The position numbers and the translations under genes were made by a program. A stretch of DNA of 26,910 bases from the UHGV virus genome UHGV-0040495. One strand, written 5' to 3'. The notes beneath the pieces were generated by a model, which did not search any database, was not told the origin of the DNA, and saw nothing but the letters and a program-made list of their open reading frames with translations. The stretch comes from a virus. Shown here piece after piece: positions 1 through 26,910 of this stretch; positions within the stretch are counted from its first letter, which is position 1; the number at the start of each line of letters is the position of its first letter.

Positions 1-1
1 T

Positions 2-76
2 GTCCTCTTAGTTAAATGGATATAACGAGCCCCTCCTAAGGGCTAATTGCAGGTTCGATTCCTGCAGGGGACACCA
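2..76 (+). tRNA. argW: tRNA-Arg (anticodon CCU)
   Basis: 75-nt sequence GTCCTCTTAG...GGTTCGATTCCTGCAGGGGACACCA folds as a cloverleaf: anticodon stem AGCCC/GGGCT, loop CTCCTAA with U33 and anticodon CCT, T-loop GGTTCGATTCC, 3' terminal CCA. Matches my recollection of enterobacterial argW, a known prophage integration site. Confidence 0.9.
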
Positions 77-171
77 TTTATCAGTTCGCTCCCATCCGTA
101 CCAGTCCGCAAAATCCCCTGAATAGCAAGCCTTCCATAGATTCACAGTTCGTAATGGTTCGCGTCAGATCG

Positions 172-201
172 TTGACAGCCGCACTCCATGACGGGTAAAA
201 A
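172..201 (+). promoter_or_regulatory. Candidate sigma70 promoter for the integrase
   Basis: TTGACA at 172-177, followed 17-18 nt later by an A-rich -10-like hexamer (GTAAAA/TAAAAA, 195-201). A 9-bp direct repeat TTTTACCCA (215-223 and 230-238) lies between it and the start codon. Sequence-only prediction. Confidence 0.25.
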
Positions 202-237
202 GTGGATAAAATAATTTTACCCACCGGATTTTTACCC

Positions 238-1398
238 ATGCTCACCGTTAAGCAGATTGAAGCAGCAAAGCCGAAAGAAAAACCATACCGCCTTCTCGAT
301 GGTAATGGCCTGTACCTTTATGTCCCTGTGTCAGGGAAAAAGGTATGGCAGCTTCGCTACAAGATTGACGGTAAGGAGAAAATCCTGACTGTCGGAAAAT
401 ATCCGCTTATGACTTTGCAGGAGGCAAGGGATAAAGCATGGACTGCGAGGAAAGACATCTCGGTTGGCATAGATCCGGTAAAAGCGAAAAAGGCTTCGTC
501 TAACAACAACTCCTTTAGTGCCATTTACAAGGAATGGTACGAGCACAAGAAGCAAGTGTGGTCTGTAGGGTATGCGACTGAACTTGCCAAAATGTTTGAT
601 GACGACATTTTACCCATCATCGGCGGTCTCGAGATTCTGGATATTGAGCCGATGCAACTGCTGGAAGTAATCCGCAGATTTGAAGATCGCGGTGCAATGG
701 AGCGAGCCAACAAAGCCCGCAGAAGATGCGGCGAGGTTTTCCGTTACGCTATTGTCACTGGTAGGGCTAAATATAACCCGGCACCTGACCTTGCTGACGC
801 CATGAAGGGATACCGCAAGAAAAACTTCCCGTTTCTTCCTGCAGACCAGATCCCGGCATTTAACAAAGCACTGGCAACATTTTCAGGAAGCATCGTATCG
901 CTCATTGCGACCAAGGTTTTACGCTATACAGCCCTAAGAACGAAAGAGCTTCGTTCCATGCAATGGAAGAACGTCGATTTTGAAAACAGGATTATCACCA
1001 TCGACGCCAGTGTGATGAAGGGTCGCAAAATTCATGTGGTTCCTATGTCAGACCAGGTGGTTGAACTTCTCACTACGCTAAGCTCAATCACTAAACCAGT
1101 ATCAGAGTTTGTTTTTGCCGGTCGCAACGATAAGAAGAAGCCAATCTGCGAGAACGCGGTATTGCTTGTGATCAAACAAATCGGCTATGAGGGTCTGGAA
1201 AGCGGTCACGGATTCAGGCATGAATTCAGCACAATTATGAACGAGCACGAATGGCCTGCTGACGCTATTGAAGTGCAACTGGCACATGCCAACGGCGGAT
1301 CTGTGCGCGGTATTTACAACCATGCGCAGTATCTCGATAAGCGCAGAGAAATGATGCAGTGGTGGGCTGATTACATCGATGGTCGCGCAGGAGAGTAA
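238..1398 (+). CDS. intS: Tyrosine site-specific integrase, P4-like family
   Basis: ORF in the track is 202..1398 with a GTG start; I prefer the ATG at 238 because P4-type integrases begin with the arm-binding motif (MLTVKQIEAAKPKEKPYRLLDGNGLYLYV...). Catalytic C-terminal region with R...HGFRH...Y (GHGFRHEFST, RGIYNHAQY). Sits immediately downstream of tRNA-Arg. The intS symbol is by recollection of the E. coli argW-adjacent integrase and is unverified. Confidence 0.85.
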   Translation: MLTVKQIEAAKPKEKPYRLLDGNGLYLYVPVSGKKVWQLRYKIDGKEKILTVGKYPLMTLQEARDKAWTARKDISVGIDPVKAKKASSNNNSFSAIYKEWYEHKKQVWSVGYATELAKMFDDDILPIIGGLEILDIEPMQLLEVIRRFEDRGAMERANKARRRCGEVFRYAIVTGRAKYNPAPDLADAMKGYRKKNFPFLPADQIPAFNKALATFSGSIVSLIATKVLRYTALRTKELRSMQWKNVDFENRIITIDASVMKGRKIHVVPMSDQVVELLTTLSSITKPVSEFVFAGRNDKKKPICENAVLLVIKQIGYEGLESGHGFRHEFSTIMNEHEWPADAIEVQLAHANGGSVRGIYNHAQYLDKRREMMQWWADYIDGRAGE

Positions 1399-1402
1399 GC
1401 CA

Positions 1403-2434
1403 TTACGCGAATTCTTCCACGATCGCCATGCCAGTAGCACCATCACCACCGGTAAATGCCGTACCGGTAAACCCAAGGTCATACGCGCCACCACCACCGG
1501 ATCCGGGAGCTGCGCCAGCAATACCGGCCTGAGAACCCGCCCGGCCACCGCCGCCAAAATACGACGCCCCACCGTTGCCCGTCAGAAGGCTTGACCCTGT
1601 CTGGCCATCTGAGCCGGTACCACCGTTGATCCTGATATCTCCGGTCGCCGCCGTACCTCCGGCGCCGCCGGCGGTATTGGACACGCCTGACTTCACTCCT
1701 CCTTTCCCGCCAGGAGCTGAGAACAGGCTGGCAAACGAGGTGGCCCCACCATCCGCACCACTTACTGCGCCAACTCCGCCCTTACCACCCTTGCCGACAG
1801 TAATCGCATAAGAACTGGCAGCAGACAGGTCAACCCATACGATAATGGTCGCGCCCGCGCCGCCGCCAGCACCGGAGAAGGTTTCTGTATTGTTGGAGGC
1901 CTGGCAGCCGCCACCGCCGCCACCGGCACCGGTCAACGTTACTTTTGCATAACGGGCCAGAGGAGATCGCGTATAGGTTCCGTTTGCATAGAAAGCTTTT
2001 GGAGCGCCAAGTGAACGCCCGACAAAACCAGAGGAATCAGATATTCCGAGGTTATAACGGGCTTCATTTATCGCATCCTCACCGGCATCTTTAATTTCTG
2101 ACAGGTTATTGCTGATCTGCAGGAATGATAACAATGATCCGGCGGTCATTAAATTCGCGACAATGTCATTCGTTGACCATACGCGTGCCGTAGTTCCTTC
2201 CTGACCACGAATTACTGTCATCACGTCACCGGATACAGACGTGACGTGCATAATTTCAGAAATTGTTTTCGTGGCCGCGTCGGTTATCGTTAATTTGAAA
2301 TAACTCTGCCCAGATACAGGGGAAGGGAATAATGACCCCGCTCCAGTACCCACGGTAATAACGGTAGCGGACGCGCTAATACCCGCAGCGAGCACACTCT
2401 TTGCGTTATTATTGGCTAATAGCTTCAGCGCCAT
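1403..2434 (-). CDS. Tail fibre protein 2: conserved N-terminal anchor domain plus glycine-rich C-terminal domain
   Basis: 343 aa. The N-terminal ~100 aa (MALKLLANNNAKSVLAAGISA...SYFKLTITDAAT...QEGTTARVW..NDIVANLMTA) is paralogous to the N-terminus of the 715-aa fibre at 4143..6290. The C-terminal half is dense in poly-Gly motifs (GAGGGGGGC, GKGGKGG, GGAGGTAATG, GSGGGG). Start has GGGG 7 nt upstream. Confidence 0.6.
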   Translation of the reverse strand: MALKLLANNNAKSVLAAGISASATVITVGTGAGSLFPSPVSGQSYFKLTITDAATKTISEIMHVTSVSGDVMTVIRGQEGTTARVWSTNDIVANLMTAGSLLSFLQISNNLSEIKDAGEDAINEARYNLGISDSSGFVGRSLGAPKAFYANGTYTRSPLARYAKVTLTGAGGGGGGCQASNNTETFSGAGGGAGATIIVWVDLSAASSYAITVGKGGKGGVGAVSGADGGATSFASLFSAPGGKGGVKSGVSNTAGGAGGTAATGDIRINGGTGSDGQTGSSLLTGNGGASYFGGGGRAGSQAGIAGAAPGSGGGGAYDLGFTGTAFTGGDGATGMAIVEEFA

Positions 2435-2445
2435 ATATACCCCAG

Positions 2446-2763
2446 TTAAATAATAGAATTATCGGAACGAACAACGCAGATAATAAACGTCACGACGCCG
2501 ATGACAGTAACATCGTCCAGGGCTTCGCCATCGATCGCTTCACCATCTTCAGTAATCAGTGACTTTCCTCTCAGCGTGGCAAGCTCCGTCCCGCCGCCGT
2601 GCTGTATAAGTAGTTGGCTACCCTGCTTTGGCTTCAGGGAGATATCCAGTACAACGTAACCACCAGATCGCTCGAAAACTAGCGTGTTTGGGCCGACATT
2701 GCAGATCGAGTTAACAGACAACCTTTGCTCGACGTAGTCCGTCGCTGGTGAAGGGAATCCCAT
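2446..2763 (-). CDS. Hypothetical protein (105 aa) with hydrophobic C-terminal segment; accessory (moron) gene
   Basis: Track ORF is 2446..2796. I prefer the internal ATG at 2763..2761 because it is preceded by GGAGG 9 nt upstream and overlaps the stop of the upstream gene (TAATG). C-terminal VTVIGVVTFIICVV is hydrophobic. AT-rich relative to flanking phage genes. Confidence 0.4.
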   Translation of the reverse strand: MGFPSPATDYVEQRLSVNSICNVGPNTLVFERSGGYVVLDISLKPKQGSQLLIQHGGGTELATLRGKSLITEDGEAIDGEALDDVTVIGVVTFIICVVRSDNSII

Positions 2764-3002
2764 TAGATCACCCTCCCCATGTTGGCCATCAGCCATAAAC
2801 GGTTTTCGCTATGGTCCGGCGTCTTATCGACGAAATACGTCTGCTCGCGTGCGATCCAGGAGTTCGCCTCCACCTCGGATAAGTGGATGCCGCGCCGGAG
2901 CAGTGCGGTAACGAAGTCTCGGGTGTGAAGGTACTGGAACCCCTTGGAACTGCGCAAAATGGACTCGCGGAAAGCCGCGGCGATGTCTGACTGACGGTGC
3001 AT
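2763..3002 (-). CDS. Hypothetical protein (79 aa); first gene of a two-gene accessory operon
   Basis: Track ORF extends to 3155, but the extension lies in an AT-rich intergenic region. The ATG at 3002..3000 is preceded by AGAGG 7 nt upstream. Its stop overlaps the next gene's start by 1 nt. No recognisable motif. Confidence 0.4.
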   Translation of the reverse strand: MHRQSDIAAAFRESILRSSKGFQYLHTRDFVTALLRRGIHLSEVEANSWIAREQTYFVDKTPDHSENRLWLMANMGRVI

Positions 3003-3167
3003 GATCTGCCTCTGATTGATACTGTTTTTATATACAGTAGTTTCATCAAAGAGTCGGATCAATACTTGATGATGACTTTGTTTTATCTTCCGGTAGCCTC
3101 TTAAATTGCTTTTCACACAACTAATTGATACCAATACGTGTTTTATCCAAGACACTCCGCCACCAAA
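3003..3167. promoter_or_regulatory. AT-rich divergent intergenic region, probable promoter region for the flanking accessory genes
   Basis: About 165 bp of AT-rich sequence between a minus-strand start (3002) and a plus-strand start (3168). Contains TTGATG and TGTATATAA elements on the minus strand. No confident -35/-10 assignment. Confidence 0.25.
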
Positions 3168-3377
3168 ATGAGTACAAAAAGTGACACTCTTGTTCGTAGA
3201 ATACTACGTAAATCAGATGGCCTGGGCCTCAAGCTCAGCAAGTCTGGGATCGACTACGAGACCCTACAGTCACATGGATGGGCTGAAGTTTCAGATGGCA
3301 CTAACACGATAATGGTGGAGCTTACTGATGGCGGTAAATTGCAATTCTTCTCATGTGTCAAACATCTGAGCGCATAA
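3168..3377 (+). CDS. Hypothetical small protein (about 69 aa) transcribed opposite to the structural operon
   Basis: ATG at 3168 (the track uses GTG at 3138). Ordinary amino-acid composition but no clear Shine-Dalgarno and no recognisable motif. Convergent with the 252-aa gene. Confidence 0.3.
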   Translation: MSTKSDTLVRRILRKSDGLGLKLSKSGIDYETLQSHGWAEVSDGTNTIMVELTDGGKLQFFSCVKHLSA

Positions 3378-3381
3378 CTCG

Positions 3382-4140
3382 TTATTGCATCGCCAGTAAA
3401 AACTGAGAGACAGATATTTTTTCTGCTGAGGTAAGAATGCCGTTCATCAACAGACAAGACTTAATGTACTTGGTACTTGTTTCGCTGTTGTTATCAGTTT
3501 TTCTACCAAGCAGTACATTATTAGTACCTGCCACCCTGGTCCCGGGAAATGTTTCACTCCCGGAAATAAGAGTTCCAGTTTCAGGATTAAATATATCTAC
3601 TGTAACGGAGCCTTGAGTTATCGATGCGCAAAATGCAAACATATCTCCGACTGCGATTGCGGTTGGGAATGTAGCGTAAGCATAACCAGCTGAAGATTGT
3701 CCGTTATTTTGTCCAACACAAAAAAGACTTCCTGTGCCGTTTGTAAACCCTACCGAAAAACCACTTGCAGCAGACCCACTGCCAGCAAAATCTGCAATCA
3801 TATGGGCGTTAAGTGATGCGCCTGCTGGATTGCGCTTGGCAACCCCACAAACAGATAATGACAGAGTAGCCTTCTGATTAGTATCCATGTAATCTGTTGT
3901 ATTTACAGATATATATCCAGGAGAATTGTTTACATTTCCATGAATGACTGCCGGAGAATCTTTATTATAAGAGTTGTAGGTTATGTCGGTTACGGGGTCC
4001 CCAAAATAGAAACCAGCATAAGGAGTTGCACCTGTGGTTGGCAGGCCAATAAACCAGTTTGACACATCAAAGTCAGATAAAGTTTTCATTCCAGAGATAA
4101 CTGGAAGAGTGGCGTCTATATAAATAGCTGATATCGGCAT
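3382..4140 (-). CDS. Beta-rich Gly/Ser/Thr/Asn-rich protein translationally coupled to the esterase tailspike; possible fibre-associated adhesin or receptor-binding module
   Basis: 252 aa. Start lies 2 nt after the stop of the 715-aa fibre gene. Composition is typical of phage receptor-binding or distal-fibre domains. AT-rich codon usage. Confidence 0.4.
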   Translation of the reverse strand: MPISAIYIDATLPVISGMKTLSDFDVSNWFIGLPTTGATPYAGFYFGDPVTDITYNSYNKDSPAVIHGNVNNSPGYISVNTTDYMDTNQKATLSLSVCGVAKRNPAGASLNAHMIADFAGSGSAASGFSVGFTNGTGSLFCVGQNNGQSSAGYAYATFPTAIAVGDMFAFCASITQGSVTVDIFNPETGTLISGSETFPGTRVAGTNNVLLGRKTDNNSETSTKYIKSCLLMNGILTSAEKISVSQFLLAMQ

Positions 4141-4142
4141 TA

Positions 4143-6290
4143 TTAAGCTCCCAGGAAAAATTCTTTTTTGATCTTTCTCGTTAGTACATATGCGCCCAAG
4201 GCGCTAAGATGCAAGGCATCTTCCCACGCACCTCCTGAACTGCTATACACTTTGGGGAATAATTGATAACCACTAATGAAATTTACATTATATTCAACCG
4301 CTATTTCCCTCATTGCTTTATCGTATTCTGACAGTGCGGGTGTTCCTGTGGCGTTACACTGTGCAGGGGACATAAGGCAAATGCAAATATCAGGAGTTGC
4401 GCTTCTATATTTAGTAATGATTTCAATAATCCCAGATTTGTACTCAGCTAGCCCCTGACTCATCCGGAAGTCATTCGTTCCAAGAATAATAAAAAGGAGG
4501 TCTATATCAAGGTATTGAGCTACTGGCTTTATCCATGATGAAAAGTTGAAATAGTCACTTGCAAATGCTCCTCCATTACCCATCCTGGATACAGTCACCC
4601 CTGATGATATTGAGTTATTTTTACCATACATACCAAGAATGGAAACAACACCAGTACCGGTGCTTTGGATTGTCACCGTATGTGCAGTAGCGCTAAGTCC
4701 GCTGAAATCATACTTCTTGGCAGTCCCTGTATTCCCTCCCGTGATTGTTACAGGTGCATTGCTGTCGATGGTGATGGTGAACGTTCCAGACCCATCATAG
4801 TAAAATACCGAAAGATTTGTTACGGTCACGCCCGTCCATACGAGCGAACCAACAGTGTTGTTGTTGTAGTATCCGTTGCCATCAGGGCCACAGCCATACG
4901 GCGGAATGTTCGTGTTATTGCTGCCACCGTCATATTTCGTAAAGTTTGTTGCGGTTACTGGTGATATTCCAGACATGACACCATCTGTTCTGTTTGAACA
5001 ACTAATCCAGCCAGGGTCTTTGTATGTACCACCAAGAATATTAATTAAAGACTGAGGAATGGTGTTTTTCTCTGTCCACGAATCGCCGGTAAAAGCAATG
5101 TTTAGGCTGGTAGACTGGCCAGCAAAAATACGGCTATTTTTGAAAAGGAACTTGTACTGATCTCCTTCGATGAAGGAACGTACCGCATCAACTTCCCCAC
5201 CAGACACCAGGTTTTTGACATATTCCTGCAATACCGGGCCAAGACCTGGAGCATCGAATAGCCCACCATTAAACCAAGCATATACGTTCCCTTGTTGGTC
5301 ATATAAAAAAGGAAAGTAATAAGGTGAAAAGTCTCCTTGCGGTATAAACTTCTGGGCCCATTCGTTTGGAATTTCAGAAACAACCTGTGTAACATTTGGC
5401 CCCAGTCCGGCCACATCAAATTTTCCGCCATCAAACCATGCTGGCACCATACCATTCCTGTCAAAGAAGGCCGGGAAATAACCAGGCCTGTATTCACCTG
5501 GGACGAGGCGTTCATTAATTTTATTATCGATTGTTTTTGAAGAAGGAGAGATTACTCCTGTAGGCTGCAAAGTTCCGGAGTTGTTTATATATTCATTTGC
5601 AAGAGAGCTATCATCCGCGCTTGTCACCCAGCATTTCGCTCCTGGCTGTATGTTCCCTGCGTCAGCATCAGCCTGTGCCGCAGCCAGCGTCGGAAACTCG
5701 CGGGTTGTCCCTGTTATGGCCGCTGTACCCGGCTGCTTCGCCTGCAGTACGGCCACACCTGCTTTGTTTTGATACTGCCATGCAGCAGAAAGCGCATCTG
5801 GCCCCTGGGCTACCCAGAACGACTGGCCGTCAGTAGTTGCTGCCAGCCCTGCGATGGTGCCATCAGGATCGCTGGCAGTCTTATAGAACGTGAACTTATT
5901 CTGTGCGTAGTCAGAAGCGTTATTTGCAAACTCTTCAGCCTGTGCTGCTGATGCAGCTGCTTGCTGCATGTACTGCGCAATCACATTCAGCGTATCCGCC
6001 GTCATCATGTTGGCAACCATGTCGTTTGCCGCCCACGCACGCGCCAGCGTTCCTTCCTGCGCACGCTCAATCGTGAAGATGTCTCCAGCCTTAGCAGTCA
6101 CGTTCACGATCTCAACCTGTGAGCCGGTGGCGGCATCGGTGAGAGTGAGTTTAAAGTAGCTCTCGCCTGCCACAGCGTCAGGGAACTCGGCACCAGTTCC
6201 AGCGCTAACGATCAGCGACGTGTCGGTTGCGCTGATAGCAGAAGCCAGCGTGCTTTCTGCGTTGTTTGTAGCCAAAAGGGTTAGTGCCAT
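4143..6290 (-). CDS. Tail fibre/tailspike protein 1 with C-terminal SGNH (GDSL-type) esterase domain
   Basis: 715 aa. N-terminal anchor paralogous to fibre 2. C-terminal region carries SGNH blocks: FTGDSW (block I GDS), LGTNDF (block III GxND) and DALHLS (block V DxxH). GGAGG Shine-Dalgarno 5-6 nt upstream of the ATG at 6290. Confidence 0.75.
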   Translation of the reverse strand: MALTLLATNNAESTLASAISATDTSLIVSAGTGAEFPDAVAGESYFKLTLTDAATGSQVEIVNVTAKAGDIFTIERAQEGTLARAWAANDMVANMMTADTLNVIAQYMQQAAASAAQAEEFANNASDYAQNKFTFYKTASDPDGTIAGLAATTDGQSFWVAQGPDALSAAWQYQNKAGVAVLQAKQPGTAAITGTTREFPTLAAAQADADAGNIQPGAKCWVTSADDSSLANEYINNSGTLQPTGVISPSSKTIDNKINERLVPGEYRPGYFPAFFDRNGMVPAWFDGGKFDVAGLGPNVTQVVSEIPNEWAQKFIPQGDFSPYYFPFLYDQQGNVYAWFNGGLFDAPGLGPVLQEYVKNLVSGGEVDAVRSFIEGDQYKFLFKNSRIFAGQSTSLNIAFTGDSWTEKNTIPQSLINILGGTYKDPGWISCSNRTDGVMSGISPVTATNFTKYDGGSNNTNIPPYGCGPDGNGYYNNNTVGSLVWTGVTVTNLSVFYYDGSGTFTITIDSNAPVTITGGNTGTAKKYDFSGLSATAHTVTIQSTGTGVVSILGMYGKNNSISSGVTVSRMGNGGAFASDYFNFSSWIKPVAQYLDIDLLFIILGTNDFRMSQGLAEYKSGIIEIITKYRSATPDICICLMSPAQCNATGTPALSEYDKAMREIAVEYNVNFISGYQLFPKVYSSSGGAWEDALHLSALGAYVLTRKIKKEFFLGA
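5235..5492 (-). repeat. Internal tandem duplication (two ~31-aa repeats) within tail fibre 1
   Basis: YRPGYFPAFFDRNGMVPAWFDGGKFDVAGLGP (aa ~267-297) and FSPYYFPFLYDQQGNVYAWFNGGLFDAPGLGP (aa ~322-352) share the pattern YFP..D..G.V.AWF.GG.FD..GLGP. Confidence 0.55.
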
Positions 6291-6312
6291 GTCTCCTCCG
6301 GGATATAGGCAT

Positions 6313-6341
6313 AAAAAAACCCGCCGAAGCGGGTTAGTTTT
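6313..6341 (-). terminator. Rho-independent terminator downstream of the lipoprotein gene
   Basis: On the minus strand, stem ACCCGC/GCGGGT with a 4-nt loop is followed by a U7 tract. It lies between the lipoprotein stop (6359) and the fibre start (6290). Confidence 0.6.
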
Positions 6342-6358
6342 TGTTGATTACTCTTGTT

Positions 6359-6991
6359 TTAATATGCATTTCGTATCGTTGTTGTTGCATCATCAATTCC
6401 GTTCTTGCTTAGAATCCAACATGATCTTGCAACATCAGCAAATTGACTTCTTACTTCAGGTGATAACCCTGGCTCTTGGTTAACGTCATTTAACATTTGC
6501 TCCAAAGAAATACCTCGCCTCTGACCGATACCAGCAGCACGGCAAAGGTTCCTTATATACAAATCAAACTCAGCTTGGTCATATTTATTTCTGGCCATAA
6601 CCAAGTAATAAACGCTATTGAGTTCATTCGATGCATTCATTACTTCCCTGCTTCTAACACATGAAACGTCTTTGTCGCACTTCTGATTATTTAGCCTATC
6701 AACCTCTTTTGAATAGTAATCATAAGTGCAACTTTCATCTTTTGAGTTGAAGCAGGTTAAAACAAGACCATTAAGAAATGCTTCATTCTCGCCATTCAAA
6801 CCAATTAACTCATTCCTTATTTTGGGGAAATTTTGCAATTGACCATTATATGATGGCATCCATTTAATTAAGGCATCTCTTTTTTCTTGCAAAGTTTCAG
6901 CAGAAGAAAAATCTCTAGATTTTTTATAAGCATTCGTTCCACATCCAGCAAGAAAAAATGAAATTGTTAATACAAGTATCATTCTTTTCAT
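6359..6991 (-). CDS. Cysteine-rich lipoprotein (moron-encoded); candidate superinfection-exclusion or envelope factor
   Basis: 210 aa. N-terminal MKRMILVLTISFFLAGCG is a signal peptide with lipobox L-A-G-C. Mature part has several Cys. AT-rich gene flanked by its own promoter-like element and terminator, inserted between baseplate and tail-fibre genes. Confidence 0.75.
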   Translation of the reverse strand: MKRMILVLTISFFLAGCGTNAYKKSRDFSSAETLQEKRDALIKWMPSYNGQLQNFPKIRNELIGLNGENEAFLNGLVLTCFNSKDESCTYDYYSKEVDRLNNQKCDKDVSCVRSREVMNASNELNSVYYLVMARNKYDQAEFDLYIRNLCRAAGIGQRRGISLEQMLNDVNQEPGLSPEVRSQFADVARSCWILSKNGIDDATTTIRNAY

Positions 6992-7011
6992 AACGACCCC
7001 GGAGAATTTTA

Positions 7012-7051
7012 TTGATGCATAAATTCTACACTATTAGTGCATTGCATCAAT
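7012..7051 (-). promoter_or_regulatory. Candidate promoter with flanking inverted repeat (operator-like) upstream of the lipoprotein gene
   Basis: On the minus strand: -35 TTGATG (7050..7045), 16-nt spacer, -10 TAGAAT (7028..7023). Inverted repeat ATTGATGCA (7011-7019) and TGCATCAAT (7043-7051) brackets the promoter. Confidence 0.35.
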
Positions 7052-7751
7052 CAATAATCTCAACGGTTACTGTCTGATAGAACGGCATGTGCAGAAGCCC
7101 GCTATCCATGGCCTGCTTGAAGAATATGGCGAACTCGAAATCCTCGGTGATCACAAAGGCCGTATCCTTCTGGTTGTACTTCCTGGAGTTATAGGCCGAT
7201 GCGTTGTAGATGGCGCTACGCGTGAACCTACGCCGCCCCTTATAGATGGATATCACGATACCGCCATCCACAAACTGAATCGATATACTCCACCGCTGGT
7301 CATTGAGAATGTCAGTGCCATTCACTCCCAACAGGAACCGCAGAATACGCCGCTTTATCCATGGGATGGAGAAATAGAAGCCGTCACCTTTGTAAAAATT
7401 CCAGGTCATGATCCGCTTAAAAAGGTCATCGGAGACAACAACCTGGTTAGACTGGTCAATCACCCGGTACTCATTGAATGCCAGTTGGTTAAATTCGAAA
7501 GTGTTATATGGGCCTATCTCCTGCTGTTCGCTGCTGGAAATCACCGGCGGCAACACGCCATAGATGCCATGGGCAATCCATCTGAGCTGATCTCCGGTGT
7601 TGTAGTCACCGATAAAAATCGGCAGGTTGGCATTAACCATCCAGTCATAAATGCCCTGCGCCATCGAGTTATACGCAGTAAAAAACGCCCGCAGATTGTC
7701 ATCGTCGTTGTATTGCGTATACATATACGACCGGATGATATCGTCCAGCAT
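7047..7751 (-). CDS. Baseplate protein (P2 gpI-like / DUF2612-like position)
   Basis: 234 aa. Lies directly downstream of the J-like baseplate gene with a 1-nt gap. Assignment is by synteny (V-W-J-I-fibre order). The overlapping plus-strand ORF 7089..7802 is rejected. Confidence 0.5.
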   Translation of the reverse strand: MLDDIIRSYMYTQYNDDDNLRAFFTAYNSMAQGIYDWMVNANLPIFIGDYNTGDQLRWIAHGIYGVLPPVISSSEQQEIGPYNTFEFNQLAFNEYRVIDQSNQVVVSDDLFKRIMTWNFYKGDGFYFSIPWIKRRILRFLLGVNGTDILNDQRWSISIQFVDGGIVISIYKGRRRFTRSAIYNASAYNSRKYNQKDTAFVITEDFEFAIFFKQAMDSGLLHMPFYQTVTVEIID

Positions 7752-7752
7752 G

Positions 7753-9171
7753 CTATGCCCCTGTTACGATCACGCCATCCGACGCGATATAAAAATAACT
7801 GAACTTATCGCCGCTGATGATATTCGTCCCGGCATCCGGTGGCGTTATCACACCATTGATGGTGACCACGACGTTTAGAGTGCTGATCAGCCCCATGTCG
7901 ATTGTCGAGTTAATCGCCTGTAAGAATGCGTCTTTCAGGTTGTTAACGTTCAGCGGTTTCCCGGCGAATATGCCGTTCACATACTGAATCGTAGGCGCCG
8001 AGACCAGAGAGGCGACAGTGGCGTCAGTCAGGTAGTTAACGCTTTCGGTACCCCACTGATACGTCACTGTGACGCGCTGCAGCAATGGCGTCACGAACGG
8101 GATCACGTAGTTATCAGGCCAGTCATTCACCGTCACAGTATTGTTTCTGACGTTCGGCGTCACCTCGCCGCCGCCTCCCCAGGTCCCGGATGACGTGGTA
8201 TCAATCCCGATGGAAAAAGTGTGAGGAGACAGTACCGTCACGGTCAGAGGAACGTCATTAATGCCCGTCATCCCGGTAACGCCAGTGATCCGGATAACCT
8301 GGCCGTCAGTGTAGCCATGAGTCAGGTCTGTGCTGACGACGCCAGGATTTGCATTCGTGATCCCCGTTACGTTCAGTGAACACCCTTTCAGCCGGCTGAT
8401 ATCCCCCGCCGACTTATAGAGCGCGCCAGCAATATCGTAAACATCACCGCCTGCGCACATGACTATCCACTTATCCCCGTCCTGAATAACAGAAACCAGG
8501 CGCGCCTGCACGTTATCAAGGCTGGTGAGATGTTGCCGGATAAATCCAGGATATCCCTGAACTGTGGACATCTGAGCCTGCCATACTCGATCACGAAACT
8601 GATAATTCGTTTCCGGGTCAGCACCAGGAGTGCCGGCGATCGGGTTGGTGCAGGTAATGGTGACGTCAGAAGGAAGACTGGTGATTATCTGGTTAACCGT
8701 ATTTGCCGGTACTGCCCAAGTACCGGTCTCCGTTCCTTCGCATGACACACTGGCAGACACACCGGACGAGGAGATTATCGTCGCATCACTAACGGAATAC
8801 GTATGTGTGCCATCAGAAACAATAAAACCTTGTGGGATGACAAACCCAGCCGGGCCGGAAAACTGAATCGGTACCGTGGTAGTGCCAGCAGTTTTCTGGC
8901 CCGGGATACCTGCCTGCTGTGCGAGAAGCTCCAGCATGGCGAGGTTAGCCTTTAACGGACCCACTGAGTTAATCAGATCAACCCTCGCCTGATCGCAGAC
9001 GATAAGTGCGCCGACATCAGTGCTGGCCACGTCTTCAATCAGAGAGCCAGGCAAATCAGTTGTGAGTCCCGGAGATAGCGCAATAGCTTGGGAAACGAGC
9101 TGTGCTCGTAGCTCTTCCGCCGTCAGAGGAACCGGGCCCGCTGACGTATAGCTGACTGGTAAATCGCTCAT
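7753..9171 (-). CDS. Baseplate J-like (gp47/gpJ family) wedge protein
   Basis: 472 aa, a size and position typical for baseplate J. Start overlaps the upstream gene by 4 nt. Confidence 0.6.
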   Translation of the reverse strand: MSDLPVSYTSAGPVPLTAEELRAQLVSQAIALSPGLTTDLPGSLIEDVASTDVGALIVCDQARVDLINSVGPLKANLAMLELLAQQAGIPGQKTAGTTTVPIQFSGPAGFVIPQGFIVSDGTHTYSVSDATIISSSGVSASVSCEGTETGTWAVPANTVNQIITSLPSDVTITCTNPIAGTPGADPETNYQFRDRVWQAQMSTVQGYPGFIRQHLTSLDNVQARLVSVIQDGDKWIVMCAGGDVYDIAGALYKSAGDISRLKGCSLNVTGITNANPGVVSTDLTHGYTDGQVIRITGVTGMTGINDVPLTVTVLSPHTFSIGIDTTSSGTWGGGGEVTPNVRNNTVTVNDWPDNYVIPFVTPLLQRVTVTYQWGTESVNYLTDATVASLVSAPTIQYVNGIFAGKPLNVNNLKDAFLQAINSTIDMGLISTLNVVVTINGVITPPDAGTNIISGDKFSYFYIASDGVIVTGA

Positions 9172-9500
9172 ACGGCCACCTGTGTAATTATTTTTGAACC
9201 TGCATTTGTGATTGCCGAGATGTTATAAACAGGCGGGTCGTCGCTGATCAGCGCAATCTGCAGCGAGGAAAAATACTGGCTGAACTGCTTCTGAATACGG
9301 TTTACGTAATACGTCGGCAGGATTTGCTGGATCACCGACCCGGCGGCCGGGATTCCGTTGTTCGCATAAAATGGCGACTCCTGCGGCGCCAGTTTCAGAT
9401 TCTGGATCAGGGTGGTCAAATACACCGAGTCGTTAAACCCATTTTCGTCGGTTTCCACCAGGACCCACTTCCCCTCAGAGTTTCGGCCATAGGTTCTCAC
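9168..9500 (-). CDS. Small baseplate protein (gpW/gp25-like position)
   Basis: 110 aa, between the spike-like and J-like genes with 4-nt overlaps. Assignment by synteny only. Confidence 0.45.
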   Translation of the reverse strand: MRTYGRNSEGKWVLVETDENGFNDSVYLTTLIQNLKLAPQESPFYANNGIPAAGSVIQQILPTYYVNRIQKQFSQYFSSLQIALISDDPPVYNISAITNAGSKIITQVAV

Positions 9501-10213
9501 TCGGTGATACTCCCGTTATACGTTGAAGTCGGCCCCCCGGTATCATTTCCATCGTTGCCGTTTGAATGCTCATGGCTGTTAAGCCAGGCCAGAAGCGACT
9601 GCCATCCGGCGTGCATGATTGCCGGGCTGGTACTGGCCACTGAATCCTGCAGATGCCCTGCCTCTCCTGAAAGGCTCCATTTGCTACCGGTCAGTGAAAA
9701 AACTGTCCCGCCAACGGTGACGGTGAAGCTGTCAGGTGTGGAAATAGCGATGCTGTCAGGCTTCAGGAGAAACGTCGTGTTGCTGCCGCTGTCGCGCAGC
9801 GTTACACCCTCCGGACCGTATACCGTCACCACCTGCCCGTCGACACCCTGCCACTCGGTATTACTGATCGGCAAAAAAACGAGGGCGCTTAAGTTTGCTG
9901 GCGGAGTCATATCTGCAATGCCGCCTCCCTGACCGCTAACCCCGCCAATGTAAGTATCTGCGGGGATAACAATCCCCTTATCTCCCGGCTGCATAGGGTA
10001 ACGAATATATTGAGGGCCAAATAAGGGGATAGTCACTTGCGGCAAAACATATGGGATATCCCTTAGCTCGAAGGAGACGGTGATCATATTCCCAGTTTGC
10101 TTAACCACGCTCGCCGGAAGAACTTTCCCTGATTTTTGAAGCGCATTTTCAATCTTTCTTTCAGTAAACCTGTTCATGCTTGAGGCAAAATTAAGCTTGT
10201 TGTCGATGCTCAT
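9497..10213 (-). CDS. Baseplate spike/assembly protein (gpV-like position)
   Basis: 238 aa with a Gly/Ser/Thr-rich beta-like C-terminal region. Assignment by synteny only. Confidence 0.4.
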   Translation of the reverse strand: MSIDNKLNFASSMNRFTERKIENALQKSGKVLPASVVKQTGNMITVSFELRDIPYVLPQVTIPLFGPQYIRYPMQPGDKGIVIPADTYIGGVSGQGGGIADMTPPANLSALVFLPISNTEWQGVDGQVVTVYGPEGVTLRDSGSNTTFLLKPDSIAISTPDSFTVTVGGTVFSLTGSKWSLSGEAGHLQDSVASTSPAIMHAGWQSLLAWLNSHEHSNGNDGNDTGGPTSTYNGSITE

Positions 10214-11247
10214 GCACTACCTGCCTTAATGAAAGGGGAAGCCTCAATAATTGTTACCCATGCCTCTGCCGTTGGTTGCCTGCTATTCCCTAACAGGCGA
10301 ACGGAGTTCACAATAAAGTCGCCAGTAAAGGCAGAGTCTTCTCGATACTGAGAGTACGAAGAGGCCTGTATCAACGGAGTGCTTTTTTTAGGCATCAGGA
10401 TGTGATCGCCAACCTGAATATCACCGCGCATTACGCACGCCATGCTGATTGTGTTAAATGCCACCCATGTCGGCTGCCCTATCAAATCCTTGAAATCTAT
10501 TTGGGTTGGGCTGTTGCTTCTGGCTACGGCGCTGGAAACAGAAGTCTTATCCGGGTGGTTATCATAATCGTTATCCCATACCCGGATCTCATTACCATTC
10601 ACTATTGCGATCTCTACACCAGAGTACCCGCTATCGCGAATTCTGGAACGTGAAAAAGCATTAAGGTCCTTGGCCAGGGTGACAATGTCATCACAAAACA
10701 GCCCCCGGTAATGATTAAGGATTAGCCGGTCGCTTATGTTGATATTGAACGTATACCCTCTGATGTTCATAAAACACTGCGTGAGGGCTACAGAAAGCTT
10801 CTGCCCCTCCTTCCAGTCAAAGGTTAAAGGAAGGGGTACGGGTTTGTTATTTGGCACGTTCTGGACAGGACCAACCACGATTATGAAGTCAAGTCGTAAC
10901 TCAATACCCTGCCAGTTACCAAAGACCTGATTTATCACGCCATCCAATACCAGTTTTGGTGCGGTAACCTTGCCAGCCAATGGCAGCCCGTCTTTCATCC
11001 CAAGGAATATTTTAATTTTTTTGCCAAAAAAATTCTGGCGAGCCTGCTGCATTTCTTTTGGGCCAATACCCCAGATGGTCAGGTGAGTTTCGCCCTGGGG
11101 AGTCGATTCACCGTACCTGAGGATATCAAACTCAATCATCAGGGCGCCGGGGTTGTAAACTCCGTTCTTATGGCTACTGTATTTTATCGTTCTTTCCGGA
11201 GAGGCACCTTCAGCAGGAATGGTTATCTCAATATCATAATATCTCAT
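10210..11247 (-). CDS. Baseplate hub / tail protein
   Basis: 345 aa, in the tightly coupled baseplate operon downstream of the tape measure. Assignment by synteny only. Confidence 0.4.
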   Translation of the reverse strand: MRYYDIEITIPAEGASPERTIKYSSHKNGVYNPGALMIEFDILRYGESTPQGETHLTIWGIGPKEMQQARQNFFGKKIKIFLGMKDGLPLAGKVTAPKLVLDGVINQVFGNWQGIELRLDFIIVVGPVQNVPNNKPVPLPLTFDWKEGQKLSVALTQCFMNIRGYTFNINISDRLILNHYRGLFCDDIVTLAKDLNAFSRSRIRDSGYSGVEIAIVNGNEIRVWDNDYDNHPDKTSVSSAVARSNSPTQIDFKDLIGQPTWVAFNTISMACVMRGDIQVGDHILMPKKSTPLIQASSYSQYREDSAFTGDFIVNSVRLLGNSRQPTAEAWVTIIEASPFIKAGSA

Positions 11248-11522
11248 GAACTGTTTACCTCAATCAGTCCATTCTGTTCGCGCCAGTACATGGAGGACGA
11301 ATTAAACACTCCGGAGATAATATTTATTCCACCGTTAAGCTCGGAGCCAACGAGCGGGGTATTTAGAATGGTATTCCCAGAGCCATCTGTAATGAGGACA
11401 TACCACCTCAGCCCGGCAATGTTCCATTTAACCTGGCAGTTATAGACGGTGCCATCAAGGATCGGTGTAAATGTCATGCTTTGACGATCATTGCCGGTAA
11501 ACGGATAATTCTGGGTTGTCAT
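11244..11522 (-). CDS. Small tail/baseplate protein
   Basis: 92 aa ORF with 4-nt overlaps on both sides within the baseplate operon. Confidence 0.4.
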   Translation of the reverse strand: MTTQNYPFTGNDRQSMTFTPILDGTVYNCQVKWNIAGLRWYVLITDGSGNTILNTPLVGSELNGGINIISGVFNSSSMYWREQNGLIEVNSS

Positions 11523-12229
11523 GGCCCTACCCCCAACTTACCCAATAGGCCGGTTATTGCTTCCGATACAGAGCTCCCGAGAGGCGTGTTGCCAAGAGCA
11601 TTGGCGGTATTAGTCCAGGATGGGTCGGTTACCATATCCCCGGCGCCAATCTTGTTTAAAAAATTGTTCACGGCCTGCTCTGCACCATTATCGGTTATCA
11701 GTGGCTGCTCGAAATCCCATATCCATGAACGCTGTGGTAATGGATCGTTACCAGAGGTAATGTCCCTCACTACACGCAAAATGCAGTTGCTATAGATAAC
11801 GGATGGGGTGGCGACGATAAACGTGCCGCCTAAGTTAGAATGCGCCTGAAGGACAGACTGCAAAGCACTCATAGTGACGAGCTTTGTCATCGCCCCGGTG
11901 TTTTCATTGACCGGGGCCTCCATTACCAACGAAACGCGCAAAGGCTGAGCAAGCAAGGCGTTCGCAGCTACTACCTGGTTGGCGAAAGGGTATCTGGCAA
12001 TTTCATAATCAACCATTGTGGCGCCCTGAACCGGTCGCCAGTGGCAGAAATATTTATCCAGATCGGTTAGGTTTATGGCTCCTCCAAGCAGCCCCGTAAC
12101 AAAGCTCGCGCTCTGTGTCAAAGCGACGATCGGGAGCATTCCTCCAGGAATGGCCTGCGCTATCCCTCCGCAAAGTATTACTGGGGATATTTCAAAACCC
12201 AGCTTATACATTTCACGTGTGAATCCCAT
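11519..12229 (-). CDS. Tail protein immediately downstream of the tape measure (DNA-circulation/hub-like position)
   Basis: 236 aa. Its start overlaps the tape-measure stop by 1 nt. Assignment by synteny only. Confidence 0.4.
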   Translation of the reverse strand: MGFTREMYKLGFEISPVILCGGIAQAIPGGMLPIVALTQSASFVTGLLGGAINLTDLDKYFCHWRPVQGATMVDYEIARYPFANQVVAANALLAQPLRVSLVMEAPVNENTGAMTKLVTMSALQSVLQAHSNLGGTFIVATPSVIYSNCILRVVRDITSGNDPLPQRSWIWDFEQPLITDNGAEQAVNNFLNKIGAGDMVTDPSWTNTANALGNTPLGSSVSEAITGLLGKLGVGP

Positions 12230-14046
12230 TACCTCGCCCCCAATTGCGCTGAAGTTACCACTGCATTCCCACCGGTATTGTTATAGATCTGAATGACTGT
12301 GCTCTCAGAAACTCTGCTACCAGCCCCTTCTTTTTGAGATATAGCAGAAATGAGTTTCGCGATAACCTGAGGATCATTGAGATTCAGTTTCTGATTCTCA
12401 TTAAATCCAGTAGTTTTAACCACATGCCGAATATACTCAGCGGTATTATTTTCCTTAGGAGGAGCCCATTTTCTTGCAATATCTCCTACCGTATTTATTC
12501 CTTTAGCGCCATACATTTGAAGTTGCTTTGTCGCCGCCAGTACGCCTTCATCCAGCGTTGGGAAGACGGCAAATTTACCGCTTCTCGTATTCTCGCTGCT
12601 GTATCCTTCAGCCCACCGCAGATTTCCCGGATTATTAAATCGATCTGCAATAGTCCTGTTTCTGTCGGAAGTATTTGCAGGTGTGGGATCAACAGCTTTA
12701 ACGGTTCCATCTTCAAAGAAGCGCCTAACACCCTTGAGCCAGCCCCATACATGCGGGTCATCATTGCTTCCAGGAGTATAGGATTTTCCCGTTTTCGGAT
12801 CGATGATGGTGCTTGGGCTCAACATCGTTGACCCGGATGATATATCCGCAGTAGAGATACTCGCTTTCCCTGTTACCCAATCAATAACCTTGCCAATTAG
12901 ATTTCCCATTTTCTCTACTTTGTCCATAAAGTTGCTTACATCTGTGGAAAATTCAGGAGAAGCGAGGTAATTACCGAATCGCTCAATGCCGCCGGCAAGC
13001 GCATCAATCCACTTGCCGAGTTCGGGGGATTTCAGGACGGTATCGATCGCGCCTGACAGCGCATCAGACAGTTTTCTCAGTTGAGGTGTGAGAGGACCCA
13101 GGCCGCGCACAAACGTGTTTCTGATGCTCTGGCTGCTGTAATCGAGCTGGACGTTAAAATCCTGCCACTGACGCGCCTGCTGGTCGGTAATTTGCAACAT
13201 ACGCGCATCCTGCTGCGCGCGCTTCTCCATGGCGGTGATCTCCTCATCGCTCATGTTTTTGAAGCGGTTCAGGTCGTCCAGCGTAAAGAAGTTTGTCAGG
13301 CCGTGCGCCTGTGCGCCCTGCAGCGTGCTGCCGCTCTGCACGAAAATATCGCGCGCATTACGGATCATCTGCGGGAGCAGTTTGGCAGGGTCCTGGTCGG
13401 GATTGTTAATCCCCATCGCCTGAAACGTCCAGCGCTTCGACAGGTCCATCTGGGAATCGCGGATAGCGCCCAGCGTCCCCGCCGGATTACCCAGCGCTTT
13501 CTGGTAGTTTATGGCGGTGGAATCAAGTGCGCCGATACTCGTCCCAAGCCCGAGAGAAGTAAACCGCTGGGCACCGGTGGTGGCAGCCAGGCGGTTGATG
13601 CCAAACAGGCCGCCAACGCCAAGGACGCCGGTAAATATCCCGACAATACCACCCCAGGACAGAAGGCTGGCCGTCGCTTCCTTGATATGCCCTGCCAGCG
13701 ATTTAGCGTCTTTCGTCGCATCGCTGAGGAAGCCCTTCGCAGATCGGGTGCTTTTGTTGAATTCGTCCTGCTTTTTCTTCGAGTCTTCCAGGTTGGTATT
13801 GAGCCGATCGATACCGCTGTTGATGGTCAGGATGGCCTCGGCCACGGCATTAAACTCCGCGCCTAACTCCTTCGCCTCACCTTTGGCTTTTTCGGTCTGC
13901 TTGCTGCTTTCACCAATACCAACGGCAGCCACTCGCCAGGCTTCCGGTAAATCATCCAGCGCGCTCTGGTACTCGCGAAACCTTTCCATAAACGCGACAA
14001 ACTTGTCGTCATTTACGTCAATGTCGACGATCGACTTAGCTACCAT
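12229..14046 (-). CDS. Tail tape measure protein
   Basis: Track ORF is 12229..14112. I prefer the ATG at 14046..14044 (MVAKSIVDIDV...) because it has AAGAGG 9 nt upstream and the chaperone frameshift product terminates just inside it. About 605 aa; long helical N-terminal region; lies after the chaperone genes as expected. Confidence 0.75.
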   Translation of the reverse strand: MVAKSIVDIDVNDDKFVAFMERFREYQSALDDLPEAWRVAAVGIGESSKQTEKAKGEAKELGAEFNAVAEAILTINSGIDRLNTNLEDSKKKQDEFNKSTRSAKGFLSDATKDAKSLAGHIKEATASLLSWGGIVGIFTGVLGVGGLFGINRLAATTGAQRFTSLGLGTSIGALDSTAINYQKALGNPAGTLGAIRDSQMDLSKRWTFQAMGINNPDQDPAKLLPQMIRNARDIFVQSGSTLQGAQAHGLTNFFTLDDLNRFKNMSDEEITAMEKRAQQDARMLQITDQQARQWQDFNVQLDYSSQSIRNTFVRGLGPLTPQLRKLSDALSGAIDTVLKSPELGKWIDALAGGIERFGNYLASPEFSTDVSNFMDKVEKMGNLIGKVIDWVTGKASISTADISSGSTMLSPSTIIDPKTGKSYTPGSNDDPHVWGWLKGVRRFFEDGTVKAVDPTPANTSDRNRTIADRFNNPGNLRWAEGYSSENTRSGKFAVFPTLDEGVLAATKQLQMYGAKGINTVGDIARKWAPPKENNTAEYIRHVVKTTGFNENQKLNLNDPQVIAKLISAISQKEGAGSRVSESTVIQIYNNTGGNAVVTSAQLGAR

Positions 14047-14742
14047 TGAAGAAACCTCTTTCTTTGAGCGCGGCGAGTAGGTAGCGCTGCCGGTACTGCG
14101 CCGGGCTTGCATACTCCTCGCCGGTGATCTCCCTTATCACCTGCCAGAAGCCCTCATTAGACGCCCAGTCTAAGAGGGTATAAATGACGTTTCCGGCTGG
14201 GCATTCTGGGTCGGGGTATCGGTATCCGGCTTCGACGTCTGCAACGAATCGCGGAACGCCGTACCGCTCGATGAGGTTAGTTGCCCATCGTACATTTTGA
14301 TCACCGTTCCCACGGTCGGCGCGATCAGGTTTGCCTTCTGAATAGCAGAGGAAACCATAAAAAAAACCACTTCGCCTTCGACCTCGCGATACTCATCAGG
14401 GTCGATAATCCCCTGCTTGAATGCCACCTCAAGAGGCGTGGTTTTCCACTGGCCGCCGACGTTATGGATAACGACCGTCAGTCGCTGAATTTCATCAACG
14501 ATGTTCGGACCTGTCCGACCGTTATCGATTTCCGCTTTCAGGCTCTGCCTCAGCATCATCGCGGCGATTCTGGCGGCGCCAAGACCACCCACCTGCGAGA
14601 TGAATTTTGTGAACAGGTTCCCCAGCAGGATGCAGTGTTCTTCCACCACCTCATAGGGGAATGGCGTCACATGCAGGTATACGATCGAGCCGTCTTCGCG
14701 GGTAACGTTGGTGACCAGATTCAGTTTCTTGTCAATTTTCAT
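14036..14742 (-). CDS. Tail assembly chaperone, predicted -1 frameshift product (GT-like, about 235 aa)
   Basis: Slippery T TTT TTT heptamer at 14365..14359 (minus strand). I translated the -1 frame by hand: it is open for 107 codons from the slip site to a TAA at 14038..14036, 8 nt inside the tape-measure gene. The extension reads as ordinary protein (...DWASNEGFWQVIREITGEEYASPAQYRQRYLLAALKERGFFNGS). Confidence 0.5.
14170..14742 (-). CDS. Tail assembly chaperone (G-like, unshifted product)
   Basis: 190 aa, between tail tube and tape measure. Contains the slippery T8 tract at codons 127-128. Confidence 0.6.
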   Translation of the reverse strand: MKIDKKLNLVTNVTREDGSIVYLHVTPFPYEVVEEHCILLGNLFTKFISQVGGLGAARIAAMMLRQSLKAEIDNGRTGPNIVDEIQRLTVVIHNVGGQWKTTPLEVAFKQGIIDPDEYREVEGEVVFFMVSSAIQKANLIAPTVGTVIKMYDGQLTSSSGTAFRDSLQTSKPDTDTPTQNAQPETSFIPS

Positions 14743-14745
14743 GCA

Positions 14746-15183
14746 TTACACCCACATGTTGTCGTTGGTGACCATATAGCCGCTGATGGTTACCACAAAA
14801 GCCGGGTCCATCCCGCTGAAAGCCAGCTCGTTGAAGTTGACCAGATAGCAGTTGAGCAGCGTGATATTGCCGAACGTCGTTGCATCCGGCGTTACCACGA
14901 TTTCACCCAGCGACGTGTCGGTTAAAAAGCGTTGCCGGTAGCTTTCGCCCAGCCCCTGAGTTTTCAGGAGATGCACGGTCAGCGTTACCTGCTGATACGG
15001 CGCCTGGCTGCCGACGGTTCCGGTCATCGTAGGGATGATATCGGTCGCCGGGCCGTCCGGACGCAGGCTAATGCCGTCCTTTGCCAGGTACGACGCCGAG
15101 ACGTTCAGCGCCGGTGTATCCGTGACGGAAAGAGCCCCGCGTACGCGGTTAAGAAAGCCCTGCGGTACTAATGGGTTCGCCAT
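14746..15183 (-). CDS. Tail tube protein
   Basis: 145 aa, immediately downstream of the sheath gene with a 3-nt gap. Typical sheath-tube order. Confidence 0.55.
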   Translation of the reverse strand: MANPLVPQGFLNRVRGALSVTDTPALNVSASYLAKDGISLRPDGPATDIIPTMTGTVGSQAPYQQVTLTVHLLKTQGLGESYRQRFLTDTSLGEIVVTPDATTFGNITLLNCYLVNFNELAFSGMDPAFVVTISGYMVTNDNMWV

Positions 15184-15186
15184 TTT

Positions 15187-16581
15187 TTACGCCCCTACAA
15201 AGTTCGTTACGTTCACGTTAAACGTGATGGATTCGAAGCCGCGGCGCGGCGTCATGACGGCGCTCAGCCCGTTATATTTTCCTTCCTGGTAATCGGAGGG
15301 GTTCAGGCTGTTGTAGTTACTGAACGGCACGGCGTTGATCACGGCGTTGCCGGCGTAAGTGCCTTTGTCATACTCGGTGTTGAAATCTTCCTGCGTCAGT
15401 TGCGTGTCGATGACGCGACCGAGGATCAGCCCGTAGCTGATGCCATTACGCATGGTTTTCAGAGCGCGACGCTGCAGGCGGTCAATGCCCTTCTGCTCGT
15501 AGTACAGCGGGTTAACGGTCGTGTTGGAGCCGTTGATGATTTCATTCGCCAGGTCGAGCTCAAGGTTGATCGCCGTCCACGCCACCGAATACCAGTAGTT
15601 GAACGGGTTACCGTCGAGCATGCGGCCGGTGAACAGCACTTTGTTACTGAGACCACCTTCGGCGCCGGTACCGATGTAGTTGATGTTGCTGTTCTGAAGC
15701 GATTTCAGCAGTGCGCTGTTGCCTTCCAGCGGATACTCAGTCAGGCCGTACATAAAGCGGTACGACATCGGCGGCACCATGTTGCTCGACCCCGGGTCGT
15801 TTGCCAGGGATGACTGGAACGGGCCGGCCATGGAAAACTCGCTAGCCGGAATATCCGGAGCCTCGACGCCAGCAAAGACAGTTTTGTTTTTCGTCGCTGT
15901 CCACGCTTCATAGGTCGCGATCGTTGTGGTGACAAAGAAGTAAACCAGACTTCCCGGCGAAGTATAGAGGCTGGTCAGGGTTTTAAATTCATCGACCGAA
16001 TCCCATTCGCGCGGCACCAGATAGGAGAAAAACTTCTGGTAGGTGTTACCCAGGGAGACGTCTTCAGCAATGAAGGTTGTCAGCGCTGCGACAGCTGCCT
16101 CCATGGACACATCGCCCAGTTCCAGCACATAAACAGCCCGCGTTTTACCCTGGGCCCAGAACGAAGTATTCATCTGGGAAATTTCGGTCTGCACTACCGT
16201 TTTTACCGTTCCCATTGCCGTTGCGGTTCCTGGGTTGGTCGTCAGCGGATAGGTGAAGGTGTTGGCTCCTGTCACCGTAGCGGTATAGGCGCCATTGTAC
16301 CCCGCCGGAGTCGCGCCGGAGATGATCACCGGGACCTGCGACCCGTTAGCCCATCCGTGAGCGGCAGCCAGCGTGACGGTTACCACGCCAGTAGCCCAGG
16401 CGAGCGTCGAGATGGTTTTCGCCGGTGCAAGGATGTCGGCCAGGTCGGTTTCACTGGTCAGCAGCTGATATTCACCGGCATTCAGCGTCGTGCCGCCCAT
16501 AGAAATCATCGCCCCGGACTTTAACAACTGCGAGGGCTTCGGCGGATTCGTCACCGACACGTTAATATTAACAATTGCCAT
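15187..16581 (-). CDS. Tail sheath protein
   Basis: 464 aa, a size and position typical of contractile-tail sheath, followed by the tube gene. Confidence 0.65.
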   Translation of the reverse strand: MAIVNINVSVTNPPKPSQLLKSGAMISMGGTTLNAGEYQLLTSETDLADILAPAKTISTLAWATGVVTVTLAAAHGWANGSQVPVIISGATPAGYNGAYTATVTGANTFTYPLTTNPGTATAMGTVKTVVQTEISQMNTSFWAQGKTRAVYVLELGDVSMEAAVAALTTFIAEDVSLGNTYQKFFSYLVPREWDSVDEFKTLTSLYTSPGSLVYFFVTTTIATYEAWTATKNKTVFAGVEAPDIPASEFSMAGPFQSSLANDPGSSNMVPPMSYRFMYGLTEYPLEGNSALLKSLQNSNINYIGTGAEGGLSNKVLFTGRMLDGNPFNYWYSVAWTAINLELDLANEIINGSNTTVNPLYYEQKGIDRLQRRALKTMRNGISYGLILGRVIDTQLTQEDFNTEYDKGTYAGNAVINAVPFSNYNSLNPSDYQEGKYNGLSAVMTPRRGFESITFNVNVTNFVGA

Positions 16582-16585
16582 TTAC

Positions 16586-17524
16586 TTATTTCTCCGGGTC
16601 AATGGACGGAATTGCAGACGTGATCAACTGGCGCGCTAAATTACGCATCCGTTGCTGGTAGTAATTGATTTTGAATTTGATGGTCTTACGCATGGCAATG
16701 ATGTTGAGCTCGTTCTGAGTGACTCGCTCATCCTGCACGACGGGAATATTCATGATCCCCATCTCCGGGGCATCGCCGGTCGTGTAGTCCTGCACATACC
16801 GCACAAAGTCTTCAATGCTGGCGTTACGCAGGCCGGTGACCGAAAGCGTCACATCTTCCGATACCAGCTGATACTGGTTTTGCTTCTCGTCCAGATAGAA
16901 CGCGCCGGCGATCGGTGACGTGTTACTGCATTTCACTGTCGCATAGGGCGGCGAAAGGTTCTGCGTTGAGAGCATCGCCGGGAACATCGGCATGTACTGA
17001 TTCAGGGCCAACCAGATCGGCAACGAGCTCGACACCACCACGTCAGAGAGGTCTATGTCATCCGCAGAGTTGATGATCTGCGACCGCATGTGCGGAAAAA
17101 TAGCCTCTCCGGTGTAGTGGTACAGGTTCGCCGGTTCATTCAGCCCGGTACGCCGGGAGAACGAGAACTGAACGCCAAAAAACTCGCCGATGTACAGCAC
17201 CTCTGACCCGATGTCGTTAAACGGGTCGATGTCCGCCTGTGCGGTGAACGTCACCACGTTGCGATCGTAAAGTTGCTCGTCGTCCTGAATGGTTTCTGTC
17301 GTCAGGTGCAAATAACCTTTCACATCCACCGTATCCGGCTCATTGTTCGGATCGTCAGACAGGACCGAGGCTTTCACCCAGAACACGAAGCCATCGAGCG
17401 GAAGTACCTTTCTGATGTACTTCGTGAACGTCACCACCTGGAACCGGCTCAGATCATCCAGCCCCTGTGTCAGGGTAGCGTTAAGCTCGGTTTTGGCGTT
17501 CTGTAACTCACTCAGGGAAGGCAT
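16586..17524 (-). CDS. Neck/tail-completion protein (hypothetical)
   Basis: 312 aa, located between the head-tail joining genes and the sheath. Function by position only. Confidence 0.35.
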   Translation of the reverse strand: MPSLSELQNAKTELNATLTQGLDDLSRFQVVTFTKYIRKVLPLDGFVFWVKASVLSDDPNNEPDTVDVKGYLHLTTETIQDDEQLYDRNVVTFTAQADIDPFNDIGSEVLYIGEFFGVQFSFSRRTGLNEPANLYHYTGEAIFPHMRSQIINSADDIDLSDVVVSSSLPIWLALNQYMPMFPAMLSTQNLSPPYATVKCSNTSPIAGAFYLDEKQNQYQLVSEDVTLSVTGLRNASIEDFVRYVQDYTTGDAPEMGIMNIPVVQDERVTQNELNIIAMRKTIKFKINYYQQRMRNLARQLITSAIPSIDPEK

Positions 17525-17942
17525 TCAGCACCCCGCTTACCCAGGCTCGCATAGCTGCCTGATAGGTTCCTGTGTCAATGAACGAAGGGCGTGGCGGCCC
17601 CTTTTTGGCTTTAAAGCGCTTCGATATTCCCTCAAGCGCGCGGCGAGTTGGTACGCCAGGGAGGCCGTTCATCTCGGTGTTATCGAGGAAGCCGACAAAG
17701 AGATCGTGAACTTTGGACATTGACTCAGCGAGCGGGTCTTTTGCCGGCGGCGCGCCAGCGAACATGTTTTCAAGCGCTGCGGCCAGGTCTTTGCTCATCA
17801 GCTCAGCGATGTCGTTCCCGTAGCGGTCAAAGAACGTCTGCATAATCTGATACCTCGCTTCCAGCTCTTCCGCTACGCTCCCCGTCGTGGTGTACTCGTC
17901 CTCGTAGGGGATATCGATAACGCCCAGATGAAAGGTGATCAT
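17508..17942 (-). CDS. Head-tail joining (neck) protein
   Basis: Track ORF starts at 17999. I prefer the ATG at 17942, which gives an ATGA overlap with the upstream gene's stop. About 144 aa. Confidence 0.4.
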   Translation of the reverse strand: MITFHLGVIDIPYEDEYTTTGSVAEELEARYQIMQTFFDRYGNDIAELMSKDLAAALENMFAGAPPAKDPLAESMSKVHDLFVGFLDNTEMNGLPGVPTRRALEGISKRFKAKKGPPRPSFIDTGTYQAAMRAWVSGVLNAFPE

Positions 17943-18367
17943 GTCAGACCCCACAGGCTCCCGAACTGCTGAGCGAACATCAGGTAGCGACGGCCCCACG
18001 GGTCCTGGAGCATCTGCAGATCTGCCAGCGACAGGTCTTTGAAGAAATCAGGGACCAGGCGCTGTGCGCTGGTAGAGTTATCCCCGGCTCCCGTGATAAC
18101 CCCGGCTTTGAAGTCATTCAGCCCATATTGTTTACGGAACTCAGCAAACACAGCCTCTGTCCCGTAATTGATGAGAAACGATGCCCCAAGGTTATAAACC
18201 GCGATGCTGTACATGTTAGGCATAACGCACGCGATGTCCGGGTTAACCCATTCAATGGCGCCGCCATAGGCGAGAGAAAAAGACGGCGAGTCGTCGGGAA
18301 CCTGGTCGGGGGTGATGCCCATATCAGATCGAACGAATTCGATGAATCCCGACAGACTGGTGGTCAT
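17939..18367 (-). CDS. Head-tail connector/adaptor protein (DUF4054-like position)
   Basis: 142 aa, with 4-nt overlaps to its neighbours, downstream of the capsid gene cluster. Confidence 0.4.
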   Translation of the reverse strand: MTTSLSGFIEFVRSDMGITPDQVPDDSPSFSLAYGGAIEWVNPDIACVMPNMYSIAVYNLGASFLINYGTEAVFAEFRKQYGLNDFKAGVITGAGDNSTSAQRLVPDFFKDLSLADLQMLQDPWGRRYLMFAQQFGSLWGLT

Positions 18368-18846
18368 TTCTTCTTGCTCCCGGCTTTCGGCGTGACAATT
18401 TTTTCGTTGATGGTCGGGTCGTCTGAATGGTCATCGCGCCCCTTGGCCTGCTCTGCGCTGAATTCCATGTCACCTTCGTAGCCGATACCGCTTTCGCGCA
18501 GTGTGTTATCCAGCGCGGCGACGGATGCCTGCCGGCGGTTATGAGCCCCGCGGGTCAGATGACCATCGTTATCGCGAATGGTTTTCTCAATAACGCTGGC
18601 GGAAACGGGTTTGTTGATGCTGTAGCACAGGCCGACAAATGCCTGGCTCTGGTCGATTTTGGTTGAGTCAACCAGACCGTAAACCTGATGATGCTGAATA
18701 ACCGCTTCGACTTCTTCGGTCGAGCCATCCAGAACCAGCATCTGTGAGCCGTGCTCAATGGGGATCTGGCGAAGGCGCCCGGTTTCCAGCTGGCGGAAAG
18801 TGAAGATGTGGCGCTGTTTGGTAGTGTTGGCGATGTACAGTTTCAT
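18364..18846 (-). CDS. Head-associated hypothetical protein (head completion position)
   Basis: 160 aa. First gene after the post-capsid terminator; GAAGGG 6-7 nt upstream of its ATG. Confidence 0.4.
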   Translation of the reverse strand: MKLYIANTTKQRHIFTFRQLETGRLRQIPIEHGSQMLVLDGSTEEVEAVIQHHQVYGLVDSTKIDQSQAFVGLCYSINKPVSASVIEKTIRDNDGHLTRGAHNRRQASVAALDNTLRESGIGYEGDMEFSAEQAKGRDDHSDDPTINEKIVTPKAGSKKK

Positions 18847-18860
18847 TGTTTACCCTTCGT

Positions 18861-18894
18861 AAAAAAGCCCCTGCACAGCGAACCATGCAGAGGC
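18861..18894 (-). terminator. Rho-independent terminator downstream of the major capsid gene
   Basis: Minus-strand RNA GCCUCUGCA-(10-nt loop)-UGCAGGGGC gives a 9-bp stem with one G-U pair, followed by U6 (plus-strand A6 at 18861-18866). Confidence 0.6.
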
Positions 18895-18918
18895 TTAAGC
18901 ACTTCTCAATTTCGAGTT

Positions 18919-19950
18919 TTAGTCGCTGTATTTCATCGACAGGATGGTGATAGCTTCCGGACGGACTGCCCAGCCAGCCGTAGAGCGCATTTCTGACAGC
19001 ACGTCGATAGCGCCCCCGGGGATTGGCGTCGGGATTTCCATCGGTGCCGCCATGTCGGTGAACATCAGGGCATTAGCCGCCAGAGACGGGCTCAGTTTGG
19101 CGAATTCGTTGGTGTTCACGGTGGAGTTAACCATCGGCACTTCAACTTCCGGGATGGTGATAACCACCGCGTCAGTACCGCCGGCACCGGCGCCGATCAG
19201 CGTGTCGTCGTACACCCAGTCAACCTGAACATTCGCGCCACGGAGAACCTCTTTCACGGTGCCGCCGACGGTATCAGTACCGCCGCCAGGACGCTGATAA
19301 GATGTCAGCTGAACGATCTGCTGAATCTCCATCGCGCCCAGCACTCGCTGCGGCCCGAGGATAACAACACGCTGCTGGCGACCCAGTTGCATGGTGCGGG
19401 TCAGCGCGGCCTGTACATGGCCCAGCAGATAGACAGCCATCTGTCCATGGTCGTAGGTCAGCACAGTGGTGTTGCTGTTGCTGTCCGGCGGCAGGGTTTC
19501 GGTGGTCGCGCCTGCGGTGTTCAGCAGACCTTCGCCGCCTGCCGGGTTCATGCCGTACAGCAGCGCAGAACGCAACTGCTGGAAGATGCCCTGACGCATG
19601 CCGAGACGCTGAGCTTCTGGCAGTGCCACGTTCCAGTTACCGGCCGCCGCGGTGTCGTGGTGATCGTAGATACCACGGCAGCGGAACAGGTAGGTTGGAG
19701 TGGAGATCATGCGCGCCTCGAGCGCCACGCTCGGCAGCTGGTTGGCGTTGCCGGACTGGCTGGAGGTTACCTGGGTACGAATATCCAGGCGGCGCATATA
19801 AACGTACTGGTCGCCTACGCCAAGGCGGACCTGCGGGTTACCGCTGGCGATGGTTTCGAACGCACCGGACGCCTGCTGGTAACCAATGATCAACTCCGGC
19901 GCAATATACGACGGGTTGACGATGGTGTAGCTGGGGGTAATTGCAGCCAT
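18919..19950 (-). CDS. Major capsid protein (probable)
   Basis: 343 aa. Last gene of the head sub-cluster and followed by a strong terminator, an arrangement typical for the abundantly expressed capsid gene. Confidence 0.6.
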   Translation of the reverse strand: MAAITPSYTIVNPSYIAPELIIGYQQASGAFETIASGNPQVRLGVGDQYVYMRRLDIRTQVTSSQSGNANQLPSVALEARMISTPTYLFRCRGIYDHHDTAAAGNWNVALPEAQRLGMRQGIFQQLRSALLYGMNPAGGEGLLNTAGATTETLPPDSNSNTTVLTYDHGQMAVYLLGHVQAALTRTMQLGRQQRVVILGPQRVLGAMEIQQIVQLTSYQRPGGGTDTVGGTVKEVLRGANVQVDWVYDDTLIGAGAGGTDAVVITIPEVEVPMVNSTVNTNEFAKLSPSLAANALMFTDMAAPMEIPTPIPGGAIDVLSEMRSTAGWAVRPEAITILSMKYSD

Positions 19951-19963
19951 TTAAAGCTCCCGA

Positions 19964-20824
19964 TTAAAGTAAGACCAGCGCGCAGCTGTCGGTGTTGTTC
20001 CAGGTAAGGAAGCCCGTAGCGCTGTCATAGCTGACAGTTTTAGAGTTCCCACTCTCGATGGAGATGACTTTCACCGGCAGGGTGATGTCTGCCTGAGCCA
20101 CAGCGCCGATAGCGCCCTGCGTGGTCGCGGAGCCTCCCGGCGCGCTGGCAGGCGCATAGGTGAAGGTTGTCGTACTCGGTACGGTCAGCACAACGACGGT
20201 GCCGTTATAGGCAGCCGGATCTACGCCGCTGATCTTCACGTACTGGCCTGCAGTCAGACCATGTGCAGAGGCAGTGGTGGCGGTGGCCACGCCATTCGAG
20301 TAGGTAACAGCGGTCGTGTCAATGTCAGCACCGGCAAAAGCCGCCGCGGCTGCGGTGGTCACCTGGTTATTGACGAAGTCCCACGCCAGCGGCGTTTTCA
20401 CCGATGCGCCAGCGGTTCCGAGCGCTACCACCTGCGCTGAAGCTTTCAGCGGAACGCGCATGTTGGATCCAAGGCGGTAGAATGAAACGCTCATGCCGGA
20501 CGCATACAGCGGAACCGGTGATTGCGGAGTGGTAAGGCCGTTGTGGGCCTGGTTGAAGACGGTGAAGCCTTCGAGTTCAGCCAGTGACACAGCGCGACGA
20601 ATAGTCGACCCGCGAGGACTGGAGTTCACGCCGGGCAGCAACTCGGCAACCGGCAGGCCACCCCACAGCGGTTTGGTTTCGGTGGCGGCGACAGTGCCGG
20701 ACGCCAGGTTAAAGCGATTTGCCGGATCATCCAGAGCAACGCCCTGAATGAAGCCATCAGACTGCACACCGAAGGAACCAGCGGCATTCGTGGTCGCCAT
20801 CGGGTTAAGAGATAAATTAGCCAT
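19964..20824 (-). CDS. Capsid-associated structural protein (decoration or scaffold-like; uncertain)
   Basis: 286 aa, Ala/Thr/Gly/Val-rich and beta-like, between the scaffold-like gene and the capsid gene. Confidence 0.35.
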   Translation of the reverse strand: MANLSLNPMATTNAAGSFGVQSDGFIQGVALDDPANRFNLASGTVAATETKPLWGGLPVAELLPGVNSSPRGSTIRRAVSLAELEGFTVFNQAHNGLTTPQSPVPLYASGMSVSFYRLGSNMRVPLKASAQVVALGTAGASVKTPLAWDFVNNQVTTAAAAAFAGADIDTTAVTYSNGVATATTASAHGLTAGQYVKISGVDPAAYNGTVVVLTVPSTTTFTYAPASAPGGSATTQGAIGAVAQADITLPVKVISIESGNSKTVSYDSATGFLTWNNTDSCALVLL

Positions 20825-20839
20825 GCTTCAGAGCTCCCG

Positions 20840-22456
<1,617 letters not shown>

Positions 22457-22465
22457 TTAATGCTC

Positions 22466-23296
22466 CTATGCTGCTTTCATGGACTCCAGGAACTTGCGGC
22501 CCTTCTGGGTCAGCATGTCCTCTGGAATGCTGCGGAGGTTGTACAGATAGGTGACGTAGCACCGACAGAAAACCTCTTCGCCAGGCTGCGTAATTTCGTC
22601 GAGATAGCCGGCATGGCCAGCTTTGACATAGCCATTTTTCTGCGCCCAGTTACCGCGGATGAGATAGACCAGCTTGTCACGCTCCTTGTGGTCTTCCCGG
22701 TAGTCATACCCTGGCTGGCGCCAGTGGCTATGCCATTCGGCAGCAATCGCGTTATTGCTCGTCGCGATGATGTTGTCGATATTGGCGATCAGCTTATGGC
22801 TCTGGTCAATCATCACGCGGCGCGCTTCGTAGTCCACCTGCTCAGCACTCTTCTGAATGTGCTGGGCGTTTGCCACAATGCCACTTCGCGACGATGCAGA
22901 CAGACCGCCACCGACATAATCCTGCACCGGTATGCTGGTTGCCCAACCACTGAAACGCTGAACGGTTTTGTTGATCGCCGCGGTGCGATTCAGCTTTATC
23001 AGGTCAGCGCTGGCCAGGATGCGGCGATCCAGCTCGCTGCGTAACTTCGGCTCCATGTAGTTCAGCGTGAAGCGTGAAAGCCCCTTGTGGCGCTCCAGCG
23101 CTCCAGCCTTGCTCACCTGCAGGTCATAGGTCTTACGCAACCGATCGGACACCATGCTCATGTAGTCGTCATCAGTTTCGCTTTCGGCCGCTTGCCGGAT
23201 AATGGCCTGCCATTGCTCCAGCTCCTGCCGCGAGGTGTAGCCATTGCGCAGAAAGAACTTCACCGCCTCGCGTACGGTGCGCGTGAAAGTCTTCAT
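22466..23296 (-). CDS. Head morphogenesis protein (Mu gpF / SPP1 gp7-like position)
   Basis: 276 aa, immediately downstream of the portal gene with a 4-nt overlap. Confidence 0.5.
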   Translation of the reverse strand: MKTFTRTVREAVKFFLRNGYTSRQELEQWQAIIRQAAESETDDDYMSMVSDRLRKTYDLQVSKAGALERHKGLSRFTLNYMEPKLRSELDRRILASADLIKLNRTAAINKTVQRFSGWATSIPVQDYVGGGLSASSRSGIVANAQHIQKSAEQVDYEARRVMIDQSHKLIANIDNIIATSNNAIAAEWHSHWRQPGYDYREDHKERDKLVYLIRGNWAQKNGYVKAGHAGYLDEITQPGEEVFCRCYVTYLYNLRSIPEDMLTQKGRKFLESMKAA

Positions 23297-24708
23297 AGCA
23301 TCATCCCGCCGCCGGGCTCTTCATCCCGTGGCTGTTCAGGCCGATTAGCCTTTAGAGAGTCGATATCGAGATCGAGCCGCTGCGGGAACAGGCTTTCGTT
23401 AGCGTTCGCGTTGGTCTGCGCCCACTCGATAAGCAGAGCGCGGTTCTCATCATCCGTGTTGACCTGTGGAAGCAGCACTTCCAGCATGCTGACGATCGCC
23501 TTAAACCGGATTTCGTCGACCTTCACTTTTTCGCTTTCCGGCTCTTTCAGGGATGACGGCCAGCGATATTCGAAGTTGTTAATCCATGAGGAGAAGTACA
23601 GGCTGTAGGTGTTTTTCAGCTCCGGAAAGTCAGCACGCAGAGAATTGAAAAACTCAATGCTCCATGCGCGATACTGGCAAATACGGATGAAATAGTCATA
23701 CAGAGGCTCAAGCCACTCGCGGATGTTGTCGATGTAGACTGCAACAGATCGAGCGTCTTCCGTACCCTCGCCGAAGCCCTGAGCGAATGTTTCCGAGTTC
23801 AGAATGATAGCCGGCATGTCAGCTGCCGCAGCGATATTCTCCAGAATGTGATTCCGGGAGGAGTCGAGCGGCTTTTCCAGGTTGCTCAGGTCGATGGATT
23901 CGATGCTGTCATTTGCGCCGATCTGCAGGACCTCGCCTGTCTTCCCTCGCTTCAGCATCATTCGTTTGATGCCGCTGAGCTTTTGCATCATGTTGTTGAC
24001 GACTGAGCTCGGTCCCTGAATCTTCGTTACCAGCAAGCCACCCTTCACGGAAACCATGTCATCGGTGCGCATGGTCTGGATGAAGGATTTCAGCGGGAAC
24101 AGCGCGCGCTGGTAAACGCTGCGACCGGTAAAGCCAAAGGCAGCAGAGTTATAGGCCAGATAAATCGGGTCCTCGTTCTGTTGCACGACGCAGCGGGATT
24201 TGTGATACGGCTTGCCAGCCACTCTAATCCCGTCGACCTTCTGGAAGTCCTGCGCGTTCGGATCCTGGTTCAGGACGATGCTTCCGGCAGTGTTCAGCGG
24301 GTCGAGAATGTTGAATGTCACGTTGTGCTTATACAGCGTGCGGTAGTCCACCGCAGAGGACGGCTCCTGGTTATCAACCAGCATTGCGATCGCCGAAACA
24401 CCGTAAATGCGAGAGATGCGCGCCGCATTAGCGATGTGCTTATCGGCGCCCAGTGCTTTCCACTCCCGCTCAAATGCATCGCGGAGACGCTGCTCAATGC
24501 CATACGCCTGCGAAATGTGAACCGTGCGCGACTCGTTCATCGCCATCTTGATCGGGCGATCTACCATTTTCCCGCCCAACGGGTGGAAGAGGTAAATCGT
24601 TTTGCAGGTCTGATAGCCAGCCGACATACCCGGCTGAATGTCATCGCTGTCCAGGAGCGTGATCAGCTCCGGCGAGCAACTGCCGATTGCGATATCATCT
24701 TCGTTCAT
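23293..24708 (-). CDS. Portal protein
   Basis: 471 aa, directly downstream of the terminase large subunit. Size and position typical of portal. Confidence 0.65.
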   Translation of the reverse strand: MNEDDIAIGSCSPELITLLDSDDIQPGMSAGYQTCKTIYLFHPLGGKMVDRPIKMAMNESRTVHISQAYGIEQRLRDAFEREWKALGADKHIANAARISRIYGVSAIAMLVDNQEPSSAVDYRTLYKHNVTFNILDPLNTAGSIVLNQDPNAQDFQKVDGIRVAGKPYHKSRCVVQQNEDPIYLAYNSAAFGFTGRSVYQRALFPLKSFIQTMRTDDMVSVKGGLLVTKIQGPSSVVNNMMQKLSGIKRMMLKRGKTGEVLQIGANDSIESIDLSNLEKPLDSSRNHILENIAAAADMPAIILNSETFAQGFGEGTEDARSVAVYIDNIREWLEPLYDYFIRICQYRAWSIEFFNSLRADFPELKNTYSLYFSSWINNFEYRWPSSLKEPESEKVKVDEIRFKAIVSMLEVLLPQVNTDDENRALLIEWAQTNANANESLFPQRLDLDIDSLKANRPEQPRDEEPGGGMML

Positions 24709-24719
24709 TGGTTTTCTCG

Positions 24720-26051
24720 CTAGAGTGCGTCGCCGCTACCGAACGCGATGATCAGCCCGTAGGTGTAATCATCCAGCAAATCGTCGGCGCGCTTGTGCGC
24801 GTTCTTATCGGCAAGGTGGAATCGTGATACCTGCTTATGCAGATGGTTTGCTGTTTCGCCCTTGAAGACGGCCGTCTTCTCGTAGGCGTATCGGGATATT
24901 TTCGCCAGCCCGCGGTAGTGATACCCAGAGGCCATAATGGCGCGTTCGTCCTTCCCTTTGCTGGTCAGGGCGGATTCAATTTTGTTGACCGGCCATCCCA
25001 GGCTTTCACCTTTCTGCAGGAGGATGCTTCCCATGCTGGCGTCTTCGATGAAAACGCCGAGGCTGCCATTTACAGCGACGCACTGGCCGGATAGCTCATT
25101 CAGCCGGGTGAAAACGGACGGAATCCACTCTTCCAGCAGCGCGCCGTCGATCTGCACCACATCCCAGTCAAGAATGGTCAGGCGCTGAATTCCGGGCCGG
25201 GTGTCTACGGCGTAGTAAACCACCGCCGTGCCGTCGTGCTCAGTACCGCCCTTAACGGCGGTATCCATGACAGCGAAAACGGCCTGGCACATCTCAGGGT
25301 AATCGACAGGCTGATCCTGGTTTTCACCCTCGAACCATTTGCGGACGTCGAACAGCGACGCAGCGGACCAGTCGACGAACTCGGCCAAGAACTCCTGCCG
25401 GAAAACGCGAGGATCGTTGTTCTGTCGCTCTTTCTCCAGCTCCTCAGGAGGAACGAAGGGGTTTGATGACGTCGGCGCGTGATGCTCATGGAAGCCGAGG
25501 TCTTTGTTATGGCAGATGGCATAGAAGAAATTTTCTTCGTCCACACCGTCAGGCGTTGAGAATACGTAAGCCCGGCCCTTTGTCGTCAGCAGCGTCGGCT
25601 TAATCGACTTCGGCCAGATTTCCTTCAGCATTTCAGGCGACTTGGTAAAAGCCGCCTCATCGATCAGGATAATTTCGTACTCACGACCACGACCGGCCAG
25701 TTTGTTGTCGTTGGTGACCCAGAAGTCAATCTTCCCGCCGTTCTTCAGCAGCAGGCGCTTTTCCTGCCGGCTGAAACTCTTTTTCAGCGGCAACAGGATT
25801 TCTTCCAGCTTGTCGTAGATCTCCTGGTACTGGCGATACTCGGCAGTGAAAATACCAACCCGCCCGCCCAGCTCAATGTCCATTCCCGGGCGCCGGAACT
25901 GCGACGTTGCGTAGGTCACCGCGGCGCTCGACAGCATGAAGGTTTTACCCCAGCGTCGACCACAGCGAACTGCATTCAACTGGTGATCCCAGGAATCAGA
26001 CCAGACCGTTAACTGCCCGTTGTGTAGCGTGGGTAGGTAAATGTCGGCCAT
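24720..26051 (-). CDS. Terminase large subunit
   Basis: 443 aa. N-terminal Walker A-like CGRRWGKT and a Walker B-like acidic motif ILIDEAA. Follows the small-subunit gene with a 3-nt gap. Confidence 0.8.
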   Translation of the reverse strand: MADIYLPTLHNGQLTVWSDSWDHQLNAVRCGRRWGKTFMLSSAAVTYATSQFRRPGMDIELGGRVGIFTAEYRQYQEIYDKLEEILLPLKKSFSRQEKRLLLKNGGKIDFWVTNDNKLAGRGREYEIILIDEAAFTKSPEMLKEIWPKSIKPTLLTTKGRAYVFSTPDGVDEENFFYAICHNKDLGFHEHHAPTSSNPFVPPEELEKERQNNDPRVFRQEFLAEFVDWSAASLFDVRKWFEGENQDQPVDYPEMCQAVFAVMDTAVKGGTEHDGTAVVYYAVDTRPGIQRLTILDWDVVQIDGALLEEWIPSVFTRLNELSGQCVAVNGSLGVFIEDASMGSILLQKGESLGWPVNKIESALTSKGKDERAIMASGYHYRGLAKISRYAYEKTAVFKGETANHLHKQVSRFHLADKNAHKRADDLLDDYTYGLIIAFGSGDAL

Positions 26052-26054
26052 GAT

Positions 26055-26795
26055 TTATCTTCCCGGTATTGGCAGCGAGTTATGCACAACGATCGCGTTA
26101 TCCTTGTCGCCGTCTTTCAGTACATCAATTTCGAGCTCAACCTTTTCGGTCGCGGCTTCGCGGTAAGCGGCATCAACGCGCTGCTTGATAATCGCCGCCT
26201 TGGTGTACTCCAGCGACTCAATGCGCGCAGTGTTGCGATGCATGGCTTTCTGCGCCTGAGAGATGAGGTCGTGCAGATCTTTGGCCTGCTCGCTGGCGGC
26301 TGTCTCCAGCTCTGTCTGCCAGCGCCCGATATTCTCTGCCGCTGTCAGGCTCGCCGCTCGCAGCCAGAAAAGCTCATCGTCGAGCGTGAGCATCTGGGCA
26401 TCTTCGGTGATGGCGTCAGAGAGCAGCATCCGGCGGCCATAGCCACCATGCTTTAATGCGTTCTGGTTGCCAGGCTGGAAAGCGTTCGTCGGCGGAGCAG
26501 TGCGCGATCCGCGTATCGGTTTCGTTTCTGGAGATTTTGAGTGGGCGCCTGTGTCGGGCTGGTTTTTTTTCACCTTCCCGTTTTTACTGACCTCGCCTTT
26601 CTCCTTCTGCGAATTCGCAGATTTGTTCGCACTTTTTTTTTGCGAATTCGCACCGTAAGTCGTTACTTTGATATAGCGTTTCGCAGATGAATAATTCAGT
26701 CCCTGCGCTGCGCACCAGTCTTTCGGGGATATTCCTGTTTTGGCATGCTCGGCGAGGAACTGGTGTTGCAGTGCTCCCCAGTCCGGTTTTGCCAT
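26055..26795 (-). CDS. Terminase small subunit
   Basis: 246 aa. First gene of the packaging operon, with a Lys-rich linker and helical C-terminal region. GAGGT/AAGGA Shine-Dalgarno upstream of the ATG. Confidence 0.6.
   Translation of the reverse strand: MAKPDWGALQHQFLAEHAKTGISPKDWCAAQGLNYSSAKRYIKVTTYGANSQKKSANKSANSQKEKGEVSKNGKVKKNQPDTGAHSKSPETKPIRGSRTAPPTNAFQPGNQNALKHGGYGRRMLLSDAITEDAQMLTLDDELFWLRAASLTAAENIGRWQTELETAASEQAKDLHDLISQAQKAMHRNTARIESLEYTKAAIIKQRVDAAYREAATEKVELEIDVLKDGDKDNAIVVHNSLPIPGR
26607..26652. repeat. Pair of GCGAATTCGC palindromes plus a half-site inside the terS coding region; candidate terminase recognition (pac-like) element
   Basis: 14-bp perfect palindrome CTGCGAATTCGCAG (26607-26620), half-site GTTCGCA (26625-26631), and 12-bp palindrome TGCGAATTCGCA (26641-26652). 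Flanked by homopolymers T8 (26565-26572) and T9 (26633-26641). Confidence 0.45.
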
Positions 26796-26910
26796 AGTCC
26801 TTACCTCGTTGTGACATTATCGAGCCACCTATTGAAGTGGCTATGTAATGTCGATCAGCCAATCAGCAGTTCTGGCTGCGTCACCTGCATGATGTGCTCA
26901 TGCTCGAGCT

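Follow-up and report, generated by a model that had tools for sequence, protein, structure and literature searches.

Genes and domains at the fibre locus

The window, as we call the whole 26,910-nucleotide stretch analysed here, is by its sequence a temperate contractile-tailed prophage of the Felixviridae, belonging to the Chronis/RothC (Chronis/Nakavirus) group and located at a tRNA-Arg. It shares a conserved structural gene block with the Klebsiella phages Chronis and RothC, and DNA identity over the matched parts is 88–94%. The Felixviridae were named only recently. The papers that define the family (PMC12629751; bioRxiv 10.1101/2024.12.02.626457) describe widespread gut phages of Enterobacteriaceae that are mostly prophage-borne, and they flag the long protein discussed below, alone, as a possible receptor-binding protein. 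All features described here lie on the minus strand, and both fibre reading frames occupy precisely the positions noted before. The baseplate wedge (7047–9171), recognized through Pfam Baseplate_J and phrog_6, consists of a J-like protein of 472 aa (7753–9171) and a 234-aa protein (7047–7751), both 98% identical at the protein level to their counterparts in the Chronis/RothC group. A homologue of the 234-aa protein is labelled DUF2612 in the record of phage PdC23, a label that Pfam hmmscan did not reproduce. The gene order J, 234 aa, fibre is kept in all family members, and it is probably on this wedge that both fibres of the prophage dock.

We identified the long receptor-binding protein (715 aa; 4143–6290), a predicted esterase tailspike, from its open reading frame and its PHROG and Pfam matches. 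A strong ribosome-binding site, GGAGGAG, lies 5 nt upstream of the gene, whose product matches PHROG tail-fibre families as well as phrog_14987; E. coli RefSeq genomes label its homologue an SGNH/GDSL hydrolase. Behind a predicted N-terminal attachment module (residues 1–105; 5976–6290) comes a semi-conserved, exchangeable shaft (about residues 106–260; 5511–5975), delimited by identity across long-type proteins and by matches to PHROG tail-fibre families 38670, 19652 and 31000. Shaft identity ranges from 42 to 96% across long-type proteins, some of which lack the shaft, and the fibre of an unrelated phage holds an 83%-identical copy of a shaft segment. The linker that follows (5151–5510) contains two copies of a motif of ~31 aa (residues 269–299 and 324–354), YFPxxxDxxGxVxAWFxGGxFDxxGLGP, which we recognized by eye in the translation and which BLAST self-comparison did not flag as a repeat.

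The remainder of the long protein (about residues 381–715; 4146–5150) is an SGNH/GDSL esterase domain, as a sequence-only reading of this DNA had proposed. Lipase_GDSL_2 (PF13472) scores 41.9 bits on residues 589–700 (cut-off 32.9, E 2e-10), and the catalytic motifs of blocks I, III and V are all present and intact (GDS 402–404, GTND 604–607 and DALH 691–694), with a roughly 200-residue insertion separating blocks I and III. The domain also has a weak PDB match to arylesterase 3dci. Most likely, the spike esterase binds and de-O-acetylates a surface polysaccharide, either O-antigen or capsule. An SGNH esterase acting on O-antigen was reportedly described by Prokhorov and colleagues in 2017, namely gp63.1 of the E. 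coli phage G7C. Among 29 proteins of the long class there are at least 17 C-terminal types, and the long gene looks like a hypervariable spike slot.

The short receptor-binding fibre (343 aa; 1403–2434) is an open reading frame that matches PHROG tail-fibre families 863, 6202 and 454, and its protein cluster holds 797 member sequences. It begins with a second such module (residues 1–105; 2120–2434), recognized by BLASTP, by its PDB match and in relatives, and ends in a TNF-like plus polyglycine receptor-binding domain (about residues 136–343; 1406–2029) delineated with Pfam, AF2 and Foldseek. The polyglycine domain suggested earlier for this C-terminus holds up: Gly_rich_2 (PF21722) scores 52.5 bits on residues 153–340 (cut-off 24.3), and the fold is TNF-like plus glycine-rich, with AF2 pLDDT above 90 across residues 140–343. 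According to this model the tip shares the fold of the baseplate fibre of cyanophage Pam3, with Foldseek matches to 7ypx_A (E 2.7e-8, probability 1.0) and 7yfw_a (5.7e-6); the Bxb1 tail tip 9d93 is found at 6.5e-8, and ALK/LTK glycine-rich domains match more weakly. A Gly_rich_2 tip also terminates P2-type fibres of Serratia, E. coli and Morganella.

The two fibre genes are not adjacent, as had been noted from the letters alone, and about 1.7 kb (2435–4142) holding three genes lies between them. The first of these (3382–4140) begins 2 nt past the spike stop codon and encodes a 252-aa all-beta protein (beta-sandwich). It co-varies with the C-terminal module of the spike, and its product is probably a spike-specific accessory, either carbohydrate-binding or for assembly. 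A LexA (SOS) box, TACTGTATATAAAAACAGTA (3020–3039), stands 17 nt upstream of the ATG of the second gene; it fits TACTG(TA)5CAGTA, and the 26.9-kb window holds no other. About 30 related loci have a box at a matching position, and those that were checked stand immediately before the same operon. The operon opens with a 79-aa protein (2763–3002; phrog_3893, an annotated CDS in E. coli and RothC), and the stop codon of its gene overlaps the start of a gene for a 105-aa protein (TAATG; 2446–2763), which in turn ends 11 nt before the short-fibre ATG.

The 105-aa protein matches phrog_3469 'UmuD-like' (E 1e-44), and its homologue in RothC is annotated 'DNA polymerase V subunit UmuD'. It stays under the NCBIfam cut-offs for HumD (46.5 bits, cut-off 120) and UmuD (29.7 bits, cut-off 110) and has no Peptidase_S24 match in Pfam; because only the PHROG 'UmuD-like' family matches, we call it UmuD'/HumD-like rather than a family member. 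The interval between the fibre genes had been described as an accessory island, a description that suits the LexA-box operon and not the 252-aa gene, which co-varies with the spike C-terminus and probably belongs to the spike system. The SOS operon is absent from several relatives (L010, L022–L024, L029 and L035), where the short-fibre gene stands directly behind the spike genes.

Two diverged copies of a widespread tail-fibre module

Residues 1–101 of the two proteins align gap-free, with 58 of 101 positions identical (57%) and 76% positives (BLASTP with composition-based statistics, E = 1e-32), close to the 50% estimated previously. BLASTP found no further significant similarity between the proteins beyond these residues, in line with the earlier view that their C-termini are unrelated. 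The Smith–Waterman score of the module pair is 292 against 32.7 ± 5.9 (maximum 61) for 2000 shuffles; at z = 44 the similarity is not compositional, which removes an objection that the sequence-only reading had raised against itself. The long-type and short-type modules share 58% nucleotide identity with synonymous sites saturated. Of about 104 positions, 44 are invariant and 21 are fixed differently between the two classes, each of which is 81–100% conserved. The pair is 57–59% identical in each of three lineages that carry one (the window, L077 and PdC23) and has homogenised in none of them; at 58% nucleotide identity the modules show no gene conversion. On these comparisons, the two modules are old paralogues. 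The AF2 monomer model of the module is unreliable (pLDDT 34–50).

Both fibre genes were present in the window and in all 28 close-relative loci of sufficient length, which include Chronis, RothC, E. coli prophages and viral contigs; no close-relative contig with one fibre match continues beyond the long gene for more than about 0.7 kb. More distant family members carry one short fibre only. The long-type module is 96–100% identical in most close relatives' long proteins despite their differing C-termini, with three outliers at 78–90%. Neither gene is a remnant, an outcome that had been considered: both are intact and conserved, and purifying selection on them is strong (dN/dS 0.03–0.19 in both halves of the 343-aa gene and 0–0.09 in the long-type module). 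In a NJ tree the short-type module groups with that of the distant members' single fibre, and short-type C-termini cluster with the C-termini of single-fibre relatives; the short fibre looks like the core fibre of the family. Two phage records whose baseplate genes are unrelated contain an identical 343-aa gene; either the module may be promiscuous or such copies may be orphans.

Outside the family, a phmmer search of PDB chains matched both modules to 8jov_1 (residues 8–118 of the long protein at E 6.3e-10, the short protein at 5e-7). This fibre, resolved as 18 chains in 8jov, is 100% identical to that of Ralstonia phage GP4 over the 98 residues compared. The GP4 fibre is the single solved homologue, and no Pfam model exists for the module, which falls into PHROGs 6427, 8469, 30299, 25419 and 19311. 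At E ≤ 1e-3 the module is matched by 18,828 protein-cluster representatives, and among the best 150 of these nearly all matches begin at residue 1–7, in proteins of 85–876 aa. In phage genomes, most of the matching proteins carry a tail-fibre annotation, and the module is found joined to Collar, gp53-like, Gly_rich_2 and esterase C-termini. Homology thus identifies it as a widespread tail-fibre N-terminal module of the GP4 8jov type.

GP4 carries adjacent fibres of 439 and 295 aa with 47% identity across 102 residues, and its virion has three fibre sets (PMC11445570). Bcep22-like phages have 3–4 tail fibre genes (PMC9144972), and we found 2–4 matches to the module in each of their genomes. The prophage resembles GP4 and these Burkholderia podophages in that several fibre genes per genome begin with diverged copies of the module and continue into unrelated C-termini. 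However, GP4 and the Bcep22-like phages are short-tailed, with fibres carried at the neck by a ring built from a 93-aa Ig-like adaptor (PMC11445570), and their fibre genes are adjacent, whereas the prophage has a contractile tail with a J-type baseplate and fibre genes split by other genes. No homologue of the GP4 93-aa adaptor was detectable here, so the docking chemistry of GP4 is not transferable to this prophage.

Possible arrangement of the two proteins on the virion

Homology and domain content agree with the proposal of two receptor-binding proteins with a common N-terminal module. We put at roughly 70% the probability that both are virion proteins, a core glycine-rich fibre and an exchangeable spike. 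How they are placed is less certain. The two modules may hold their proteins at two non-equivalent positions per wedge, which is the arrangement we favour, though at slightly less than even odds. The 21 class-specific differences and the near-constancy of each class fit two docking sites or the avoidance of mixed trimers, and this pattern would fit specialised sites or mixed-trimer avoidance at least as well as it would a shared site. A structural precedent is Pam3, whose gp24 (7ypx, 7yfw) has the same TNF-like plus glycine-rich tip on a similarly simple J-type baseplate; each of its minimal wedges bears a pair of fibres, and the sites of the two are not equivalent (PMC9942802). Pam3 uses one fibre protein twice, whereas here there are two proteins; its gp24 is attached through disulfides by an alpha-helical N-terminus, in contrast to the different N-terminal module found here, and the chaperone gene downstream of its fibre has no counterpart after the short fibre.

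Alternatively, both proteins could compete for the same six baseplate sites, giving a stochastic mixture or differing particle populations. This takes the earlier proposal of one shared virion site literally, and we regard it as improbable though well short of negligible. The modules are homologous, with their 44 invariant positions shared across all classes, and J and the 234-aa protein do not differ in length between relatives with two fibres and those with one, so that a second site is not marked by any additional docking domain. Such competition sits poorly, however, with two paralogues that each stay near-constant under purifying selection yet differ at 21 fixed positions, and that have not homogenised in any of the three pair-carrying lineages. 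It would also leave the share of an essential fibre in the particle to expression ratios. In Pam3, moreover, a minimal wedge does offer two distinct sites (PMC9942802).

A branched apparatus, suggested earlier, would have the long protein alone on the baseplate with the short fibre riding on it. This is the usual build of dual receptor-binding systems in Klebsiella phages (PMC6872550), and a phage without a Felixviridae baseplate does have the identical short-fibre gene beside a long fibre in which one shaft segment is 83% identical. Anchor-branch systems, such as those of KP32/KP34-like Klebsiella phages and G7C (gp66/gp63.1), likewise have two receptor-binding proteins per particle and join an N-terminal structural part to a C-terminal specificity part in modular fashion (PMC6872550). 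There, only the first protein is anchored, and the second joins a T4 gp10-like branching domain via a short conserved peptide (PMC6872550), whereas the short protein here has a complete 105-residue module, and Pfam and NCBIfam scans found no T4 gp10-like domain in the long protein. The short module moreover stays 97–100% identical where the long shaft falls to 48–63% identity, and 87–93% identical where no shaft match was found (L020 and L035), and a fibre of this kind is mounted in single-fibre relatives that have no long protein. Branching is thus very unlikely overall; these comparisons speak against a short fibre seated on the variable part of the long one, and the constant module of the long protein could still offer a dock.

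It is scarcely credible that one copy is not a virion protein. On that reading the 343-aa gene, next to the integrase, would be an orphan cassette, or would serve another role when expressed in the lysogen or under SOS, and would travel with the UmuD'-like operon. The gene does lie 11 nt downstream of the LexA-box operon and apart from the other tail genes, and phages whose baseplates differ have acquired the cassette of 79-aa, UmuD'-like and 343-aa genes as a whole. Yet the 343-aa gene is under purifying selection in both halves, occurs in all close relatives, cultured lytic-capable phages among them, stands right behind the spike genes where the SOS operon is missing, and encodes a protein with a fibre fold and no signal peptide whose module and tip match the sole fibre of single-fibre relatives.

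Proposed adsorption apparatus and host range

If both proteins are receptor-binding proteins of the virion, the ~105-residue module of each would fix its trimer to the tail periphery, presumably to the J/234-aa wedge of the simple baseplate. The TNF-like plus polyglycine tip of the short fibre would then bind a cell-surface receptor, while the long protein in the spike slot would bind and de-O-acetylate surface polysaccharide through its SGNH esterase, with the 252-aa downstream product as the module-specific partner of the spike. The paralogous modules would prevent the two proteins from mixing. Each particle would bear a spike set and a fibre set, allowing two-step or dual-receptor adsorption.

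A more detailed version of this model can be offered only tentatively, and with more doubt than belief. An old duplication would have produced modules for two wedge positions, those that one fibre protein fills in Pam3, and each particle would combine, in fixed numbers, six exchangeable enzymatic spikes with six core glycine-rich fibres. Relatives with a single fibre gene would fill both wedge positions with that fibre. Because the short-fibre gene lies 11 nt behind a LexA-controlled operon, transcription of the core fibre may start at the first moments of SOS induction, independent of late transcription.

Phages Mu and P1 widen their host range by combining a constant fibre N-terminus with alternative C-termini, one of which is expressed at a time through DNA inversion of a shared gene. 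The prophage differs from them in that both of its genes are complete and presumably expressed at the same time, and in that it has no invertase. Two fibres with related modules represent a real but fairly ordinary route to recognising two host structures, and because other phages have already been shown to carry several fibres with a common N-terminal module, current ideas are not overturned. The ~105-residue module itself occurs in about 18,800 protein clusters with no Pfam model and one solved representative. For the cultured phages Chronis and RothC/D, the analysis provides a map for host-range prediction and engineering, with two receptor-binding proteins of which the short fibre would be the core and the long gene a plug-in slot for at least 17 differing C-terminal modules.

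Two fibre proteins on a common N-terminal module

We found both fibre genes on the minus strand where the sequence-only reading had placed them, a spike of 715 aa (4143-6290) and a short fibre of 343 aa (1403-2434). That reading had described a gapless N-terminal alignment of about 100 residues at roughly 50% identity, followed by complete divergence into an SGNH esterase in one protein and a polyglycine domain in the other, and each of these points was borne out. Residues 1-101 form a gapless alignment with 57% of positions identical and 76% similar (BLASTP, E 1e-32), above the identity first estimated, and BLASTP found no further significant similarity between the two proteins outside this region. 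The Smith-Waterman score of 292 is far above those of 2000 shuffles (32.7 ± 5.9, maximum 61), so the similarity of the module (residues 1-105 of both proteins) reflects homology; a compositional artefact, the possibility that the first reading had itself raised, is ruled out by the BLASTP E value and the shuffles. The two modules are 58% identical at the DNA level with synonymous sites saturated, which rules out recent duplication or gene conversion.

Both C-termini matched Pfam models above curated cut-offs. In the spike, Lipase_GDSL_2 covers residues 589-700, and the SGNH motifs GDS (402-404), GTND (604-607) and DALH (691-694) are present, with an insertion of about 200 residues separating blocks I and III; from these motifs it is plausible that the protein is an active esterase. 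In the short fibre, Gly_rich_2 covers residues 153-340, and AF2 modelled residues 140-343 with pLDDT above 90 and the module at 34-50, with no usable fold or interface for the latter. The fold of residues 140-343 matches the cyanophage Pam3 fibre (7ypx, E 2.7e-8; 7yfw) as well as Bxb1 tail-tip proteins, and weaker matches were to the glycine-rich domains of ALK/LTK. The predicted C-terminus is a TNF-like, polyglycine-lattice receptor-binding tip. The Gly_rich_2 tip also terminates P2-type fibres of Serratia, E. coli and Morganella, and the short-type module is elsewhere joined to Collar and gp53-like tips.

Compared with orthologues, dN/dS was 0.03-0.19 in both halves of the short gene and 0-0.09 in the long-type module, and the cluster of the short protein holds 797 member sequences. 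Because of these low ratios and this large cluster, neither gene is judged to be a remnant, and the pseudogene that the sequence-only reading had allowed for was rejected. Alternative expression by inversion was also set aside, as each gene is complete and has its own start, and no invertase was found among the genes examined. Both fibres open with MALxLLA in their first seven codons (6270-6290 and 2414-2434), which resembles the conserved heptapeptide MALxxLV by which a second receptor-binding protein is thought to be attached in KP34-like Klebsiella podoviruses (PMC6872550), though this may be coincidence.

The module in other phages

Residues 1-105 fall outside every Pfam and NCBIfam model, and an NCBIfam scan gave no match for either fibre; several PHROG tail-fibre families do cover this stretch. 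A word-indexed search with the 110-residue module gave 14 short fragments, and an exhaustive profile search was used instead. Representatives of 18,828 clusters at 50% identity match the module profile at E<=1e-3 (9,358 at 1e-10), and in nearly all of the best 150 of the 18,828 the match starts at residue 1, in proteins of 85-876 aa. Across 143 phage genome records we located the module at 190 sites, the majority of them annotated as tail fibre, and its bearers are myo-, sipho- and podoviruses of Pseudomonas, Ralstonia, Burkholderia, Escherichia, Klebsiella, Erwinia, Yersinia and other hosts.

A single homologue has a solved structure, chain 1 of PDB 8jov (E 6e-10 and 5e-7), a "putative tail fiber protein" with 18 chains in that entry; tblastn matched it to a 439-aa fibre in Ralstonia podophage GP4 (100% identity over the 98 residues compared). 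It is adjoined by a second GP4 fibre of 295 aa, with a module 47% identical over 102 residues, and three sets of fibres reportedly hang from a ring of 93-aa adaptors in the GP4 virion (PMC11445570). Bcep22-like phages encode three to four tail fibres (PMC9144972), and their genomes each gave two to four matches to the module. A module common to several fibres of one genome is thus an established pattern, for which these podophages are the closest known cases, with the same module and several fibres but a different tail.

The prophage, its relatives and the SOS operon

The window begins with a tRNA-Arg(CCT) gene (2-76) and an IntS-type integrase (202-1398, plus strand). The integrase and the short fibre converge at 1396-1405, with 4 nt between stop codons and no terminator, so transcription of the short fibre would enter int antisense. 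The remainder makes up the late region of a prophage with a contractile tail and holds sheath, tube, tape measure, hub and baseplate genes, including Baseplate_J (7753-9171, minus strand) and a 234-aa wedge-associated protein (7047-7751). Its nearest relatives in culture are the Klebsiella phages vB_Kpn_Chronis and RothC/RothD, which two recent reports (bioRxiv 10.1101/2024.12.02.626457; PMC12629751) assign to the new family Felixviridae; in the former, the long protein is the sole candidate receptor-binding protein flagged, and term searches of both found no mention of the glycine-rich fibre. Among 5,426 complete E. coli genomes, 23 have 80% or more of the first 9.2 kb at the same tRNA site, and both fibre genes are annotated there as intact.

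The 345-aa hub protein (10210-11247, minus strand) occurs in two forms among the related loci L004-L036, about 99% or about 47% identical, amid flanking baseplate genes that are 94-100% identical in phages carrying either form, a pattern that indicates a sharp recombination mosaic within the baseplate module. Residues of about 268-338 of Baseplate_J form an insertion matching the FCCH domain of ubiquitin-activating enzyme E1 (Pfam E 4e-14), which is why RefSeq calls the whole protein "ubiquitin-activating E1 FCCH domain-containing protein". A predicted 210-aa lipoprotein (6359-6991, minus strand; signal peptide, lipobox LAGC) separates the spike from the baseplate genes and is followed by a strong hairpin and T-run terminator (6318-6335) just upstream of the spike ribosome-binding site. 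This position looks like a typical moron slot, since relatives have other genes there (e.g. Chronis gp22) or none.

A module scan of viral contigs gave 80 loci. Whether related phages carry one or both fibres, a check proposed with the original claim, had a clear answer in the close clade (Baseplate_J 94-99% identical): every locus long enough, 28 in addition to the window and including Chronis, RothC and the E. coli locus, carries a long-type and short-type pair, and those with one match stop inside the long gene or at most 0.7 kb past it. Module identity is 55-58% between classes and, within them, 96-100% for most long types (three outliers at 78-90%) and 81-100% for short types. In distant clades (Baseplate_J 57-78% identical) the baseplate genes are followed immediately by one fibre gene, whose product is 260-500 aa long, and we found no second large candidate further downstream. 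The module of this single fibre shows 61-69% identity to long-type and 62-71% to short-type copies, and of the 21 class-specific positions its consensus shares 7 with the long type, 5 with the short type and 9 with neither. A neighbour-joining tree rooted on GP4 places short and single types together with the long type outside, weakly given about 100 residues; the module alone, by these positions and this tree, does not show which paralogue is ancestral. Among C-termini, 20 of 21 short-type sequences cluster with single-type proteins, and those of the 29 long-type proteins form 17 or more unrelated groups. Pairs at 57-59% identity occur in two further lineages, the related locus L077 and, with its two genes adjacent, Pantoea phage PdC23. 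From this distribution, the C-terminal clustering and the other paired lineages, we read the short fibre as the probable core fibre of the family the long gene as a hypervariable spike slot, and the duplication as old or recurrent.

Other arrangements were seen around these genes. In RothC the slot after the long fibre (4961-6259) holds a separate 432-aa BNR_4 protein, a sialidase-like propeller (Pfam E 3e-19), and a 225-aa protein, so enzymatic activity there may come from a separate subunit. Six single-fibre loci carry, near the integrase and downstream of the fibre, a 346-382-aa gene that is usually on the opposite strand; by eye, the N-terminus of its product looks like an acyltransferase-3 membrane protein (O-antigen acetylase type), a notable counterpart to the predicted de-acetylating spike of the window. 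Two unannotated phage records labelled Wanchaivirus (OZ035745.1) and Lambdavirus (OZ035751.1), with a lambda-type integrase and with tail and baseplate genes unrelated to those of the window, hold an identical 343-aa fibre gene within about 12000-16650 of each locus, together with the UmuD'-like gene, the 79-aa gene and a 27-codon IntS remnant. The adjoining long fibre lacks the module, and in one of the two records it includes an 83%-identical copy of the spike shaft; these are either a cassette exchanged among unrelated prophages or orphan copies.

The only LexA (SOS) box in the window, TACTGTATATAAAAACAGTA, is perfect and lies at 3039-3020 on the minus strand, after a 252-aa gene and a 380-nt gap. 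It stands 17 nt upstream of a 79-aa gene (2763-3002, minus strand). Translational coupling links this gene to one for a 105-aa UmuD'/HumD-like protein (2446-2763, minus strand), which ends 11 nt before the short-fibre ATG. The UmuD'-like protein has a strong PHROG family match, with NCBIfam scores under cut-offs. LexA boxes occur at matching positions in about 30 related loci, and in single-fibre relatives the operon is located after the fibre. Where the operon is absent the short fibre directly follows the spike genes, so the operon is an optional insert, one that may bring the short fibre additional transcription driven by the SOS response. PADLOC found no defence system among the island genes or the lipoprotein gene. 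A 69-aa ORF (3168-3377, plus strand) runs antisense within the 380-nt gap; it has no Pfam, NCBIfam or PADLOC family match and no obvious ribosome-binding site, and it is absent from the annotation of the E. coli relative.

Docking of the spike and the fibre

The evidence supports a pair of receptor-binding proteins that share one kind of attachment module, and to this extent the sequence-only reading stood; its proposals that both occupy the same virion site or form a branched apparatus found no support. We suggest that the spike and the fibre dock at two separate sites, with a probability of about 40%. Between the classes 21 positions are fixed differently vs 44 invariant across all classes, a pattern that would favour distinct sites or the avoidance of mixed trimers, and the long/short divergence is stable in three lineages. 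In Pam3 the minimal wedge accommodates a pair of fibres in non-equivalent positions, for a total of 12 on the baseplate (PMC9942802); Pam3 shares the tip fold and baseplate type seen here but has one fibre protein. No homologue of the 93-aa GP4 fibre adaptor was found among all window ORFs (best E 0.4).

Docking of both proteins at one common site is doubtful: Baseplate_J and the 234-aa protein are of equal length in dual- and single-fibre relatives, which counts against an extra site, but the class-fixed positions, the stable divergence and the Pam3 wedge all speak against a common one. That the short fibre is mounted on the long protein is very improbable, since relatives without a long protein mount the same kind of fibre. 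A branch on the variable part is also disfavoured, as the short module is 97-100% identical where the long shaft is only 48-63% identical, and 87-93% identical in two loci without a shaft match. Known anchor-branch systems, in Klebsiella podoviruses and G7C, carry the anchor on one protein only (PMC6872550), unlike the pair here. Least probable of all is a non-virion role for one fibre. The two fibres on a common attachment module are a further example of a known multi-fibre pattern, in a little-studied phage family, and of modest importance.

Follow-up and report, generated by a model that had tools for sequence, protein, structure and literature searches.

The two small overlapping genes that lie among the tail-fibre genes of this E. 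coli prophage probably constitute an SOS-regulated moron drawn from a umuD-type operon, one that supplies a substitute for UmuD' together with a winged-helix partner. The module is a variant of the type represented by humD of phage P1 and gp23 of phiKO2, here accompanied by the predicted winged-helix protein, and we infer its biochemical role from sequence comparison. LexA-controlled phage umuD' genes are already known (P1 humD, N15 and phiKO2 gp23); what is new here is a winged-helix gene that is uncharacterised and strictly coupled, a UmuD' core of reduced size, and the promoter and operator copied from umuDC. The first-pass annotation of this DNA, made from its letters, had proposed an undescribed accessory module. 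The accessory part of that proposal stands, as a moron with its own promoter, but the module is not wholly undescribed, as P1 and phiKO2 have LexA-controlled umuD' homologues in a corresponding place in their genomes.

The window, meaning the whole stretch of DNA analysed (26,910 nucleotides of UHGV virus genome UHGV-0040495), represents one end of a prophage of E. coli whose integration site is tRNA-Arg (argW). Over positions 1-6321 the window shares 99.8% identity with E. coli strain 361, which has tRNA-Arg and intS at this place. On the minus strand, the tail genes are followed by a gene for a 715-aa SGNH/GDSL fibre, a 252-aa gene, the region 2446-3377 and a glycine-rich fibre-like gene, after which intS lies on the plus strand. 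The remaining prophage is lambda-like: it has genes for CI (by annotation, a regulator of the LexA family), Cro, CII and Q as well as lysis genes, and torI lies at its far end. The features of the region and its flanks are as follows.

1403-2434, minus strand: glycine-rich tail-fibre-like gene (Pfam Gly_rich_2, 8.5e-14, and tail-fibre PHROGs)
2446..2763, minus strand: gene for the 105-aa pre-processed, protease-dead UmuD'/HumD-like protein, ATG at 2763-2761
2763..3002, minus strand: gene for the 79-aa predicted winged-helix protein (PHROG 3893, function unknown), start at 3002, TAA at 2765-2763
2772..2776, minus strand: GGAGG, by its sequence the Shine-Dalgarno site for the 105-aa gene, with 8 nt to the ATG at 2763
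3003-3167: intergenic spacer of 165 bp, at 36.4% GC the sole AT-rich part of the region
3009..3013, minus strand: AGAGG, by its sequence the Shine-Dalgarno site for the 79-aa gene, with 6 nt to the ATG at 3002
3020..3039, minus strand: predicted LexA (SOS) box TACTGTATATAAAAACAGTA, the left half of which, TACTGT (3039-3034), is the putative -10
3057..3062, minus strand: -35 hexamer TTGATC of the predicted promoter, 17 nt upstream of TACTGT
3168..3377, plus strand: 69-aa ORF of doubtful status, counted from its ATG, divergent from the module
3382-4140, minus strand: 252-aa gene with no assigned function, GC 41.8%
4143-6290, minus strand: 715-aa SGNH/GDSL tail fibre, flanking the region 2446-3377

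Much of the layout described in the first-pass annotation was confirmed, including the two minus-strand genes of 79 and 105 aa (3002 to 2763 and 2763 to 2446) with their TAATG overlap, a Shine-Dalgarno sequence for each gene (AGAGG at 3013-3009 and GGAGG at 2776-2772), the AT-rich spacer with an oppositely oriented reading frame of ~69 aa beyond it, and the tail-fibre-like genes on both flanks. Its depiction of the region as a low-GC insertion of ~1 kb does not fit the composition, as GC is 48.5% over 2446-3377 versus 52.4% for the whole window, the two minus-strand genes are at 50.0% and 57.5%, and the 252-aa neighbour is lower than the region. The glycine-rich gene lies on the same strand as the 105-aa gene and 11 nt downstream of it, a search for a terminator-like site between the two found none, and the glycine-rich gene is probably co-transcribed with the pair. 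The N-terminal ~110 aa of the glycine-rich protein resemble the N-terminus of the 715-aa fibre. An Rfam scan of 2300-3600 gave no match.

Promoter, operator and related loci

The box at 3020-3039 contains a perfect CTGT-N8-ACAG and has two mismatches to the 20-mer LexA consensus, a match found in none of 100 shuffles of the window; over its 20 bp it does not differ from the box that precedes umuD in E. coli K-12. The K-12 umuDC promoter likewise has TTGATC and the same 17-nt spacing, and the leader GGCAGAT of the 79-aa gene resembles the umuD leader. Because the -35 hexamer, the spacing, the box and the leader all match those of umuDC, the module carries a umuDC-type promoter and operator. The promoter, which would drive the two translationally coupled genes, is predicted to be of the sigma-70 type and overlapped by the LexA box, and the alignment identifies promoter and operator together as a copy of those of umuDC. 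Unlike umuDC, however, the module has no umuC, the 79-aa ORF occupies the place of the 24-residue prodomain of UmuD, and both the cleavage site and the catalytic dyad are gone. A consensus promoter scan missed the module promoter, which matches at 7 of 12 positions and was found by comparative alignment. The LexA box does not appear in the first-pass annotation.

The arrangement recurs well beyond this prophage. A scan for related loci, with one genome taken per species, yielded 48 loci from ~15 enterobacterial genera, 40 of them with an intact start. In 33 of these 40, a perfect CTGT-N8-ACAG lies 32-41 nt before the ATG, and a box with a single mismatch lies there in 6 more; TTGATC stands at a constant distance from the box in nearly all of the 40. 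The two genes are always adjacent, their stop and start overlap as TAATG or TGATG in all intact loci, and the second gene of the intact loci begins MGFPSPA and usually encodes a short form of the protein.

Known phage systems share parts of this design. Like the module, P1 and N15 have a LexA site in front of the umuD'-type gene and are phages without umuC, and the annotation of the P1 record states that HumD complements E. coli UmuD' and that a LexA site precedes humD. P1 differs in having no winged-helix gene; its order is lxr, LexA site, humD, and the divergent lxr is unrelated to the 79-aa gene, with no similarity found between the 79-aa family and P1 Lxr. In phiKO2, as here, the genes follow the tail genes, and by the annotation of its record the UmuD-like gene reads away from an intergenic region with a LexA site, which is placed between dinI and the UmuD-like gene gp23. 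For the dinI-like gene of phiKO2, PMC7556043 cites control by LexA. The phiKO2 UmuD-like gene, of 127 aa, comes directly after the operator, whereas here the 79-aa gene is interposed and the short form is encoded; the divergent gene of phiKO2 is dinI, whereas the divergent 69-aa ORF of the window is not DinI-like.

Given such a control region, LexA would be expected to keep the pair off in the lysogen. DNA damage, through LexA cleavage, would then turn the pair on immediately, either ahead of prophage induction or together with it, and late read-through probably adds to the expression of the pair and of the downstream glycine-rich fibre gene.

The two proteins of the pair

Sequence comparison establishes both minus-strand genes as real, since they encode conserved protein families with 41-90% identity across ~15 genera; relative to a 15%-diverged copy, synonymous changes outnumber non-synonymous changes in the two genes (32:12 and 23:18). 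Where the first-pass annotation had recognised no family for any of its three proteins, profile and structure searches led from the 105-aa protein to UmuD'/HumD (PHROG 3469, 'UmuD-like', E 1e-44) and from the 79-aa protein to a winged helix (PHROG 3893, of unknown function, E 8e-38), with no family emerging for the 69-aa ORF. A BFVD search gave matches to the query's own family only.

The 79-aa protein has no match in Pfam, NCBIfam, PADLOC or PDB sequences, the Pfam search including DinI (PF06183). Its family is small and compact: 1.84 billion proteins yield 68 representatives at 50% identity, almost all of them ~79 aa long. An AF2 model built on a 25-sequence alignment (pLDDT 91, pTM 0.81) predicts the order H-E-H-H-E-E, which is that of a classic winged helix, and according to this model the protein is a stand-alone winged-helix protein. 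When the family was compared with E. coli LexA by hhalign, the probability was 0.1%, and the general winged-helix fold class alone is held in common. The conserved C-terminal M-G-R codons of the 79-aa gene hold the GGAGG that serves the 105-aa gene.

For the 105-aa protein, alignment of P1 HumD with its family by hhalign extends over the full length (probability 98.3%, E 2e-14), and the NCBIfam HumD model NF051876 scores 45.8 bits (E 5e-12), below its 120-bit cut-off. Against PDB sequences, the alignment with UmuD begins exactly at Gly25, the first residue of UmuD', with M-GFPSPATDYVEQR of the 105-aa protein aligned to UmuD 25-GFPSPAADYVEQR, and the homology runs from there to the C-terminus; the UmuD sequence used was checked against E. 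coli K-12. As the protein starts at the equivalent of Gly25, no RecA-stimulated cleavage would be needed, and there is no Ala/Cys-Gly cleavage site with an N-terminal segment, the chain starting at the Gly itself. Alignment with UmuD', phiKO2 gp23 and related long forms defines the short form as one of 104-107 aa. All short forms lack 11-12 residues spanning UmuD 58-GDSMIDGGISD, that is, the loop with the Ser60 nucleophile, and have a second deletion of 13 residues further along the UmuD' alignment. The Lys97 column holds Thr in the subgroup of the 105-aa protein, and Lys is retained in other short forms. With the Ser60 loop and Lys97 lost, the 105-aa protein cannot be a peptidase. No Pfam match to Peptidase S24 (PF00717) was obtained for it or for any of 40 family members scanned. 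The label 'S24/S26 family peptidase' that PGAP occasionally applies is, on these sequence grounds, misleading, because the catalytic residues are gone and there is no Peptidase_S24 match. The protein has a UmuD'-type beta fold with a C-terminal dimerisation strand, a fold that is also near the C-terminal domains of LexA, lambda CI and 186 CI, which are oligomerisation modules.

The closest likeness is to P1 HumD and N15 gp26, which, like the 105-aa protein, are phage UmuD' homologues that have no N-terminal prodomain, start with MGFPSPA and end in an acidic/hydrophobic C-terminal tail. HumD has 129 aa as against 105 here, the 105-aa protein being without two internal segments that include the whole Ser60 loop. 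Forms of HumD type, 123-129 aa in length and 68% identical to P1 HumD, occur in three loci, where they too sit downstream of genes of the 79-aa family.

The hydrophobic segment near the end of the 105-aa protein, VTVIGVVTFIICVV, had been singled out in the first-pass annotation, which read the pair as having the layout of toxin-antitoxin or abortive-infection modules. This segment is a predicted beta-strand of the UmuD' type, formed by residues 86-96 and matched in the alignment to the C-terminal strand of UmuD'. A membrane anchor was considered for it and rejected, given the predicted strand and the Arg that homologues carry within the segment (VEVLGRVTFFINR), which argues against anchoring. 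That the pair is a toxin-antitoxin, abortive-infection or other defence or anti-defence system is very hard to sustain, and we regard it as highly improbable. Two small overlapping genes at a known prophage cargo hot spot, a small DNA-binding-type protein encoded upstream of a second small protein, and a K. pneumoniae copy with a reverse-transcriptase element inserted in this spot would fit such a system; co-oriented small genes overlapping at TAATG, however, are not specific to toxin-antitoxin systems. Against it, no toxin, antitoxin or defence match was found in Pfam, NCBIfam or PADLOC (with an E threshold of 0.1, PADLOC-DB gave no match to the three ORFs or the 252-aa neighbour), the supposed toxin is a UmuD'-fold protein with a beta-strand for its hydrophobic end, and the promoter is the umuDC copy.

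The fold prediction for the first protein and the starting point of the second bear on a different possibility, namely that the two form a regulator in two pieces, similar to LexA or UmuDAb and non-cleavable, in which the winged helix binds DNA, the UmuD'-fold protein dimerises and the two are held in a non-covalent complex. Such a complex would be made only after LexA had been destroyed, and its targets for repression or activation would be specific promoters of the phage or the host; if so, the prophage would possess a transcription switch of its own that is triggered by damage, or a brake that feeds back on the SOS response of its host. Several features are in keeping with this. The prediction of the winged-helix fold is a confident one, the start of the second gene coincides exactly with the cut point of LexA-type proteins, and the fold of its product is near the oligomerisation modules of LexA, lambda CI and 186 CI. 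The sizes, 79 + 104 residues, resemble the 84 + 118 residues of the two parts of LexA. Gene coupling is strict, and two database proteins (P0304 and P0265) are fusions of the winged-helix and UmuD'-like parts. We know of no 'pre-cut repressor' of this design that has been described, and we consider this reading doubtful. In LexA and in UmuDAb-type repressors, the DNA-binding and S24-like parts are not divided, as they are here, between two separate genes. The Acinetobacter DNA-damage response does offer a resemblance to the pair, as it combines a UmuD-family protein, UmuDAb, with a small (~80 aa) lineage-specific partner, DdrR (PMC11332147). UmuDAb, though, is a cleavable repressor with its own N-terminal DNA-binding domain and with ddrR divergent, whereas the 105-aa protein has no DNA-binding domain, is uncleavable and has its partner upstream in the same operon.

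The surface by which UmuD contacts RecA bears on a further alternative. Residues Y52, D91, E93 and F94 of UmuD contact RecA (PMC9926225), and the short form shows no evident conservation of them. A dimer of the UmuD'-like protein, alone or together with the winged-helix protein, might act as a damper on SOS or activated RecA (RecA*), binding RecA filaments or host UmuD/UmuD' and leaving Pol V not activated. It would then limit mutagenesis or the cleavage of LexA and CI, in a modulation resembling that by DinI, protecting the phage genome or tuning induction, and mutation rates or survival under SOS-inducing drugs would be lowered. The pair often adjoins dinI-like genes, with a LexA-controlled intergenic region in common, the loops of UmuD' and HumD have been lost, as would be expected of a binding-only mimic, and UmuD, LexA, CI and DinI occupy the same RecA groove (PMC9926225). 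Yet the residues that would make this contact are those not clearly conserved in the short form, and HumD, the closest tested relative, activates mutagenesis rather than blocking it, according to the note in the P1 record. On balance, we view a damping role as possible but rather unlikely.

Mobility, distribution and the divergent reading frame

Across the related loci, the pair is located after the tail genes, beside int/att or at the prophage edge. Its carriers are diverse, comprising lambda-like phages (RothC, HK225 and Midgardsormr38), P22-like prophages, in which it follows gtrABC, and prophages with invertible fibres of the Mu/P2 type. Together with the glycine-rich gene, the pair forms a block that is ~91% identical to Klebsiella phage RothC, and the homology to RothC ends at window position 3043, just outside the promoter. 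From this end point, the mobile unit consists of the promoter and the 79-aa and 105-aa genes, followed here by the glycine-rich fibre gene. In the K. pneumoniae copy, a 1.9-kb reverse-transcriptase element lies between the LexA box and the gene pair, and in 10 loci a dinI-like gene, identified by phmmer with phiKO2 and E. coli DinI, is divergent from the same intergenic region. The pair is therefore an accessory moron with its own promoter, situated at the end of the late or tail region and moving independently of its neighbours.

This mobility also bears on whether the 105-aa protein could be an SOS-controlled antirepressor, an S24-like protein that heterodimerises with the C-terminal domain of a CI-type repressor and so brings about the induction, or cross-induction, of prophages. 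LexA-controlled antirepressors act in this way in Gifsy phages and in phage 186. However, the module passes between unrelated phages regardless of their immunity regions, a poor fit to a specific repressor partner. The CI proteins of this prophage and of RothC are full-length and annotated as LexA-family or CI; their size is consistent with an S24 domain, and both should therefore self-cleave. Because both phages have full-length CI repressors, we gave this idea little weight and hold it to be very unlikely.

Among prophages of E. coli and Klebsiella the cassette is very frequent. Clustering of its proteins at 90% identity gathers thousands of Klebsiella and E. coli sequences, and the exact region is found in 32 out of 5,426 complete genomes of E. 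coli; many of the 32 come from clinical carbapenemase producers.

The divergent 69-aa ORF stands apart from the pair. The first-pass annotation spoke of three proteins, and the two encoded on the minus strand belong to conserved families, but there is little backing for the third. No variant seen interrupts the 69-aa ORF, which falls in a cluster of 22 sequences and has been annotated as a gene in E. coli and K. pneumoniae; this is suggestive, though faintly so, of a coding sequence. The idea that the ORF travels with the fibre cassette and not with the pair was dropped, given the 1.9-kb element inserted between LexA box and pair in the K. pneumoniae copy. It has no Shine-Dalgarno sequence, no family match and no tblastn match in phage records, and neither Pfam nor phmmer (with phiKO2 and E. 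coli DinI as queries) revealed any likeness to DinI (PF06183). Its ratio of synonymous to non-synonymous changes is ~1:1, no better than that of one antisense frame, PGAP calls it in one of the four records inspected, and it lies outside the mobile unit common to RothC. The DNA at 3020-3380 is itself unusually conserved, with 5.8% differences versus 17-24% in the flanks, a pattern that fits a recently exchanged mosaic block.

Proposed action of the UmuD'-like protein

Returning to the UmuD' substitute that we favour, the UmuD'-like protein would dimerise through its conserved C-terminal strand and act on the conserved SOS or translesion machinery of the host. The cassette passes between phages whose immunity regions are unrelated, and what it acts on should therefore be conserved in the host and not peculiar to a phage. 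On the homology with HumD, which complements UmuD' according to the P1 record, UmuC heads the candidates, and by analogy with P1 HumD the 105-aa protein would provide UmuC with a ready-made UmuD' substitute, so that damaged DNA of phage and host could be replicated more readily. The winged-helix protein would be an obligate partner that binds the UmuD'-like protein or tethers it to DNA. Against this explanation, the RecA-contact residues of UmuD are not evidently conserved, and P1, N15 and phiKO2 have no winged-helix gene. Moreover, as the short form is without two loops of UmuD'/HumD (11 and 13 residues), its HumD score is far below the cut-off and no family member matches Peptidase_S24, its function may have diverged. 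The loss of the loops, the poor conservation of the RecA contacts and the additional winged-helix partner leave room for the other roles discussed above, which we rank lower.

If the protein does act like HumD, prophages carrying the cassette would give their hosts an instantly active UmuD' upon DNA damage, and mutation rates or survival could rise under fluoroquinolones and other SOS-inducing drugs. The winged-helix protein of PHROG 3893 also provides a defined, testable partner for the long-unexplained phage homologues of UmuD'.

The C-terminal tail of most family members and of P1 HumD (for example EFDDCPVI or DDGLPI) resembles the C-terminal tip of SSB, which is DFDDDIPF. Judging by this likeness, the tail could recruit SSB-binding proteins or compete for them.

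C-terminal tail of the UmuD'-like family

Most members of the 105-aa UmuD'-like family (related loci L011-L047), together with the UmuD' homologue HumD of phage P1 (locus L072, 11585-11971), end in an acidic-proline-hydrophobic tail, examples of which are EFDDCPVI, DDGLPI, DDIPL, and DDGCPF. The tail is found in 88 of the 119 Enterobacter-type sequences of the family. The C-terminal tip of SSB is DFDDDIPF, which this tail resembles. In the subgroup to which the gene of the window belongs, the tail is degenerate, reading RSDNSII or RSDSLAV (tail region, window 2446-2470).

Rearrangements around the gene pair

Some genomes have a 79-aa winged-helix gene whose 3' end reads on into part of a DNA invertase (resolvase/HTH_7), or one that is followed by an invertase gene in place of the UmuD'-like gene. 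Such junctions, represented by the Raoultella and Klebsiella proteins P0084, P0099, and P0018 and by the locus of the lambda-like phage HK225 (L056, 4001-4908), indicate recurrent rearrangement at the 3' end of this gene, near invertible tail-fibre segments. Two database proteins, P0304 (178 aa) and P0265 (99 aa), carry the 79-aa domain fused in frame to the UmuD'-like domain. A comparison of lengths suggests that small indels near the gene overlap lie behind them, and the two proteins may thus have arisen by mutation or in assembly instead of being genuine fusions.

A further interruption occurs in a Klebsiella pneumoniae copy (GCA_026006535.1):

L060 929-2853: 1.9-kb element, inserted at the equivalent of window 3010/3021

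The element encodes a 495-aa reverse transcriptase (Pfam RVT_1); it could represent either a group II intron or a reverse-transcriptase element of a different kind. It sits precisely in the gap that separates the LexA box from the beginning of the 79-aa gene and thereby cuts the gene pair off from its promoter.

Flanking fibre-like genes and integration module

The 343-aa Gly-rich protein (1403-2434) and the 715-aa SGNH/GDSL fibre (4143-6290) are alike over their N-terminal ~110 residues (MAL.LLA.NNA…YFKLT.TDAAT), which suggests that they are alternative receptor-binding proteins on a common anchor. A gap of 11 nt, with no terminator-like site in it, separates the SOS-controlled pair from the Gly-rich gene downstream. 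The integration module (window 1-1398; E. coli strain 361 record L007) is of the KplE1/CPS-53 type, with intS adjoining tRNA-Arg at one end of the prophage and the excisionase gene torI at the other, some 45 kb from intS.

Low-GC segment and second LexA-like motif

6359-6991, minus strand: 210-aa ORF within the low-GC segment 6322-7048
20022-20037: second CTGT-N8-ACAG motif, CTGTCATAGCTGACAG, inside a structural gene

At 32-40% GC, window 6322-7048 is the true low-GC place in this part of the window. Its ORF has a lipoprotein signal (…LAGC) and a weak match to Pfam LPAM_1. The segment is evidently a separate, variable moron, since the otherwise 99.8% identical strain 361 prophage has a different stretch of ~272 nt in its place. 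The second motif is probably a chance occurrence, as its spacer is rich in G+C and more than 3 mismatches set it apart from the 20-mer LexA consensus.

What the first reader, a model, noticed from the sequence alone, without database searches (positions are those of the whole stretch)
4143..5155. Tailspike carries a C-terminal SGNH (GDSL-type) esterase domain with intact catalytic blocks
The C-terminal third contains FTGDSW (block I with the nucleophilic Ser), LGTNDF (block III, GxND) and DALHLS (block V, Asp-x-x-His), in the correct order and spacing for an SGNH hydrolase. Esterase tailspikes are known in a few phages, where they deacetylate O-antigen rather than cleave glycosidic bonds. This predicts an O-acetylated surface polysaccharide as the receptor and an enzymatic, non-depolymerising adsorption mechanism.
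Basis: partly seen in the sequence, partly recalled or inferred. Interest (0 to 1): 0.55.

Follow-up and report, generated by a model that had tools for sequence, protein, structure and literature searches.

The report
Prophage tail fibre with esterase tip
The gene encodes a prophage tail fibre that ends in an acetyl-esterase-type (SGNH) domain with all catalytic residues intact; this is real, but it belongs to a common class of phage receptor-binding proteins that is already annotated and described.

Summary
ORF 4143..6290 (-), 715 aa, contains FTGDSW (aa 400-405), LGTNDF (603-608) and DALHLS (691-696).

The evidence for an SGNH domain:
- Pfam PF13472 scores above its gathering threshold.
- S404, G571, N606 and H694 are 98-100% conserved in 145 cluster representatives. 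D691 is 94% conserved.
- An AF2 model (pLDDT 86) matches SGNH esterases.

The protein is a tail fibre, not a beta-helix tailspike. It lies in an E. coli prophage at tRNA-Arg that is ~95% identical to Klebsiella phage Chronis. RefSeq already names it "SGNH/GDSL hydrolase family protein". A 2026 paper showed such fibres are the most prevalent enzymatic receptor-binding domain in Klebsiella prophages and assayed two as esterases.

The likely target is an acetylated surface glycan, plausibly the host's Klebsiella-type capsule rather than its O9 O-antigen. This is inferred. The capsule locus has no acetyltransferase.

Verdict: an ordinary new member of a known kind.

The parts
4143..6290 (-). Tail-fibre gene, 715 aa plus stop codon; identical to RefSeq WP_106495254.1 'SGNH/GDSL hydrolase family protein'
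   Evidence: ORF list. 100% DNA match to annotated CDS in E. coli genomes. phrog_14987 E=2.7e-172 over aa 131-713.
5937..6290 (-). N-terminal virion/baseplate attachment domain (aa 1-118)
   Evidence: Matches PDB 8jov chain 1 'Putative tail fiber protein', aa 8-118, E=6e-10. 57% identical over 101 aa to the N-terminus of the second fibre ORF 1403..2434. Tail-fibre PHROGs 8469 and 30299.
5511..5900 (-). Conserved neck (aa 131-260), including the junction module aa 196-254 where C-terminal cassettes are exchanged
   Evidence: PHROG tail-fibre families 38670, 4201 and 19652. 90% identity to Chronis gp23 over aa 1-258, with divergence beginning around aa 215 and no similarity after 258. 53% identity over aa 196-254 to the assayed esterase fibre 164_08-KL2.
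5208..5498 (-). Two tandem ~43-aa shaft repeats (aa 265-307 and 319-361)
   Evidence: Local alignment score 117 against 25.5 +/- 5.3 (max 50) for 500 shuffles.
5013..5108 (-). SGNH segment 1 (aa 395-426): first beta-strand, block I FTGDSW (aa 400-405, window 5076-5093; nucleophile S404, codon 5079-5081) and first helix
   Evidence: Motif positions. GDSW invariant in 31 homologues. Ser 145/145 in representatives. Model strand 16-23 and helix 31-40.
4611..5012 (-). Inserted beta-sandwich (CBM35-like) domain, aa ~427-560
4146..4610 (-). SGNH segment 2 (aa 561-715). Block II MGNGG (aa 570-574, window 4569-4583; G571). Block III LGTNDF (aa 603-608, window 4467-4484; N606). Block V DALHLS (aa 691-696, window 4203-4220; D691, H694).
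   Evidence: Pfam PF13472 aa 589-700, E=2e-10. Conservation G571 142/145, N606 144/145, D691 137/145, H694 144/145. Profile alignment to Ape1 blocks II, III and V.
3382..4140 (-). 252-aa gene starting 2 nt after the fibre's stop codon; likely cognate partner (assembly factor or accessory subunit) of this cassette, function unknown
   Evidence: phrog_34046. Unrelated to Chronis gp24 in the same slot. A 75%-identical homologue follows the homologous SGNH fibre in K. pneumoniae with the same 2-nt spacing. The AF2 model was poor (pLDDT 57).
1403..2434 (-). Second receptor-binding protein (343 aa) with the same N-terminal anchor and a glycine-rich C-terminal domain
   Evidence: 57% identity over aa 1-101. 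PF21722 E=8.5e-14. Tail-fibre PHROGs. Same arrangement in Chronis gp26.

Best explanation
The gene encodes one of two tail fibres of a temperate, Klebsiella-phage-like prophage inserted at tRNA-Arg(CCT) in E. coli.

From N- to C-terminus the protein has:
- a baseplate-attachment domain (aa 1-118);
- a conserved neck that ends in a recombination junction (aa ~196-254);
- two shaft repeats;
- a C-terminal enzymatic cassette (aa ~395-715).

The cassette is an SGNH hydrolase split after block I by a CBM35-like beta-sandwich. This is the architecture of the O-acetylesterase Ape1, in which loops of the inserted domain line the active-site cleft.

The proposed catalytic residues are S404 (nucleophile), H694 and D691 (triad), and the G571 backbone NH plus the N606 side chain (oxyanion hole).

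On the virion, the cassette most likely binds a host surface polysaccharide and removes O-acetyl groups from it without cutting the backbone. This would let the phage dock on or move through the glycan layer.

The most plausible substrate is the host's Klebsiella-type group-1 capsule or another acetylated envelope glycan, rather than the O9 polymannan.

Shown: gene, motifs, fold, conservation and genomic context. Inferred: triad geometry, esterase activity, substrate and role in adsorption.
For: Domain and fold:
- Motifs are present in order.
- PF13472 scores above its gathering threshold.
- AF2 model pLDDT 86, pTM 0.88.
- Foldseek E~1e-17 to 1e-18, TM 0.69-0.79.
- A profile of the family hits Ape1 best among PDB sequences (E=2.6e-5). 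In the significant stretches GTND aligns to GSND and the block V His to His, and in the N. meningitidis alignment MGNG aligns to MGING. GDSW aligns to GDSH only in a separate stretch that is not significant on its own.

Spacing:
- S->G->N->H is 167/35/88 aa here and 164/33/99 in CjApe1, whose residues S73, G237, N270 and H369 are experimentally defined (preprint 10.1101/2021.09.23.461501).

Conservation and distribution:
- In 145 representatives of 50%-identity clusters: Ser 145, His 144, Asn 144, Gly 142, Asp 137.
- The module lies within 10 aa of the C-terminus in 141 of 144 proteins.
- 1040 clusters match at E<=1e-3.

Fibre identity:
- N-terminal match to a solved tail-fibre protein.
- Tail-fibre PHROGs.
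- Position after the baseplate-J gene.
- ~95% DNA identity over 79% of the structural region to Klebsiella phage Chronis.

Function by analogy:
- SGNH receptor-binding proteins deacetylate host polysaccharide in G7C and in Possum (PMC9569702).
- Two Klebsiella prophage SGNH fibres hydrolyse pNP-acetate (PMC13123978).

Substrate hint:
- The host has an O9-family O-antigen locus and a Klebsiella-type wzi-wza-wzb-wzc-wcaJ...wzx capsule locus.
- Among isolated phages, only Klebsiella phages carry the cassette: 12 of 50,697 records.
- At least 25 of 31 E. coli chromosomes carrying the cassette at >=99% identity have that capsule locus, against 126 of 5426 genomes overall.
Against: - No activity data exist for this cassette family. 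The two assayed Klebsiella fibres have different esterase domains. 164_08-KL2 shares only the 59-aa junction module with this protein.
- I could not obtain model coordinates, so the triad distances were not measured. pLDDT around the catalytic loops is only 68-82.
- Pfam covers only blocks III and V, and NCBIfam gives no hit.
- The six K-type-specific genes of the host's capsule locus contain no acetyltransferase domain.
- To my knowledge (not checked here) the O9 polymannan is not O-acetylated. The acetylated substrate is therefore unidentified.
- The association between capsule locus and cassette is confounded by clonal descent. Many carriers have strain names pointing to one lineage.
- D691 is Asn in about 4-13% of homologues.
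Confidence: 0.72

Rival explanations
1. The SGNH module is a lipase or lysophospholipase-type enzyme, or an esterase for non-acetyl acyl groups. It would act on outer-membrane lipids or on lipid A/LPS acyl chains to help penetration, not on polysaccharide O-acetyl groups.
Confidence: 0.08
2. The module is mainly a binding (lectin-like) domain. It recognises the glycan, and catalysis is dispensable or vestigial for infection.
For: Some homologues have Asn in place of the triad Asp: 4 of 31 and 6 of 145. The CBM-like insertion could bind sugar on its own. In the Klebsiella study SGNH fibres were, on average, less K-locus-specific than depolymerases.
Against: The nucleophile Ser, the His and the oxyanion Asn/Gly are 98-100% conserved across lineages down to <30% identity. 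This indicates selection on catalysis. Assayed relatives of the class are active. According to the Klebsiella paper's account of it, deacetylation is essential for G7C infectivity.
Confidence: 0.1
3. By analogy with Ape1, the enzyme is a peptidoglycan O-acetylesterase that helps cell-wall penetration.
For: The best structural and sequence matches in the PDB are Ape1 enzymes.
Against: Identity to Ape1 is only 14-18%. The module is at the tip of a fibre, not in the tail-tip or tape-measure complex, and the prophage already has a lytic-transglycosylase-domain protein, which I take to be the tape measure from its position. From general knowledge, not tested here, E. coli and Klebsiella peptidoglycan is not O-acetylated. 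The family occurs almost only as the C-terminal end of long fibre-like proteins.
Confidence: 0.03
4. The gene is an inert remnant in a defective prophage, so the domain has no current role.
For: It lies in a chromosome and there are no expression data. The two fibre genes sharing one anchor could reflect past recombination debris.
Against: The ORF is intact and identical in many genomes. The whole structural module is present and ~95% identical to the isolated phage Chronis, which has the same two-fibre layout. One strain also has a 47.9-kb separate replicon carrying the cassette. The catalytic residues are conserved.
Confidence: 0.07

Closest known systems
Klebsiella prophage and phage SGNH-domain tail fibres (PLoS Biol 2026, PMC13123978); closest sequences are 'SGNH/GDSL hydrolase family protein' of Klebsiella spp. 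and the tail fibres of Klebsiella phages VLCpiM5b, Sin4, K59PH2 and KYP
   Same: Same cassette. It is 58-79% identical to many Klebsiella prophage proteins of ~570-590 aa, 80% to VLCpiM5b and 62% to Sin4. It is likewise at the C-terminal end of a fibre, with the same junction module. The class has been shown to be esterase-active on pNP-acetate.
   Different: The host here is E. coli. The N-terminal ~130 aa anchor differs from that of the ~580-aa Klebsiella proteins. The two proteins actually assayed carry other esterase domains: 164_08-KL2 shares only aa 196-254 with this protein, and its type of cassette is the one found in the sister phage Chronis gp23. This particular cassette family has therefore not been assayed, as far as the papers I read show.
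Ape1, O-acetylpeptidoglycan esterase of Neisseria and Campylobacter (PDB 4K3U, 8GKD/8GLD)
   Different: 14-18% identity. Ape1 is a free periplasmic enzyme with a signal peptide that acts on MurNAc 6-O-acetyl. Here the module is fused to the end of a phage fibre and meets surface glycans. CjApe1 has D-x-H (D367, H369); this protein has D-x-x-H.
Phage G7C tailspike gp63.1 (PDB 4QNL), the first esterase receptor-binding protein shown to deacetylate O-antigen
   Same: A virion receptor-binding protein with an SGNH catalytic domain. Proposed mode of action: deacetylation without depolymerisation.
Other characterised SGNH deacetylase receptor-binding proteins: Pectobacterium phages Possum gp66 and PP99, Acinetobacter phage Aristophanes; solved fibre SFP21A Gp09 (PDB 9LNA)
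   Same: An SGNH domain within a fibre or spike. Possum gp66 was shown by NMR to remove 2-O-acetyl from rhamnose of the O-polysaccharide (PMC9569702).

Membership tests
SGNH/GDSL hydrolase superfamily (Pfam PF13472 Lipase_GDSL_2) | Block I GDS(x) with the nucleophilic Ser near the N-terminus of the domain | tested here: met
   FTGDSW aa 400-405. GDSW invariant in 31 homologues. Ser 145/145.
SGNH/GDSL hydrolase superfamily (Pfam PF13472 Lipase_GDSL_2) | Block II Gly and block III GxND Asn (oxyanion hole) | tested here: met
   MGNGG aa 570-574 and LGTNDF aa 603-608. G571 142/145 and N606 144/145.
SGNH/GDSL hydrolase superfamily (Pfam PF13472 Lipase_GDSL_2) | Block V DxxH (Asp and His of the triad) | tested here: met
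   DALH aa 691-694. H694 144/145 and D691 137/145, otherwise mostly Asn.
SGNH/GDSL hydrolase superfamily (Pfam PF13472 Lipase_GDSL_2) | Profile score above the curated threshold | tested here: met
   41.9 bits against 32.9, E=2e-10. Only profile positions 63-176 of 178 align, because of the insertion. PF00657 is below its cut-off.
SGNH/GDSL hydrolase superfamily (Pfam PF13472 Lipase_GDSL_2) | [quoted passage not shown] | tested here: met
SGNH/GDSL hydrolase superfamily (Pfam PF13472 Lipase_GDSL_2) | Ser-His-Asp within hydrogen-bonding distance in three dimensions | tested here: inconclusive
   Coordinates of the model are not available to the script tool. The inference rests only on the superposition on Ape1 and on sequence alignment of the blocks. 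pLDDT of the catalytic loops is 68-82.
SGNH/GDSL hydrolase superfamily (Pfam PF13472 Lipase_GDSL_2) | Esterase activity | not testable with these tools
   Needs pNP-acetate and native-substrate assays.
Ape1-type two-domain O-acetylesterases | CBM35-like beta-sandwich inserted in the SGNH fold between the block I helix and the block II strand | tested here: met
   Model residues 48-178 are all-beta, lying between helix 31-40 and strand 185-193. 315 of 336 residues superpose on 8GLD. CjApe1 domain limits are given.
Ape1-type two-domain O-acetylesterases | Free periplasmic enzyme acting on O-acetylated peptidoglycan | tested here: not met
   The module is the C-terminal part of a 715-aa phage fibre with no signal peptide. 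The substrate was not tested. The protein is therefore not filed as an Ape1 orthologue, only as sharing its architecture.
Phage esterase (deacetylase) receptor-binding proteins | Virion tail fibre or spike: attachment domain plus location in the tail/baseplate gene block | tested here: met
   N-terminal match to a solved tail-fibre protein. Tail-fibre PHROGs. The gene follows the baseplate-J-like genes. Synteny with phage Chronis gp23.
Phage esterase (deacetylase) receptor-binding proteins | Removes O-acetyl groups from the host surface polysaccharide without depolymerising it | not testable with these tools
   Only analogy with G7C, Possum and the Klebsiella prophage fibres.
G7C gp63.1 family in the strict sense | Detectable sequence homology or close structural match of the esterase domain to gp63.1 | tested here: not met

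The most novel reading that the evidence does not exclude
The Ape1-like esterase cassette is a capsule-directed receptor module that moved, together with its 252-aa partner gene, from Klebsiella phages into a phage of an E. coli lineage that itself carries a Klebsiella-type capsule locus. In this reading phage host range follows the capsule across genera. Because that capsule locus encodes no acetyltransferase, the enzyme would then act either on acetyl groups added by an unlinked or prophage-borne acetyltransferase, or on a different ester substituent. This would be a substrate class not yet described for phage SGNH fibres.
Probability: 0.2. Interest if true: 0.5.

Novelty: new member of a known kind. 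Interest (0 to 1): 0.22.

Why it matters
If the fibre is active, this prophage recognises its host by editing a surface sugar (removing acetyl groups) rather than by cutting it. That mechanism affects host-range prediction, serotype-specific phage therapy and capsule typing, because acetylation is invisible to locus-based typing.

The value of this case is modest. It extends a class now known to be common in Klebsiella prophages to a clinically relevant E. coli lineage: several carriers bear carbapenemase-related strain names. It also shows that this cassette family shares its whole two-domain architecture with the bacterial enzyme Ape1.

It does not open a new question.

Tried and rejected
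- NCBIfam scan of the fibre and its neighbours gave no hits.
- The AF2 model of the 252-aa downstream protein was too poor (pLDDT 57) to justify a fold search. I used the last fold search on the viral library for the esterase module instead.
- I searched the supplements of PMC13123978 for GDSWTE/TGDSW, to link this cassette to one of the paper's capsule-type predictors. Nothing was found. Sequences there are cut at ~400 aa.
- A text search for PDB code 8JOV found no relevant paper, so I describe that entry only by its depositor's name.
- PDB sequence searches with the 464-aa ORF 15187..16581 (a guessed sheath candidate) and with the baseplate-J protein did not help to place the phage.
- I looked for the inverted repeats of a possible invertible fibre segment in the Klebsiella locus L006. 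There were only two short, unconvincing pairs, and the contig ends close by.
- The test of association between capsule locus and cassette gave at least 25 of 31 carriers. I reject it as proof because of clonal relatedness, and six carriers could not be resolved from the 60-row listings.
- I considered and rejected peptidoglycan de-O-acetylation, acyltransferase activity (there is no acyl donor outside the cell) and a lipase role. See the rival explanations.
- The literature search for the capsule type of the host lineage was uninformative.
- Model coordinates are not exposed to scripts, so the triad geometry could not be measured.
Full report
**1. The observation**

The region lies in ORF 4143..6290 on the minus strand (715 aa).
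- FTGDSW, aa 400-405 (window 5076-5093).
- LGTNDF, aa 603-608 (window 4467-4484).
- DALHLS, aa 691-696 (window 4203-4220).

The finding's range 4143-5155 corresponds to aa 379-715.

The ordered pattern GDS...GxND...DxxH, with generous spacing, occurs once in all six frames of the window, in this ORF. Pfam PF13472 (Lipase_GDSL_2) scores 41.9 bits against a gathering score of 32.9 (E=2e-10).

Two points were missed:
- Block II is present as MGNGG (aa 570-574).
- The spacing is not canonical. Block I lies 167 residues before block II. For that reason the Pfam profile aligns only aa 589-700 (profile positions 63-176 of 178). NCBIfam gives nothing.

**2. Anatomy of the esterase module**

I aligned aa 380-715 with 30 homologues of 33-79% identity. 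GDSW, MGNG, GTND and H694 are invariant. D691 is Asp in 27 and Asn in 4.

An exhaustive HMMER search of 1.84 billion cluster representatives found 1040 clusters at E<=1e-3, 357 at <=1e-10 and 106 at <=1e-30. In the best 145 (each under 50% identical to the others), conservation is:

| Residue | Conserved |
|---|---|
| S404 | 145/145 |
| H694 | 144/145 |
| N606 | 144/145 |
| G571 | 142/145 |
| D691 | 137/145 |

In 141 of 144 of these proteins the module ends within 10 residues of the C-terminus. The proteins are mostly 500-1600 aa long.

AlphaFold2 with this alignment gave pLDDT 86 and pTM 0.88. The model has a beta-strand and helix carrying block I, then an all-beta segment (model residues 48-178, protein aa ~427-557), then the rest of an alpha/beta fold.

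Fold searches gave:
- Foldseek against the PDB: best matches are the peptidoglycan O-acetylesterase Ape1 of N. meningitidis (4K3U) and C. jejuni (8GKD/8GLD), E~1e-17 to 1e-18, TM 0.69-0.79 over the whole query.

A sequence profile of the family also finds Ape1 first in the PDB (E=2.6e-5). Its significant stretches align GTND to GSND and the block V His to His, and the N. meningitidis alignment also pairs MGNG with MGING. GDSW pairs with GDSH only in a separate stretch that is not significant on its own.

In CjApe1 the catalytic residues are S73, G237, N270, D367 and H369. A CBM35 domain (I94-T222) is inserted in the SGNH fold, and its loops contribute to the active-site cleft (preprint 10.1101/2021.09.23.461501). 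A review makes the same point for NmApe1 (PMC9487903). The Ser->Gly->Asn->His spacing is 164/33/99 there and 167/35/88 here.

The module is therefore an SGNH esterase of the Ape1 architecture. I could not obtain model coordinates, so the triad distances are inferred and not measured.

**3. The rest of the protein**

- aa 8-118 match a solved 'Putative tail fiber protein' (8jov, E=6e-10).
- aa 1-260 hit several PHROG tail-fibre families, and phrog_14987 covers aa 131-713.
- aa 265-307 and 319-361 are a tandem repeat, score 117 against 25.5 +/- 5.3 for shuffles.

There is no beta-helix. This is a fibre with a terminal enzyme, not a tailspike.

**4. Surroundings**

The window starts with tRNA-Arg(CCT) and an integrase, so this is the end of a prophage. 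In RefSeq E. coli genomes the identical gene is WP_106495254.1, already named 'SGNH/GDSL hydrolase family protein' or 'GDSL-type esterase/lipase family protein'. It lies after the baseplate-J-like genes of a prophage next to intS.

The structural region is ~95% identical over 79% of its length to Klebsiella phage vB_Kpn_Chronis.

Chronis gp23 is 90% identical over aa 1-258. Divergence begins around aa 215, and there is no similarity after aa 258. Its C-terminal part is 52% identical over 338 aa to the assayed Klebsiella fibre 164_08-KL2. The window's protein shares only the 59-aa junction module (aa 196-254, 53% identity) with 164_08-KL2. The fibre is thus a mosaic in which different esterase cassettes are exchanged behind a conserved junction. 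Other related E. coli prophages have a 'sialate O-acetylesterase' in the same slot.

The 252-aa gene that starts 2 nt after the fibre's stop codon has no similarity to Chronis gp24. A 75%-identical homologue follows the homologous SGNH fibre in K. pneumoniae with the same spacing. It therefore travels with the cassette.

A second fibre gene (1403..2434) shares the N-terminal 101 aa (57% identity) and ends in a glycine-rich domain. Chronis has the same pair.

**5. Likely substrate**

One carrier genome has an O9-family O-antigen locus (wzm, wzt, wbdA). Between galF and gnd it has a Klebsiella-type group-1 capsule locus (PAP2, wzi, wza, wzb, wzc, wcaJ ... wzx), and it has no colanic-acid locus. 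The closest relatives of its Wzy-like protein are in Klebsiella and Raoultella.

Among 50,697 isolated phage records, only 12 carry this cassette, and all are Klebsiella phages. The nearest proteins are overwhelmingly from Klebsiella prophages.

At least 25 of the 31 E. coli chromosomes that carry the cassette at >=99% identity hold this capsule locus, which occurs in 126 of 5426 genomes overall. Many carriers look clonal, so this is only suggestive.

Against a simple story, none of the six K-type-specific genes has an acetyltransferase domain. Which ester is removed remains open.

**6. What is already known**

SGNH esterase receptor-binding proteins are established:
- G7C gp63.1 deacetylates O-antigen (cited).
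- Possum gp66 removes 2-O-acetyl from rhamnose (PMC9569702).
[quoted passage not shown] It showed that two such fibres hydrolyse pNP-acetate (PMC13123978).

Neither text mentions Ape1 or an inserted CBM. That resemblance is a small addition.

**7. Verdict**

The label 'tailspike', the statement on spacing and the rarity claim need correction. The receptor prediction is plausible but unproven, and it points at least as much to a capsule as to O-antigen.

This is a new member of a known and already annotated kind. Interest is low to moderate.

Noticed in passing
window 1403-2434 (-): A second receptor-binding protein (343 aa) shares the first 101 aa (57% identity) with the SGNH fibre but ends in a glycine-rich domain (PF21722). 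Two fibres with one anchor type suggest mixed or alternative decoration of the same baseplate site. Phage Chronis has the same pair (gp23/gp26).
   Followed up: partly
window 3382-4140 (-); L006 6001-6759: A 252-aa protein of unknown function begins 2 nt after the fibre's stop codon. It is unrelated to the protein in the same slot of Chronis, but it is conserved (75% identity) behind the homologous SGNH fibre in K. pneumoniae. It therefore co-varies with the esterase cassette and may be a chaperone or a subunit. The AF2 model was poor (pLDDT 57).
   Followed up: partly
L006 3605-8636 (K. pneumoniae contig FLCY01000012.1): Here the homologous SGNH fibre sits next to a DNA invertase (phrog_125). 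It faces an oppositely oriented 363-aa ORF equal to the C-terminal half of a tail-fibre family (phrog_4201, positions 337-674), plus a 244-aa partner. The layout resembles the Mu G segment for switching fibre tips. No convincing crossover repeats were found, and the contig ends nearby.
   Followed up: partly
window 6359-6991 (-): A 210-aa ORF with a lipoprotein signal (MKRMILVLTISFFLAGC; weak LPAM_1 hit; phrog_26209) lies between the baseplate genes and the fibre gene. The slot is variable. The argW prophage of NZ_CP149850 has a different 133-aa ORF on the other strand, while a second prophage copy near bioA/ybhB in NZ_CP185938 has this lipoprotein. It may be a superinfection-exclusion moron.
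   Followed up: partly
window 7753-9171 (-): The baseplate-J-like protein carries an inserted ubiquitin-activating-enzyme E1 FCCH-type domain (PF16190, E=4e-14; PDB E1 hits at aa 265-340).
   Followed up: no
NZ_CP141750.1 (47,948 bp, listed as a plasmid), positions 22491-23501: One carrier strain also has a separate 47.9-kb replicon with a 95.9%-identical copy of the cassette. Several genomes hold 2-3 copies in different prophages. This could be a phage-plasmid or an excised circular prophage.
   Followed up: no
L003 (NZ_CP149850.1 1818274-1837150) and L002: The E. coli host combines an O9-family polymannan O-antigen locus with a Klebsiella-type group-1 capsule locus and lacks the colanic-acid locus. 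The capsule locus contains a beta-helix-repeat protein but no acetyltransferase.
   Followed up: partly
window 5208-5498 (-), aa 265-361: Two tandem ~43-aa repeats (G-x-x-x-P-x-YFP...AWF-x-GG-x-FD...GLGP) form the shaft just before the esterase module. The consensus of the Klebsiella homologues in alignment A1 shows a comparable duplicated motif.
   Followed up: partly
L004 5899-8448 (Chronis gp23); E. coli hits H77 and H79: The sister phage Chronis, and some related E. coli prophages, carry a different esterase cassette in the same fibre slot: the 164_08-KL2 type in Chronis, and proteins annotated 'sialate O-acetylesterase' in the prophages. In this phage lineage, fibres seem to swap one esterase for another rather than esterase for depolymerase.
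   Followed up: partly

What the first reader, a model, noticed from the sequence alone, without database searches (positions are those of the whole stretch)
6311..7052. Self-contained lipoprotein moron with palindrome-bracketed promoter and its own terminator
A 210-aa Cys-rich lipoprotein (lipobox LAGC) is encoded in an AT-rich cassette inserted between the baseplate and tail-fibre genes. Upstream is a sigma70-like promoter (TTGATG, 16 nt, TAGAAT) whose -35 region and transcript start are bracketed by a 9-bp inverted repeat (ATTGATGCA / TGCATCAAT), suggesting repressor or activator control. Downstream is a strong intrinsic terminator. Lipoprotein morons next to receptor-binding genes in other phages (Llp/Cor-type) block the phage's own receptor to exclude superinfection. 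This protein is larger than those I recall and I do not recognise it.
Basis: partly seen in the sequence, partly recalled or inferred. Interest (0 to 1): 0.55.

Follow-up and report, generated by a model that had tools for sequence, protein, structure and literature searches.

The report
Orphan prophage lipoprotein in cargo slot
A prophage gene wedged between the baseplate and tail-spike genes encodes a lipid-anchored envelope protein of an uncharacterised family; it is one of at least ten interchangeable envelope-protein cargos found at this position, and it probably protects the lysogen's envelope, most likely against other phages, although that function is untested.

Summary
Window 6359-6991 (minus strand) encodes a 210-aa protein with a signal peptide, lipobox LAGC and six further invariant cysteines. 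GC is 35%, against 48% in the neighbouring genes.

Three points need correction.
- The terminator is not the gene's own. It belongs to the phage backbone and sits in front of the tail-spike ribosome-binding site even in relatives whose slot is empty.
- The inverted repeat is not conserved. It is broken in 4 of 6 places that carry the identical protein, and it is absent in other lineages.
- The promoter's -10 element is conserved across every same-strand cargo type, so it belongs to the slot rather than to this gene.

Among 106 related loci the slot holds at least ten unrelated cargos, almost all secreted, lipoprotein or membrane proteins. Some slots also carry Arc/antirepressor modules, as in the P22 immI/sieA region.

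The protein is all-helical (pLDDT 84). It has no Pfam, PADLOC, PDB or fold match and about 50 homologue clusters, all lipoproteins. It is under purifying selection (dN/dS 0.13). It reassorts freely against tail spikes, the second fibre and the tape-measure C-terminus, so a receptor-matched Llp/Cor model is not supported. Superinfection exclusion at a step after adsorption is my leading, untested guess.

The parts
6359..6991 (-). CDS of a 210-aa prolipoprotein (about 194 aa when mature). It is all-helical, with six conserved cysteines besides the lipid-attachment Cys.
   Evidence: ORF. Family alignment with invariant C17, C80, C88, C105, C111, C150 and C191. AF2 model with pLDDT 84 and ten helices. 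dN/dS 0.13.
6941..6991 (-). Signal peptide (residues 1-16) and lipobox L-A-G-C (nt 6941-6952). The +2 residue is Gly, so by the Asp+2 rule the protein is predicted to be sorted to the outer membrane.
   Evidence: Read directly from the sequence. Weak LPAM_1 hit. Lipobox kept in all homologues inspected. The sorting prediction is inferred from the established Lol-avoidance rule.
6997..7000 (-). GGGG Shine-Dalgarno-like element, 5 nt upstream of the ATG
   Evidence: Read from the sequence. Relatives have AGGGA at the same place.
7023..7050 (-). Sigma-70-type promoter: -35 TTGATG (7045-7050, overlapping the TGA stop of the baseplate gene), 16-nt spacer, -10 TAGAAT (7023-7028). Predicted transcript start near 7016.
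   Evidence: Scan. A -10 of the form TAnnnT is kept in 19 distinct same-strand cassette upstream regions holding several unrelated cargo families, while the spacer sequences differ.
7011..7019 (.). Downstream arm of the 9-bp inverted repeat, covering the predicted transcript start
   Evidence: Mutated to TGAGTCAAT in L022 and L024-L026.
7043..7051 (.). Upstream arm of the 9-bp inverted repeat. It overlaps the -35 element and the last codons and stop codon of the baseplate gene.
6311..6335 (-). Intrinsic terminator (stem 6318-6335, T-run 6311-6317) immediately upstream of the tail-spike ribosome-binding site. It is a backbone element and is hairpin-symmetric on both strands.
   Evidence: The same element occurs in RothC, Chronis and empty slots.
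7047..7751 (-). Upstream conserved 234-aa gene, the last gene of the baseplate block (phrog_8212). It marks the left border of the cargo slot.
4143..6290 (-). Downstream 715-aa tail fibre/spike gene. The N-terminus is conserved (97-100% in most of the Klebsiella-group loci compared, 78-96% in four), and the C-terminus is a variable GDSL/SGNH domain. It marks the right border of the slot.

Best explanation
This is one allele of a hypervariable accessory-gene slot inside the late tail operon of a temperate myovirus. The prophage is integrated at tRNA-Arg.

Shown:
- The gene encodes a prolipoprotein that is all-helical in the AF2 model and carries six conserved cysteines besides the lipid-attachment one. 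I infer that these form disulfide bonds in the periplasm.
- The family is small, confined to Enterobacterales prophages, under purifying selection, and has no recognisable relatives.
- The promoter, whose -35 overlaps the stop codon of the baseplate gene, and the terminator in front of the tail-spike gene are fixed features of the slot. Unrelated envelope-protein genes are exchanged between them.

Inferred:
- The gene is transcribed from this sigma-70 promoter in the lysogen, independently of late transcription.
- There it protects the lysogen's envelope. The most likely role is superinfection exclusion at a step after capsule or primary-receptor recognition. It could bind a conserved envelope component, or a conserved part of the incoming tail tip such as the transglycosylase domain of the tape-measure protein.

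The inverted repeat around the promoter is probably incidental.
For: - Accessory status: the flanks are 92-95% identical to Klebsiella phages that carry other cargo. Slot length ranges from 67 to 2977 nt across 106 loci.
- Cargo types include small membrane proteins, secreted proteins of 131-154 aa, lipoproteins of 174, 187 and 210 aa, a 254-aa fusion, and secreted proteins of 230-322 aa. Some slots also hold Arc/antirepressor modules.
- Lipoprotein features are conserved in all homologues inspected.
- The identical protein is recorded in 167 blocks of the assembly collection.
- dN/dS is 0.13 against the 89% allele.
- The -10 element is conserved across cargo families and lineages.
- Distant members (about 30% identity in the one alignment to the window protein) again sit inside tail-gene clusters of other myovirus prophages. 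They lie after the SLT-bearing tape-measure gene or next to Arc/Arc/antirepressor genes. One has TTGATG-18-TAGAAT embedded in the upstream gene.
- P22 has the same architecture: a variable region inside the late operon, just upstream of the tail-spike gene, holds immI and the exclusion gene sieA (PMC8022706, read).
- Precedents for lipoprotein or periplasmic exclusion proteins are T5 Llp (PMC9586334), T4 Spackle (PMC7677548) and Ltp (PMC3952083). I took these from titles and abstracts listed.
Against: - There is no functional evidence of any kind.
- PADLOC finds nothing.
- The cargo does not co-vary with the tail spike, the second fibre, the tape-measure C-terminus or the baseplate hub. A matched receptor or tail-tip blocker would be expected to co-vary with its partner.
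- Expression in the lysogen is inferred only from a promoter consensus and its conservation.
- Some distant members overlap the upstream late gene, so they may be expressed late rather than in lysogens.
Confidence: 0.45

Rival explanations
1. Llp/Cor-type receptor mask. The lipoprotein would bind the periplasmic face of the outer-membrane receptor used by this phage's own receptor-binding protein and so block adsorption or triggering.
For: It is predicted to be an outer-membrane lipoprotein. The gene lies next to the receptor-binding gene. Llp and Cor set the precedent (PMC9586334, listed).
Against: The identical protein precedes tail spikes of 715 aa (GDSL), 790 aa (pectate-lyase-like) and 647 aa. 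The 89% allele precedes spikes of 1098, 1316, 780 and 778 aa. The window's own spike C-terminus (99-100% identity) occurs with the 174-aa lipoprotein and with the 233-aa secreted cargo. The same second-fibre C-terminus occurs with other cargos. These spikes look like capsule or O-antigen enzymes rather than protein-receptor binders. There is no sequence or fold similarity to Llp or Cor, and the protein is about three times their size.
Confidence: 0.12
2. Lysogenic-conversion fitness factor unrelated to phages. Examples would be a Bor/Iss-like serum-resistance lipoprotein, or an orphan immunity protein against periplasm-acting bacteriocins or type VI effectors.
For: The moron architecture matches lambda bor and lom (established knowledge). 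The protein is targeted to the periplasm or outer membrane and is disulfide-rich, like many immunity proteins. Independence from all tail modules fits a target outside the phage. The hosts are clinical Klebsiella and E. coli.
Against: No similarity to Bor/Iss or to any immunity family in Pfam, NCBIfam or PDB. In every context I looked up (about 23 lipoprotein-carrying loci, from close homologues to three distant members), the gene lies in a phage tail-gene cluster and never next to a toxin or effector gene.
Confidence: 0.25
3. Lytic-cycle accessory protein expressed with the late genes. It could protect progeny virions from inactivation on cell debris, or modulate lysis or tail assembly.
For: The gene sits inside the late operon on the same strand. 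In L111 and L107 the homologue overlaps or abuts the upstream late gene. T5 Llp is thought to serve debris protection (PMC9586334).
Against: Near-identical phages lack the gene or carry opposite-strand cargos in its place, so it is not needed for virion formation. A promoter is conserved. It has no spanin features: no C-terminal transmembrane segment, not in a lysis cassette, and too large for an o-spanin.
Confidence: 0.1
4. The palindrome is a genuine operator through which a phage or host regulator controls the moron promoter.
For: The 9-bp perfect repeat spans the -35 element and the transcript start, and it is uncommon by chance (P about 0.007 locally). In the sister cassette of the Chronis type a different 8-9-bp repeat (CTGTGGTG/CACCACAG) brackets the -10 and is kept across variants with different loop sequences.
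Against: The repeat is broken by two adjacent substitutions in 4 of 6 places carrying the identical protein, with no compensating change. It is only 8 bp in the 89% allele and absent from all other lineages of the family. There is no other copy of the half-site in the window. The upstream arm is constrained by coding sequence and by the -35 element.
Confidence: 0.1

Closest known systems
Phage 'morons' as defined for HK97/HK022 and lambda (for example lambda bor and lom)
   Same: An extra gene between conserved late genes, with lower GC than its surroundings, preceded by a sigma-70 promoter and followed by a terminator, encoding an envelope protein.
   Different: Here the promoter's -10 element and the terminator belong to the slot and are shared by many unrelated cargos, so the unit exchanged is essentially the gene alone. 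The protein has no similarity to Bor or Lom.
[quoted passage not shown]
   Same: A hypervariable region inside the late operon directly upstream of the tail-spike gene. It carries Arc/Mnt-antirepressor modules in some relatives and a lysogen-expressed envelope protein.
   Different: The virus type differs: a myovirus with a Mu-like baseplate order, against the podovirus P22. SieA is an inner-membrane protein, whereas this is a lipoprotein. No homology to any PHROG annotated as an exclusion protein was detected.
T5 Llp and phi80/N15 Cor exclusion lipoproteins
   Same: A phage-encoded outer-membrane lipoprotein whose gene lies next to a receptor-binding gene.
   Different: The mature protein is about 194 aa, against roughly 60-80 aa by my recollection. 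It is all-helical with six further conserved cysteines. There is no sequence or fold similarity, and it is not co-inherited with a particular receptor-binding protein.
T4 Spackle (inhibitor of the gp5 tail lysozyme; PMC7677548) and Streptococcus phage TP-J34 Ltp (a superinfection-exclusion lipoprotein, PMC3952083; by my recollection it targets the tape-measure protein)
   Same: Helical periplasmic or surface proteins that stop infection after adsorption by binding the incoming tail tip. The phages here carry an SLT transglycosylase domain in the tape-measure protein, and in Lonsdalea prophages the homologue lies directly after that gene.
   Different: No homology or fold match. No co-variation with the tape-measure C-terminus. 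Binding is untested.

Membership tests
Bacterial lipoprotein (Lgt/Lsp substrate) | N-terminal signal peptide with a positively charged n-region and a hydrophobic h-region, followed by a lipobox [LVI][ASTVI][GAS]C | tested here: met
   MKRMILVLTISFF-LAGC. The lipobox Cys is invariant in 30 aligned homologues and present in the 16 distant members whose sequences were read.
Bacterial lipoprotein (Lgt/Lsp substrate) | Actual lipid modification and membrane localisation | not testable with these tools
   Needs globomycin sensitivity, palmitate labelling and cell fractionation.
Phage moron | Present or absent between conserved flanking genes in related phages | tested here: met
   The flanks are 92-95% identical in Chronis, RothC and RothD, which carry different cargo. 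Empty slots of 67-69 nt occur in L095-L097.
Phage moron | Base composition distinct from the surrounding genome | tested here: met
   GC is 0.352 against 0.48 in the neighbouring genes and 0.524 in the window.
Phage moron | Own promoter | tested here: inconclusive
   The consensus match is 9 of 12, which is not above chance on its own. The -10 TAnnnT is conserved in all same-strand cassettes compared. The promoter belongs to the slot rather than to the gene. No transcript data are available.
Phage moron | Own terminator | tested here: not met
   The single hairpin downstream is the backbone terminator, which is also present in empty slots and with opposite-strand cargos. Some relatives (L012, L013, Chronis) have an additional cassette terminator. 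The window does not.
Phage moron | Expression from the repressed prophage | not testable with these tools
   Needs RNA-seq or 5' RACE of a lysogen.
Llp (T5) / Cor (phi80, N15) exclusion lipoproteins | Sequence or structural homology to Llp or Cor | tested here: not met
Llp (T5) / Cor (phi80, N15) exclusion lipoproteins | Co-inheritance with the cognate receptor-binding protein | tested here: not met
   The identical protein occurs with at least four tail-spike types. The same spike and the same second fibre occur with other cargos.
Llp (T5) / Cor (phi80, N15) exclusion lipoproteins | Blocks the phage's receptor | not testable with these tools
   Needs adsorption and plating assays.
T4 Spackle-type inhibitor of a tail peptidoglycan hydrolase | Homology to Spackle | tested here: not met
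   No hit in the PDB sequence or fold searches.
T4 Spackle-type inhibitor of a tail peptidoglycan hydrolase | The phage tail carries a peptidoglycan hydrolase domain that such a protein could target | tested here: met
   The window's tape-measure protein matches PHROG endolysin and tail-transglycosylase families over residues 475-615. PF01464 SLT hits the tape-measure proteins of sister prophages.
T4 Spackle-type inhibitor of a tail peptidoglycan hydrolase | Binds and inhibits that domain | not testable with these tools
   Needs a muralytic assay or complex prediction. The tools here do not accept multimer input.
Spanin (Rz1-type o-spanin or unimolecular spanin) | Located in the lysis cassette; a small proline-rich lipoprotein, or a lipoprotein with a C-terminal transmembrane segment | tested here: not met
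   The gene lies in the tail operon. The mature protein is 194 aa, helical and without a C-terminal hydrophobic segment. It is dispensable in sister phages.

The most novel reading that the evidence does not exclude
The 210-aa protein would found a new family of outer-membrane-anchored periplasmic proteins that exclude superinfecting myoviruses after adsorption, by neutralising a conserved part of the penetrating tail tip such as the SLT transglycosylase end of the tape-measure protein. That would make it a lipoprotein functional analogue of T4 Spackle with an unrelated fold. The slot it occupies would then be a promoter-and-terminator 'socket' through which temperate Enterobacterales myoviruses trade at least ten unrelated, uncharacterised envelope defences.
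Probability: 0.15. Interest if true: 0.65.

Novelty: new member of a known kind. Interest (0 to 1): 0.38.

Why it matters
If the cargo proteins are exclusion or envelope-defence factors, this slot gives a compact and easily recognised catalogue of at least ten uncharacterised envelope proteins. They are carried by common Klebsiella, E. coli, Enterobacter, Citrobacter and Yersinia prophages. They could influence the susceptibility of clinical strains to therapeutic phages independently of capsule type. The fixed promoter and terminator borders also make the slot a natural site for cargo exchange and for engineering. Taken alone, the gene in the window is an ordinary moron with unknown function.

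Tried and rejected
Searches that found nothing informative:
- Pfam, PHROGs, NCBIfam and PADLOC on the protein gave only signal-peptide matches and phrog_26209, which has unknown function.
- A PDB profile search returned nothing with E below 0.79.
- The afdb50 fold library was unavailable.
- The genome-contig scan with the family alignment found nothing. The wider alignment was too divergent to seed a scan.
- Viral-contig scans with three distant members found nothing.
- Pfam and PHROGs on seven alternative cargo types gave no functional annotation. Chronis gp22 gave only a sub-threshold hit to a putative colistin-resistance family.
- Rfam found only the tRNA at the end of the window.

Ideas considered and rejected:
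- The terminator as part of the cassette. It is a backbone element.
- The inverted repeat as a conserved operator. It is not conserved.
- A general 'palindrome around the -10' rule for the slot. Only two Klebsiella cassette types show it.
- A spanin or a virion structural role. The position and the gene's dispensability argue against both.
- Coupling to the tail spike, second fibre, tape-measure C-terminus or hub. None was seen, although flank truncation left many cells of that table empty.
Full report
**1. What is in the sequence**

On the minus strand, 6359..6991 is a 210-codon ORF beginning MKRMILVLTISFFLAGCGTN. It has a basic n-region, a hydrophobic core and the lipobox L-A-G-C, and seven cysteines in all.

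The cassette is AT-rich. GC is 0.32-0.40 across 6300-7050, against 0.48-0.57 on either side. The CDS is 0.352, against 0.482 for the baseplate gene and 0.476 for the spike gene.

Upstream on the same strand is a 234-aa gene (7047-7751, phrog_8212) that follows a Baseplate_J gene. Downstream is a 715-aa tail fibre/spike gene with a GDSL/SGNH C-terminal domain.

The consensus scan finds TTGATG-16-TAGAAT at 7050..7023 and a 7-bp hairpin with a T7 tail at 6335..6318. The hairpin folds at -13.2 kcal/mol, z = -3.0.

The 9-bp perfect inverted repeat lies at 7011-7019 and 7043-7051. A repeat of this size arises in 0.7% of shuffles of the local 100 nt and occurs in 9 of 537 real 100-nt windows of this sequence.

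The promoter scan by itself is not above chance: 2 sites were found against 3.2 expected.

**2. Genomic setting**

The window is the end of a prophage. It holds tRNA-Arg(CCU) at 2-76 and an integrase at 202-1398. The rest is a second tail fibre, a UmuD-like gene, the spike, the baseplate, a tape-measure protein that matches endolysin and transglycosylase PHROG families near its C-terminus, and a tail sheath, so this is a temperate myovirus.

The 1-kb region around the finding matches Klebsiella phages Chronis, RothC and RothD at 92-95%, but only in the flanks.
- Chronis carries a 230-aa secreted protein at this position.
- RothC carries an unannotated 133-aa secreted protein on the opposite strand.
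- A 60%-identical homologue of the lipoprotein occupies the same position in Yersinia phage vB_YenM_29.18, a temperate phage (PMC9224151 read).

The same cassette and neighbouring genes occur at 98.7-99.9% identity in three complete E. coli genomes, where PGAP calls the product a hypothetical protein.

**3. The slot is hypervariable, and its borders belong to the backbone**

I collected 106 loci carrying the 234-aa gene and measured the distance from its stop codon to the conserved tail-fibre start (M-A-L-T-L-L-A-x-N-N-A). The distance ranges from 67 to 2977 nt. The contents fall into these types:
- nothing (L095-L097);
- small membrane proteins of 91-101 aa on the opposite strand;
- secreted proteins of 131-133 aa and of 138 aa on the opposite strand;
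- a 153/154-aa secreted protein;
- a 174-aa lipoprotein;
- a 187-aa lipoprotein;
- the 210-aa family;
- a 254-aa fusion of this family's N-terminal half with the C-terminal domain of the 187-aa lipoprotein (L061);
- secreted proteins of 230-322 aa starting ASFDCxKAKxFAEKTIC;
- 2.3-3 kb versions that add Arc/Mnt-like repressors and an antirepressor to one of these envelope cargos.

None of the alternative cargos has a Pfam or annotated PHROG function.

- The terminator. An equivalent hairpin sits right in front of the tail-fibre ribosome-binding site in empty slots, in RothC with its opposite-strand cargo, and in Chronis, where an extra cassette terminator precedes it.
- The -10 element. Every same-strand cassette compared keeps TAnnnT at the aligned position (TAGAAT, TAGTAT, TACAAT, TAAAAT, TAATAT, TAAGAT and others), whatever its cargo family. 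The three inner positions and the surrounding spacer vary. That pattern is expected of a working sigma-70 -10 element. The -35 falls on the stop codon, or on the last codons, of the baseplate gene. Opposite-strand cargos lack the motif.

**4. The inverted repeat**

Of six distinct places carrying a protein identical to the window's, four read TGAGTCAAT instead of TGCATCAAT, with no compensating change in the other arm. The 89% allele keeps 8 bp. The Yersinia, Citrobacter and Enterobacter cassettes have nothing comparable.

The upstream arm is largely the I-I-D-stop end of the baseplate gene plus the -35 element. No other copy of the half-site exists in the window. I conclude the repeat is probably incidental.

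One thing keeps the operator idea alive at low probability. The Chronis-type cassette has a different 8-9-bp repeat (CTGTGGTG/CACCACAG) around its -10, and it is retained across variants with different loop sequences.

**5. The protein**

The word-indexed search found 15 clusters, from Klebsiella, Citrobacter, Yersinia and Enterobacter, none with a Pfam domain. A profile search of 1.84 billion representatives found only 50. All 16 whose sequences I read are lipoproteins.

The lipid-attachment Cys and C80, C88, C105, C111, C150 and C191 are invariant among 14 close homologues. The C-terminal half is very strongly conserved: YYLVMARNxYDQxEFDLxIRxLCKAAGxGQRRG...GLSPEVRGQF...CWxLSKNG...DGTTxIKN. 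The N-terminal and C-terminal halves each occur with other partners.

AlphaFold2 gives an all-helical model with ten helices, mean pLDDT 84 and pTM 0.63. Fold searches gave nothing informative:
- Foldseek against PDB gives nothing with E below 1.
- BFVD returns only a family member annotated 'Lipoprotein'.

PADLOC and NCBIfam give nothing beyond signal-peptide matches.

dN/dS between the window allele and the 89% allele is 0.13, with dS 0.47. The identical protein is recorded in 167 blocks of the assembly collection. The protein is therefore functional and common.

The +2 residue is Gly, or Ala in the other subfamily. By the established Asp+2 retention rule this predicts outer-membrane sorting. 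That is an inference.

**6. Does it match the receptor-binding genes?**

The identical protein is followed by tail spikes of 715 aa (GDSL), 790 aa (pectate-lyase-like) and 647 aa. The 89% allele is followed by spikes of 1098 aa (BNR_4), 1316 aa (GDSL), 780 aa and 778 aa.

Conversely, the window's spike C-terminus (99-100% identity) occurs with the 174-aa lipoprotein (L032, L039) and with the 233-aa secreted cargo (L034). The window's second-fibre C-terminus (99%) occurs with other cargos (L042, L053). The tape-measure C-terminus and the hub variant also reassort.

The table is incomplete because flanks were truncated. What is there argues against a blocker matched to this phage's own receptor-binding protein, which is the defining logic of Llp and Cor.

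**7. Distant members**

Homologues in the distant part of the family (30.7% identity to the window protein in the one case aligned directly) lie in E217/Pam3-like myovirus prophages.
- In Lonsdalea the gene starts 4 nt after the SLT-bearing tape-measure gene and is followed by Arc/Arc/antirepressor genes.
- In Enterobacter roggenkampii and Klebsiella it follows a baseplate gene and precedes Arc/Arc/antirepressor genes.
- In L111 it overlaps the stop codon of the upstream baseplate gene, has TTGATG-18-TAGAAT embedded in that gene, and is followed by a terminator before the sheath-initiator gene.

The family is thus a mobile single-gene cargo of tail operons in temperate myoviruses. It is repeatedly found beside secondary-immunity modules.

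**8. Interpretation**

[quoted passage not shown] Exclusion by lipoproteins or periplasmic proteins has precedents in T5 Llp (PMC9586334), T4 Spackle (PMC7677548), Ltp (PMC3952083) and the mEp phage lipoproteins (PMC11893012).

On that basis I commit to a lysogen-expressed outer-membrane lipoprotein that protects the envelope, most likely by excluding incoming phages after primary adsorption. My confidence is about 0.45 for the whole chain and about 0.85 for the parts actually shown: accessory gene, lipoprotein, purifying selection, slot architecture.

The rivals, with my confidence in each:
- a non-phage fitness or immunity factor (0.25);
- an Llp/Cor-type receptor mask (0.12);
- a late-expressed accessory protein (0.10).

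None of the functional steps has been tested.

**9. Novelty and score**

The gene is a new and so far uncharacterised member of a well-known kind of element, the prophage moron encoding an envelope lipoprotein. It is not a member of the Llp, Cor, Spackle, Ltp or spanin families.

The more useful result is the slot itself. It has fixed promoter and terminator borders and at least ten orphan envelope cargos. Variable regions next to tail-fibre genes are familiar to phage biologists, so the overall interest is moderate (0.38).

Noticed in passing
window 2-76 and 202-1398: tRNA-Arg(CCU) is followed directly by a tyrosine integrase gene. The window therefore starts at the prophage attachment site, and the tail genes read towards it.
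   Followed up: partly
L002 (RothC, PP934563) 3213-3614, + strand of the locus: The GenBank record annotates three tiny ORFs of 31-43 aa in the slot. The real cargo is probably an unannotated 133-aa protein with a signal peptide on the strand opposite to the tail genes. Homologues occur in L029, L094 and L102.
   Followed up: partly
L001, L031, L034, L044, L046, L052: first 60 nt after the baseplate-gene stop: Cassettes of the Chronis type (secreted ASFDC... protein) carry an 8-9-bp inverted repeat, CTGTGGTG/CACCACAG, bracketing the -10 element. It is kept across variants whose loop sequences differ. This looks more conserved than the repeat in the window and is unexplained.
   Followed up: partly
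window 6311-6335; L095-L097 slots; L111 about 7690-7720: A strong intrinsic terminator sits immediately upstream of the tail-spike ribosome-binding site in every relative, including those with empty slots. Late transcription must read through it, or the spike gene must have another promoter. How the spike is expressed is unclear.
   Followed up: no
L061 slot (254-aa ORF); L069 and L085 (187-aa lipoprotein); P0042, P0044, P0047: There is domain shuffling among slot cargos. The N-terminal half of the 210-aa family is fused to the C-terminal domain (KKGDLFYCKVAINP...) of the unrelated 187-aa lipoprotein.
   Followed up: partly
L026 9848-11335: In one Klebsiella prophage carrying the identical lipoprotein, a 495-aa reverse transcriptase gene (RVT_1) is inserted among the genes between the spike and the second tail fibre. 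It could be a group II intron, a retron or a diversity-generating element.
   Followed up: no
L112 (E. coli NZ_CP185938.1 3293049-3301809): The same cassette occurs in three complete E. coli genomes at 98.7-99.9% nucleotide identity. In the one I examined it has the same spike and baseplate genes around it. This suggests recent movement of this prophage between Klebsiella and E. coli.
   Followed up: partly
window 2446-2796: A UmuD-like gene (phrog_3469) lies between the two tail-fibre genes, near the attachment end of the prophage.
   Followed up: no
L004, L010, L014, L080, L082, L085, L088, L107-L110, L113: Arc/Mnt-like repressor plus antirepressor modules, resembling P22 immI, recur inside the tail operon next to the envelope cargo in several unrelated myovirus lineages.
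   Followed up: partly
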